From Tubulanus polymorphus (lineage: Eukaryota > Animalia > Nemertea), in the NCBI RefSeq assembly GCF_964204645.1, contig NC_134033.1, positions 2,872,131 through 2,936,130 of the forward strand: a DNA stretch of 64,000 nt, written 5' to 3'. The translations under genes were made by a program, and so were the position numbers. The notes under the pieces were generated by a model that worked only from the letters and a program-made list of their open reading frames with translations, was not told the origin of the DNA and ran no database searches. This document shows, piece after piece, positions 1 to 64,000 of the stretch; within the stretch, counting starts at the first letter, position 1, and every line of letters begins with the position of its first letter.

Positions 1-495
1 TAACTCGTAAAAATCTTTAAAATTATTTCTAACTGTGAAGGATTAAGCTTACACTTAATATATAATACTTTAACATCTATATCCCCAAGATTCTTGCGTA
101 AATATAAGCAGGTTTGATTGGAGCGAGAGGGAATCATCCGTTTGAAACTAGGATTTAAAGTTTCATGGATACAAAATTCCCCTAATTCGGATGAGTTATA
201 TTTCTAAATAGTAATCTACGATTCAACCTTCAAACATTTGAAAAATCTATGAAATATTGTCAATTAGTTCCGAAAGAAGAATTGAGTTTAACAATGATTT
301 AAGTCACTCGATGAAAATGAAACGGATTAAGAATTCATGTCTCCCGCGAGGTCGTTGTTAGTTAGATTTATCAATATAACAGTTTCTACCACGAGAGACG
401 AAGCACCTTCCACCAGAAATATAACATCGTAATGCATAAACACAGTTGATTGGGGAATATTGAAATATGTTCATTTTCACGGACCGATTATACAC

Positions 496-609
496 CAGGG
501 TCCAGTTCCACAGTTCTGAGTTAAGATTTGACCCTGGTTTAAAACATTGAAAATGAACTAACTTTAACTCGGAGTTAACTCTAACTCACAACTGCTGAAC
601 TGGGTCCTG
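496..609. mobile_element. ~115-bp MITE with ~28-bp terminal inverted repeats, present only in this spacer
   Basis: CAGGGTCCAGTTCCACAGTTCTGAGTTA vs reverse complement of the right end CAGGACCCAGTTCAGCAGTTGTGAGTTA. Empty site TATACACCAGTGTTGAAAT at ~8982 and ~19052. A related end lies at ~47462. Confidence 0.75.
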
Positions 610-1390
610 TGTTTAAATAATACAATATTTTCTAAAGTTCTTTAATATATCTGAGTTAAACCTATTATCAAAAGATGATAATTTCGTACCAGAAGAACAA
701 ATCATATCAGATACTTAAAAGTTGAATCTACCGCTGGCGCCAACTTATTCTCAATAATCATTACTAAGACACACAAACATTTCCCCAACTATCGGTGACC
801 GAACATATAAGATCATCATTTTTTGCCATCATACATGTAGGCGCTCCAAAACAGAGGGACACAAATGGGAAAAAATGAATTTTTTTTATTATTAGAGTAT
901 TCAACACAAAAAACCTCAAAGGACCGAGAAAACGAAAATAATTGGAAATTGTGATTAAGTTGATTCGAATAGCGGGAAAGATGAAAAAGAACTAGTTTTC
1001 GCAAATCATGAGACTGAAAATTAAGATGAACATAACTTTTATAAGTTACTGGATTGAAACCAGGACGGGAATAACAGAATTTTCTTTTGTCGAAAAATTG
1101 TGCCGAAAAGAGGAGTGAGGAATGAAAACAATTCAGTACGATGAATTTTGCTGATCCGTGTCCCAAGTAAAAATGCTGAACGGACTATAATGCGGATGTA
1201 CATAGATTGAGTCAAATCAAACGTTTTTAAATGATGATCATAAGTTTCTGAATTATCAATTCACCTCATTTATTATTGGTTGGACTTTCGTCGCGTTCAC
1301 ACTACGAACCAGTTAGACCGTTCTAAACGGGTCCGGGTCCGGAACGGGACAAATTTAGAACGGACCGCATCAGAGTGAGCGAGTGAGATT

Positions 1391-1478
1391 CTTGCCGGGG
1401 TTATTGTCACCGTTTCCTAACTAAAGATTCCAAACATTTCTCTGTTTCTATTCTACCGCTGTCATCCCCGTCTTACTT
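1391..1478 (+). repeat. Degenerate, internally deleted copy of the gene's own TM3-TM4 coding sequence in the promoter (also ~9394-9481, ~19844-19931)
   Basis: CTTGCCGGGGTTATTGTCACCGTTTC...GTTTCTATTCTACCGCTGTCATC-CCGTCTTACTT matches CDS 7589-7614 and 7757-7791. Confidence 0.85.
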
Positions 1479-2009
1479 GGTTGCTGTTGTTTCTTCAAAA
1501 CAATCTGTACCGAACAAGTTCTCACCCGTCATAATCAGATATCCACGCGCTTCACTTAGCTTCAACTCAGTTATTATATTGACTGTAGAGTGTGAATTGT
1601 CGAAACAGATGTTGACGAAGTGTTTTACGGAGACGCAGAATATTTTGAGGTATAGATAGAAAATGTCATCGAATATTATCACAAACTGAACGCAGTTCGG
1701 GAGCGACAGTAAATATTTTTAGGGAAATAATTGCACACGATTATAAACACGATATATTGAAACACGTCTAAATTTGGAAACCGCGGTAATTACAGCGAAA
1801 CCGAGAACAGATGAAAGTTTCACAAACACGAGACTGGCGCCAGTTTGATGGGCGGATTTTTTTTACAAAATAATTGGACTCAGATCAATTCGTCAACTAC
1901 AGACATTTGCGAATTCGTCATTACTTTGCAGCGACTCTTGTGAGAAATGTCGCGCAAACTTAGAAATAGTTAGAGATGTGTTTTTTTTGAAGCGTGAATT
2001 GTGTTCAAT

Positions 2010-5000
2010 ATGCAGCGAATGAAAGCGTTGTTCGTAGTTTTACTGATCGCTTGCGGAGACTGTATATTTACGCGGGCTGATCGCGAAAACTCTGTCGAGG
2101 AAGCCGCGTCTGTTACAGTCAGTTCATCTTGTAACAACACTCAATACTCCGTCGATTCTACGTCTGGTTACATCGTTTCACCGAACTATCCGTCGTTAGT
2201 GCGCGGTGTTGAATGTCGTTGGTTCGTCAACAGCTCTTTACCGGGAAGTTTTCTTGTTCAAGTTTACTACGACATCGAGCCGTCGATATTCTGTAACGAA
2301 AACTACCTTCTCGTCGGTGAGTCCGACAACAAACTCTGCGCTACCGGAAGAAAACAACTAGATATCCGCAGAAACGATTTGATTTCGTTGTTGTTTAGGA
2401 GTAACGTCGATGGAGCGCGAGGTAGTCGGGTTTACATCATATATCGTTTTGAAGAACACAGTCGCTTGAAAATCTTAGACACATGTCATAAACGTGCAGT
2501 AAAAGAATTACCAACTCAAACAGGTTATGAATTCATGATTTCTACCCGGCGATGTAAATTGTTGTTAGAATGGATCGGGATGCCAGACGGGTTTGCAATG
2601 AATTTAACGTTTATAGAGATAGATTTCAGATTAAGTCCCGGAGAGGATCCAATGGAAACTCGTCCTCAAATTTACGACGGATGGAACAGCACCAGTGAAC
2701 CTATAGCTCTTATACGAGAACAAACCGGACATCCACCTTCATCGTTTTATATTAACACTAATAAAGCACGTATTGAATTTTTTTCAAATGCATTGCCACA
2801 TCTGAAGTCGAGGTTACTCGTGCAAGTTTACAAAATATCAGATTGGAGCATCTCTAACCCGTTAATTGAAGTCTATAATAAATCAGGACTGCTCACTACA
2901 ATTGATGGAATACCACATATAGTAACTCAGTCTAAACACTTATACTGCTGGTCTATCACAGTCGATGTTCTGCAGTACGTCGTCTTCAACTGGACACGTG
3001 ATCTCGTCTCGTCACCAGGTGTCGTTGGTGTATATAAACAGGAAGGGTTACGTATTGTGAGAACTGATATTTTACTCAGTTTTAACCATCTTAAATCTCT
3101 GAGTGTAAAATCAGACGGATTTCTCGTGATTCTGTGCGTTTTAACGACATCGGATTTTTTAAGATCGAATTTGGAAATAGAATTTGAGGTGAAATCAATG
3201 ACAATATCAGACGTCTACGTCAACAAGCCACAGATATGGGTAAGTTTATAACAATGTTTGGCAATTGGGTTTGTGTAATGCAATTATTGTAAAAGTCTAT
3301 GATTTTGATGGCGATTTTGACCAGTGAAACTTAACCGAGAAATTTCGAATAACAACGTTATGTGTGACCCAAATTTCAATATATTTGGACGCACATGTTT
3401 ACGCAGAGTAATTATGATGATTTGTGCAAGAATTTAAGTTAAGATTTAATTGCAACATTTTGAAGTATTATCGATATATCGAGGTCGTACAGAGTTTGAA
3501 TTTGTCGTATTGTAAACGAGTAAATGTTGTAATCAATTCTCTTATATTTCAGAATTCTAACACAAAATCAATATCAGCTAATCGCTTGTTCCCGAGATCA
3601 AAGAATACATTGTATCGTGTAACTAAATTACAACTAAACTGGAAAGTGAACATCTATGAAGAACAATTGAAACTAACAGTGCTATCAGAGAACTGTGATC
3701 GAGCTGGTTTTTATATATTTGATGGTAGTAATTTCACAGCTAGACGCTATGGTCCGTATTGTCCTGGTTCATACTACGGTCGATCTGTCGTCAGCCTGAT
3801 TACATCAGGTGGACCGGTTACTGTAGTAGCATACGCTTATTACTATAACAATCAGTTAACAGTTGGTAGCTCTTCTTCAATTTGCTCCTACTGATTGTGA
3901 CGGTTATGTTCTACAGGAAGAAGAACGTCAGATCAATATGACGTCACACTGTCTCGTGATTACACCTGAAAATCGACGCCTTCGCTCGAAAAATATTCAC
4001 ATATTATCGGAACACGAATATCAAATTGACCGATGTTTTCTCAAGATGTCATTGTCATGTGATCAGTTTCTGAGTTTGAGTAACCAGTTTCTTAATAACA
4101 GTCTCGTATTAAACACTGTAGATTTCACAGGTAATGAGTTTGGATTCTGGCAGTATCCACTAATAGATAAACTACGTCGTAAATGTCTAGGAGTGAAAAA
4201 AGCGGATAGTTTTGGACTTGCCGGTTCCCGTCTTCCAGTTACTACTAAAGATAAATGTGGACTCGTGCAGTCACCGAACTACCCGGGTGAGGCACGACGT
4301 ACATCAGAATCGATTTCCTATAAATTTGAAAACCCGTTACAACAAAATATATTTCAATATTACAGATTTATCGTCAAATCTATTGGATCAGTTTCATGCG
4401 AAACAGACAGATCCGGTCGAAATGATCCGATCATTTTGATACAATCAATCAATTACCAACCCTACCTAAATGGAAAAATATCTAAAATTATTAGTAACCA
4501 ACATGAAACTAAAATATGTGAAAATAACGCGGTTCGTGGATTTATATTTTATAGTTTAACAGATAATATTCTACGTTTTGAAGTAAACAATGGAATTCCG
4601 ACATTTCAAATACAATACACTTTACACGAGTCGTTACCGATTAAACATTTCGATGATTTCTACTGTAAACAAGAATTTCAGGATTCCGGAATTTCCTGCG
4701 TCAAATTCATCAGAGATGAACGTCTGAATTGGGAGAACGCTGAAATATACTGTAGACAGAAGTACGCGGGACATCTACTCAGTGTCAACTCAGAACAGGA
4801 AATGATTTCGATCAAAAGATTATTCGCTACAGAACTTCTCCGAACGGCGTACACATTAAAAGCGCTCATAATGATGATTGGATTGAAATGGCAGGTAAGA
4901 CTAATGTTTTCAAAAATTAATTCGAAAAGAAAGAATTTAAAAGAAATGATATATTTAATTTTCTTCACGAAACAGAATGATGGTTATTACACGTGGACTG

Positions 5001-8000
5001 ACGGTAAACCATTGAGCTACACAGAGTGGTATAAACCTGTTATTAATGAAACGATACCAGAAGTTATTCGAGGATTGATATCTCCGCTAAGAAAACAACC
5101 GATAAATGACGTCAATATGCCGTGTACGGCGATGATACTGAATAATCCACGAGGATCGGCGAACTGGGTTCGATTCCCGTGTCAAATCGAGGAGACGCAC
5201 ACGACATTCATTTGTGAATCTGAGAGAATCGACAGCAAAAATGAACACAATTCAACGATAAACGATGCGAACAATTCAACAAATACAGACTTAAATAAAA
5301 CCATAGATCAAATGATTCCCGATGTACCTTTAACTAATTCAACCTGTCCAAGAAGTTGGGTAACTATTTCGGGACAATGTTATCAAATACTAACCGACTG
5401 GAAAAACAATCGAGGTTTAAATATTCGGAGTGCTAGAGAAATGTGTCACAGCATCCGCGCCGAAATAGTAAGAATCACCTCAAATACAGAAAGCGACTTG
5501 AAAAATTTGATCAACGAATTTCAATATAGACATCAATATGGCGCTTTTCTGACGATGGACCGCGACGGGTTTAAAGTTATCAAACCAATGGTGACCAGAA
5601 ATGAATTTACTTATATTCAATCAGTTAAATGGTTATTGAAACCTTTCGATGATACAAAAGATAAAGTACATTCCGTGTTATGTACCTATAATGCAACTGC
5701 TGAGGAGTTAGCTTCTATAAGCGGCTGTAAATCGTGGCAGTTTGAATGTAACGATCAAAGATGCATCAGCGACCATCGCGTATGTGATAACAGAAACGAC
5801 TGTCAACACGGTGAAGATGAACTCGATTGTACGGATATCAATTTACACAGTCAGTTCCGCTGTAACGATGGACAGGTTATATCGATAAGCGGTTTCTGTG
5901 ACTTTATGAGAGATTGCGTCGATGGCTCGGATGAGAACTCGTGTTATCATCCACCGTGTTTATCTACGCGATATCGCTGTTCCAATCACCGATGCATCGA
6001 TAGTTATAAACGATGTGACGGACTAGCCAACTGTAAAGACGGTTCCGATGAGATCGGATGCACTGCCGAACTTTGTCAGGGATTCTCGTGCGCGGACGGT
6101 GAATGTATTAGTTCTCAGTTGTATCGGGATGGTGTCGTGGATTGTAGCGGAAGTCTCGAAGAAGACGAATTGGTCACCAATATGACAGTGAATCCCGAGG
6201 TTTACTGTAATAATGACAATCACTGTACGACTCGTTTCACAGATCTGTGTAAGGAATCGGATGAACAAAGATGTTCGTTCAATTCTCCTCGCTGTTATTC
6301 CCGACACGAAAGGTGTATTTTAGAAAGGATGCCGATTGGTTTCCCGGTATGTAGAAATCTTGAACATATACTCGCGTGTAATGACTTCGAATGCGCGGCT
6401 GGTACTGTAAAATGTCCGACATCTTACTGTATACCGATCAGACACGTTTGTGACGGTCGATCCGATTGTCCTAACTCAGAAGACGAACGCAACTGCGAGA
6501 CTTGGTCGTGTCCGGGAATGTTTAAATGCGGCCAGGAAAATCGATGTATTCCGCAATCTGAAGTTTGCGACGGTGTCGTAACCTGTAAGCATAACTCGGA
6601 TGACGAGACATACTGTAAGGTCAGGTGTCATGAACGTTGTAATTGCCGGGGTCATTTCATCGATTGTGAAAATGCTCTTTTATCGGATATTACTGGTCGT
6701 TTTATAGAATCAACTCGGGTTTTGATTTTGTCGAATAACCGAGTCGTATTTAACGAGTCGACGTTCAACTCTTTCATTTATCTTCGTTTTCTCGACATTT
6801 CGGGCAATAATTTGACTTACATCGTTCCAAACGCGTTTTCTAATCTAAACAATCTATTCACATTAGACCTGACTCACAACCGCATAACATCATTATCTGC
6901 TAATACATTCGCAGGTTTGATCGGTTTAAAAGAACTATTTCTTATCGGAAATCCGCTGCAACATTTAGAAGACGGTAGTTTTCGAGGTCTGGCGTCACTA
7001 ACTGTTCTCGATCTTCACGGACTTTCTATATCGATTCTCGGTGAAAATGTATTTAAAGGTTTATCCGCATTACAGTCGTTAAATATCAGCAGTAACAGAA
7101 TACATTATATTTCTAGCTATGCTTTTTCTGGATTGGTTCGACTTGAAATTTTAGACCTCGTCAACAATTTTGAAGTAATATCCGTACAAAGAAACGTTCT
7201 TGGCGATCTTACATCATTGAAATACCTCGCTTCGGATGCTTACAAATTTTGCTGCATGGCACCAAATGTTGACCGATGTCTTCCCGAAGCTGATCAATTT
7301 TCGACCTGCTCTGACCTGATGGGTAACACTGTACTGAGAGCCATCATCTGGATGATCGCATCTTTCAGTTTTCTCGCTAACAGTATCGTTATCTTATTTC
7401 GCGTTCAAGCTTTGCGGATGGAATCCTCCGGAACACGTAACACATCTTCAGATATCCTCATCATAAATATTGCCGGTTGTGATTTTCTGATGTCGGTCCA
7501 TTTGTTTTTGATCGCGGGAGCTGACCACGCGTTCAAAGGCGTTTATTATCTGAATTCTGAAACCTGGACGGATAGCTCATTATGTCGTCTCGCCGGGGTT
7601 ATTGTCACAGTTTCGTGCGAAGGTTCCTTGACTTTTCTCTTATTTCTAACACGTCAGAGATATTCAAATATCGTCAACCCATTTTCTAGAAGTCCGATTA
7701 TAACTCCGAAATACGTTATCGGTATTTGCTGCATTTGTTGGCTCGTTATAAGCACAGTTTCTATTCTACCGCTGTCATCATCGTCTTACTTCGGAGACAA
7801 TTTTTACGGTACAACCGGAGTCTGTTTGCCTATGAATTTACTGACGATCGACGTCAATGGCTGGCACTATTCATTCGCTATTTTTGCCTTGTTTAATGCG
7901 GCCATATTGGCTACGATAATGACGACGTACGCTCAGATGTATAGACTCGTATCTGGGAGTAGGTCGGGTTCGGGTAGAGCCGATCCTACCGAACTGGTTT

Positions 8001-8245
8001 TAGCTCGAAGGAGTTTAGTAATCAATCTTTGTAATCTATTCTGCTGGCTACCGATAATAATCGTTCAGTTTTGCGCCGTATTTACGGTCGAGATACCGAA
8101 CCAGGTGGCCGCTTGGCTGGCCGTTCTATTTTTACCGATCAACTCGTCTCTGAATCCGCTTCTTTATACAATACTAAATATCGATATAAAATCTATTCGT
8201 GAACGCAATAAACGACGACTAGGATTGACGACATCCAGTAAATAA
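2010..8245 (+). pseudogene. Copy 1 of CUB/CTL/LDLa/LRR-7TM GRL101-like GPCR; 2-nt deletion frameshift in exon 2 (~3870-3882)
   Basis: Exons 2010-3239 (TGG|GTAAGT), 3553-4894 (TTTCAG|AAT ... CAG|GTAAGA), 4976-8245 (AAACAG|AAT). Real start is ATG 2010 (or 2019), not the GTG at 2001. AGC-TCTTCTTCAA-TTTGCT is 2 nt shorter than copy 2 (AGC-TCATCTCTTAGA-TTTGCT), so the frame ends at TGA 3892-3894. Could be an assembly error. Confidence 0.8.
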
Positions 8246-8339
8246 ACCACAGTTTGACACGAGTCCCCGTATAATGTTTGCTTATGTATTAATCGGGGTT
8301 GAACCTCGAAATCCTAAAACTTGGTTGAGTTCGTTTGGA

Positions 8340-8349
8340 GTCACGTGAC
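8340..8349. promoter_or_regulatory. Perfect GTCACGTGAC palindrome (E-box/CLEAR-type); also 16441, 18402, 26794
   Basis: Motif seen directly. Function is untested, and conservation may only reflect recent duplication. Confidence 0.3.
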
Positions 8350-10011
8350 CGCATTAGATGAACGAATACTATGAGATAAGTTAACAGCAGGGCATAATTA
8401 CCCCGATTATCATAAATACCGTAAATTTTGGTTATTGTTATATCTAACTCACAACATGCTCGAATAGGTAGTAATTTTACCGGAGTCGTGTTTTCCGAAT
8501 TACTAACTCGTAAAAAACCTTCAAAATTATTTCTAACTGTGAAGGATTAAGCTTACACTTAATATCTAATACTTTAACATCTATATCCCCAAGATTCTTG
8601 CGTAAATATAAGCAGGTTTGATTGGAGCGAGAGGGAATCATCCGTTTGAAACTAGAATTTAGGGTTTCATGCATATAAAATTCCCCTAATTCGAAGGCGT
8701 TTATTTTACTAAATAGTAATCTACGATTCAACCCTCAAAAATCTATGAAGTATTGTCATTTAGTTCCGAAAGAAGAAGAATTGAGTTTAACGATGATTTA
8801 AGTCACTCGATGAAAATGATTAAGAATTCATGTCTCTCGCGAGGACGCTGTTAGTTAGATTTATCAATATAACGGTTTCTACCACGAGAGACGAAGCACC
8901 TCCCACCAGAAATATAACATCATAATGCATAAACACAGTTGATTGGGGAATATTGAAATATGTTCTTTTTCACGGACCGAATATACACCAGTGTTGAAAT
9001 AATACAATATTTTAAAGTTCTTTAATATATCTGAATTAAAACTATTATCAACCGATAATAATTTCGTACCAGAAGAACAAATTATATCAGATACTTAAAA
9101 GTTGAATCTACCGCTGGCGCCAACTTATTGTCAATAATAATTATTTAGACACACAAACATTTCCCCAACTATCGGTGAAAAATGCTGAACGGACTGTAAT
9201 GTACATAGATTGAGTCAAATCAAACATTTTTAAATGATGATCATAAGTTTCGGAATTATCAATTCCCCTCATTAATTATTGGTTGGACTTTCGTCGCGTT
9301 CACACTTGGAACCAGTTAGACCGTTCTAAACGGGTCCGTGTCCGGAACGGGACAAATTTAGAACGGACCGCATCAGAGTGCGCGAGTCAGATTCTCGCCG
9401 GGTTTATTGTAACCGTTTCCTAACTAAAGATTCCTAACATTTCTTTGTTTCTATTCTACAACTGTCATCCCCGTCTTACTTGGTTGCTGTTGTTTCTTCA
9501 AAACAATCCGTACCAAACAAGACCTTACTCACCACAATCAGATATCCACGCGCTTCACTTAGCTTCAACTCAGTTATTATATTGACTGTAGAGTGTGAAT
9601 TATCAGAACAGATGTTGACGAAGTGTTTTACAGAGACGCAGAATATTTTGAGGTATAGATAGAAAATGTCATCGAATATTATCCCAAACTGAACGGAGTT
9701 CGGGAGCGACAGTAAATATTTTTAGAGAAATAATTGCACACGATTATAAACACGATATATTGAAACACGTCTAAATTTAGAAACCGCGGTAATTACTGCG
9801 AAACCGAGAACAGATGAAAGTTTCACAAATACGAAACTGGCGTCAGTTTGATGGGAGATCTTTTTACAAAATAATTGGACTCTGGATCAATTCGTCAACT
9901 TCTGATATTTGCGAATTCGTCATTACTTTGCAGCGACTCTTGTGAGAAATATCACGCAAACTTGGAAATAGTTAGAGATGTGTTTGTTTTGAAGCGTGAA
10001 TTGTGTTCAAT

Positions 10012-13000
10012 ATGCAGCGAATGAAAGCGTTGTTCGTAGTTTTACTGATCGCTTGCGGAGACTGTATATTTACGCGGGCTGATCGCGCAAACTCTGTCGA
10101 GGAAGCCGCGTCTGTTACAGTCAGTTCATCTTGTAACAACACTCAATACTCCGTCGATTCTACGTCTGGTTACATCGTTTCACCGAACTATCCGTCGTTA
10201 GTGCGCGGCGTCGAATGTCGTTGGTTCGTCAACAGCTCTTTACCGGGAAGTTTTCTCGTTCAAGTTTACTACGATATCGAGCCGTCGATATTCTGTAACG
10301 AAAACTACCTTCTCGTCGGTGAGTCCGACAACAAACTCTGCGCTACCGGAAGAAAACAACTAGATATCCGCAGTAACGATTTGATTTCGTTGTTGTTTAG
10401 GAGTAACGTCGATGGAGCGCGAGGTAGTCGGGTTTATATTATATATCGTTTTGAAGAACAGAGTCGCTTGAAAATCATACATAAATGCTCAAAGCGTGCG
10501 GTAAAAGAATTACCAACTCAAACAGGTTATGAATTCATGATTTCTACCCGGCGATGTAAATTGTTGTTAGAATGGATCGGGATGCCAGACAGGTTTGCGA
10601 TGAATTTAACGTTTATACAGATAGATTTCAGATTAAGACCAGGTGAGGATCCGATGAAAACTCGTCCTCAAATTTACGACGGATGGAACAGCACCAGTGA
10701 ACCTATAGCTCTTATACGAGAACAAACCGGACATCCACCTTCATCGTTTTATACTAAAACTAATAAAGCACGTATTGATTTTTTTAGTAGAGTTAAGTCG
10801 CAGTTACTCGTGCAAGTTTACAAAATATCAGATTGGAACATCTCTAACCCGTTACTTCAAGTCTATAATAAATCAGGAGTGCTCACTACAATTGATGGAA
10901 TACCACATATAGTAACTCAGTCTAAACACTTATACTGCTGGTCTATCACAGTCGATGTTCTGCAGTACGTCGTCTTCAACTGGACACGTGATCTCGTCTC
11001 GTCACCAGGTGTCGTTGGTGTATATAAACAGGACGGATTACGTATTGTGAGAACTGATATTTTACTCAGTTTTAACCATCTTAAATCTCTGAGTGTAAAA
11101 TCAGACGGATTTCTCGTGATTCTGTGCGTTTTGACGACATCGGATTATTTAAGATCGAATTTGAAAATAGAATTTGAAGTGAAATCAATAACAATATCAG
11201 ACGTCTACGTCAACAAACCATGGATATGGGTAAGTTTATTACAGTGATTTGTAAATTGGGTTCGTGTAATAGAATCATTGTAATAGGGATTTTGAAATTG
11301 TTGTAGTGTTCAACGTGATAAAACTACGCAATAAATCGCGAGAGACGAATGAAATATAAGTCCCACAATCACAGCATCGAAAAAGATTTTAAAACATCAA
11401 AACTATTAAAATTTATTAAAAACCTCGAATTTTCGGTTTTATGCTAATAACCATTTTCAAGAGTGACTAAAAGTATGGCATTACACAGAATATATATCAA
11501 TTAACAAGGACACACAATATTGCACATAAAAACTAGGTGATATTGACCAGAAAGGAAATGTATAGGGACAAAAGTTTATTATGGGGGGAGGATTGTAAAC
11601 GTAAAAATTGATTGTAAACGTTCAATGCTGTTATCAATTTCCTGATATTTCAGAATGATGTAGGCGTGACAATAACAGCTGGTCACTTGTTCCCGAGATC
11701 AAAAAATACATTGTATCGTGTAACTACATTACAACTAAACTGGAAAGTGAACATCTATGAAGAACAGTTGAAACTAACAGTGCTATCAGAAAACTGTGAT
11801 CGAGCTGGTTTTTATATATTTGATGGTAGTAATTTCACAGCTAGACGCTATGGTCCGTATTGTCCTGGTTCATACTACGGTCGATCTGTCGTCAGCCTGA
11901 TTACATCAGGTGGACCGGTAACTGTAGTAGCATACGCTTATTACTATAACAATCAGTTAACTGTTGGTAGCTCATCTCTTAGATTTGCTCCTACTGATTG
12001 TGATGGTTATGTTCTACAGGAAGAAGAACGTCAGATCAATATGACGTCACACTGTCTCGTGATTACACCTGAAAATCGACGCCTTCGCTTGAAAAATATT
12101 CACATATTATCAGAACACGAATATCAAATTGACCGATGTTTTCTCAAGATGTTATTGCGATGTGATCAGTTTCTGAGTTTAAGTAATCAGTTTCTTAATA
12201 ACAGTCTCGTATTAAACACTGTAGATTTCACAGTTAATGGGTTTGGATTCTGGCAGGAACCACTAATAGTTAAACTACGTCGTAAATGTCTAGGAGTGAA
12301 AAAAGCGGATAGTTTTGGATTTGACAGTTCATTTTTTCCAGTTACTACTAAAGATAAATGTGGACTCGTGCAGTCACCGAACTACCCGGGTTCGGCAGGA
12401 AGTAAATCAAAATCTATTTCATATAAATTTGAAAACCCTATACAACAAAATATATTTCAATATTACAGATTTATTGTCAAATTTATTGGATCAGTATCAT
12501 GTGAAACAGACAGATTCGGTCGAAATGATCCGATTATTTTGATACAATCAATCAATTACGAACCCTTACATAATGGGAAATATTTCAAAACCATTGTAAC
12601 TCAACATGAAACTAAAGTATGTGAAAATAACGCGGTTCGTGGATTTATATTTTATAGTTTAAGAGGAAATACTCTGCGGTTTGAAGTAAACAATTTCATT
12701 CCGACATTTCAAATACAATACACTTTACACGAGTCGTTACCGATTAAACATTTCGATGATTTCTTCTGTAAACAAGGATTTCTGGAATCGGGAATTTCCT
12801 GCATCAAATTCATCAGAGATGAACGTCTGAATTGGGAGAACGCTGAAATATACTGTAGACAGAAGTACGCGGGACATCTACTCAGTATCAACTCAGAACA
12901 GGAAATGATTTCCGTCAAAAGAATTTTCGCTACAGAACTTCTGATGGCGTACACATTAAAAGCGCTCATAATGATGATTGGATTGAAATGGAAGGTAAGA

Positions 13001-16000
13001 CTAATGCATTCAAAAATTAATTAGAAAAGAAAGAATTTTAAAGAAATAATATATTTCATTTTCTTCACGAAACAGAATGATGGTTATTACACGTGGACTG
13101 ACGGTAAACCATTGAGCTACACAGAGTGGTATAAACCTGTCATTAATGAAACGATACCAGAAGTTATTCGAGGATTGATATCTCCGCTAAGAGAACAACC
13201 GATAAATGACGTGAATATGCCGTGTACGGCGATGATACTGAATAATCCACGAGGATCGGCGAACTGGGTTCGATTCCCGTGTCAAATCGAGGAGACGCAC
13301 ACGACATTCATTTGTGAATCCGAGAGAATCGACATCAAAAACGAACACAAATCAACGATAAACGACGCGAACAATTCAACGAATACACACTTAAATAAGA
13401 CTATAGATCAAATAATTCTCGATATTACTTTAATTAATTCAACCTGTTCAAGAGGTTGGGTAACTATTTCCGGACGATGTTATCAAATACTAACCGACTG
13501 GAAAAACAATCGAGGTTTGAATATTCGGAGTGCTAGAGAAATGTGTCACAGCATCCGCGCCGAAATAGTAAAAACCACCTCAAATACAGAAAGCGATAGG
13601 AAAAATTTGGTCAGTGAATTTCAATATAGACATCAATATGGCGCTATACTGACAATGGACCGCGACGGATTTAAAGTTATCAAACCATTGGTGACAAGAA
13701 ATGAAATTACTTACATTCAATCAGTTAAATGGTTATTGAAACCTTTCGATGATACAAAAGATAAAGCGCATTCCGTGCTATGTACCTATAATGTAACTGC
13801 TGAAGAGTTAGCTTCTATAAGCGGTTGTTAATCGTGGCAGTTTGAATGTAACGATCAAAGATGTATCAGCGACCATCGTGTATGCGATACCAGACACGAC
13901 TGTCAACACGGTGAAGATGAACTCAATTGTGCGGATATCAATTTACAAAGTCAGTTCCGCTGTAACGATGGACAGGTTATATCGATTAGCGGTTTCTGTG
14001 ACTTTATGAGAGATTGCGTCGATGGCTCGGATGAGAACTCGTGCTATCATCCACCGTGTTTATCTGCGCAATATCGCTGTTTCAATCACCAATGTATCGA
14101 TAGTTATAAACGATGTGACGGACTAGCCGACTGTAAAGACGGTTCCGATGAGATCGGCTGCACTGCCAAACTTTGTCAGGGGTTCTCGTGCGCGGACGGT
14201 GAATGTATTAGTTCTCAGTTGTATCGGGATGGTGTCGTGGATTGTAGCGGAAGTCTCGAAGAAGACGAATTGGTCACTAATATGACAGTGAATCCCGAGG
14301 TTTACTGTAATAATGACAATCACTGTACGACTCGTTTCACAGATCTGTGTAAGGAATCGGATGAACAAAGATGTTCGTTCAATTCTCCTCGCTGTTATTC
14401 CCGACACGAAAGGTGTATTTTAGAAAGGATGCCGATTGGTTTCCCGGTATGTAGAAATCTTGAACATATACTCGCGTGTAATGACTTCGAATGCGCGGCT
14501 GGTACTGTAAAATGTCCGGCATCTTACTGTATACCGATCAGACACGTTTGTGACGGTCGATCCGATTGTCCTAATTCAGAAGATGAACGAAACTGCGAGA
14601 TTTGGTCGTGTCCGGGAATGTTTAAATGTGGTCAGGAAAATCGTTGTATTCCGCAATCTGAAGTTTGCGACGGTGTCGTTAATTGTAAACATAACTCTGA
14701 TGACGAATCATACTGTAAGGTCACGTGTCCTGAGCGTTGTAATTGCCGGGGTCATTTCATCGATTGTGAAAATGCTCTTTTATCGGATATTACTGGTCGT
14801 TTTATAGAATCAACTCGGGCTTTGATTTTGTCGAATAACCGAGTCGTATTTAACGAATCGATGTTAAACTCTTTCATTTATCTTCGTTTTCTCGACATTT
14901 CAGGCAATAATTTATCTTACATCGTTCCAAACGCGTTTTCTAATCTAAATAATCTATACACATTAGACCTAACTCACAACCGTATAACATCATTATCTGC
15001 TAATACATTCGCAGGTTTGATCGGTTTAAAAGAACTATTTCTTATCGGAAATCCGCTGCAACATTTAGAAGACGGTAGTTTCCGAGGTATGACGTCACTT
15101 ACTGTTCTCGATCTTCACGGACTTTCTATATCGGTTCTCGGTGAAAATGTATTTAAAGGTTTATCCGCATTACAGTCGTTAAATATCAGCAGTAACAGAA
15201 TCCATTATATTTCTAGCTATGCTTTTTCGGGATTGGCTCGACTTGAAATTCTAGACCTTGTCAACAATTTTGAAGTAATATCCGTACAAAGAAACGTCCT
15301 TGGCGATCTTTCATCATTGAAATACCTCGCTTCGGATGCTTACAAATTTTGCTGCATGGCACCGAATGTTGACCGATGTCTTCCCGAAGCTGATCAATTT
15401 TCCACCTGTTCTGACCTGATGGGTAACACTGTACTGAGAGCCATCATCTGGATGATCGCATCTTTCAGTTTTCTCGCTAACAGTATCGTTATCTTATTTC
15501 GCGTTCAAGCTTTGCGGGTGGAATCCTCCGGAACACGTAACACGTCTTCAGATATCCTCATCATAAATATTGCAAGTTGTGATTTTCTGATGTCGGTCTA
15601 TTTGTTTTTGATCGCGGGAGCTGATCACGCGTTCAAAGGCGTTTATTATCTGAATTCTGAAACCTGGACGGATAGCTCATTATGTCGTCTCGCTGGGGTT
15701 ATTGTCGCCGTTTCCTGCGAAGGTTCCTTGACTTTTCTCTTAATTCTAACGCGTCAGAGATATTCAAATATCGTTAACCCGTTTTCTAGAAGTCCGATTA
15801 TAACTCCGAAATACGTTATCGGTATTTGCTGCATTTGTTGGCTCGTTATTAGCACCGTTTCTATTCTACCGCTGTCATCGTCGTCTTACTTCGGAGACAA
15901 TTTTTACGGTACAACCGGAGTTTGTTTGCCTATGAATTTACTGACGATCGACGTCAATGGCTGGCACTATTCATTCGCTATTTTTGCCTTGTTTAATGCG

Positions 16001-16345
16001 GCCATATTGGCTACGATAATGACGACGTACGCTCAGATGTATAAACTCGTATCTGGGAGTAGGTCGGGTTCGGGAAGAGCTGATCCTACCGAACTGGTTT
16101 TGGCTCGAAGGAGTTTAGTAATCAATCTTTGTAATTTATTTTGCTGGCTACCGATAATAATCGTTCAGTTTTGCGCCGTATTTTCGGTCGAGATACCGAA
16201 CCAGGTGGCCGCTTGGCTGGCCGTTCTATTTTTACCGATCAACTCGTCTCTGAATCCGCTTCTTTATACAATTCTAACTATCGATATGAAATCTATTCGC
16301 GAACGCAATAAACGACGACTAGGATTGACGACATCCATTAAATAA
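10012..16345 (+). pseudogene. Copy 2 of GRL101-like GPCR; premature stop (AAA>TAA) at 13829-13831
   Basis: Exons 10012-11229, 11654-12994, 13076-16345. All other full copies read SGC-K-SWQFEC; here GGT TGT TAA TCG TGG. The downstream LDLa/LRR/7TM frame is otherwise open. Confidence 0.82.
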
Positions 16346-16489
16346 ACCACAGTTTGACACGAGTCCCCGTATAATGTTTGCCTATCTATAAATCGGGTTT
16401 GAACTTTGAAATCCTAAAACTTGGTTCGAGTTAGTTCGGAGTCACGTGACCGCATAAGTTTAACGATTACAATGATTCACAATAAATAA

Positions 16490-16826
16490 GTTTCCAGTTT
16501 CTAGACGCCATTTTTTGGCGGTCCCTCGAGGTCCCCATTGTTGCGATAATTTGCCCTCATTTTTGAAACATAAGTTTTGAACGGACATCACATAGCTCTG
16601 CAGTGTATTGAAATTAAATCATGGTGATTAGACATTTCGACTCCACAAAATGTCTACTCGCCATGATCCATGTCACGTGTGGAGCTCCTTAGTTTATTCC
16701 GGAAGAGTTTGATTCTTCCGGCCGATTTGGGTTGGTTTAATCGGCACGGTAGCAATTAGATCCCGAGAAATGGGGAAAGGGCATCATTTAAAAAAACAAA
16801 TACTTAAAATTCTACTGGACGATTCA
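16490..16826 (+). repeat. Alternative 3' flank shared by copy 2 and copy 4 (35788-36107)
   Basis: GTTTCCAGTTTCTAGACGCCATTTT...GGAGCTCCTTAGTTTATTCC...GGGCATCATTTAAAAAAA at both places. Confidence 0.85.
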
Positions 16827-19800
16827 AAGCGTTCTAGACCAGCGAGTGGTCTCAAAAACGTTCAATTTCATGAAGAAATGCCGATTACGTCATTTTCCGC
16901 TAAGCTTTAGATTGTGGTCAACTTGTGCTCATACACATAATTGAATGCTGGATTTGACCAATGTTACAAGAATAGATCCTCGAACTGATTCACTTCGAAT
17001 CGAACGTTTTATAATTCAATTTAATTTCGTGATTTCAAAGACCGAGGACAATAATAACAGGACACGATATAAACAGATTACGTCATGGTTCAATGGACAC
17101 GACGACCACCATTGGCTAGATATAATACCAGACTGACTCTGTTCGTCTTAACTTCAATATCCTAACGAATATATTTCACTGTATGAAGTAGATCGCGTTG
17201 AAATGATATATTTATGCAACGCCTCAAATCCTTTTGAAAATCACATGAATTAGATGAAACACTAGTTTGCAATACTTTCATTAAATCGAATTTTCATTGT
17301 CTATAACCCGAATTATCATCCATGTTAATTCGAAGAAAAATCATTAAGAGCGTTTTCAGTAGATTCTATGAAGTTTATGTGAATTAGGAACTTCGATGTT
17401 TAATAACATCTAGCGAAATTTATTATAATTTCTATTGTAATGAATGAATATCTAAATCACTTACCAGCTAAAAAACTCGGAAAAGTATCTCCCATTACGA
17501 ACCCGCTTGCTTCCATTCGTCTTTATCAATATAGTTCATTTGCATTGAATTAGACCGTACGGTGCTGCCACCGAGGTATAGTGTCGTTTAATAACATGAT
17601 GATGAACATGTATGTCGTTTTATTCTTATGACAACTATTATACGTTGCTAAATGACAGGTATTGTACTCAAAGAATTTATCATATATCAAAGTTCATCAT
17701 GATCAAACACATCCATCTTTTATTTCTTTAATAACATTATTTCTATTAGAAAAATATTGTTTTGCAAACTTTACCTCGTCTTAACAAAGATTTTCAAACA
17801 TAATAGATTCGCTTGAAATAAATATTCTGACGTTTTTTCTTCCAGCTTTGAAAAACATTTAAAAAAAATAATTATGCTGTCAATGAAAAATATACAACGA
17901 TATCGATGATTTTAAGTTTATAACTGTTTTACATTCGTATAATTAGTATCAACCCGATTTTATTCACCAGAGTTCCCCTTAAACAATTAATACAAAATGC
18001 CAGGTGAGTGCTCAATGAATTATAAGTTCTTCTAACATTTGGGTTCTATTTAAAAACCAGCCCAACCATGGGGCGTATACTATAGGACAATTTACTAATT
18101 AACACATATGTTCATATATTCCTCATTTATCAAGGAACAGCTCATCTATATTAGACAGGACCTTAATTAGATCGGTATTTTATGAACCACTGAAAACCAC
18201 AACATTGAAAACCAGAGAAATGGTAAAATGCGAAAATAGTTTGTCGTATGAATTGAATCGTCGAAACTTAATTCAATCGTGGACGTATGAACTAGTTTAT
18301 GAGTCTATTGATAGATAAATACCACAACCGGTGACAATTCTATGGATAATCAGCCCCGGTTTGAACCTCGAAATCCTAAAACTTGGTTGAGTTCGTTTGG
18401 AGTCACGTGACCGCAAAAGATGAACGAATACTATGAGATAAGTTTACGGCAGGGCAAAATTACCCCGATTGTCATAACTACCGTAAATTTTGGTATTTGT
18501 TATATCTAACTCACAACTTGCTGGAATTGGTAGTAATTTTACCGGAGTCGTGTTTTCCGAATTACTAACTCGTAAAAAACCTTCTCAAAATTATTTCTAA
18601 CTGAGAAGGATTAAGCTTACACTTAATATCTAATACTTTAACATATATATCCTCAAGATTATTGCGTAAATATAAGCAGGTTTGATTGGAGCGAGAGGGA
18701 ATCATCCGTTTGAAACTAGGATTCAGGGTTTCATGCATATAAAATTCCCCTAATTCGAAGGGGTTTATTTTACTAAATAGTAATCTACGATTCAACCCTC
18801 AAAGATTTGAATAATCTATGAATATTTGTCATTTAGTTCCGAAAGAAGAATTGAGTTTAACAATGATTTAATCACTCGATGAAAATGATACGGATTAAAA
18901 ATTCATGTCTCCCGCGAGGACGCTGTTAGTTAGATTTATCAATATAACAGTCTCTGAGAGACGAAGCACCTCCTACCAGAAATATAACACCATAATGCAT
19001 AAACACAGTTGATTGGGGAATATTGAAATATGTTCTTTTTCACGGACCGATTATACACCAGTGTTGAAATAATACAATATTTTAAAGTCCTTTAATATAT
19101 CTGAGTTAAACTTATTATCAAAAGATGATAATTTCGTACCAGAAGAACAAATTATATCAGATACTTAAAAGTTGAATCTACCGCTGGCGCCAACTTATTC
19201 TCAATAATCATTATTGAGACACACAAACATTTCCCCAACTATCGGTGACCGAACATATAAGATCATCATTTTTTGCAATCATTCATGTAGGCGTTCCAAA
19301 ACAGAGGGAGACAAATGGGAAAAAATTAACTTTTAATATTATTAGAGTATTCAACACAAAAAAAAATCCCCAAAGGACCGCAAAAAACGAAAATAATTGG
19401 AAATTGTGATTAAATTAATTCGAATAGTGGGAAAGATGAAAAAAGAACTAGTTTTCGCAAATCATGAGATTGAAAATTGAGATGAACATAACTTTTATAA
19501 GTTACTGGATTGAAACCTGGACAGGAATAACAGAATTTTCTATTGTTGAAAAATTGTGCCGAAAAGAGGAAGGAGGAATAAAAACAATTCAGTACGATGG
19601 ATTTTGCTGATCCGTGTCCCAAGTGAAAATGCTGAACGGACTATAATGTACATATTATATTGAGTCAAATCAGACGTTTTTAAATGATGATCATAAGTTT
19701 CGGAATTATCAATTCACCTCATTAATTATTGGTTGGAATTTCGTCGCGTTCACACTACGAACCAGTTAGACCGTTCTAAACGGGTCCATGTCCGGAACGG

Positions 19801-20456
19801 GACAAATTTAGAACGGACCGAATCAGAGTGCGCGAGTCAGATTCTCGCCGGGTTTATTGTAACCGTTTCCTAACTAATGATTCCTAACATTTCTTTGTTT
19901 CTATTCTACCGCTGTCATCGTCGTCTTACTTGGTTAGTGTTGGTTTTCCGAGTCAGCACCGAACAAGTACTTACTCACCACAATCAGATATCCACGCGCT
20001 TCACTTAGCTTTAACTCAGTTATTATATTGACTGTAGAGTATGAATTTCAGAAATGATATTGACAAAGTGTTTTACAGAGACGCAGAATATTTTGAGGTA
20101 TAGATAGAAAATGTCGTCGAATATTATCACAAACTGAACGCAGTTCGGGAGCGACAGTAAATATTTTTAGAGAAATAATTGCACGTGATTATAGAACACG
20201 ATATATTGAAACACGTCTAAATTTAGAAACAGCGGTAATTACTGCGAAACCGAGCGCAGGTGAAAGTAACAGAAATACGAGACTGGTGCCAGTTTGATGG
20301 GAGATCTTTTTACAAAATAATTGGACTCGATCAATTCGTCAACTTCTGACATTCTGACAACTCGTCATTACTTTGCAGCCACTCTTATGAGAAATGTCGC
20401 GCAAACTTGGAAATAGTTAGAAATGTGTTTGTTTTGAAGCGTGAATTGTGTTCAAT

Positions 20457-23400
20457 ATGCAGGCAATGAAAGCGTTGTTCGTAGTTTTACTGATCGCTTG
20501 CGGAGACTGTATATTTACGCGGGCTGATCGCGCAAACTCTGTCGAGGAAGCCGCGTCTGTTACAGTCAATTCATCTTGTAACAACACTCAATACTCCGTC
20601 GATTCTACGTCCGGTTACATCGTTTCACCGAACTATCCGTCGTTAGTGCGCGGTGTTGAATGTCGTTGGTTCGTCAACAGCTCTTTACCGGGAAGTTTTC
20701 TCGTTCAAGTTTACTACGACATCGAACCGTCGATATTCTGTAACGAAAACTACCTTCTCGTCGGTGAGTCCGACAACAAACTCTGCGCTACCGGTAGAAA
20801 ACAACAAGATATCCGCAGTAACGGGTTGATTTCGTTTTTGTTTAGGAGTAACGTCGATGGAGCGCGAGGTAGTCGGGTTTATATCATATATCGTTTTGAA
20901 GAACAGAGTCGCTTGAAAAACATACGTACATGTCGCAAAAGTGCAGTAAAAGAATTACCAACTCAAACAGGTTATGAATTCGTGATTTCTACCCGGCGAT
21001 GTAAATTGTTGTTAGAATGGATCGGGATGCCAGACGGGTTTGCAATGAATTTAACGTTTTTACAGATAGATTTCAGATTAAGACCAGGTGAGGATCCGAT
21101 GAAAACTCGTCCTCAAATTTACGACGGATGGAACAGCACCAGTGAACCTATAGCTCTTATACGAGAACAAACCGGACATCCACCTTCATCGTTTTATACT
21201 AAAACTAATAAAGCGTGTGTAGAATTTGAAAATAAAGAGTGGTTTAAGTCGCAGTTACTCGTGCAAGTTTACCAAATATCAGATTGGAACATCTCTAACC
21301 CGTTAATTCAAGTCTATAATAAATCAGGACTGCTCACTACAATTGATGAAATACCACATATAGTAACTCAGTCTAAACACTTATACTGCTGGTCTATCAC
21401 AGTCGATGTTCTGCAGTACGTCGTCTTCAACTGGTCACGTGATCTCGTCTCGTCACCAGGTGTCGTTGGTGTTTATAAACAGGAAGGGTTACGTATTGTG
21501 AGAACTGATATTTTACTCAGTTTTAACCATCTTAAATCTCTGAGTGTAAAATCAGACGCATTTCTCGTGATTCTGTGCGTTTTAACGACATCGGATTTTT
21601 TAAGATCGAATTTGAAAATAGAATTCGAAGTGAAATCGATGACAATATCAGACGTCTACGTCAACAAGCCACAGATATCGGTAAGTTTATTACAGTGATT
21701 TATAAATTAGGTTCGTGTAATAGAATCATTGTAATAATCTATGATTTTGATGGCGATTTTGACCAGCGAAACTTTACCGAGAAACTTGGAATAACAACGT
21801 TATGTGTGACCCAAATTTCAATATATTTGGACGCACATGTTTACGCAGAGTAATTATGATGATTTGTGTAAGAATTTAAGTTAAGATTTGATAGCAACAT
21901 TTTGAACTATTATCAATATATCGAGGTCGTACAGAGTTTGAAATTATTGTATTGTAAACGTTCAATGTTGTAATCAATTCTCTTATATTTCAGCATTTAT
22001 CCAGAAACTCAATATCAGCTAATCGATTGTTCCCGAGTTCAAAGAATACATTGTATCGTGTAAATACATTACAACTAAAGACGAAAGTGAACATCTATGA
22101 AGATTGGTTGAAACTAACAGTGCTATCAGAGAACTGTGATCGAGCTGGTTTTTATATATTTGATGGTAGTAATTTCACAGCTAGACGCTATGGTCCGTAT
22201 TGTCCTGGTTCATTCTACGGTCGATCTGTCGTCAGCCTGATTACATCAGGTGGACCGGTTACTGTAGTAGCATACGCTTATTACTATAACAATCAGTTAA
22301 CAGATGGTGATCCCCGTTGGTCATCTCTTATATTTGCTCCTACTGATTGTGAAGGTTATGTTCTACAGGAAGAAGAACGTCAGATCAATATGACGTCACA
22401 CTGTCTCGTGATTACACCTGAAAATCGACGCCTTCGCTTGAAAAATATTCACATATTATCAGAACACGAATATCAAATTGACCGATGTTTTCTCAAGATG
22501 TCATTGTCATGTGATCAGTCTCTGAGTTTGAGTAATCAGTTTCTTAATAACAGTCTCGTATTAAACACTGTAGATTTCACAGTTAATGAGTTTGGGTTCT
22601 GGCAGTATCCACTAATAGTTAAACTACGTCGTAAATGTCTAGGAGTGAAAAAAGCGGATAGTTTTGGATTTGCCGGTTCCCGTCTCCCAGTTACTACTAA
22701 AGAAAAATGTGGACTCGTGCAGTCACCGAACTACCCGGGTTCGGCAGAATTTACATCAAAATCTATTTCCTATGAATTTGAAAACCCGATACAGCAAAGT
22801 ATATTTCAATATTACAGATTTATTATCAAATCTATTGGATCAGTTTCATGCGGAACAAACAACATACGTGAGAATGATCCGATCATTTTGATACAGCTGA
22901 TACAGTACTACCTCTTCCAAAATGGAAAACTGTTCAAAATTATTAGGACCCAACACGAAACTTTAATATGTGAAAATAACGCGGTTCGTGGACTTATATT
23001 TTATAGTCTAACAGATAATACTTTGCGTTTTGAAGTAAACAATTTCATTCCGACATTTCAAATACAATACACTTTACACGAGTCGTTACCGATTAAAGGT
23101 TTCGATGATGTCTACTGTAAACAAGGATTTCTGGATTCCGAAATTTACTGCATCAATTTCATCAGAGATGAACGTCTGAATTGGGAGAACGCTGAAATAT
23201 ACTGTAGACAGAAGTACGCGGGACATCTACTCAGTATCAACTCAGAACAGGAAATGATTTCCATCAAAAGATTATTCGCTACAGAACTTCTCCGAATGGC
23301 GTACACAATAAAAGCGCTGATAATGATGATTGGATTAAAATGGAAGGTAAGACTAATGTAATCAAATATGAATTAAAATCGAAATATTTTTAAAGAAGTG

Positions 23401-26400
23401 ATATATTTCATTTTCTTCACGAAACAGAATGATGGTTATTACACGTGGACTGACGGTAAACCATTGAGCTACACAGAGTGGTATAAACCTGTTATTAATG
23501 AAACGATACCAGAAGTTATTCGAGGATTGATATCTCCGCTTAGAAAACAACCGATAAATGACGTCAATATGCCGTGTACGGCGATGATACTGAATAATCC
23601 ACGAGGATCAGCGAACTGGGTTCGATTCCCTTGTCAAATCGAGGAGACGCACACGACATTCATTTGTGAATCTGAGAGAATCGACATCAAAAACAAACAT
23701 AATTCAACGATAAACGACGCGAACAATTCAACAAATACACACTTAAATAAAACCACAGATCAAATGATTCCCGATGTTACTTTAATTAATTCAACCTGTC
23801 CAAGAGGTTGGGTAACTATTACCGGACGTTGTTATCAAATACTAACCGACTGGAAAAACAATCGAGGTTTGAATATTCGGAGTGCTAGAGAAATGTGTCA
23901 CAGCATCCGCGCCGAAATATTAAGAATCAACTTAAATATAGAAAGTGATATGAAAAATTTGATCAACAAATTTCAATATCGCCATCAATATGGCGCTATA
24001 CTGACAATGGACCGCGACGGATTTAAAGTTGTCAAACCACTGGTGACCAAAAATGAAATTACTTATATTCAATCTGTTAAATGGTTATTGAAACCTTTCG
24101 ATAATACAAAAGATAAAGTGCATTCCGTGCTATGTACCTATAATGAAACTGGTAAAGAGTTAGCTTCTATAAGCGGTTGTAAATCGTGGCAGTTTGAATG
24201 TAACGATCAAAGATGTATCAGCGACCATCGCGTATGTGATACCAGACACGACTGTCAACACGGTGAAGATGAACTCGATTGTACGGGTATCAATTTACAC
24301 AGTCAGTTCCGCTGTAACGATGGACAAGTTATATCGATTAGCGGTTTCTGTGACTTTATGAGAGATTGCGTCGATGGCTCGGATGAGAACTCTTGCTATC
24401 ATCCACCGTGTTTATCTACGCAATATCGCTGTTCCAATCACCAATGTATCGATAGTTATAAACGATGTGACGGACTAGCCAATTGTAAAGACGGTTCCGA
24501 TGAGATCGGATGCACTTCCGAACTTTGTCAGGGGTTCTCGTGCGCGGACGGTGAATGTATTAGTTCTCAGTTGTATCGGGATGGTGTCGTTGATTGTAGC
24601 GGAAGTCTCGAAGAAGACGAATTGGTCACTAATATGACAGTGAATCCCGAGGTTTACTGTAATAATGACAATAACTGTACGACTCGTTTCACAGATCTGT
24701 GTAAGGAATCGGATGAACAAAGATGTTCGTTCAATTCTCCTCGCTGTTATTCCCGACACGAAAGGTGTATTTTAGAAAGGACGCCGATTGGTTTCCCGGT
24801 TTGTAGAAATCTTGAACATATGCTCACGTGTAATGACTTCGAATGCGCGGCTGGTACTGTAAAATGTCCGGCATCTTACTGTATACCGATCAGACACGTT
24901 TGTGACGGTCGATCCGATTGTCCTAATTCAGAAGATGAACGAAACTGCGAGACTTGGTCGTGTCCGGGAATGTTTAAATGTGGCCAGGAAAATAGATGTA
25001 TTCCGCAATCTGAAGTTTGCGACGGAGTCGTAAACTGTAAACATAACTCTGATGACGAGTCGTACTGTAAGGTCACGTGTCCTGAACGTTGTAATTGTCG
25101 GGGTCATTTCATCGATTGTGAAAATGCTCTTTTATCAGATATTACAGGTCGTTTTATAGAATCAACTCGGGTTTTGATTTTGTCGAATAACCGAGTCGTA
25201 TTTAACGAGTCGACGTTCAACTCTTTCATTTATCTTCGTTTTCTCGATATTTCGGGCAATAATTTGTCTTACATCGTTCCAAACGCGTTTTCTAATCTAA
25301 ACAATCTATACACATTAGACCTTACACACAACCGCATAACATCACTATCTGCTAATACATTCGCAGGTTTGATCGGTTTAAAAGAACTATTTCTTATCGG
25401 AAATCCGCTGCAACATTTAGAATACGGTAGTTTTCGAGGTCTGACGTCACTTACTGTTCTCGATCTTCACGGACTTTCTATATCGGTTCTCGGTGAAAAT
25501 GTGTTTAAAGGTTTATCCGCATTACAGTCGTTAAATATCAGCAGTAACAGAATACATTATATTTCTAGCTATGCTTTTTCTGGATTGGTTCGACTTGTTA
25601 TTCTTGACCTTGTCAACAATTATGAAGTAATATCCGTACAAAGAAACGTCCTTGGCGATCTTACATCATTGAAATACCTCGCTTCGGATGCTTACAAATT
25701 TTGCTGCATGGCACCGAATGTTGACCGATGTCTTCCCGAAGCTGATCAATTTTCCACCTGCTCTGACCTGATGGGTAACGCTGTACTGAGAGCCATCATC
25801 TGGATGATCGCAACTTTCAGTTTTCTCGCTAACAGTATCGTTATTGCATTTCGAGTTCAAGCTTTGCGGATGGAATCCACCGGAACACGTAACACATCTT
25901 CAGATATCCTCATCATAAATATTGCCGGTTGTGATTTTCTGATGTCGGTCTATTTGTTTTTGATCGCGGGAGCTGACCACGCGTTCAAAGGCGTTTATTA
26001 TCTGAATTCTGAAACCTGGACGGATAGCTCATTATGCCGTCTCTCAGGGGTTATTGTCACCGTTTCGTGCGAAGGTTCCCTGACTTTTCTCTTAATTCTA
26101 ACGCGTCAGAGATATTCAAATATCGTCAACCCGTTTTCTAGAAGTCCGATTATAACTCCTAAATACGTTATCGGGATTTGCTGCATTTGTTGGCTCGTTA
26201 TGAGCACAGTTTCTATTCTACCGCTGTCATCGTCGTCTTACTTCGGAGACAATTTTTACGGTACAACCGGAGTTTGTTTGCCTATGAATTTACTGACGAT
26301 CGACGTCAATGGCTGGCACTATTCATTCGCTATTTTTGCCTTGTTTAATGCGGCCATATTGGCTACGATAATGACGACGTACGCTCAGATGTATAGACTC

Positions 26401-26697
26401 GTATCTGGAAGTAGGTCGGGCTCGGGTAGAGCCGATCCTACCGAACTGGTTTTAGCGCGAAGGAGTTTAGTAATCAATCTTTGTAATCTATTTTGCTGGC
26501 TACCGATAATAATCGTTCAGTTTTGCGCCGTATTTTCGGTCGACATACCGAACCAGGTGGCCGCTTGGCTGGCCGTTCTATTTTTACCGATCAACTCGTC
26601 TCTGAATCCGCTTCTTTATACAATACTTACAATCGATATGAAATCTATTCGTGAACGCAATAAACGACGACTAGGATCGACGACATCCAGTAAATAA
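20457..26697 (+). CDS. Copy 3, intact GRL101-like (type C LGR) GPCR, ~1948 aa
   Basis: Exons 20457-21680, 21994-23346, 23428-26697 with GT-AG phase-0 introns. Motifs: signal peptide MKALFVVLLIACGDC; CUB (SGYIVSPNYPS, CGLVQSPNYPG); CTL (WENAEIYC..GHLLS..IGL..WTDG..FICE); LDLa (C..DC.DGSDE); LRRs (LxxLDLxxNxI); hinge YKFCC..DQFSTCSDL; TM7 LPINSSLNPLLYT. Confidence 0.92.
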
Positions 26698-27482
26698 AGA
26701 ATAGTTTGACAGGAGTCACTTTATAATGTTTGCCTATCTATAAATCGGGTTTGAACCTCGAAATCCTAAAACTTGGTTTCGAGTTCGTTTGGAGTCACGT
26801 GACCGCATCAGATGAACGAATACTATGAGATAAGTTTACAGCAGAGCAAAATTACCCCGATTATCATAACTACCGTAAATTTTGGTATTTGTTATATCTA
26901 ACTCACAACTTGCTGGAATTGGTCGAAATTTTACCGGAGTCGTGTTTTCCGAATTACTAACTCGTAAAAACCTTTAAAATTATTTCTAACTGAGAAGGAT
27001 TAATATTACACCTAATATCTAATACTTCAACATCTATATCCCCAAGATTCTTGCGTAAATATAAGCGGGTTTGATGGAGCGAGAGGGAATCATCCGTTTG
27101 AAACTAGGATTTAGGGTTTCATGGATATAAAATTCCCCTAATTTGAAGGCGTTATATTTCTAAATAGTAATCCACGATTCAACCCTCAAACGTTTGAATA
27201 ATCTATGAATATTCGTCATTTAGTTCCGAAAGAAGAATTTAGTATAACAATGATTTGAGTCACTCGATAAAAATAAAACGGAGTAAAAATTCATGTCTCC
27301 CGTGAGGACGCTGATAGTTAGATTTATCAATATAACAGTCTCTACCACGAGAGACGAAGCACCTCATACCAGAAATATAACATCATAATGCATAAACACA
27401 GTTGATTGGGGAATATTGAAATATGTTCTTTTTCACTGACCGTTTATGAATTATAGTTCTTTGATATATTTACGTAAAACCT

Positions 27483-27812
27483 AATATTTATATTTTAAAC
27501 AACTAGTGAAACCTATGGTACATAGAAATTTTACTGAGAGAGCTTTTAAATTTGCTGCTCCTGAACTTTGGAATGTTCTCCCTATTCATATTAGATCTAG
27601 TTCTACAGTCGAAACTTTTAAATCAAACCTAGAATCATTCTTTTTAAAACGAACCTATTTGTCTTAATATTTATGTTAACGAATCGTCAATTTTAGTAAT
27701 CTCAATGTTTTGCATTTTACCGTGAATTGTATTTTTGATTTTCTTTTTTCTAATCTTTTGTAAATTGGAAAGATTACTATGTAGATAATTCGCCATATCA
27801 AGAAAATGAATT
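27483..27812 (+). mobile_element. 5'-truncated L2/CR1-group LINE 3' end
   Basis: Translates ..ERAFKFAAPELWNVLPIHIRSSSTVETFKSNLESFFLK, the typical C-terminus of L2-clade ORF2 (RAF..AAP.LWN.LP..IR....FK..L). Followed by a T-rich 3' UTR. Absent from the equivalent site in the other spacers. Confidence 0.8.
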
Positions 27813-28899
27813 ATTATCAAATGATGGCAATTTCGTAGTAGAAGAACAAATTATATCAAATACTTAAAAGTAGAATCTACTTTATTGTTGTTAATTTCAT
27901 GATTTGGAAATTTCGACATTCGTTTTTCTTCTCACAGTGACATTCGCAAAGATATTATTTCATCGTTTCGAAATGTCTTTTCTAGCTCTTTTCCAATCTA
28001 TATGATTTTCGACGCTGAGATTGCTTCAAATGATTCCTTACGATTGTAAAGACGAATCTCATCAGAAACAACAAGCGGTTTAAACCGATTAATTGACGAT
28101 TATTGAAATATGTTCCTTTTCTACGCAATTCCCAGATCACCATGACAGTTGCTCGTTGCCAAATGTCATTTACCAATTGCTGATTACTGATCGCTGGTTT
28201 ACGGTTATTTATGTGTTGAATTGTTTGTTCGCCAGCTGGCGCCACCTTATTCTCATTAAAACATATCTATAAAACACACTAACATCTCCCCAATATCGGT
28301 GACCGAATATATTAGGTAATCATCATTGTCGATCGTTTATGTAGGCGTTCCAAAACGGAAGGAGGCAGGAGAAAAAACGAATTTATTGAACACAAACGAA
28401 ACCTCAAAGGACCGCAGAAAAAAGAACCGAAAATGATTGGAAATTGTGATGAATTTGATACAAATGATGGGAAAATTTTTTTTTGATAGTTTTTGCAAAT
28501 AACGATATAGAAAATTTAGATGAACATAACTTTAACGAATTACTGGATTAAAAATCAGATGGGCATTACGGAATTTTTTGTTTGTTGAAAAATTGTACCG
28601 AAAAGAGGAAGGGGTAATAAAACACAATTCAGTGTAAGGAACTTTGCTGAATTGTTGGCGCGGATTCGTTCTTCAAGTAATCAATAGCAATGCCTAACGG
28701 ACTACGATGTACATATTCTATTCAGTCAAATCTAAAGTTTGAAAGTGAAGATCGGGAGTTTCGGAATTATCAATTTACCTCATTCATTATTGGTTTAACC
28801 TATAGCCGCATTCACACTACGAACCAGTTAAACCGTTTTAAACGGGTCCGTGTCCGGAACAGGGCAAATTTAGAACGGTCCGAATCAGAGTGCGCGAGT

Positions 28900-29079
28900 C
28901 TCGCCGGGATTATTCTCCGTTTCTTAATTTGAGCTCCCTTAACTGTTCACTTAATTCTAACGCGTCAGAGATATTCAAATATCGTCAACCCGTTTTCTAG
29001 AAGTCCGATTATAACTCTGAAATACGTTATCGGTATTTGCTGCATTTGTTGGCTCGTTATAAGCACAGTTTCTATTCTA
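28900..29079 (+). repeat. Near-perfect TM3-ICL2-TM4 CDS fragment in the copy 4 promoter
   Basis: CTTAATTCTAACGCGTCAGAGATATTCAAATATCGTCAACCCG...AGCACAGTTTCTATTCTA is essentially identical to 35032-35162. Confidence 0.92.
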
Positions 29080-29391
29080 TTCGGGAGCGACAGTAAATAT
29101 TTTTAGAGAAATAATTGCACACGATTATAAACACGATATATTGAAACACGTCTAAATTTAGAAACCGCGGTAATTACAGCGAAACCGAGAACAGATGAAA
29201 GTTTCACAAACACGAGTCTGGCGCCAGTTTGATGGGCGGATTTTTTTACAAAATAATTGGACTCGATCAATTCGTCAACTTCTGCCATTTGCGAATTCGT
29301 CATTACATTGCAGTTACTCTCTAGAGAAATGTCGCGCAAACTTAGAAATAGTTAGAAATGTGTTTGTTTTGAAGTGTGAATTGTGTTCAAT

Positions 29392-32300
29392 ATGCAGCGA
29401 ATGAAAGCGTTGTTCGTAGTTTTACTGATCGCTTGCGGAGACTGTATATTTACGCGGGCTGATCGGGCAAACTCTGTCGAGGAAGCCGCGTCTGTTACAG
29501 TCAGTTCATCTTGTAACAACACTCAATACTCCGTCGATTCTACGTCTGGTTACATCGTTTCACCGAACTATCCGTCGTTAGTGCGCGGTGTCGAATGTCG
29601 TTGGTTCGTCAACAGCTCTTTACCGGGAAGTTTTCTCGTTCAAGTTTACTACGACATCGAGCCGTCGATATTCTGTAACGAAAACTACCTTCTAGTCGGT
29701 GAGTCCGACAACAAACTCTGCGCTACCGGAAGAAAACAACTAGATATCCGCAGTAACGATTTGATTTCGTTGTTGTTTAGGAGTAACGTCGATGGAGCGC
29801 GAGGTAGTCGGGTTTATATCATATATCGTTATGAAGAACAGAGTCGCTTGAAGATCTTACATACATGTTCAAAACATGCAGTTAACAAAATACCAACTGA
29901 AACAGGTTATAAATTCACGATTTCTACCGCGCGATGTAAATTGTTGTTAGAATGGATCGGGATGCCAGACGGGTTTGCCATGAATTTTACGTTGTTACAG
30001 ATAGATTTCAGATTAAGACCAGGTGAGGATCTAATAAATACTCGTCCTCAAATTTACGACGGGTGGAACAGCACCAGTAAACCTATAGCTCTTATACGAG
30101 AACAAACCGGACATCCACCTTCATCGTTTTATACTAAAACTAATAAAGCACGTATTGAATTTATTTCAAAAGGATACCCATATTTTCAGTCGAAGCTACT
30201 CGTGCAAATTTACAAAATATCAGATTGGAACATGTCTAACCCGTTAATTCAAGTCTATAATAAATCAGGACTGCTCGCTACAATTGATGGAATACCACAT
30301 ATAGTAACTCAGTCTAAACACTTATACTGCTGGTCTATCACAGTCGATGTTCTGCAGTACGTCGTCTTCAACTGGACACGTGATCTCGTCTCGTCACCAG
30401 GTGTCGTTGGTGTATATAAACAGGAAGGGTTACGTATTGTGAGAACTGATATTTTACTCAGTTTTAACCATCTTAAATCTCTGAGTGTAAAATCAGACGG
30501 ATTTCTCGTGATTCTGTGCGTTTTAACGACATCGGATTTTTCAAGATCGAATTTGAAAATAGAGTTTGAAGTGAAATCAATCACAATATCAGACGTCTAC
30601 GTCAACAAGCCAAGGATATCGGTAAGTTTATTACAGTGATTTGTAGATTAGGTTCGTGTAATAGAAGCAATGTAATTATCTATATTTTTATGGCTATTTT
30701 GACCAGTGAAACTTTACCGAGAAACTTGGAATAACAACGTTATGTGTGACCCAAATTTCAATATATTCGGACGCACTCGTTGTTTACGAGTAATTATGAT
30801 GATTTGTGGAGGATTTTAAGTTAAGTTTCGATAGCTACATTTTGAACTATTATCAATATATCGAGGTTGTACAGAGTTTGAAATTGTTGTATTGTAAACG
30901 TTTAATGCTGTAATCAATTCCCTTATATTTCAGTTTACGGTTTACTGGTTATCAGCTAATCGATTGTTCCCAAGATCAAAGAATACATTGTATCGTGTAA
31001 CTACATTACAACTAAACTGGAAAGTGAACATCTATGAAGAACAGTTGAAACTAACAGTGCTATCAGAAAACTGTGAGCGAGCTGGTTTTTATATATTTGA
31101 TGGTAGTAATTTCACAGCTAGACGCTATGGTCCGTATTGTCCTGGTTCATACTACGGTCGATCTGTCGTCAGCCTGATTACATCAGGTGGACCGGTTACT
31201 GTAGTAGCATACGCTTATTACTATAACAATCAGTTAACAGTTGATCGTTCTGTCCGGTCATCTCTTGAATTTGCTCCTACTGATTGTGACGGGTATGTTC
31301 TACAGGAAGAAGAACGTCAGATCAATATGACGTCACACTGTCTCGTGATTACACCTGAAAATCGACGCCTTCGCTTGAAAAATATTCACATATTATCAGA
31401 ACACGAATATCAAACTGATAAATGTTTTCTCAAGGTGACATTATTATGTGAACAGTTTCTGAGATTAAGTAATCGGTTTCTTAATAACAGTCTCGTATTA
31501 AACACTGTAGATTTCACAGGTGGGTTTGTATTCTGGCAAGAACCACTAATAGTTAAACTACGTCGTGAATGTCTAGGAGTGAAAAAAGCGGTTAGTTTTG
31601 GATTTCTTGGATCCCGTCTTCCAGTTACTACTAAAGATAAATGTGGACTCGTGCAGTCACCGAACTACCCGGGTCGGGCAGGACTTACATCAGAATCTAT
31701 TTCCTATAAATTTGAAAACCCGATACAACAAAAAATATTTCAATATTACAGATTTATTGTCAAATTTATTGGATCAGTTTCATGCGAAACAAACAGCAGG
31801 GTCGAGAATGATCCGATCATTTTGATACAAACAATAAATTACGACCTCTTTCTAAATGGAAAATATTCCAAAACCATTTTAACCCAACATGAAACTAAAA
31901 TATGTGATAATAACGCGGTTCGTGGACTTATATTTTATAGTTTAACAGATAATACTTTGCGTTTTGAAGTAAACAATTACATTCCGATATTTCAAATACA
32001 ATACACTTTACGCGAGTCATTACCGATTAATGATTTCGATGATTTTTACTGCAAACAAGGATTTCTGGATTCCGGGATTTCTTGCATCAAATTCATCAGA
32101 GATGAACGTCTGAATTGGGAGAACGCTGAAATATACTGTAGACTGAAGTACGCGGGACATCTACTCAGTATCAACTCAGAACGGGAAATGATTTCCATCA
32201 AAAGATTATTCGCTACAGAACTTCTCCGAATGGCGTACTCATTAAAAGCGCCCATAATGATGATTGGATTGAAATGGCAGGTAAGACTAATGTTGGCAAA

Positions 32301-35300
32301 TATATATTAGAAAAGTAAGACTTTTAATGAAAAATTGTTAAATAATTTATCATTTTGTTCACGAAACAGAATGATGGTTATTACACGTGGACTGACGGTA
32401 AACCATTGAGCTACAACGAATGGTATAAACCTGTTATTAATGAAACGATACCAGAAGTTATTCGGGGATTGATATCTCCGCTGAGAAAACAACCGATAAA
32501 TGACGTCAATATGCCGTGTACGGCGATGATACTGAATAATCCACGAGGATCGGCGAACTGGGTTCGATTCCCGTGTCAAATCGAGGAGACGCACACGACA
32601 TTCATTTGTGAATCTGAGAGAATCGACATCAAAAACAAACACAATTCAACGATAAACGATGTGAACAATTCAACAAATACAGACTTAAATAAAACCATAT
32701 ATCAAATTATTCCCGATGTTACTTTGATTAATTCAACCTGTCCAAGAGGTTGGGTAACTATTTCCAGACAATGTTATCAAATACTAACCGACTGGAAAAA
32801 CAATCGAGGTTTGAATATTCGGAGTGATAGAGAAATGTGTCACAGCATCCGCGCCGAAATAGTAAGAATCACCTCAAATACAGAAAGCGACTTGAAAAAT
32901 TTGATCAACGAATTTCAATATCGACATCAATATGGCGCCATACTGACAATGGACCGCGACGGATTTAAAGTTATCAAACCACTGGTGACCAGAAATGAAA
33001 TTACTTATATTCAATCAGTTAAATGGTTATTGAAACCTTTCGATATTAGAAAAGATAAAGCGCATTCCGTGTTATGTACCTATAATGAAACTGGTGTAGA
33101 GTTAGCTTCTATAAGCGGTTGTAAATCGTGGCAGTTTGAATGTAACGATCAAAGATGTATCAGCGACCATCGCGTATGTGATATCAGACACGACTGTCAA
33201 CACGGTGAAGATGAACTCGATTGTACGGATATCAATTTACATAGTCAGTTCCGCTGTAACGATGGACAGGTTATATCGATTAGCGGTTTCTGTGACTTTA
33301 TGAGAGATTGCGTCGATGGCTCGGATGAGATTTCGTGCTTTCATCCACTGTGTTTATCTACGCAATATCGCTGTTCCAATCACCAATGCATCGATAGTTA
33401 TAAACGATGTGACGGACTAGCCAACTGTAAAGACGGTTCCGATGAGATCGGATGCACTACCAAACTTTGTCAGGGGTTCTCGTGCGCGGACGGTGAATGT
33501 ATTAGTTCTCAGTTGTATCGGGATGGTGTCGTGGATTGTAGCGGAAGTCTCGAAGAAGACGAACTGGTCACTAATATGACAGTGAATCCCGAGGTTTACT
33601 GTAATAATGACAATCACTGTACGACTCGTTTCACAGATCTGTGTAAGGAATCGGGTGAACAAAGATGTTCGTTCAATTCTCCTCGCTGTTATTCCCGACA
33701 CGAAAGGTGTATTTTAGAAAGGACGCCGATTGGTTTCCCGGTATGTAGAAATCTTGAACATATACTCGCGTGTAATGACTTCGAATGCGTGGCTGGTACT
33801 GTAAAATGTCCGGCATCTTACTGTATACCGATCAGACACGTTTGTGACGGTCGATCCGATTGTCCTAATTCAGAGGATGAACGAAACTGCGAGACTTGGT
33901 CGTGTCCGGGAATGTTTAAATGTGGCCAGGAAAATCGATGTATTCCGCAATCTGAAGTTTGCGACGGCGTCGTAAATTGTAAACATAACTCTGATGACGA
34001 GTCATACTGTAAGGTCACGTGTCCTGAACGTTGTAATTGCCGGGGTCATTTCATCGATTGTGAAAATGCTCTTTTATCAGATATTACTGGTCGTTTTATA
34101 GAATCAACTCGGGTTTTGATTTTGTCGAATAACCGAGTCGTATTTAACGAGTCGACGTTCAACTCTTTCATTTATCTTCGTTTTCTCGATATTTCGGGCA
34201 ATAATTTGTCTTACATCGTTCCCAACGCGTTTTCTAATCTAAACAATCTATACGCATTAGACCTTACTCACAACCGCATAACATCATTATCTGCTAATAC
34301 ATTCGCAGGTTTGATCGGTTTAAAAGAACTATTTCTTATCGGAAATCCGCTGCAACATTTAGAATACGGTAGTTTTCGAGATCTGTCGTCACTAACTGTT
34401 CTCGATCTTCACGGACTTTCTATATCGGTTCTCGTTGAAAATGTATTTAAAGGTTTATCCGCATTACAGTCGTTAAATATCAGCAGTAACAGAATACATT
34501 ACATTTCGAGATTTGCTTTTTCTGGATTGGTTGGACTTGAAATTCTAGATCTCGTCAAAAATGCCGAAGTGATATTTGTAAAAAGAAACGTTCTTGGCGA
34601 TCTTACATCATTGAAATACCTCGCTTCGGATGCTTACAAATTTTGCTGCATGGCACCGAATGTTGACCGATGTCTTCCCGAAGCTGATCAATTTTCCACC
34701 TGTTCTGACCTGATGGGTAACGCTGTACTGAGAGCCATCATCTGGATGATCGCATCTTTCAGTTTTCTCGCAAACAGTATCGTTATTTTATTTCGCGTTC
34801 AAGCTTTGCGGATGGAATCCTCCGGAACACGTAACACATCTTCAGATATCCTCATCATAAATATTGCCGGTTGTGATTTTCTGATGTCGGTCTATTTGTT
34901 TTTGATCGCGGGAGCTGACTACGTGTTCAAAGGCGTTTATTATCTGAGTTCTGAAACCTGGACGGATAGCTCATTTTGTCGTCTGGCCGGGGTTATTGTC
35001 ACCGTTTCGTGCGAAGGTTCCTTAACTTTTCTCTTAATTCTAACGCGTCAGAGATATTCAAATATCGTCAACCCGTTTTCTAGAAGTCCGATTATAACTC
35101 CGAAATACGTTATCGGTATTTGCTGCATTTGTTGGCTCGTTATAAGCACAGTTTCTATTCTACCGCTGTCATCGTCGTCTTACTTCGGAGACAATTTTTA
35201 CGGTACAACCGGAGTTTGTTTGCCTATGAATTTACTGACGATCGACGTCAATGGCTGGCACTATTCATTCGCTATTTTTGCCTTGTTTAATGCGGCCATA

Positions 35301-35639
35301 TTGGCTACGATAATGACGACGTACGCTCAGATGTATAGACTCGTATCTGGAAGTAGGTCGGGCTCGGGTAGAGCCGATCCTACCGAACTGGTTTTAGCTC
35401 GAAGGAGTTTAGTAATCAATCTTTGTAATCTATTTTGTTGGCTACCGATAATAATCGTTCAGATTTGCGCCGTATTTTCGGTCGAGATACCGAACCAGGT
35501 GGCCGCTTGGCTGGCCGTTCTATTTTTACCGATCAACTCGTCTCTGAATCCGCTTCTTTATACAATACTAACTATCGATATGAAATCTATTCGTGAACGC
35601 AATAAACGACGACTAGGGTTGACGACATCCAGTAAATAA
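29392..35639 (+). CDS. Copy 4, intact GRL101-like GPCR, ~1948 aa
   Basis: Exons 29392-30621, 30934-32280, 32370-35639. Intron 2 is 89 nt (not a multiple of 3), so it must be spliced to keep the frame. Same domain motifs as copy 3. Confidence 0.92.
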
Positions 35640-36169
35640 ACGATAGTTTGACACGAGTCCCCGAATAATGTTTGCATATCCATAAATCGGGGTTGAAACT
35701 TGAAATCCTGAAACTTAGTATAGTTCGTTTGAAATCGCATGACCGAATTAGTTTAATTTTTTCATTCTTTCATTTACAATTAAAGAGGTTTCCAGTTTCT
35801 AGACGCCATTTTGAAGCGGTGCGAAAAATTTGCGCTCATTGCGAAACATAAGTTTTTATACAATATCATACAGCTCTGCAGTGTATTGAAATGAAATCAT
35901 GGTGATTAGATATTTCGACTCCACAAAATGTCTACTCGCCATAAATCATGTGACGTGTGGAGCTCCTTAGTTTATTCCGCAAGAGTTTGAGTCTTCCGGT
36001 CGCGATTTGGTTGGTTCAATCGAAACGGTAGCAAACATGTCCCGAGAAAATGGCGAAAGGGCATCATTTAAAAAAAACCAATATTTGAAGTTCTCTTGGA
36101 TGATTCAATTAGTGACGATGGTAGTTTGTATATCAACCCTCGCCACGCGTGAGTGAACACGAAATACCC

Positions 36170-37300
36170 TAAGATTAAACCTAACCTCAGTTTCCTAGAG
36201 AGAAATAATTTATAATTTCTACTCACCGATTTATGTGAGCAGTTTTCGAATATCTTTTCCTCGAAGAGATTTATCATTCAGCTCACATGAGTCCTCTATC
36301 AGATCAGGTTGTTTTTGTCGGCACACACTTGGTGCAATCAGGTCCTGATGAAGTGAGGAAGTTCTGGAATCTGGAAAGTGTATTTGTCGGTTTAGTCAAA
36401 AATCAGATCCTGCTCAGGAAGATCTTCTCTGAAAAAGCAACTAAGGTGTTTAATTTGACTTGAATCAGCTTGAATCCGACCTAACTTAAGTTTGACATTT
36501 AGAATTGGAATTAAAATGTCTTCTCACCAATTCATGAGTGGAACTTCATGGATTATAACGATCAGTTATCGTTTCATTGGGAGATTTGACACCCAAGTTA
36601 CAGCACTAAAATATGTCCCGTCTTGTTGGTTAAGTCCAGCACGCACTGACAGCAATCAGGTCCCGAGGAAGTAGAGCATATCTGAAAAAAGTATTGATCT
36701 CAATAATAACCTTTAATTTGACTCGATACATGCGCATTGTAATCTGTTATATCCATTATCAAAAACCCACAAATCTACTCACCACCAATTTATGTGTGAA
36801 GCATCATGGATTTTTTAGAAAAGCCTGGAGTCTGGTATTGGCAGCAATCAGGTCCTGAGTGAGGAATGGCTAATCTGAAAAACAACAATTTCATATTTCA
36901 GTTCCGACTGGAAGAATCAATGTTTAAGTTTAGGTTGGATGCCCGAGTGAGATCCCAGAGATAGGGAGTCAAGTAGACTAATTTTACACGAGATGTGAAT
37001 TGTCGAAAGCATCCCTCGGCAACTTCGCAAATTAGTCTCTAAATTAGTGGAAAAAAACTTATAGATCTCCCTTTTCACTTACGTAACCTCACATAAGGAC
37101 TGGACATATATGCGCGTGTATAGTGAATTCAACGTATGTTACGAATGAATCATCAGAATTGGTTCAATTCAAATCCAACACGTATTACATGATTTCAAAG
37201 ATCGAGGACAAGAACAGGCCACAATATGAACGGAGTTTGTCATAATGAGGTTCAATGGACACGAGCACCACTGGCTAGATAATACCGGACTGGCCCTGTT
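36170..37300 (+). repeat. Dispersed ~1-kb repeat; diverged inverted copy at ~43270-44135, partial copies at ~17020-17300 and ~47345-47402
   Basis: ACAAATCTACTCACCACCAATT (36771) vs AATTGGTGGTGAGTAGATTTGT (43691); GGTTCAATGGACACGA..CCACTGGCTA (37249, 17087) vs TAGCCAGTGG..TCGTGTCCATTGAACC (43284). Confidence 0.7.
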
Positions 37301-37720
37301 AGTATCTTAACTTCAGAAACCTAACTAATATATGAAGTAGATTTAATATCAGATATTCTACACGTCCTCGTTAAAATGATATTTCTATACAGTAAATTAA
37401 ATCCTTTCAAAATTGAATTAGCAGAAAAATCACTTTGCAATACAATCTGTTAATTACATTTCCATTGTCTATAACTCGAATTGTCACTGGAATCAAGCAC
37501 GAATCTTAGAACTATTTGCAATTGATTTCATCAAATAAAATGAATTAAGATGATATCATCATAGGAAATATGCAATCCATTCAATAAATCAAATACCCAT
37601 TGTCTGTAACTGGCTAGAACTGTCTTAGCACCAGCAACAGCAGCAACAGCAGCAGCCAAGCAGGAAATACTGTTATTTGTATTTATGAATTCAAGTCAAG
37701 ATGAATAAATATAGGCTACT

Positions 37721-38031
37721 TTAACTTTTCTCTTAATTCTAACGCGTTAGAGATATTCAAATATCGTCAACCCGTTTTCTACAAGTCCAATTATAACTCC
37801 GAAATACGTTATCGGTATTTGCTGTATTTGTTGGTTCGTTATAAGCACAGTTTCTATTCTACCACTGTTAACTTTTCTCTTAATTCTAACGCGTCAGAGA
37901 TATTCAAATATCGTCAACCCGTTTTCTAGAAGTCCGATTATAACGCCGAAATACGTTATCGGTATTTGCTGTATTTGTTGGTTCGTTATAAGCACGGTTT
38001 CTATTCTACCGCTGTCATCGTCGTCTTACTT
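37721..38031 (+). repeat. Two tandem ~147-bp copies of the TM3-ICL2-TM4 CDS fragment in the copy 5 promoter
   Basis: TTAACTTTTCTCTTAATTCTAACGCG... starts at 37721 and again at 37868. Both match ~35022-35185. Confidence 0.92.
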
Positions 38032-38571
38032 GGATTGAGTTGTTTCCTCAAAAAGTCTGCACAGAACATGTCCTTACCGCCACAATCAGATATCCACGCG
38101 CTTCACTTAGCTTTAACTCAGTTATTATATTGACTGTAGAGTGTGAATTGTCAAAACAGATATTGACGAAGTCTTTTACAGAGACGCAGAATATTCTGAA
38201 GTTAATATAGAAAATATCATCGAACATTATCAAAAACTGGTTCGGTTATCAAAACGCAGTTCGGGAGCGACAGTAAATATTTTTAGCGAAATAATCGCAC
38301 ACGATTATAGACACGATATATTGAAGCACGTCTAAATTTAGAAACCGCGGTAATTACAGCGAAACCGAGAACAGATGAAAGTTTTACAAATACGAGACTG
38401 GCGCCAGTTTGATGGGAGAGTTTTTATACAAAATAATTGGACTCAATTAATTCGTCAACTTTAAACATTTGCGAATTCGTCATTACTTTGCAGCCACTCT
38501 TATGAGAAATGTCGCGCAAACTTAGAAATAGTTAGAAATGTGTTTGTTTTGAAGCGTGAATTGTGTTCAAT

Positions 38572-39461
38572 ATGCAGCGAATGAAAGCGTTGTTCGTAGT
38601 TTTACTGATCGCTTGCGGAGACTGTATATTTACGCGGGCTGATCGCGCAAACTCTGTCGAGGAAGCCGCGTCTGTTACAGTCACTTCATCTTGTAACAAC
38701 ACTCAATACTCCGTCGATTCTACGTCTGGTTACATCGTTTCACCGAACTATCCGTCGTTAGTGCGCGGTGTTGAATGTCGTTTGTTCGTCAACAGCTCTT
38801 TACCGGGAAGTTTTCTCGTTCAAGTTTACTACGACATCGAGCCGTCGATATTCTGTAACGAAAACTACCTTCTAGTCGGTGAGTCCGGCAACAAACTCTG
38901 CGCTAACGGAAGAAAACAACTTGATATCCGCAGTAACGGTTTGATTTCGTTGTTGTTTAGGAGTAACGTCGATGGAGCGCGAGGTAGTCGGGTTAACATC
39001 ATATATCGGTTTGAAGAACAGAGTCGCTTGAAAATTGTATATACATGTCACAAGCATGCAGTAAAAGAATTACCAACTCAAACAGGTTATGAATTCATGA
39101 TTTCTACCCTCCGATGTAAATTGTTGTTAGAATGGATCGGGATGCCAGACGGGTTTGCAATGAATTTAACGTTTATACAGATAGATTTCAGATTAAGACC
39201 AGGTGAGGATCCGATGAAAACTCGTCCTCAAATTTCCGACGGATGGAACAGCACCAGTGAACCTATAGCTCTTATACGAGAACAAACCGGACATCCGCCT
39301 TCATCGTTTTATACTCAAACTAACAAAGCACGTATTGAAATTAAGTAGTTTGAAGTCGAAGCTACTCTGGCAAGTTTACAAAATATCAGATTGGAACATC
39401 TCTAACCCGTTAATTCAAGTATATAATAAATCAGGACTGCTCACTACAATTGATGGAATAC
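38572..39461 (+). pseudogene. Copy 5, truncated exon-1 fragment of GRL101-like GPCR
   Basis: Matches exon 1 from the ATG. Stop/frameshift at GAA ATT AAG TAG (39346-39348). Homology continues out of frame to ...GATGGAATAC 39461, then unrelated sequence. The rest of the gene is absent from the window. Confidence 0.9.
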
Positions 39462-39954
39462 TATTGGGGTGATAAATTAGTAGTTTGCATAGAGGGAGGG
39501 AAGCCAGAGTTCAGGGCAGTGGCTGAAGTTAGTAAACAACCTACGTAGATGCTTACGTCGCACACAAGACACTGAATAGAAGATAGGTGAAAGTGACGTA
39601 TCTGCGTAGGGTTGCTGGTTATAGCGGCAGCCTTGAGCTCTGGTATGGCTAGGAAGTAAACAAGTAATAAACTCGTGACGTATAACATATGTAGAAGTAT
39701 ACGTCACGAGTAACATGAAATAAGATAAAAAGGGAGGGTCAGCACAGTAAGGGGGAGAGAGATGCGAGAGTGGCGGAGAAGCCTAAAAATACGAGCTGTA
39801 GGAAGGAATAAGAATTGTGCGGGAAAATAAAGAAAGAACGTAGACCCACGAGAAGAGTTGTTATTATTCCGGAGTCAGAGGGATATCACTTATCGGATTA
39901 ATCGGAACCAACAACGACAACACGAGGGGAGAATGCAACGTGGCCCCCACAACA
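39462..39954 (+). mobile_element. Possible LTR (solo or 5' LTR) at the copy 5 breakpoint
   Basis: ~490 bp beginning TATTGGGG and ending CCCCACAACA (imperfect TG..CA inverted ends), with an internal AATAAA at ~39826. No matching target-site duplication. Confidence 0.4.
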
Positions 39955-40071
39955 ATTGGTTGAGAAATTCAACCCCGCAACATTGTTGGAGAACCGAAAG
40001 CAACTCCACAACAGTTCCAAGACAAACTTAATTCTATAGCCAATCTAATAATTTAAGACCAGTGTTAAGGT

Positions 40072-40462
40072 TTAACCCTTTTCTTTAGTGAGGAAATGGC
40101 TTGATTTTTGGATATAACTTAGGAAATATACCATTTTGTGTGATTTGTTTCTTTATTTGACATTTAGATATACTTTTGCCAAAAAAATATTGTATTTTCT
40201 TCATGAAGTTTAAAAATTTTTATGAGGTGTGATTTGTCATTATTTTTGGGGTAATCATATATATGGAATATGTTATTCTGCATTATCTGATAGCTGTGAA
40301 AGTTACCTTTCATTTGGTGTAAAGATTATCTGTCTATCTTCATAATTCAAAAAGTTATGATGATTTTAGTAGTATCCTAGCTCGTTGTTTAATTGCATCG
40401 GCCATATACCTTGGGCACAAAAGACCTTTTGAGGGAAAAACGGTTGGGCACCAAAGGGTTAT
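40072..40462. mobile_element. Possible non-autonomous piggyBac-like element
   Basis: TTAA-CCCTTT ... AAAGGG-TTAT ends around an AT-rich non-coding interior. The TIR match is short. Confidence 0.35.
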
Positions 40463-40611
40463 GACCACTTTTGGTCTGAAGTCCTGACTACGGAACCGGT
40501 CTCTTGGGCCCATTAAATTAACCAGAAATCCCTCGTTGGTTTTATCAGGGAAGTGTAATGAGACTACCCTGGTTTTATAGATCGATGATGTTTATTTCGT
40601 TTTTGTTGAAG

Positions 40612-42076
40612 GTGGTTTCGATATCGCGATGCAGCTTCCGTCGGGCTGGATCCCGAATTCGTGGAAAATGGTGCTGTGTCCTGTTCGCGGTAACATACAG
40701 TACCGATTCACCGAGAAAAACAAATTCTGGACGCAATTAACATTTCACAATTACAGGTATGGAAATAGTTCTTCCGAGGGATGCACGTAGAAGCATTTTT
40801 GTTTTTAGTTTCTTTGATGATGGAGTTTTAGGAGTAACCCCGAAGCAGTAAGAAAATAGACTTTTCTTCATATAACTGTGCGTTTTATTTTTTACGTAGA
40901 AGCATATTCAAAGAAAGAAGATTTTTACAACAAAAGTTTTGGGGCGTTCCGGGATCAGTTGCGCATCGTACCTTCAGTACAAGTGTTCCTAAATCTTGAG
41001 ACTAGCCTTAAGTTATTGTATTGGTTATAGAACTAAGATGACCCTTATGATAGCGAATTTTAATGGTAATCGGGACATTGTGGGAGTGGATGTGTGTACT
41101 ACGTCATTGATATTGGGGCTGGACTGGTTGGCGTTCAATATTGTCGATATATTCAAATTAGAAATAACTTTCTTGATCCTTGATAATATATCATTCATAG
41201 TATATCATTCGTTGTCGACAATATCGAGCATTATGTGGGTTATTCTTCAAGTCGTCAATAAACTTTCAAGTCAGTTTTCTTTTTATCTTTAGAAATGCCA
41301 TTTACGAAGTGAATTACCGATGGCCGGGAGAAGAGGCGTGGCGAACGACCGAACGCGCTAAATACGGCGCGTTCTTCATCATGAAGGACGCACCCGCAGA
41401 CGGCGTCATCGAGGTCAAGGTCAAGTCCATCTTCAACTACGACGTCGTCGGCCGTACTACCGGCTGGAGTGAGTGTTGGCGGATCTTACAGGGATCCGTC
41501 AGAAATCTACCACCCTATTTAACACAATTTCGATGGAAATACCATTCTTAATTACTACGCCGCCAAATACGACCGACCTACGCCCAGCTATCTAAAGCCG
41601 GGCGTAGGTCGGCCTTGCGACGGCTTGCGACTCACTGCGACGCGACTTACTGCAACCGCCAGCGACGATCGCGTCGCAACGACCAACCGACCTACGCTAC
41701 CTTGCGACTGCCAGCGACGGGTTGCGACTGCCAGCAACGCCAGTCGGAATGAGTCGCACATGTTCTACTTTCTGCGACGCGACGCGACCATCGCAACCGA
41801 TCTACGCGCTCTTGCGACTGGAGAGCAAATAGTCGCACACAGTCGCTGACAATCGCGTCGCAACCGACTTGTGCAGCCACTTGTGACGCAACGCGACGAT
41901 CTCGTCGCATCGCAAGGTCGACCTACACCCATCGTTCAAAGATGCGCCTTGCTCTGTTCAGTTCACGTACCGGTATGTTAATTTTCAATTGATTTTTTTT
42001 TGTAGATTTGGATTACCAAGATTTCGGTGTTCAGCAGCCAGCAGTTTGCATTCAAACGACTCCCGATACTGCCTGA
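40612..42076 (+). CDS. Last three exons of an expansin-like (EXLX-type, end of DPBB + CBM63) gene; 5' exons not found
   Basis: Exons 40612-40756 (TTTTTGTTGAAG| ... AG|GTATGG), 41293-41468 (TTTTATCTTTAG| ... A|GTGAGT), 42006-42076 (TTTTTTTGTAG| ... TGA). Phases 2 and 1 match. AATAAA at 42081. Spliced: GFDIAMQLPSGWIPNSWKMVLCPVRGNIQYRFTEKNKFWTQLTFHNYRNAIYEVNYRWPGEEAWRTTERAKYGAFFIMKDAPADGVIEVKVKSIFNYDVVGRTTGWNLDYQDFGVQQPAVCIQTTPDTA*. Confidence 0.75.
41600..41930. mobile_element. MITE with 21-bp TIRs and internal GCGAC/GTCGC repeats, inside the last expansin-like intron
   Basis: GGGCGTAGGTCGGCCTTGCGA vs reverse complement of TCGCAAGGTCGACCTACACCC. An extra TIR copy (CGACCTACGCCC) lies at ~41574-41585. 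Confidence 0.8.
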
Positions 42077-42706
42077 TATCAATAAATACTAATTCACGAA
42101 AGACAAGACGTGTATTTCTCATTAGTTCGTCATCGGAGAGGAGAGAGAACATTCCGGGGCCAGTTACTGAGGGGCATGTCAACCAAACACCAGACATTGT
42201 GCTCGGATGCTGGATTGATGCAAATTTGAACCCCTATGAAAATTCCTTGGGACGCCTGACTATCCATTGGTTAACTGTAATCAACTTTTGAGCAAAAGGT
42301 CCCCGGTATTTAAGGCCTTATTACACCAACCAGAACAGAACGTTCATTGAGAACCGCCACAGGGCATGTACCGCTGGGTACGCCAGCATCGTACATATAC
42401 AGGACTTGGTGAAAAAACAGGATCCACTACTGAGTTCGAACATTGATAATCCATGTATCGAAATACTGATCTCAACTCTGGGAGTCGAACTTAACTAAGA
42501 ACGTTCGTAAATACTGTGGTTATCTTTTTTTTTTGTTCACGTATATGGCGACTCTCTAGCGCGACATTACGTGCGCAACATCTCTTTATTTCTAACAGAT
42601 TCCTGATGATGGCTGTCAGTAAAAACCGAAATGTTGTGGGTTCATTTTCGCGATAAAACGGTATTTTTTCGTTTTATCCCGCGATAACAATTCGTGGGCT
42701 GGCTGG

Positions 42707-42952
42707 ATGAGCTAGGTCTGAGAATGAGCTAGGTCTGAGAATGAGCTAGGTCTGGCGCGAGTGAGCTAGGTCTCGAATGAGCTAGGTCTGATAATGAGCT
42801 AGGTCTGGGAATGAGCTAGGTCTGGCGGGAATGAGCTAGGTCTGGGAATGAGCTAGGTCTAGGAATAAGCTAGGTCTGGGAATGAGCTAGGTCTGGGAAT
42901 GATCTAGTTCTGAGAATGAGCTAGGTCTGATAATGAGCTAGGCCTGGGAATG
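42707..42952. repeat. 17-bp minisatellite (ATGAGCTAGGTCTGGGA)n, ~14 units
   Basis: Direct reading of the tandem units. Confidence 0.95.
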
Positions 42953-43269
42953 ATTTTTGATCGAGGCATTAGTTAACAGTCTATTGCTAATAGTTCTAAG
43001 AATTTTCTTCGAATTCAGCGACAATTCGAGTCATAAACAATGGAAATTGATTATTTGAATGTAGTGCGAACTGTGCTAAGATATTTCTTGTGCATTCTAA
43101 TGAGGACTGGTCCACTTCTTATATTTGACCGATGTATCCTCCAGCTAATGAATTATTGATACCCACTGGTCAACTTCTTATTCATTGTATTTGAAATGAA
43201 CATGTTTCAGTTTGTAAGAATAGTACAGAGGGTGTGGTACGTATTATCCTAGAACCACGCGTTTGTAGT

Positions 43270-44135
43270 TCAGTGGTATTTTGTAGCCAGTGGTGGTCGT
43301 GTCCATTGAACCGCATTATGACAAACTCAGTTCATATTGTGTCCTCTTATTGTGGTCGGTCTTTGAAATCGTGTAATACGTGTTCGATTTGAATTGAACC
43401 AGTTTTGAAGATTAATTCTTAACACACGTTGAATTCACTATATACGTCCTTACGTGAGGTTAGGTGAGTTGAATCTTAAACGGGATTTTGTAAATCTATA
43501 AGCTATAAGGGCTCGGGCTTCTTTACTTGAATATTGATTCATCAGTCAGAATTGAAACCTGTAAAATATGAAATTGTTTTCTTTTTCAGATCAGCCAATC
43601 GTCATTGAGGACCTCATTGCTTCCAATACCGCGGGGCTGACTAAACCAACGCTGGTTTCAAAATAATCTATGATTCTCCACACAGAATTGAATTGGTGGT
43701 GAGTAGATTTGTAGGTTTTTTAATACTGGATATAACGGATTGTATCGAGTCAAATTAAAAATCATAACGGTGATCATTACGTTTTTTCAGAGAAGCTCTC
43801 CTTCCTCTGATTGCTGTCAATGCGTGCTGGACTTAATCAACAAATACACAGTGGACTTCAGGCCTTCTTCTCTTACTCGGGACCTGTTTGCTGTCAATAC
43901 CTGCTGCGGACTAAATCAACAAATGCATATTTGGAATACAGACATTCCTCGATTACTCCAGACCCGATTGCTGTCTGCGTGCTGGACTTAACCAACCTTG
44001 ACCAACAGAGCTCAGTGTTGTAGCCTGCTTGGATGTCATATCTTCTAAGTAACAAACAGAAGACTGATCGAAGTAATCCATGAATTGGTGAGTAGAATTT
44101 CTAACAGTTTTTCGTATAGGAAACTTAGGTTAGAG
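43270..44135 (-). repeat. Inverted copy of the 36170-37300 dispersed repeat
   Basis: Collinear reverse-complement blocks as listed for 36170-37300. Confidence 0.7.
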
Positions 44136-44320
44136 ACATTTATACAGCACCTGAGAGTAGTCGAGCTATAGGCTTGAGAAGGTGGTCGCAATTATTAAAT
44201 ATAGATCGCAATTTTGTCCTAAATCATTGATTCAAATTAGTTTCGATCGTCTGCTTGCCTGGAATTATGAATGTAATCTCTGATCGGTCAAGGACGATTA
44301 ATCCGGTTATGACGACTGGT

Positions 44321-46713
44321 ATGAAGTTCGGGTTTGACTATTTCACGGAATGGTTTCGTATCGTAATAATGTGATAAATGTGTGAGTTCCCGGGTCCGGA
44401 GATTGTGGTTCTAAACAACGCAACAGATGTCGCCTTCGCTTAATTTACACTTGTCGTATAGTTTTCTCAGGAGACCGAGGAGGTTAGCTCGTTGGGCACA
44501 GGACGGCGCTCCGGCCCACCGGCGAATTCATGACAGAAATGGACTTTTTTACTAAAATGGTTATTTCAATTTCCGACCAACAGATGATCCCCTCGTTTAC
44601 CAGACCTAACACCTTGCCACTACACGCTCAACCTCGCTTAAGTCATTATCAGATAAGTCATCACACTACATCAGTATTTGTATTTACAATTCTCTGGAGT
44701 AATTTGTAATACGTTCTTTCGGTAAGTCATCATCTTAACGATTCTCCCAACTAAAGAAGACTTAAAAAGCGATGTTGACTGTACTTTCTCCGAGCCGAAT
44801 GAATGAAGACATAGCTATTTTGTGATGGCCCTTTCTGGTCTCCAGCGACGAATCGGCTTCTGCAAGTAAATAAAGCTAGTGAGAGTATTCTTAGAAAAAG
44901 TTATGGCAGATTTTGAATAAAATTACCGTGGTAAACCATTGTGGAAACCACTTGGCTTGGTCCAAAGTTGTTACAGCCTGTGAGCTCTGTGACTGCACCC
45001 TCACTTATTGATGTTAACTCGGCATTCTTTATTTCATTGTTATCTTTAAGTGAAAAATAAATCATATCATGTTATTGTGTTCTGTTTTAAGTTTGTAATT
45101 TTGGTTGAATCTGCGACAAGTGTAAATTACTTATTCTCTTATTGTTCTTGCTCAGTCACACGTATAAAATCAGTAAAATACATTGAAGTGAAGCTGAAAT
45201 TGACCTGATGCAATTGATACAAAGTTCTTTCGAGTTGTTCCTTGAGTGAACACGAAATAGTCGGAGTCTCCCTCCACCGGCGCGAACACGTCTCCCTCCA
45301 TCGCCTTCCACTATCTAGGCCGTTTCGTGATGCAGTTCCACATATTTGGGGACGGCGTTCTGCTTAGGGTTAGGTTTAGAGATTAAGACATTGTTAAAAC
45401 GAATTTGAGTTAGAAATACACGTTGAAAAGGTATCACTGACGTGTCTAAAGCCTAACAACCACAACCACCTTTTCATATACAACCACCTTTTCATGAAAT
45501 ATGCCCTGCATATTTTTAAAATGTTGATGCTATTTGTTTTGTAGGGTGTCGTAGTATAAGTGAATAACGTTGTGAGGAGGTGGAATACCTGAAGATATGC
45601 GAGGTGTAAATACTGAAATTCATTGCGTGTGTGTTCAATGAAAATAAAGTGTTTGAAATAAAGAATTCGATTTCTGCAATTTAGGTCGGGTTTATGAACT
45701 TTTCATAGAATTACCGAAATAACGGGTTTCGTCAACACACCAAACACTCGAAGTTCAAGAGAATTCGAAATGGTTATAGATAAATGCATTATTTCGAAAG
45801 TGTCTTTCTTGGTTTTGACTATTTCAAATCGCTAAACACTTCACTTACCTAGAGGAACGCGACATTGTCAAATGTATCATTATCGGAACCTTGAACCAGC
45901 AGCGGAGAGAAGTCCTTATACAGCACCAGCGGATGAGCAAAGCGTCGTTACAGCATCCAAACTCTACTGGGTGGTTCTTAGAAAACGCAACAGATGTCAT
46001 TTTTCGGATATATTTATAACCAAAGATTATAAAACTGATTATAAAACTTTTTATTCAACTAAGCCAGGTATTCACTCAAAGATCAGCTTCACTATTCCGA
46101 AGTATTGTATTTGGTTTATTGTTTTTATACGTGTGACTGAGCAAGAATTATTAAAATAAAGGAGACTCGTAATTTACACTTGTTGCAGATTTAAATAAAG
46201 TGACCAATTTGAAACCTTGATTCCTACATGACTTTTATTCAAAATTGTACAAAGTTTATTCGAATGTAAAAACGGTTTCTGGGACAAAATCATTTCTGAT
46301 GAGGCTCTGCTTGCTAAAGTTAATGACATCTCCATTCATCAGCCAGATACCGGTTAAAGGCACATTATTTCAACTTTTAAATCAATCTCTACAGTAATTC
46401 AGTTAATATGGAAATTAGTGGCACGAGCTTGAGGATTTGTGAGCGAAGTTGACGTCTGACAGGACGCAAAGCGCAATAACCATCACAGTGAAAGTCAGTT
46501 TCTAACCTCCATCAGTCTGTGGGCCGGAGCGCCGTCCTGTGCCCACCGAGCTAACCTCCTCGGTCTCCTGAGAAAACTCTACAAGTGTAAATTAGCGAAG
46601 GCGACATCTGTTGCGTTGTTTAGAACCACAATCTCCGGAACCGGTGACTTACACATTTATAACATTATTACAATAAGAAGCCATTCCGTGAAATAGTCAA
46701 ACCCACACTTCAT
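44321..46713. mobile_element. ~2.4-kb foldback-like element with ~200-bp outer inverted repeats and a nested inner pair
   Basis: 44321-44519 is the reverse complement of 46519-46713 (e.g. TGGGCACAGGACGGCGCTCCGGCCCAC / GTGGGCCGGAGCGCCGTCCTGTGCCCA). 45108-45198 pairs with 46083-46191. No transposase ORF. Confidence 0.75.
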
Positions 46714-47747
46714 TCAAATATATATTTATATTGGCAACCTTTCACAAACCTTTACTCGACTCCTCGGTGCCCGTTATAGTCTAGCCCACCTTCCTATACT
46801 GCCGAATTGCCCGTATCAACTCTGGACCAGGTCAAATGTTGTTTAGAATTGGTTTTATATTTTGCACTTAAAGCCAATTTAAAAGTTTGAACGGACACTT
46901 CAGTTTCAGTAAATCCCTGCAAAAGTTTTGTGTTATTGAGCGTCAAGTGACAAAGCCACAATTTTAGTTATTTCTCAATAATTTTCATATTTGTCTCGCG
47001 TCTAAATACAGAATCTAGAATGGTTTTAGTCTCAGACGATTAAAGCGGGTTACAACATATACGATGTGGATTGTATGACCCAATATGCAATGAAGCAAAT
47101 GTTTTCGATTGTTTATATCTGATAAATCGTTAGATTACTCGTTACTCGAATCTCTTCAAGTCGAATAAGCATTGAAACTCCGAAAACAAATACTGGAATA
47201 CTTACATTCGATGCTGGCAATCAGATTTCCGTTGTTTAATTGGAATTCAAACACAAATCACTGAGATCACAATCGATTCGAGTTAAGATTGAGTCCACTG
47301 TATTTCAGTTTGCTATAACGAGGGTCCGTCATTTCTTCGACTAAGCTTAAACCTAACCTAACCTTAATTTCCTAAACAGAAATAATTCAAAATTTCTACT
47401 CTACCGTTGGGTTCGAATCCCGAAACGAATGGTTCGCCGCGTTGATACGGGGATAAACATGCTGGACCCAGTGGCACAGTTGTGAGTTAAAGCTAAATCC
47501 GAGATAAATACAAATTACACGAATTAATGAGTAATTCGGTGGATTTTACCGGATTTGCCAGACGCAATAGAAAAGAAATTCTGCAGTTTGCTGATGTAAT
47601 TAAGCCACTTTTCGTCAACCAAATGTATCTCGACAAAATACAGCATCATGAAATCAGTTGCATGAATCAAATTTGAAATCGATGGTAACATTTACATGTA
47701 ACATGGTTACACGTAGTTACATGTTAGAATGTTTTCCAATCACAATC

Positions 47748-48020
47748 GGGCGGACCGGATGGCTTAGTCGGTCGGCGACTAGCGTGTCACCGCTGTGGCC
47801 CGGGTTCGAGTCTCGGAGGAGGCGGGTCAGGATGTGGCAAATGATCTCCGGTAAGCGGGCGAGTCGAGAGTACTGTCCTCCCTGGAATGAGGTTGCTAAT
47901 GCGTGAGTCCTACAAAATAACTGGTGTGGGGTAAATTATGTTTAATTCAGTCGTTTCTGGCTGAATTATTTATTTATCCCACAATACCGGTCCAGGCTGC
48001 GGAGTAATTCCCCCAGGGAC
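47748..48020 (+). mobile_element. tRNA-derived SINE
   Basis: Pol III A box TGGCTTAGTCGG (47760) and B box GGTTCGAGTCT (47803). No clean cloverleaf. The 3' limit is approximate. Confidence 0.65.
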
Positions 48021-49398
48021 CTTCGACTTTTTTACAATATTAGTTTGTTATTTTAAGTTTAGTGGTGAGGGTTTGGGAAATTTTTTTATATTTATTCAAT
48101 TCCTCGAACTGAAGAAATCCAAGCGACTATTCGGTACAAGCAGCGCACGCGGTGATCAATCACAGTTCTTTCTCAACTGATGATAAAACTTTGATAATTT
48201 TTTTAACTTCACCAGATTTCGGTTAAAGAAGATGTGTACGCGGTGATGTCTGGTGAACTTGTGTATAAATTCGGATTCAAAACGACTCTATCCAATAGAG
48301 AATCACTCACTGGAGACCTGCCATACGCTCTACTACACAATAGTGCCGCGTCACTGCACAAACCCTTAAGCAAACTTCGATATCCTAAAGCAAAACTCGA
48401 AAATAGTAAAATTGAGCCGGTATTATAGTTCAAAACCAGACGTAAATAGAAGGGAAATCTACACTAAAGTTTGTTGGATAGTTTAGATAAAATTTCAGCT
48501 TACAATTTTAGGCAAAAATCGTAGCATTCGATATTTCTATCTTAAACAATATGTGCCTCTATGAATAGTCGAATTAAACTCGATGACCTGTATAGGCCCC
48601 ATTGAAAATGTTTGGCACGAATTGAATAGTTCTTTCGGATTAGCGTCACGGACTCGGGTCTGTCACAGGAATGCGCGATCGAGCTTTCTGATTGACCCAT
48701 TCCGGTCGCATCGATGATGCACCGTCGTTGATTGGTTGACGTAGGTATTAGAAGCGCGTTTCGAGCCGCCCGGTGCCAGTCCGAGAACCGATGTCCAGTG
48801 ATGAAGGTCGACCTATAAGAGCTCTGCAACAAGGCGTGAAGAACGTGTGGCTTTAAGCAAACAACCTACTGATAAGCGGCTGATGATGTTAGGAGAGACT
48901 GGAACGTGAAGGAATTTGTGACGCCTAGCGATTGAGAACGCAAGATGAGACTGGCGGCTGTTGATGCTGATGATTGCGGTGGAGATCCCGATACTGCTGC
49001 TGCTGCTGCTGTTGATGTCTGATTTCAACTACAAACAGATTACGGCTAATTTGCTGATGAAGACGAGTTGCTGTTGTCGCTGATTTCCGATGTTCTATTT
49101 CGCGCACATTCATACATTATGAATATTGTGTCTTTTTAGGGTTAAACCGAAACCAGTTCGCTACTACTGACAACTACATGTACACAACTCGTTTGTCGCA
49201 ACGTCCTAACTAGTCTGCTGCTGCTGCTGCATTGGGAACCGCATCAACCCACATTTTGCTGTTTCGGTATCTTTACATTAAGATAAGGTAATTATATTGA
49301 ACTACACCCATCCTTACATTTTGCATATTCAATCTTCAATAGCTTGACGATTATCCGATTTTCGTTTCCGTTTTTCAGCCGGCTATATTTGAGTTACA

Positions 49399-49820
49399 GC
49401 AACATCTTCAAATCTCGAGACGCAGACTCAACTCCGACTAAAGCACCATCTCCAAACCTCGAGATGCAGACTCCACTCCATCTCCAAACCTCGAGACGCA
49501 TACTCTACTCCGACTAAAGCACCATCTCCAAACCTCGAGACATAGACTCTACTCCGACTAAAGCACCATCTCCAAACCTCGAGACGCAGACTCTACTCCG
49601 ACTAAAGCACCATCTCCAAACCTCGAGACGCAGACTCTACTCCGACTAAAGCACCATCTCCAAACCTCGAGACGCAGACTCTACTCCGACTAAAGCACCA
49701 TCTCCAAACCTCGAGACGCAGACTCTACTCCGACTAAAGCACCATCTCCAAACCTCGAGACGCAGACTCTACTCCGACTAAAGCACCATCTCCAAACCTC
49801 GAGACGCAGACTCTACTCCG
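49399..49820. repeat. 44-bp minisatellite (GCACCATCTCCAAACCTCGAGACGCAGACTCTACTCCGACTAAA)n, ~9-10 units
   Basis: Unit starts at 49519, 49563, 49607 etc.; the 3' units are identical. Confidence 0.95.
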
Positions 49821-50140
49821 TCATTATTTCGTTTTGCCGCATGTTATAAAGTAACGTAAATAAATAAACGTCCATATACATAAAATGCTCGTCTTACTAA
49901 AAATCTCTGTCTCGGGCTCCGGAAAGGACTCTTCCCCTCACAACTTCATACTCGACACTGCCCCGGAAAGGACTCTTCCGCTTACACAATCAAGGAAAGG
50001 ACAAAGTCAAATAGGAAAGGACAAACGCAAAGTACAAATCAAAGAATTTATTCCAAATTCAAAGTAGGAATTTCTTACAGCTTGTTTGCAAAAGTAAAAT
50101 TCAAATTTTATTGAAACATCAATATTTAATATCAACTAAA

Positions 50141-50203
50141 ATGGGATTTGAACCACCAACCATTCGACTAGCAGTCCAGCACCCTACCCACTACGCTATA
50201 GGG
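50141..50203 (-). mobile_element. tRNA-like SINE head or tRNA pseudogene
   Basis: Minus strand TAGCGTAGTGGGTAGGGTGCTGGACTGCTAGTCGAATGGTTGGTGGTTCAAATCCCAT contains A and B boxes, but the acceptor stem does not pair. Confidence 0.55.
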
Positions 50204-50324
50204 ACGTACTGGCAGCACACAGAGGAACTCATATTTATCCATTGCTTAAGCAAATTTTATCAAAAAAATAATGCCATCTACCGGGCGAGACAGGAACTAG
50301 TTCCCATTTCAACCCGGTAGATGG

Positions 50325-51232
50325 TAATAGAGAATGAGACAAGAGTGGGCAGAGACAGAGTAAGAGATCAGAGTGAGGAGAGATGAGAGTGAAACAGAGT
50401 GAGGAGAGAGTGAAACAGAGTGAGAGAGTGAGAATGAGACAGAGTGAGGAGAGATGAGAGTGAAACAGATGAGAGTGAAACAGAGTGAGGAGAGATGAGA
50501 GTGAAACAGAGTGAGGAGAGAGTGAAACAGAGTGAGAGAGTGAGAATGAGACAGAGTGAGGAGAGATGAGAGTGAAACAGAGTGAGGAGAGATGAGAGTG
50601 AAACAGAGTGAGGAGAGAGTGAGAATGAGACAGAATGAGGAGAGATGAGAGTGAAACAGAGTGAGAGAGTGAGAATGAGACAGAGTGAGGAGAGATGAGA
50701 GTGAAACAGAGTGAGGAGAGATGAGAGTGAAACAGAGTGAGGAGAGAGTGAGAATGAGACAGAATGAGGAGAGATGAGAGTGAAACAGAGTGAGGAGAGA
50801 GTGAGAATGAGACAGAGTGAGGAGAGATGAGAGTGAAACAGAGTGAGGAGAGAGTGAGAATGAGACAGAATGAGGAGAGATGAGAGTGAAACAGAGTGAG
50901 AGAGTGAGAATGAGACAGAGTGAGGAGAGATGAGAGTGAAACAGAGTGAGGAGAGATGAGAGTGAAACAGAGTGAGGAGAGAGTGAGAATGAGACAGAAT
51001 GAGGAGAGATGAGAGTGAAACAGAGTGAGAGAGTGAGAATGAGACAGAGTGAGGAGAGATGAGAGTGAAACAGAGTGAGGAGAGAGTGAGAATGAGACAG
51101 AGTGAGGAGAGATGAGAGTGAAACAGAGTGAGGAGAGAGTGAGAATGAGACAGAGTGAGGATAGATGAGAGTGAAACAGAGTGAGGAGAGAGTGAGAATG
51201 AGAGAGGATAGAAAGAGATAGAGAGGATAGGA
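50325..51232. repeat. Purine-rich compound minisatellite (GAGTGAGGAGAGATGAGAGTGAAACA / GAGTGAGGAGAGAGTGAGAATGAGACA)
   Basis: ~900 bp of alternating ~22-27-bp GA-rich units. Explains the spurious S/L/H-rich minus-strand ORFs. Confidence 0.95.
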
Positions 51233-51460
51233 TGGCATATCACCTGAACTTATGTTCCTCTTGTTTTCTATCTAGAATGCCGTTTACAGTTTCTAGTTCA
51301 AACAGATATTTATCCCATCAGCAGTAATGTTATTATTTTGTCCTCGTGGACATAAAGTTCACTATAACTGAAGTCAAGTTCTCCCAATATGAGTTCGTTT
51401 GTTTGTTTATACTGTCGCTGAGTTTGAACACTGCCCACACCATCTGATGTAGTCCTGATC

Positions 51461-52058
51461 ATAGTTCCACCATATTGATGACAAACATCCTAAAGATATA
51501 CATGAAACTTAATAGATTTAAGGCCATCAATCAAACATACAGAGTTAGAGTTAAGTCTAGTTACCGGTGTATCAGAGAAATGGCAATCTAAGGTACCCCC
51601 AAAATGAGGGTCAGGGGTCAAATATTTTTTGTCTCCGATTTCGATGAAATTCAGTATATACATGTATTCTGGGGTGCTGATTACAAATCTGAAAGAATTT
51701 TTCGGATCCGAGGCCCCAAAAATGAGAAATTCAAATTTTGGGGGGACCCCTAAATTGTCAAAAGGCCTTGGACCCCAGAATTTTCGAGATATTCAAAATC
51801 TGATTGCAGATTTGGAATCAGCGCCCCTGAAAATAGTAAGGACTAAAATTTTAAGCAAATCGAAGAGATTCGATTTTTTGGCCAAAAACGGCAAAAATCT
51901 AAGGTGTAATGCATTGGAAATTGAAAGTATGTTTTTAGTTTGTGAAATTAAAAAAGGTCAACGATAAGTCCAGGAGTTTTTTTTCGGCGAAAAATTTTTT
52001 TTCTCTGATTCCTTGTAAACTTGGTAGGAAGATGTATTCTGTGGTGTAGATTCCGGAT
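51461..52058 (+). repeat. Direct repeat A (DNA-transposon-like, GGGGTGCTGAT sub-repeats); second copy at 55912-56437
   Basis: ATAGTTCCACCATATTGATGACAAACATCCTAAA ... GGTGTAGATTCCGGAT at both sites. The second copy lacks ~60 bp. Confidence 0.88.
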
Positions 52059-52657
52059 ATGCAATCAGATTTTGAATCGGAATTCATCTTCATTGGCAAA
52101 TAAGGGTTTTAATGCCCAAAATATGCACCCCAAAAATGGGGTACAAAGTCAAAATTTTTTTTTGGCCCAATTTTAATAAATTTTGGTGCAGACATGTTTT
52201 TTGGGGTGCTGATCACGAATATGAAGTTAGTTTTTGGATCTGAGGCCTCTAAAATGAGATATTCAGGATTTTGTGTTTTGACCCTTATTTTCGTCACAAA
52301 TTTTGATGAAATTTGGTCCAAAAGTACAATTTCATCTATTGAGCCAAGTATTCAATTAATTTTTAAGGCAGAAATTGATACTCTTACTAAAACCCTGAAT
52401 TATAATTCCTGCCACACAATTACAGGCTGCTATAAATAACTCCATTGACAATTCTTATGACACTCAGTAAACACTATGTTTACAGATAAACTGCTCTCTC
52501 ATAATTGTTTTTGAAACATAAAAGAAATTCTACTCACACAAGTCTCTCCTCCCTTGTCTAGCAGTAATAATAGTCCACTGAGTTCCACAATTCCACATAC
52601 AGAGTTCCACACCTTCAGGAGTCAACCACTGATTTTTTACGAGTATCAATCCACTTT

Positions 52658-52903
52658 TAGTCCAGTTAGTCCACATGTAGTTCGGTAAGTTCACATGTAG
52701 TTCGGTAAGTTCACATGTAGTCCAGTTAGTTCACTAGTAGTCCAGTTAGTGCACATATAGTTCACATGTAGTTCGGTAAGTTCACATGTAGTCCAGTTAG
52801 TTCACTAGTAGTCCGGTTAGTGCACATATAGTTCACATGTAGTCCGGTAAGTTCACATATAGTCCGGTTAGTTCACTAGTAGTCCGGTAAGTTCACTAGT
52901 CCG
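52658..52903. repeat. ~20-bp minisatellite (GTAGTCCGGTTAGTTCACAT-like)
   Basis: Direct reading of the tandem units. Confidence 0.9.
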
Positions 52904-53707
52904 GAAGAAGTTGACTGAAGAAGTAAAACTGAAGAATTTCAGACGAAGTCCACATCCAGTATTTGTGATGAAGTTTACCAACGACAGTCCAGAGAGGAAA
53001 ACCTGAAATATGAAATTGAAACAGTCTCTAGAGAAACACATTAACAAACTCAAACTCAAACTCTCAGACATACTAGTAAAGGCTTATGCAAAAGTTTTCA
53101 CAACTTTACTGGATTAACAGATTGTTTTTACGTAACTGATATACTCGGCCACTGTGGGAGTAAGATGGTGAAACTGGTTGAGTCAGCTGGTGATGGTAAC
53201 CTGCTGAACATGTGGAAAAGAGGAGGAATTAACAGGAATTGTAACAACAGCTCATCAAGATTTGTGAAACTATCACCTGCACCATGTCGTGCATGCGGCG
53301 CCGCCTGGCTAGTGAAAGTGGTTATTGACACCGAGTGCCGAGGTCCCTGTGTCTGTGAGGTCCCCCTGTGTGTCCCTGAGGACATGAAATCTTGTGAATT
53401 CTTATTCTTACGTATGTCTTACTTTAAACGGCCAAGTGAAAGTGACCACGGCCACAGCAAGGTTACCGTTGGCGTTAAACACTTGACTCCAGGTCCCTGT
53501 GTGGTGGATGGACGTGTCTGTAAAGTCCCTGTGTCTGTGAGGGCACGAAATCTCATGAATTCTTATCTTTTAAACCAATATCAAAGTTCGTACATTGGGA
53601 ATCATTGTGGCTTTAAAGTCTTTATCAATTGAGAGACTTAGTTTCATTGTAAATAAAGAATTAGAGATTGAATTGAGCGCGCTCCACAATGCACGATTTC
53701 CATGTCG

Positions 53708-54324
53708 ACCGTCTAGTGCTGCCCCTACATATAACGATAGCGGGGAAAACGTGAACTAACTTAATACTCGCTTGCCAGAGTCTTCGGACGGCCGTAGTGG
53801 ACGAACTAATTACCGATTTGCGGGCCGGATTCCGAGGGAATTCTCAAAATCTTACAACTGCTCTGAAACGTTTGAACCAAACAATTATTCTATAAGAGAA
53901 TTAACCTTAAAAGAGTGAATTTGAATCGGGATATTTTTAGTATCGTCTGGCAGAGAGCGACAGGTGTTTGAATGTTCCCTGATTATTTGCGCGCAATTAA
54001 AATATATCGAAGAAAAAATATGGAAATTTTGTCAATTCAGATGATAAATTATCATTCAAAAATATAAATGAATAACTTATTCTGAATATAAATACTAATT
54101 AATTGATAGGAAAGTGAATTTTAGCTATCAAAATTGAATATCGTTACCTAAAAAATAAGAAAATTTCATTAGAAAATTATAAAGTATTCATAGTATCATA
54201 TTTAATCAGAATTAGGCGCCACACTGGTCCGTATTGTACGTAATGGGAAATTCATATTCCGGCGGCGCTATTTTAGTTCACAGAAATTCCGCTGTCGTTA
54301 TTCATAGGGGCAGCACTGTACGGT
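53708..54324. mobile_element. ~620-bp MITE with ~50-bp TIRs
   Basis: ACCGTCTAGTGCTGCCCCTACATATAACGATAGCGG..GTGAACTAA vs reverse complement of the right end ACCGTACAGTGCTGCCCCTATGAATAACGACAGCGG..GTGAACTAA. Confidence 0.8.
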
Positions 54325-55911
54325 TGATATCTAACCCAGCCTCGCAATCTTACTGTGGCATGCAAGTAATACAGATATTATTTTAGCCGAATTTCGTTCA
54401 TTATTAACCACGATTCCGTTTTCTAGGAATAATTCAATTAATTTCTAAGCTTTTTGAAAGGGGATCTTCTTTTTAAAACGATTTTCAAGCCATTTTTGAT
54501 AGAACTCTTCTGTCAACGGAATCTAATTGCATAAAGCGGTAAAGAGGTAGACTCACATGCCACAGACAGAATCTAAAGCAAATTAAATTTTATGCTCCAA
54601 AAAAGTGCATTCATCCAACGCTATCATCAAAGTTGCAGCACGTGAACCATTAAACCTCCTATTAAGGTCGACCCTTCTTGGTCAGGGTTAAAATCAAACT
54701 CTCCCAACCACAAATTGGCGCAAACAACTGGAAAAACTTCAGTTGAACCTCGTTAATACGACAAATCTGTGTAAAGACGAAACCAGTTTGATTCAACAAT
54801 TGCATCCCACAAGATTCATATCAACGAGATTCCACTTAAACTAGAACAGAAAATCAGTTACAACCACCACAAAATTAGTGAATAATCAATTTATTGTGAA
54901 ATTTATTTCTTTAAGTGAAAAATGTGCATCAGAGTTAAATATCAAATAAAAGTCTTGCATAAAGCGAACATGTGATCAACTCCGCAAAGAACTGACTGAA
55001 CTAACCCAGGAATCGAAACCTGAAATCATATTTACAATATCAGATATCAGATTTATGATGCATCAGTATCGCACATGTTGTTTCTGGTGCGCTATGTTAT
55101 TACAGTACAGTAGAGTCTGTTCCTAACTTGAATCAATGTGATACCAGTGATATCCCATTGACTGATGATTCAAGTTCTGTGGTCGAGAATTAAAACCTAG
55201 CAATCTAACTCGGAAATGTCTAAAAACTCCTGGACTTTTGTCGAATTCAGACGGAAATGAAATCATTTTCTGACTTTCTAATGGAATTTTCTGATCCTCC
55301 ACTCAGATTTTTGCTTAGCTAGTATAAATTTTGCAAGTCTCCGCTTCAGTAAGACAAGGTTTACTGTTTTTGAGTTAAAAGCCGACATTTCTTTGTAGAA
55401 ATAAACCAAAAATTTTGAGTAACTGATGCTTTAGGAGTGTTTTAAATCTAGAGAAATTGAGACTTACCTTAAACGGAAAGAATTGATCGTCCATGTTTTC
55501 TAAACCTAAGGAGCCATGTTTATTTCTACCCCACACGTACAGATCATTTATAACATTGTAAACAATGTAACATCATTCTAGATGCTAGGCTAGGGATTGA
55601 TAGAGAGAGGGAGCAGGGCCAGGGAGTTTCACACAGTAACTAGGCTTAAGAATAGAAATCCGATTCCCTTTGTACTAGCATGTCTCCAGCCTCGATTGCC
55701 TACGTACCTATTGATAACTATTAAAATGAGACATCAATTTCTAGCATTTCTTCCAAGTCACAACTCTACTTGGTTCATCTTGGTTTATCTGGGTTCGTCC
55801 TGGTTCATCTTGGTCCATCTGCTCCACTGCATCAATGTCTGTATAATGTTCAAATCAATTCTCTACTGATTGTAGGTAAAGGGGGAATCGTCACCACCAT
55901 AACATCCGTCA

Positions 55912-56437
55912 ATAGTTCCACCATATTGATGACAAACATCCTAAAAATATACATGAAACTTAATAAATTTGAGTTATGTTAGAGTTAAGTCTAGTTACTG
56001 GTGTATCATAGAAATGGCAATCTAAGGTACCCCCCAAAACGAGGGTTAGGGGTCAAATATTTTTTGTCTCCAATTTCGGAGAAATTTAGTATAGACATGT
56101 ATTCTGGGGTGCTGATCACAAATCTGAAAGAATTCTTAGGATCCGAGGCCTCAAAAATGAGAAATTCGAATTCTTAGGGGTACCCCTTAAATTTTAAAAA
56201 GGCCCTGGACCCCAGGGTTTTTGAGATATTTGAAATCTGATTGCAGATTTGGAATCAGCACCCCCGAAAATATTTAGGACTAAAATTTTAAGCAAATCGA
56301 AGAGATTCGATTTTTTGGCCAAAAACGGCAAAAATCTAAGGTGTAAGTCCAGGAGTTTTTTTTCGGCGAAAAATTTTTTTTCTCTGATTCCTTCTAAACT
56401 TGGTAGGAAGATGTATTCCGAGGTGTAGATTCCGGAT
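55912..56437 (+). repeat. Direct repeat B, joined directly to the copy 6 promoter
   Basis: Matches 51461-52058. Junction TCCGGAT|CTACCGCGGTCATCCCCG enters the array promoter inside the TM4-derived fragment. Confidence 0.88.
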
Positions 56438-56992
56438 CTACCGCGGTCATCCCCGTCTTACTTGGTTGCTATTGTTTCTTCAAAACAATCTGTACCAAAC
56501 AAGACCTTACCCGCCACAATCAGATATCCACGCGCTTCACTTAGCTTCAACTCAGTTATTATATTGACTGTAGAGTGTGAATTATCAAAACAGATATTGA
56601 CGAAGTGTTTTACAGAGACGCAGAATATTTTGAGGTAAAGATAGAAAATGTCATCGAATATTATCACAAACTGAACGCAGTTCGGGAGCGACAGTAAATA
56701 TTTTTAGAGAAATAATTGCACATGATTATAAACAAGATATATTGAAACACGTCTAATTTTAGAAACCGCGGTAATTACAGCGAAACCGAGCGCAGGTGAA
56801 AGTAACAGAAATACGAGACTGGCGCCAGTTTGATGGGAGATCTTTTTACAAAATAATTGGACTCGATCAATTCGTCAACTTCTGACATTCTGACAACTCG
56901 TCATTACTTTGCAGCGACTCTTATGAGAAATATCGCGCAAACTTGGAAATAGTTAGAAATGTGTTAGTTTTGAAGCGTGAATTGTGTTCAAT

Positions 56993-59900
56993 ATGCAGCG
57001 AATGAAAGCGTTGTTCGTAGTTTTACTGATCGCTTGCGGAGACTGTATATTTACGCGGGCTGATCGCGCAAACTCTGTCGAGGAAGCCGCGTCTGTTACA
57101 GTCAGTTCATCTTGTAACAACACTCAATACTCCGTCGATTCTACGTCTGGTTACATCGTTTCACCGAACTATCCGTCGTTAGTGCGCGGTGTTGAATGTC
57201 GTTGGTTCGTCAACAGCTCTTTACCGGGAAGTTTTCTCGTTCAAGTTTACTACGACATCGAGCCGTCGATATTCTGTAACGAAAACTACCTTCTCGTCGG
57301 CGAGTCCGACAACAAACTCTGCGCTACCGGAAGAAAACGACTTGATATCCGCAGTAACGGTTTGATTTCGTTGTTGTTTAGGAGTAACGTCGATGGAGCG
57401 CGAGGTAGTCGGGTTTATATTATATATCGTTTTGTAGAACAAAGTCGCTTGAAAATCTTACATACATGTTACAAACATGCAGTAAAAGAATTACCAACTC
57501 AAACAGGTTATGAATTCATGATTTCTATCCGGCGATGTAAATTGTTGTTAGAATGGATCGGGATGCCAGACGGGTTTGCAATGAATTTAACGTTTATACA
57601 GATAGATTTCAGATTAAGACCAGGTGAGGATCCGATGAAAACTCGTCCTCAAATTTACGACGGATGGAACAGCACCAGTGAACCTATAGCTCTTATACGA
57701 GAAAAAACCGGACATCCACCTTCATCGTTTTATACTAAAACTAATAAAGCACGCATAGAATTCATTTCAAGTAGACGGTCGTTTAAGTCACAGTTACTCG
57801 TGCAAGTTTACAAAATATCAGATTGGAACATCTCAAACCCGTTAATTCAAGTCTATAATAAATCAGGACTGCTCACTACAATTGATGGAATACCACATAT
57901 AGTAACTCAGTCTAAACACTTATACTGCTGGTCTATCACAGTCGATGTTCTGCAGCACGTCGTCTTCAACTGGACACGTGATCTCGTCTCGTCACCAGGT
58001 GTCGTTGGTGTATATAAACAGGAAGGGTTACTTATTGTGAGAACTGATATTTTACTCAGTTTTAACCATCTTAAATCTCTGAGTGTAAAATCAGACGGAT
58101 TTCTCGTGATTCTGTGCGTTTTAACGACATCGGATTTTTCAAGTATGAATTTGAAAATAGAATTCGAAGTGAAATCAATGACAATATTAGACTTTTACGT
58201 CAACAAGCCACAGATACGGGTAAGTTTATTACAGTGATTTGTAAATTAGGTTCGTGTTATAGAATCATTGTAATTATCTATGATTTTGATGGCGATTTTG
58301 ACCAGTGAAACTTTACCGAGAAACTTTGAATAACAACGTTATGTGTGACCCAAATTTCAATATATTCGGACGCACTTGTTGTTTACGCAGAGTAATTATG
58401 ATGATTTGTGGAGGAATTTAAGTTAAGTTTCGATAGCTACATTTTGAACTATTATCAATATATCGAGGTCGTACAGATTTTGAAATTGTTGTATTGTAAA
58501 CGTTCAATGCTGTAATCAATTCTCTTATATTTCAGCATTTATCCAGAAAATCAATACCAGCTAATCGATTGTTCCCGAGTTCAAAGAATACATTGTATCG
58601 TGTAACTACATTACAACTAAACTGGAAAGTGAACATCTATGAAGAACGGTTGAAACTAACAGTGTTATCAGAAAACTGTGATCGAGCTGGTTTTTATATA
58701 TTTGATGGTAGTAATTTCACAGCTAGACGCTATGGTCCGTATTGTCCTGGTTCATACTACGGTCGATCTGTCGTCAGCCTGATTACATCAGGTGGACCGG
58801 TTACTGTAGTAGCATACGCTTATCATCAGTTAACAGTTGATCGTTCTGACCAGTCATATCTTATATTTGCTCCTACTGATTGTGATGGTTATGTTCTACA
58901 GGAAGAAGAACGTCAGATCAATATGACGTCACACTGTCTCGTGATTACACCTGAAAATCGACGCCTTCGCTTGAAAAATATTCACATATTATCAGAACAC
59001 GAATATCAAATTGACCGATGTTTTCTCAAGATGTCATTGTCATGTGACCAGTTTCTGAGTTTGAGTAATCAGTTTCTTAATAACAGTCTTGTATTAAACA
59101 CTGTAGATTTCACAGTTTATGCGGTTGGATTTTGGCAGCGACCACTTATAGTTAAACTACGTCGTAAATGTCTAGGAGTGAAAAAATCAGATAGTTTTGG
59201 ATTTGCCGGTTCTCGTCTTCCAGTTACTACTAAAGATAAATGTGGACTCGTGCAGTCACCGAACTACCCGGGTTCGGCAGGAAGTACATCAAAATCTATT
59301 TCCTATAAATTTGAAAACCCAATACAACAAAATATATTTCAATATTACAGATTTATTGTCAAATCTATTGGATCAGTTTCATGCGAAACAAATAACGATA
59401 GAGCGAATGCTCCGATTATTCTAATACAACTAATGAATTATATAACTTTTCATAATGGTGGATATTTCAAAACTATTAAATCTCAACATGAAACTAAAAT
59501 ATGTGAAAATAACGCGGTTCGTGGACTTATATTTCACAGTATGAAAGATAACACTTTGCGTTTTGAAGTAAACAATTTAATTCCGACATTTCAATTGCAA
59601 TACAATTTACACGAGTCGTTACCGATTAAACATTTCGATGATTTCTACTGTAAACAAGGATTTCTGGATTCGGGAATTTCCTGCATCAAATTCATCCGAG
59701 ATGAACGTCTGAATTGGGAGAACGCTGAAATATACTGTAGACAGAAGTACGCGGGACATCTACTCAGTATCAACTCAGAACAGGAAATGATTTCAATCAA
59801 AAGATTATTCGCTACAGAACTTCTCCGAATGGCGTACACATTAAAAGCGCTCATAATGACGATTGGATTAAAATGGAAGGTAAGACTAATGTATTCAAAT

Positions 59901-62900
59901 ATTAGAAAGATTTTTAAAGAAGTGATATATTTCATTTTCTTCACGAAACAGAATGATGGTTATTACACGTGGACTGACGGTAAACCATTGAGCTACACAG
60001 AGTGGTATAAACCTGTTATTAATGAAACGATACCAGAAGTTATTCGAGGATTGATATCTCCTCTACGAAAACAACCGATAAATGACGTCAATATGCCGTG
60101 TACGGCTATGATACTGAATAATCCACGAGGATCAGCGAACTGGGTTCGATTCCCGTGTCAAATCGAGGAGACGCACACGACATTCATTTGTGAATCTGAG
60201 AGAATCGACATCAAAAACAAACACAATTCAACGATAAACGATGCGAACAATTCAACAAATACAGACTTAAATAAAACTATTGATCAAACGATTCCCAACG
60301 TCACTTTAATTAATTCAACCTGTCCAAGAGGTTGGGTAACTATTTCCGGACAATGTTATCAAATACTAACCGACTGGAAAAACAATCGAGGTTTGAATAT
60401 TCGGAGTGCTAGAGAAATGTGTCACAGCATCCACGCCGAAATAGCAAAAATCACCTCAAATACAGAAAGTGACACGAAAAACTTGGTCAGCGAATTTCAA
60501 TATCGACATCAATATGGCGCTATACTGACGATGGACCGAGACGGGTTCAAAGTTATCAAACCACTGGTGACCAGAAATGAAATTACTTATATTCAATCAG
60601 TGAAATGGTCAGTGACTGCCTTCAATGATACAAAAGATAAAGTGCATTCCGTGATGTGTACCTATAATGTAACTGCTGAAGAGTTAGCTTCTATAAGCGG
60701 TTGTAAATCGTGGCAGTTTGAATGTAACGATCAAAGATGTATCAGCGACCATCGCGTATGTGATACCAGACACGACTGTCAACACGGTGAAGATGAACTC
60801 GATTGTACGGATATCAATTTACACAGTCAGTTCCGCTGTAACGATGGACAGTTTATATCGATTAGCGGTTTCTGCGACTTTATGAGAGATTGCGTCGATG
60901 GCTCGGATGAGAACTCTTGCTATCATCCACCGTGTTTATCTACGCAATATCGCTGTTCCAATCAGCAATGCATCGATAGTTATAAACGATGTGACGGAAT
61001 AGCCAACTGTAAAGACGGTTCCGATGAGATCGGATGCACTGCCGAAAATTGCCAGGGGTTCTCGTGCGCGGACGGTGAATGTATTAGTTTTCAGTTGTAT
61101 CGGGATGGTGTCGTGGATTGTAGCGGAAGTCTCGAAGAAGACGAATTGGTCACTAATATGACAGTGAATCCCGAGGTTTACTGTAATAATGACAATCACT
61201 GTTCGACTCGTTTCACGGATCTGTGTAAGGAATCGGATGAACAAAGATGTTCGTTCAATTCTCCTCGCTGTTATTCCCGACACGAAAGGTGTATTTTAGA
61301 AAGGATGGCGATTGGTTTCCCGGTATGTAGAAATCTTGAACATATATCCGTGTGTAATGACTTCGAATGCGCGGCTGGTACTGTAAAATGTCCGGCATCT
61401 TACTGTATACCGATCAGACACGTTTGTGACGGTCGATCCGATTGTCCTAATTCAGAAGATGAACGAAACTGCAAGACTTGGTCGTGTCCGGGAATGTTTA
61501 AATGTGGCCAGGAAAATCGATGTATTCCGCAATCTGAAGTTTGCGACGGAGTCGTAAATTGTAAACATAACTCGGATGACGAGTCATACTGTAAGGTCAC
61601 GTGTCCTGAACGTTGTAATTGCCGGGGTCATTTCATCGATTGTGAAAATGCTCTTTTATCAGATATTACCGGCCGTTTTATAGAATCAACTCGGGTTTTG
61701 ATTTTGTCGAATAACCGAGTCGTATTTAACGAGTCGACGTTCAACTCTTTCATTTATCTTCGTTTTCTCGATATTTCGGGCAATAATTTGTCTAACATCG
61801 TTCCAAACGCGTTTTCTAATCTAAACAATCTACACACATTAGACCTTACTCACAACCGTATAACATCATTATCTGCTAATACATTCGCAGGTTTGATCGG
61901 TTTAAAAGAACTATTTCTTATCGGAAATCCGCTGCAACATTTAGAAGACGGTAGTTTCCGAGGTCTGACGTCACTTACTGTTCTCGATCTTCACGGACTT
62001 TCTATATCGGTTCTCGGTGAAAATGTATTTAAAGGTTTATCCGCATTACAGTCGTTAAATATCAGCAGTAACAGAATACATTATATTTCCAGCTATGTTT
62101 TTTACGGATTGGTTGGACTTGAAATTCTAGATCTCGTCAACAATTCCGAAGTAATATCCGTACAAAGAAACGTTCTGGGCGATCTTACATCATTGAAATA
62201 CCTCGCTTCGGATGCTTACAAATTTTGCTGCATGGCACCGAATGTTGACCGATGTCTTCCCGAAGCTGATCAATTTTCCACCTGTTCTGACCTGATGGGT
62301 AACACTGTACTGAGGGCCATCATCTGGATGATCGCATCTTTCAGTTTTCTCGCTAACAGTATCGTTATTGTATTTCGCATTCAAGCTTTGCGGATGGAAT
62401 CCACCGGAACACGTAACACATCTTCAGATATCCTCATCATAAACATTGCCGGTTGTGATTTTCTGATGTCGGTCTATTTGTTTTTGATCGCAGGAGCTGA
62501 CCACGCATTCAAAGGCGTTTATTATCTGAATTCTGAAACCTGGACGGATAGCTCATTATGTCGTCTCGCCGGGGTTATTGTCACCGTGTCGTGCGAAGGT
62601 TCCTTAACTTTCCTCTTAATTCTAACGCGTCAGAGATATTCGAATATCGTCAACCCGTTTTCCAGAAGTCCGATTATAACTCCGAAATACGTTACCGGTA
62701 TTTGTTGCATCTGTTGGCTCGTTATAAGCACAGTTTCTATTCTACCGCTGTCATCGTCGTCTTACTTCGGAGACAATTTTTACGGTACAACCGGAGTTTG
62801 TTTGCCTATGAATTTACTGACGATCGACGTCAATGGCTGGCACTATTCATTCGCTATTTTTGCCGTGTTTAATCCGGCCATATTGGCTACGATAATGACG

Positions 62901-63206
62901 ACGTACGCTCAGATGTATAGACTCGTATCTGGGAGTAGGTCGGGTTCGGGTAGAGCCGATCCTACCGAACTGGTTTTAGCACGAAGGAGTTTAGTAATCA
63001 ATCTTTGTAATCTATTTTGCTGGCTACCGATAATAATCGTCCAGTTTTGCGCCGTATTTTCGGTCGAGATACCGAACCAGGTGGCCGCTTGGCTGGCCGT
63101 TCTATTTTTACCGATCAACTCGTCTCTGAATCCGCTTCTTTATACAATACTGACGATCGATATGAAATCAATTAGAACGAGATATAAACGTCAACAAAAG
63201 AAGTAG
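56993..63206 (+). CDS. Copy 6, intact GRL101-like GPCR, ~1941 aa, distinct C-terminus (KSIRTRYKRQQKK)
   Basis: Exons 56993-58219, 58536-59879, 59952-63206. Intron 2 is 72 nt, in frame and stop-free, so the ORF track reads through it. The 3' flank is unrelated to the other copies. Confidence 0.92.
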
Positions 63207-64000
63207 ATTAAGAACACTTCAATAGCAATAAAGGAGCTTTTAAACGAATCGTTTTAGCGTTCATGGTCGCGCACCAAACTCTAGTAATGAATCTAAAGAA
63301 CAAAGAACAGATATTAACGATGACCTTTGGGCCCGTGGTCCATTCAGTTTTTATATCACTACTTTATCTACACAATTCATATAAATTAATGTTTTTTTCG
63401 TAGCTATTAAATTCATTGTAGATTGTTTGTTGAATGCAATAGTATTTACTTCAGGATGTGGATTTAAGGGGCTCGGTGAGCCCTTTACTGTCCAGTGTAA
63501 TTGAAATAGACGATTACATAGATGACGACGTATTAATCTATGAATGTATTCACTGATGTAGTGTGAGCGTGTGTGTAAGAGTGATTGGTTTGATTTTTCT
63601 TTTAGGGCAGCACGGCTCCGATAGATCTTTGTGATCTCTTCGTGTAGCCCACATTTTCTTGTTACATTTTGTCACTGTATATCATGCGATATCAATAATG
63701 TAATAATGCAACGACCTAATGAAAAATAAACACTATACTACTTTACTAAATGTGCCACCGGATGAAAGTATTTTTCAGCCACCACCGAATCGTATGGTGA
63801 CCGATTCGGGTTAACGAAATTGCCAAGTAAAATAGAGTGCAATATACCTCATGCAAAATATCATAAGCATTGAATATCATGATTGAAATATGCAATTAGA
63901 ATTTTCAATAGAATACGAAGTCAAGTTTACCGCTAAAAAGACTATATATATTCACTATTTTATCTACTTGCTCTTTCCTGGCATGATTAAATCCTTGAAA

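Follow-up and report, generated by a model that had tools for sequence, protein, structure and literature searches.

The question raised by this locus is whether short, CDR-like hypervariable patches in the extracellular part of a receptor, recurring in tandem gene copies, are ligand-contacting loops held diverse by selection. This was proposed by a first-pass annotation of Tubulanus polymorphus NC_134033.1 (2,872,131–2,936,130, forward strand); all coordinates given here are those within this 64,000-nt stretch, referred to as the window. We addressed the question through the gene models and domains of the family, rates of change in the patches, scaffold and introns, exchange between copies, and raw DNA reads.

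Results

A Large Tandem Family of Three-Exon Receptor Genes

The window holds members of a very large family of tandemly repeated genes, each with three exons and encoding a receptor of ~1,940 residues, with at least 40 copies scored out of 335 candidates at 94%–96% identity. The annotated patches of copy 1 fall in the middle of its ectodomain. The copies in the window are arranged as follows:

2010–3239, plus strand: copy 1 exon 1, an intact open reading frame of 410 codons with a GT donor at 3240
3240–3552, plus strand: copy 1 intron 1 (phase 0), diversity among copies 0.26
3553–4894, plus strand: copy 1 exon 2, 1342 nt, frameshifted
4976–8245, plus strand: copy 1 exon 3, 1089 codons plus stop
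10012–16345, plus strand: copy 2, with exon 1 (10012–11229) and exon 2 (11654–12994) intact and exon 3 (starting at 13076) broken near 13831–14006
20457–26697, plus strand: copy 3, exons 20457–21680, 21994–23346 and 23428 onward (1089 codons), all open
29392–35639, plus strand: copy 4, exons 29392–30621, 30934–32280 and 32370–35639, all open
38465–39461, plus strand: copy 5, a fragment with the 5′ part of exon 1 only
56993–63206, plus strand: copy 6, exons 56993–58219, 58536–59879 and 59952 onward (1084 codons), all open

Forty-one copies were fetched for analysis, about 4 in 10 of which are broken somewhere. Exons 1–2 are open in 32 of the 41 despite varying length, and rate analyses were carried out on these 32. 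In intact copies exon 1 measures 1218–1233 nt and exon 2 1314–1356 nt, every length being in frame. The frameshift annotated in patch C of copy 1 is indeed present, near 3877–3881, and is followed by a premature stop at 3892–3894, so copy 1 is a probable pseudogene. Searches and structure predictions took copy 4 as their reference.

A Relaxin-Receptor-Type Core with a Divergent N-Terminal Extension

Exon 1, as laid out in copy 1, encodes a signal peptide, a true CUB module (aa 38–150) and two further β-rich modules; exon 2 continues with CUB-like modules and runs into a C-type lectin domain, whose first half it encodes; and exon 3 supplies the other half of that domain, followed by a lectin-like region, LDLa repeats, LRR and a rhodopsin-type 7TM. 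Pfam searches of copy 4 exon 3 detect Ldl_recept_a (E = 4e-33, five stretches), LRR_8 (E = 1e-27) and 7tm_1 (E = 4e-23), and the closest solved relative of the core is human RXFP1 (7tmw_R; E = 5.4e-72 across the LRR plus 7TM). The LDLa repeats precede the LRR ectodomain and the rhodopsin-family 7TM, the order that defines type C LGR or GRL101-type receptors, and by sequence the LDLa-LRR-7TM core is a relaxin-receptor/GRL101-type (type C LGR) GPCR. The 7TM part has a dN/dS ratio of 0.1–0.2 and, together with the RXFP1 match of the LDLa-LRR-7TM core (E of about 5e-72), bears out the proposed arrangement of variable modules on a constant signaling unit.

The label “CUB region” given to the variable part holds for the first module but is less secure for the modules that carry the patches. 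CUB domains are known from cubilin, C1r/C1s/MASP and neuropilin, and the first module (aa 38–150, copy 4) matches those of cubilin (3kq4_B, E = 4.1e-8) and MASP-3 (3dem_A, E = 1.9e-4), with a Pfam CUB (PF00431) score of 18–19 bits, slightly below the 21.4 cut-off. Unlike known CUB domains, the patch-bearing modules (exon 1 aa 151–410, exon 2 aa 1–366) give no Pfam CUB match at E up to 10. Profile and single-sequence searches of the PDB with these modules return no CUB, the last module giving only chance-level matches (E = 0.6), and hhalign comparisons among the six putative modules are not significant, only the SPNYP motif aligning with the first module. Weaker leads come from language-model features of exon 2 aa 1–120 and 232–366, for which 22–23 of 30 neighbors are CUB (0.92–0.94), and from Foldseek on the exon 2 model (pLDDT 38), which ranks the CUB1-EGF-CUB2 pairs of C1r/C1s/MASP first (E = 2e-4, TM 0.18–0.29). 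A further likeness to CUB domains is the SPNYPG motif ahead of patch D.

A HMMER search of 1.84 billion representative proteins with exon 2 yielded 10 weak matches only. Nine fall on the start of the C-type lectin domain, and the tenth (P0004, query aa 279–349) is a Calx-beta protein without CUB or lectin domain; the patch-bearing part of the N-terminal extension thus has no detectable relatives in this set. Outside homologs are therefore too few for a deeper alignment of exon 2, and AlphaFold2 models from 32-paralog alignments (pLDDT 28.0 for exon 1 and 37.6 for exon 2) are too poor for mapping the patches in three dimensions.

Six Patches Concentrate the Amino-Acid Variation

Translation of copies 1, 2, 3, 4 and 6 returns every annotated patch string at its stated place. 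In copy 1 the patches are located as follows:

2778–2813, plus strand: patch A (FFSNALPHLKSR), 8 to 13 residues long between copies
3553–3576 plus the last exon 1 codon (3237–3239), plus strand: patch B (NSNTKSIS), directly 3′ of the splice acceptor
3862–3880, plus strand: patch C, with the frameshift inside
4289–4303, plus strand: patch D (EARRT), immediately after the SPNYPG motif
4400–4420, plus strand: patch E (ETDRSGR), following a conserved cysteine
4445–4498, plus strand: patch F (SINYQPYLNGKISKIISN), with an NGK turn

Patch A sits in the second module of exon 1. The possibility that patch B is intronic, through a shifted acceptor, was rejected: the final ~25 nt of intron 1 (TTATATTTCAG), containing the acceptor, are nearly invariant among copies, all 32 versions keep the reading frame, and splicing at the next AG would break it.

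Variation is clustered into short patches, as annotated: in the 32 copies, the 62 patch codons (7.2%) account for 32% of the pairwise nonsynonymous differences. Measured per window, nonsynonymous diversity has a variance 3.9 times the shuffle mean, a value matched in 0 of 5000 shuffles, and a lag-1 autocorrelation of 0.46. The same positions are variable across all copies, and the 32 copies hold 20, 29, 27, 21, 19 and 26 distinct amino-acid versions of patches A to F, respectively. All six patches are thus real, but they do not exhaust the variation, with further variable zones at exon 1 aa 151–180 and 201–210 and, in exon 2, at alignment columns 181–225, 241–250 and 361–380. Some codons encode 6–8 amino acids with the third base unchanged; the first codon of patch D, for instance, encodes eight.

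The patches are probably loop-like segments. They vary in length in frame, with versions rich in Gly, Pro, Asn, Ser and Asp, and the low-confidence AlphaFold model places them in coil or hairpin; in patch F, conserved and variable residues alternate around the NGK turn in a β-hairpin-like manner.

The Patches Evolve at about the Neutral Rate

Pooled over the patches, piS is 0.324 and piN 0.312, a ratio of 0.96 (CI 0.76–1.22), against 0.089, 0.046 and 0.52 in the rest of exons 1–2, so that piS in the patches lies 3.6-fold above that of the scaffold. Diversity at codon positions 1, 2 and 3 is 0.317, 0.325 and 0.303 in the patches versus 0.048, 0.045 and 0.070 elsewhere, and at four-fold sites 0.187 versus 0.063. 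The introns have diversities of 0.26 and 0.20, and the patches lie at about the same level. Outside the patches, the description of the sequence as nearly identical even at silent sites was overstated, silent diversity being 0.089 in the scaffold and 0.10 in exon 3.

Estimated by likelihood from local trees, the ratio for the patches as a whole is 1.00. Across 887 sites, 11 lean positive at p < 0.05 and 75 lean negative, and after BH false-discovery control 0 of the 887 is left as positively selected. An unbiased window scan for a ratio above 1 leaves no window after correction, and per-site minimum-change counts along silent-favoring paths find an amino-acid excess in no patch. By patch, piS, piN and their ratio are 0.323, 0.276 and 0.86 for A, 0.374, 0.350 and 0.93 for E, and 0.487, 0.286 and 0.59 for F. 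The patches as a whole thus evolve at about the neutral rate, with dN/dS near 1 and dS equally raised, which is the pattern that the first-pass annotation had itself named as speaking against its proposal. Patch limits were picked by eye from amino-acid differences, and the ratios are therefore biased upward.

Among the patches, B, C and D tend to ratios above 1, mostly through recent changes and not robustly, and only these three give a hint of the proposed diversifying selection. The pairwise ratio is 1.47 for B (CI 1.09–2.30; likelihood 2.0, p = 0.04), 1.28 for C in intact copies (likelihood 2.14, p = 0.11) and 3.07 for D (CI 1.27–4.75; likelihood 2.67, p = 0.02). Recent single-base changes between close patch versions comprise 96 nonsynonymous and 16 synonymous (ratio 1.74, p = 0.02), while those in B, C and D combined comprise 55 and 6 (ratio 3.2, p = 0.0016, uncorrected); by the same method the scaffold ratio is 0.53. 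Copies and polymorphisms outside the annotator's view give ratios of 1.8–7.0 with p between 0.0004 and 0.058 according to the threshold used, a less firm result. Selection for diversity at B, C and D is therefore no more than possible.

Copies Exchange Sequence, and Patch Variants Are Germline

At least 92 recombination events (Rm) are needed to account for the 2.57 kb analyzed, where the four-gamete test fails for 30% of site pairs. No correlation is seen between the distance matrices of different patches (Mantel r about 0), and shared tracts significant beyond permutation occur in 101 of 496 copy pairs, where 5 are expected. These tracts, 170–690 nt long, carry patches along, and worked examples show patch versions reassorted among copies. 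Mosaic exchange and the low silent divergence of the flanks (0.089 versus 0.324 in patches) show that the family evolves in concert.

Independent raw DNA reads cover scaffold bins at 250–520× at ≥97% identity versus 0–13× in patch or intron bins, a single copy corresponding to ~7×; calling of alleles from these reads is confounded by cross-mapping of paralogs. No RNA run was found to contain the stretch and no read joins exon 1 to exon 2; of the four runs mapped, three consist of short DNA-like unitigs. Identical patch versions recur in copies >1 Mb apart, and the patch regions of copy 4 have about single-copy depth in the independent DNA run, so patch variants are stable germline sequence. 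The likeness to CDRs hence does not extend to somatic generation, as the variants are present in the germline (genomic DNA reads). The mutation spectrum and CpG share are alike in patches and scaffold (p = 0.14).

Discussion

Directly observed here are the patches themselves, the neutral-like rates and long-standing silent divergence within them, and the mosaic exchange between copies. We consider it probable that the patches are permissive and loop-like parts of divergent CUB-like modules, and that exchange has shuffled them on a homogenized scaffold. The patches would tolerate any residue and any in-frame length change, drifting at about the neutral rate until diverged about as far as introns, and frequent exchange between copies together with purifying selection would hold the scaffold similar, silent sites included. 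The same exchange would move patch versions from copy to copy, so that almost every copy would come to have its own combination. Divergent stretches may escape homogenization, presumably because exchange needs near-identity. The patches may be surface loops, and the receptor family may be a sensory or recognition repertoire.

The analysis covered 32 of roughly 300 copies, and several observations do not sit easily with such permissive loops. Recent patch changes are rich in amino-acid changes (96 versus 16, and 55 versus 6 in B, C and D), and some codons take 6–8 amino acids while keeping the third base. Furthermore, purely neutral family-wide exchange predicts equal depth at all neutral sites, yet silent sites of patches and introns are 3–4 times deeper than those of the scaffold, despite tracts that carry patches. 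Something would thus slow the loss of patch variants, and selection for diversity would fit as well as exchange limited by mismatches.

The chief alternative is the original proposal, in which the patches are ligand-contacting loops held diverse by selection and exchange reassorts the selected variants into a combinatorial repertoire. The ratios above 1 at B, C and D by three methods, the many-amino-acid codons with a fixed third base, patch versions near-unique to each copy and a reading frame that survives many length changes all speak for it, and published work treats a peak of divergence in genes still undergoing conversion as a mark of selection for difference (PMC3924837). However, the patch-wide ratio is 0.96–1.00, silent and amino-acid diversity having risen to the same degree; A, E and F have ratios of 0.6–1.0 by every method; no site and no window is left after multiple-test correction; and patch limits chosen by eye push the ratios upward. 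The case in point is human red/green opsin exon 5, where divergence islands arise in duplicated genes under gene conversion, as described by Innan and co-workers (PMC3924837). As in the opsins, worm paralogs are kept similar by exchange and show short divergence peaks that include silent sites. In the opsins, however, the flanking introns remain homogenized, and selection was therefore inferred (PMC3924837), whereas the worm introns, at 0.26 and 0.20, lack this pointer and are as diverged as the patches, whose ratio is about 1; deep divergence of unconstrained sequence thus needs no selection. On balance we regard selected contact loops as a minority explanation, clearly less probable than permissive loops.

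Other origins of the patches fare considerably worse. A mutational process targeted to the patches, whether germline or somatic hypermutation or templated diversification, could produce their sharp edges, the many small changes in length and a diversity that is equal at the three codon positions. The base-change spectrum and CpG share are nevertheless those of the scaffold, introns have diverged equally, and identical versions >1 Mb apart with near single-copy depth at the copy 4 patches indicate stable germline variants; with the spectrum unchanged we reject a special process, which is very improbable. Least credible is an artifact, with decayed pseudogenes, faulty assembly or misalignment behind the patches. 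The frameshift inside patch C of copy 1, the broken state of about 4 in 10 fetched copies and the difficulty of aligning length-variable patches might suggest so, but only the 32 copies with open exons 1–2 were used, length changes are all in frame, identical positions vary in every copy and the map of scaffold and patch depth was reproduced by the independent raw-read run.

In plant NLR/R-gene clusters and the peptide-binding regions of the MHC, hypervariable residues have dN/dS clearly above 1 and lie on a known binding face. The worm family resembles these systems in its tandem paralogs, in short hypervariable stretches that are reassorted by exchange, and in a signaling part that stays constant, but differs in its overall patch dN/dS of ~1 (0.96) and in that its patches are at most putative surface loops. 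We know of no ligand for this receptor type in any invertebrate. With gastropod GRL101-type GPCRs the family shares LDLa repeats, LRR, a rhodopsin-type 7TM and tandem expansion; in apple snails, 29–132 tandem GRL101 genes are expressed in tentacles and labial palps and have been read as serving environmental sensing (PMC6573481). Unlike the gastropod genes, the worm family is larger (335 candidate sites) and much more uniform (94%–96% identity), and its receptors are extended N-terminally by a long series of CUB-like and lectin-like modules.

The present result offers a clean natural example of exchange between copies that homogenizes sequence under constraint and leaves unconstrained loops and introns to diverge, and it cautions that CDR-like patchiness by itself is no proof of selection for diversity. 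It is conceivable, if less likely than not, that the patches serve as contact loops in a germline combinatorial repertoire on a constant relaxin-receptor-type core, with selection retaining many loop versions that exchange reassorts among about 300 paralogs; the family would then parallel plant NLR clusters in an animal GPCR. Were the patches such selected loops, the ribbon worm would have a repertoire for chemical sensing or self/non-self recognition, a large and varied set of animal sensors built by reshuffling short loops and not by divergence of whole genes.

Organization of the receptor array

Self-comparison of the window, which comes from a genome of 268 Mb, resolves five full copies and one fragment of a ~6.5-kb unit at ~94% identity. 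The units start at:

1901, copy 1
9904, copy 2
20348, copy 3
29286, copy 4
38465, copy 5 (fragment)
56884, copy 6

Each full copy is a three-exon gene:

Exon 1, ~410 codons: signal peptide and a first module matching CUB domains
Exon 2, ~447 codons
Exon 3, 1084-1091 codons: five LDLa stretches, LRR and a rhodopsin-type 7TM

The human relaxin receptor RXFP1 is the best solved relative of exon 3 (E 5e-72). The two introns lie in phase 0 and have GT-AG boundaries, and the splice model is based on conservation of these sites, on phase and on frames open in 32 copies; an exon 1-exon 2 joint was not seen in the reads examined, and no run recorded as RNA contains the stretch. Exons were searched and folded one by one, the joined protein never serving as query or fold input, and the codon alignments of exons 1 and 2 were concatenated as columns only when recombination was assessed. 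Exon 1 has 335 candidate sites in the genome, of which at least 40 scored as copies. The statistics throughout are based on 41 copies, 36 of them fetched beyond those in the window; exons 1 and 2 are open in 32 of the 41 and all three exons in 23. Beyond these 23, copy L029, from elsewhere in the genome, has an incomplete exon status, having run past the end of the fetched stretch.

The window's intact copies are 3, 4 and 6. In copy 2, exons 1 and 2 are open and exon 3 is broken into three ORFs at 13831-14006, a frame structure that suggests it is probably a pseudogene. Copy 1, which lies under the coordinates given in the first-pass annotation, carries a frameshift within patch C (one of the patches described below) and meets a stop at 3892-3894. 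Elements outside the genes include TM3-TM4 coding fragments matching copy 1 at 7587-7791 and three satellite arrays between copies 5 and 6, with a GC skew of 0.42 over 50-52 kb in the purine-rich satellite:

28898-29079, TM3-TM4 fragment upstream of copy 4
37721-37868 and 37868-38031, TM3-TM4 fragments in tandem before copy 5
49398-49820, satellite array, 44-nt unit x10
50330-51203, satellite array, strongly purine-rich 53/129/235-nt units
52658-52900, satellite array, 20/71-nt units

Variable patches on a uniform scaffold

The first-pass annotation had described six short variable segments (patch A in exon 1, B at the exon 1/2 junction, C-F in exon 2) on a near-invariant scaffold, and every patch string it quoted was recovered. 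Variability clusters far more than chance would give: the per-window variance of nonsynonymous diversity is 3.9 times that of the average shuffle, a value reached in 0 of 5000 shuffles, and the lag-1 autocorrelation is 0.46. The 62 patch codons (7.2%) hold 32% of nonsynonymous pairwise differences, and each patch has 19-29 distinct amino-acid versions among 32 copies, so that nearly every copy is unique. Variable zones also exist outside the six patches, at window 2460-2549 and 2610-2639 and at exon 2 alignment columns 181-225, 241-250 and 361-380, all absent from the first-pass list. The codon at column 376, which precedes the last strand in the final CUB-like module, shows 8 amino acids.

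An independent raw DNA run, with reads at ≥97% identity, reproduces the map: scaffold bins reach depths of 250-520x and patch and intron bins have 0-13x, with a single copy at ~7x. In this run, intron 1 of copy 4 (30653-30943) has near-zero depth and the exon 2 patch regions of copy 4 have approximately single-copy depth; this intron may differ or be missing in the sequenced animal, and its low depth could reflect copy or allele variation between individuals.

The splice acceptor before patch B hardly varies. Throughout the copies, intron 1 ends in ~25 nt (TTATATTTCAG; window 3528-3552 and equivalents) that are almost unchanged and lead without transition into patch B, the most variable patch. 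Copy L024, from elsewhere in the genome, has an additional CATTCAG duplication, creating a second possible acceptor.

Exchange between copies

Distances between copies computed for one of the six patches show no correlation with those for another (Spearman r -0.15 to 0.11, Mantel p>0.1), nor with those for scaffold segments. A minimum of 92 recombination events is required in 2.57 kb, and 30% of informative site pairs show all four gametes. Furthermore, a Sawyer-type run test finds shared tracts longer than permutation allows in 101 of 496 pairs (5 expected); these tracts span 170-690 nt, patches included. Patch versions are common to the following copies, L-numbers denoting copies from elsewhere in the genome:

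Patch A: L010, L011, L030
Patch B: L030, copy 3
Patch C: L011, L030
Patch D: copy 4, L030
Patch E: copy 4, L009, L011

Some copies in this list are separated by >1 Mb and oppositely oriented, and the patch versions thus behave as cassettes passed around. Patch and scaffold do not differ in mutation spectrum and CpG share (p 0.14), and nothing pointed to a mutational process peculiar to the patches.

Tests for selection on the patches

Selection tests were chosen for tolerance of recombination.

Diversity by region
Pooled pairwise piS: patches 0.324; rest of exons 1-2 0.089; exon 3 0.10
Pooled pairwise piN: patches 0.312; rest of exons 1-2 0.046; exon 3 0.033
piN/piS: patches 0.96 (bootstrap 0.76-1.22); rest of exons 1-2 0.52; exon 3 0.32
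Codon positions 1/2/3: patches 0.317/0.325/0.303; rest of exons 1-2 0.048/0.045/0.070
Four-fold sites: patches 0.187; rest of exons 1-2 0.063
Introns: intron 1 0.26; intron 2 0.20

Silent and amino-acid diversity are both raised to about intron level, so that the patches resemble sequence without amino-acid constraint whose age matches that of the introns; scaffold sequence is young, silent sites included. A grid-likelihood test of synonymous versus nonsynonymous rate, using 44 blocks each with a local tree, puts the nonsynonymous rate above the synonymous one at p<0.05 in 11 of 887 sites and below it in 75; no site among the 887 passes Benjamini-Hochberg for nonsynonymous excess. Over all patches together the ratio comes to 1.00; taken singly, it is 1.43 in A, 2.0 in B (p 0.04), 2.14 in C (p 0.11), 2.67 in D (p 0.02), 1.0 in E and 0.71 in F. 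Diversifying selection, which the first-pass annotation had proposed for the patches in general, is therefore not borne out for the patches as a whole, with ratios of 0.96 and 1.00 and equally raised dS, but B, C and D lean toward an excess of amino-acid changes, before correction.

B, C and D have pairwise ratios above 1 (1.47, 1.28 and 3.07, respectively); in C and D, diversity at the third codon position is clearly below that at positions 1 and 2. Several codons, such as the first of D and the last of C, encode 6-8 amino acids with the third base fixed. Recent changes were counted once per distinct single-base change, along links between patch versions at most 3 bases apart.

Recent changes, nonsynonymous:synonymous
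All patches: 96:16, ratio 1.74, p 0.02
B+C+D: 55:6, ratio 3.2, p 0.0016
A, E, F: ratio about 1
Scaffold, identical method: ratio 0.53
28 copies outside the window, reader-visible polymorphisms removed (ranges vary with distance threshold): all patches, ratio 1.5-2.9, p 0.008-0.08; B+C+D, ratio 1.8-7.0, p 0.0004-0.058

An unbiased scan over 173 windows of ten codons put patch B first (p 0.015), with none surviving multiple-test correction; B, C and D are thus candidates for selection, not demonstrations of it.

Identity of the patch-bearing modules

The CUB label is secure for the first module, which matches CUB domains of cubilin (E 4e-8) and MASP-3 (E 2e-4). It is less firm for the patch-bearing modules, for which Pfam, PDB and profile-profile comparison gave no CUB support; a full HMMER search with exon 2 against 1.84 billion representatives found no relatives outside the lectin start. 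Weaker leads come from language-model features (CUB at 0.92-0.94 for exon 2 residues 1-120 and 232-366), from Foldseek on a poor exon 2 model, where CUB1-EGF-CUB2 structures rank top, and from an SPNYPG motif directly preceding patch D. In this model (pLDDT 38), C, D and E lie in coil and F lies across a hairpin. In the sequences of patch F, conserved and variable residues alternate around an NGK turn. The patches tolerate length differences that keep the frame, and their residues are often Gly, Pro, Asn, Ser or Asp. This placement, alternation, length tolerance and composition argue for structured surface loops and against disordered linkers.

Discussion

Patch and intron sites are 3-4 times deeper than scaffold silent sites, although shared tracts carry patches. 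Across all copies, diversity is 0.06-0.10 at exon silent sites, 0.20-0.26 in introns and 0.3-0.5 in flanking DNA beyond the stop. The favoured reading of the array is exchange limited by mismatch: constrained sequence would remain similar enough for continued exchange, so that its silent sites would be homogenised as well, and introns, intergenic DNA and permissive loops would drift beyond the identity required and keep old lineages, with occasional long tracts moving whole patch versions into other copies. The 3-4-fold contrast in depth may reflect this limit on exchange or selection against loss of patch variants. In theory, a divergence peak under gene conversion marks selection (PMC3924837), but in the opsin case modelled there the flanking introns are homogenised, unlike the introns of this array. 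The homogenised unit here is essentially the exons; exon-limited repair is a further possibility, with a cDNA template as one hypothetical idea, as is background selection.

Receptors of this type, and their expansion in tandem, are already known from gastropods: apple snails have 29-132 GRL101 genes, expressed in tentacles (PMC6573481). Patchy divergence under gene conversion is itself a known phenomenon. This family stands out for its scale, for how uniform its scaffold is, for an orphan CUB-like ectodomain and for the way loop versions are reassorted like cassettes.

Follow-up and report, generated by a model that had tools for sequence, protein, structure and literature searches.

The expansin-like locus detected in a 64,000-nucleotide stretch of the Tubulanus polymorphus genome (contig NC_134033.1, positions 2,872,131 to 2,936,130, hereafter the window) arose, in our reading, by a recent segmental duplication that was truncated at the 5' end and kept only the last three exons of a single-copy parent gene; the copy was spread with an array of GPCR genes and most likely yields no working expansin; we give this reading a probability of about 0.7. 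The original prediction had taken the locus for an expansin-like gene in its own right, and as a whole gene it did not hold up, since the copy begins within intron 8 of the parent and is missing both the signal peptide and almost the whole of domain 1. The complete paralogue that the same prediction proposed to seek in the genome was found as a single gene, the only complete one, 140 kb upstream of the window locus (C9:~2772350-2778030, assembly G000).

The window copy and its surroundings comprise the following features:

37997-39461, forward strand: 5' fragment of a GPCR gene of the array, just upstream of the truncated expansin copy and within the duplicated unit
40454-40611, forward strand: what is left of the upstream intron of the parent; the match to the complete gene begins at 40454 (5' breakpoint, L022 position 7427)
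40612-40756, forward strand: exon 1 of the window copy (145 nt), corresponding to exon 8 of the 10 coding exons of the parent
40757-41292, forward strand: intron 1 (GT-AG, phase 2)
41293-41468, forward strand: exon 2 (176 nt), encoding most of the CBM63-like domain 2
41469-42005, forward strand: intron 2 (GT-AG, phase 1), with a high-copy repeat inside
42006-42076, forward strand: last exon, with 22 full codons and a TGA stop at 42074-42076
42087-48000, forward strand: co-duplicated 3' flank, matching DNA that follows the complete gene; the query ended at 48000
42707-42953, 49398-49820, 50330-51203 and 52658-52900: minisatellites with units of 17, 44, about 53 and about 71 nt, respectively

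Exon 1 encodes the last strand of the DPBB domain 1, the interdomain W..V.CP linker and the start of the CBM63-like domain 2. Exon 1 opens in phase 1, contains an in-frame ATG at 40629 and carries a Pro>Leu change private to this copy at 40674-40676; the window has no partner exon ahead of it. The conserved Asp that had been proposed for its GFD motif proved by alignment to be the equivalent of Asp82 (40620-40622; residue numbering after 2BH0). The aromatic triad of domain 2 is retained as F/W/Y at the aligned positions W125/W126/Y157 (alignments of a sister-copy protein and of exon 1 with 2BH0/9MS4), with the F/W pair in exon 1 at 40725-40730 and the Tyr157 equivalent in exon 2 at 41363-41365. 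Every exon is open, giving 130 codons in all; the acceptors consist of a polypyrimidine tract plus AG, and the donors are GTATGG and GTGAGT. Reading of the window sequence confirmed the three predicted exons, their splice sites, the phases 2 and 1 and the stop codon; the AATAAA signal is likewise present (42081-42086), but it follows the stop by 4 nt rather than by the claimed 5 nt. Both window junctions are also used in the RefSeq models of sister copies P0007 (XP_074658214.1) and P0010 (XP_074658306.1), and among the models for sister copies P0007, P0008 and P0010 the first junction occurs in all three and both junctions in two. The public-run contigs covering the window stretch span both introns without a splice joint, so those runs behave as DNA; splicing of the window exons themselves is predicted from their sequence.

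The three 3' exons occur nine times in the genome, eight times on contig C9 and once on C22. Upstream exons accompany only the copy at C9:2776587, and the 8 extra copies are 5'-truncated and about 95-98% identical. At L022 position 8302 every truncated copy departs from the parent as assembled (A against G), and at 9025 so does each of those retaining the last exon (A against T). The second domain-1 (DPBB) exon is single-copy, and a genome-wide search placed domain-1 exons at C9:2773265-2776117 only. The window copy and six others begin at positions 7427-7432 of L022, the sequence from which the complete gene was read, and the remaining one at 7534; all these points fall in the intron before the GFDIA exon (parent intron 8), and GPCR-array DNA precedes the start of all eight. 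One copy has lost the last exon, and the window copy has carried along at least 6 kb of 3' flank. Contig depth in DNA runs, a rough measure, agrees with the assembly: 14.7 on the DPBB exon against about 170-180 on the 3' exons in one run (X1), and about 13 against 160 in the other (X2), an about twelve-fold excess whose presence in two runs argues against an assembly artefact.

What the window holds is the last strand of domain 1 followed by domain 2 only, short of the two-domain layout of DPBB plus CBM63, and no signal-peptide exon lies within it, the candidate pair being 68 kb upstream. That these exons form the 3' part of a complete stand-alone gene whose domain-1 exons are hidden upstream, in or near the window, is hardly credible: exon 1 does begin in phase 1 behind a good acceptor, but the genome-wide search found domain-1 exons at the parent alone, and the DNA before 40454 consists of repeat and GPCR-fragment sequence. 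Expansion of the nearby GPCR array would have spread the truncated duplicate to eight places, and the flagged locus is most likely a by-product of this receptor-array duplication. The fragments are presumed to be inactive; that of the window most likely makes no working expansin and could yield a binding domain at most. Upstream of another truncated copy, at C9:4174054, an ORF with integrase (rve) and chromodomain and its neighbour ORFs are inserted (L029:5533-9820), an insertion resembling a mobile element of the Polinton/Maverick type or a relative of it.

Most of the window is a tandem array of CUB-like/LDLa/LRR/7TM receptors. These form a GRL101-like family (CUB-like, six LDLa, LRR, 7TM) occupying window positions 1-39461 and 56437-64000 and C9 from ~2.27 to 4.6 Mb, with copies 92-94% identical, many of them with frameshifts or stops, and 314 candidates genome-wide. 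A piece of ~148 nt from the receptor's own transmembrane coding sequence is tandemly doubled at window positions 37721-38031, upstream of the next receptor copy. The GPCR fragment that precedes the expansin copy contains an ORF (38563-39348) terminating at a frameshift; a GPCR-CUB/expansin fusion was considered for the window and ruled out, as the fragment ends at this frameshift with a stop at 39348. Two long minus-strand ORFs at 50309-51243 overlie a purine-rich minisatellite.

The complete gene has ten coding exons with 622 codons plus stop, and nine introns with GT-AG sites and consistent phases. A signal-peptide exon comes first; two exons for domain 1 and two for domain 2 follow, then a 575-nt exon with the Pro/Thr repeat, another domain-1 exon and the three window-type exons. 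The predicted protein (622 aa) consists of a signal peptide, EXLX module 1, a Pro/Thr/Glu/His repeat of ~165 aa, EXLX module 2 and a short tail; the linker between the modules (L022:6222-6796) is a coding minisatellite with a 30-nt unit, translated as a 10-aa Thr/Glu/Pro/His repeat in about 16 copies. Module 2, the one copied in the window, has equivalents of Asp71 and Asp82 (KD..C..C....GGFD, assigned by motif spacing with a one-residue insertion present), Phe/Trp at 125/126, Tyr157, and Thr at the Lys119 position; the Asp71 equivalent is present only in the parent and not in the window copy. Module 1 keeps Asp71, Lys119, Trp/Trp and Tyr157, and has Asn at position 82. An intronless mitochondrial EF-Ts gene (L022:498-1469, minus strand) is divergently oriented to the complete gene and precedes its first coding exon by about 1.9 kb.

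Homology searches of the spliced model were run one exon at a time, the spliced proteins used being database records. Exon 1 alone, compared with 177,635 PDB sequences, matched a Xanthomonas expansin (9MS4, E=0.001) and BsEXLX1 (2BH0, E=0.034), and in pairwise comparisons window exons 1 and 2 matched the natural homologue P0003 with E=8e-7 and 4e-7. The NCBIfam profile NF041144 scored P0003 best (E=4e-14, 52 bits), followed by RefSeq sister copies P0007/P0010 (E about 5e-10 to 6e-10, 39 bits) and the module-1 domain-2 exon of the parent (E=7e-6); the values of 52 and 39 bits stay below its curated cut-off of 100 bits, and they were obtained with exons and records, not with the joined parent. 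A profile comparison matched 2BH0 at E=1e-10. With the PDB expansin matches, P0003 and the NF041144 match of the sister copy, the call of an expansin-like sequence of EXLX1/YoaJ type stands, as does that of an intron-bearing, genuine animal-genome sequence, given its T. polymorphus contig and GT-AG introns. The suggested correspondence of DFGVQ to the expansin G.Q(F) motif is not clear, and the proposed Pfam check with DPBB_1 and Expansin_C gave no match for the exons, the RefSeq copies or P0003; Expansin_C also missed its Bacillus control, so its blank is uninformative for the EXLX branch.

Among 1.84 billion proteins, the parent domain-1 exon retrieved two real relatives, P0003 and the L039 gene described below. 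P0003 is a 279-aa intronless sequence on a 906-nt Logan contig, its record being probably a transcript, and it matches BsEXLX1 across both domains (E=2e-7). The parent domain-1 exon reaches the L039 domain-1 exon with E=1e-13, and the latter reaches NF041144 with 1e-8, whereas the direct match of the parent domain 1 is weak (0.14). By sequence homology, exon by exon, the parent shows domain 1 followed by domain 2 (domain 2: 7e-6, and 6e-10 via P0007). The Atlas neighbours of P0003 (0.91-0.92) and P0007 (0.87, a lead only) are EXLX clusters. By features, the expansin-like homologue also draws a score of 0.89 with a Nucleocytoviricota cluster of 53 members (279 aa, no Pfam), again as a lead only; a scan of viral contigs for expansin-like relatives found none, and the plasmid search gave weak Clostridium EXLX matches only. 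Word-index searches returned no named animal homologue outside T. polymorphus, a blank that says nothing because proteins as long as the 622-aa parent or long fusions fall outside the length range searched. Inspection of the locus led us to dismiss as chance a DPBB_1 row on C8 (E=0.54) from the genome-wide search; P0001 was set aside as a spurious cytochrome-repeat match. For the structure model of P0003 (pLDDT 39) the top Foldseek matches were all expansins, with TM about 0.3; that of P0007 (pLDDT 64) is a generic beta-sandwich, without expansin match and without recovery of the domain-2 topology.

On architecture and residues, we judge that the parent belongs with the EXLX expansin-like proteins, though the curated cut-offs are missed. 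It resembles BsEXLX1/YoaJ (2BH0/3D30) and other microbial EXLX proteins (NF041144; 9MS4, 9MS5, 7WVR) in the order DPBB plus CBM63-like, the W..V.CP linker, the aromatic triad positions and, in module 2, the Asp71/Asp82 equivalents. Conversely, the tandem modules, the Pro/Thr repeat and the spliceosomal introns set the parent apart, the scores fall far below the NF041144 cut-off (39-52 against 100 bits), and the window copy is without domain 1; at residue level, module 1 differs from BsEXLX1 by Asn82, and module 2 by Phe for Trp125 and by Thr at the Lys119 position. In BsEXLX1, the D82N substitution abolishes creep activity, and the triad W125/W126/Y157 binds cellulose (PMC5072189). By analogy with this protein, the parent would be secreted and would bind beta-1,4-glycan fibres with two heads: in each domain 2 the flat aromatic triad would dock on chitin or cellulose, module 2, with its Asp71/Asp82 equivalents, would disrupt chain packing non-hydrolytically, and module 1, with Asn82, would serve chiefly for anchoring. 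We regard this mode of action, with a loosening module 2 and an anchoring module 1, as somewhat probable, while secretion, ligand and activity are themselves predicted from the sequence. Of the two, chitin would be the more probable ligand, given the CBM14 of the other animal homologue. The literature searched contained no earlier report of a tandem two-module expansin, and, as far as our searches reached, the tandem layout and the shared introns described below are new.

The other animal homologue, the L039 gene (L039-L042, from ENA assemblies with contigs of 0.5-1 Mb), consists of an intron-bearing EXLX part followed by a CBM14-like exon, and adjoins an animal 7TM gene; judging by the appearance of its repeats and GPCR, its host is probably a coral. 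The worm and L039 genes share three introns: a phase-0 intron that precedes the first Cys of module 1 by exactly 13 residues, a phase-1 intron that lies three residues ahead of the Asp82 position, and a phase-2 intron within N.[KR]|.P. Position and phase of window intron 1 are common to parent module 1 and the L039 gene. A rough estimate of the chance of three coinciding introns is 1e-7, or 1e-4 given a strong insertion-site bias. This coincidence speaks for a common animal ancestor that already had the introns, rather than for contamination or a recent transfer, and argues that any horizontal transfer is very old, while it is silent on where the animal ancestor obtained the gene. We consider old vertical inheritance of an animal expansin gene to be probable. 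At position 82 the L039 gene has Asn, like module 1; its single EXLX module, however, leads into CBM14 and a long low-complexity region, where the worm gene has a second EXLX module. In Exaiptasia pallida, gene 19685 was annotated as 'Expansin-YoaJ' with a chitin-binding domain and is up-regulated in the pedal disc (PMC6626399); the L039-L041 gene and gene 19685 have the architecture of EXLX plus chitin binding in common. In L039:10041-12423, L042:11667-18051, L057 and L058, CBM14 runs in frame into a low-complexity exon of ~950 aa, with a further CBM14 downstream; these are probable coral genes, with relatives in two other assemblies.

Animal expansin annotations were already known in Oikopleura and bivalves, and have been called unconfirmed and possibly contamination (Chase et al., bioRxiv 10.1101/637728). 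That flag, together with best named matches to bacterial and fungal EXLX, could suggest that the worm gene is a contaminant or an artefact of assembly, or that this lineage alone acquired it recently from a microbe by horizontal transfer. We hold this to be very improbable, as the complete gene sits on a 16.5-Mb contig, adjoins the EF-Ts gene, which is identical to RefSeq T. polymorphus XP_074658122.1, contains nine spliceosomal introns, and is represented in DNA runs of two samples at multi-copy depth, while a recent transfer is at odds with the three intron positions and phases held in common with another animal's gene. Compared by description, the bivalve and Oikopleura expansins are annotated metazoan genes as well, to which the worm gene adds host-genome context and introns. 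A broader scenario, which we find unlikely as a whole, would make the two-domain expansin-like genes an ancient overlooked animal family, with the shared introns already in place in the cnidarian-bilaterian ancestor, acting on chitin or self-made fibres; an internal doubling in the worm would have produced one Asp82 and one Asn82 module, and secreted domain-2-only genes would be arising via exon recruitment across the nested GPCR array.

The main competitor of the reading as inert duplicates is that some truncated copies, possibly the window one, function as genes of recent origin, encoding a secreted glycan binder of domain 2 only, with borrowed signal-peptide exons, two small exons preceding a GPCR array that would be nested in an intron of 43-68 kb. 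RefSeq annotates at least three copies as coding, and XP_074658306.1 (P0010) has exons of 46 and 39 nt (C9:2994582 and 2995156), the pair ending in phase 1, joined over about 43 kb to the GFDIA exon at C9:3038093, this join being a gene-model prediction. An exon pair 98% identical to these lies on the same strand 68 kb upstream of the window copy (C9:2844176/2844757); however, several same-strand GPCR genes lie between, such a pair is the next upstream feature in only 2 of the 8 truncated copies, and three minus-strand copies are without any pair upstream. The truncated copies have open frames without stops, keep their splice sites and the aromatic triad, and show 0 exon indels where intron rates predict about 5 (P about 0.007, a value inflated by homopolymer indels). 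Variants confined to them comprise 10 synonymous and 9 nonsynonymous changes (ratio 0.26, P=0.003), but against the intron rate the nonsynonymous deficit is not significant (9 versus 12.7 expected, P=0.19), the clearer deficit being among variants shared with the parent, and one copy has lost exon 3. The evidence for selection is mixed, and we regard functional truncated copies as doubtful, preferring their interpretation as by-products of array duplication.

The orphan signal-peptide exon pair (46 + 39 nt) occurs in five copies (C9:2844176/2844757, 2994582/2995156, 3152692, 3823000 and 3984052; L043-L047), followed by tRNA-Glu(TTC) in both copies scanned and mostly then by a GPCR unit; no parent gene was found for this pair, and the pair nearest the window copy sits 28 kb before the window start. 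Homology of these exons to the EXLX N-terminus was considered and found unsupported, their phase being different too. Grass group-2/3 pollen allergens (Phl p 2, Phl p 3) are domain-2-only derivatives of expansins, and offer an analogy for functional truncated copies, with weak Foldseek rows; the allergens, however, come from plant beta-expansins by an independent origin, whereas the worm fragments are predicted products.

The published survey left undecided whether animal expansins are genes or contamination (bioRxiv 10.1101/637728), and the intron-rich nemertean gene makes this question testable. The complete gene of T. polymorphus encodes a candidate animal protein for the non-enzymatic remodelling of chitin or cellulose.
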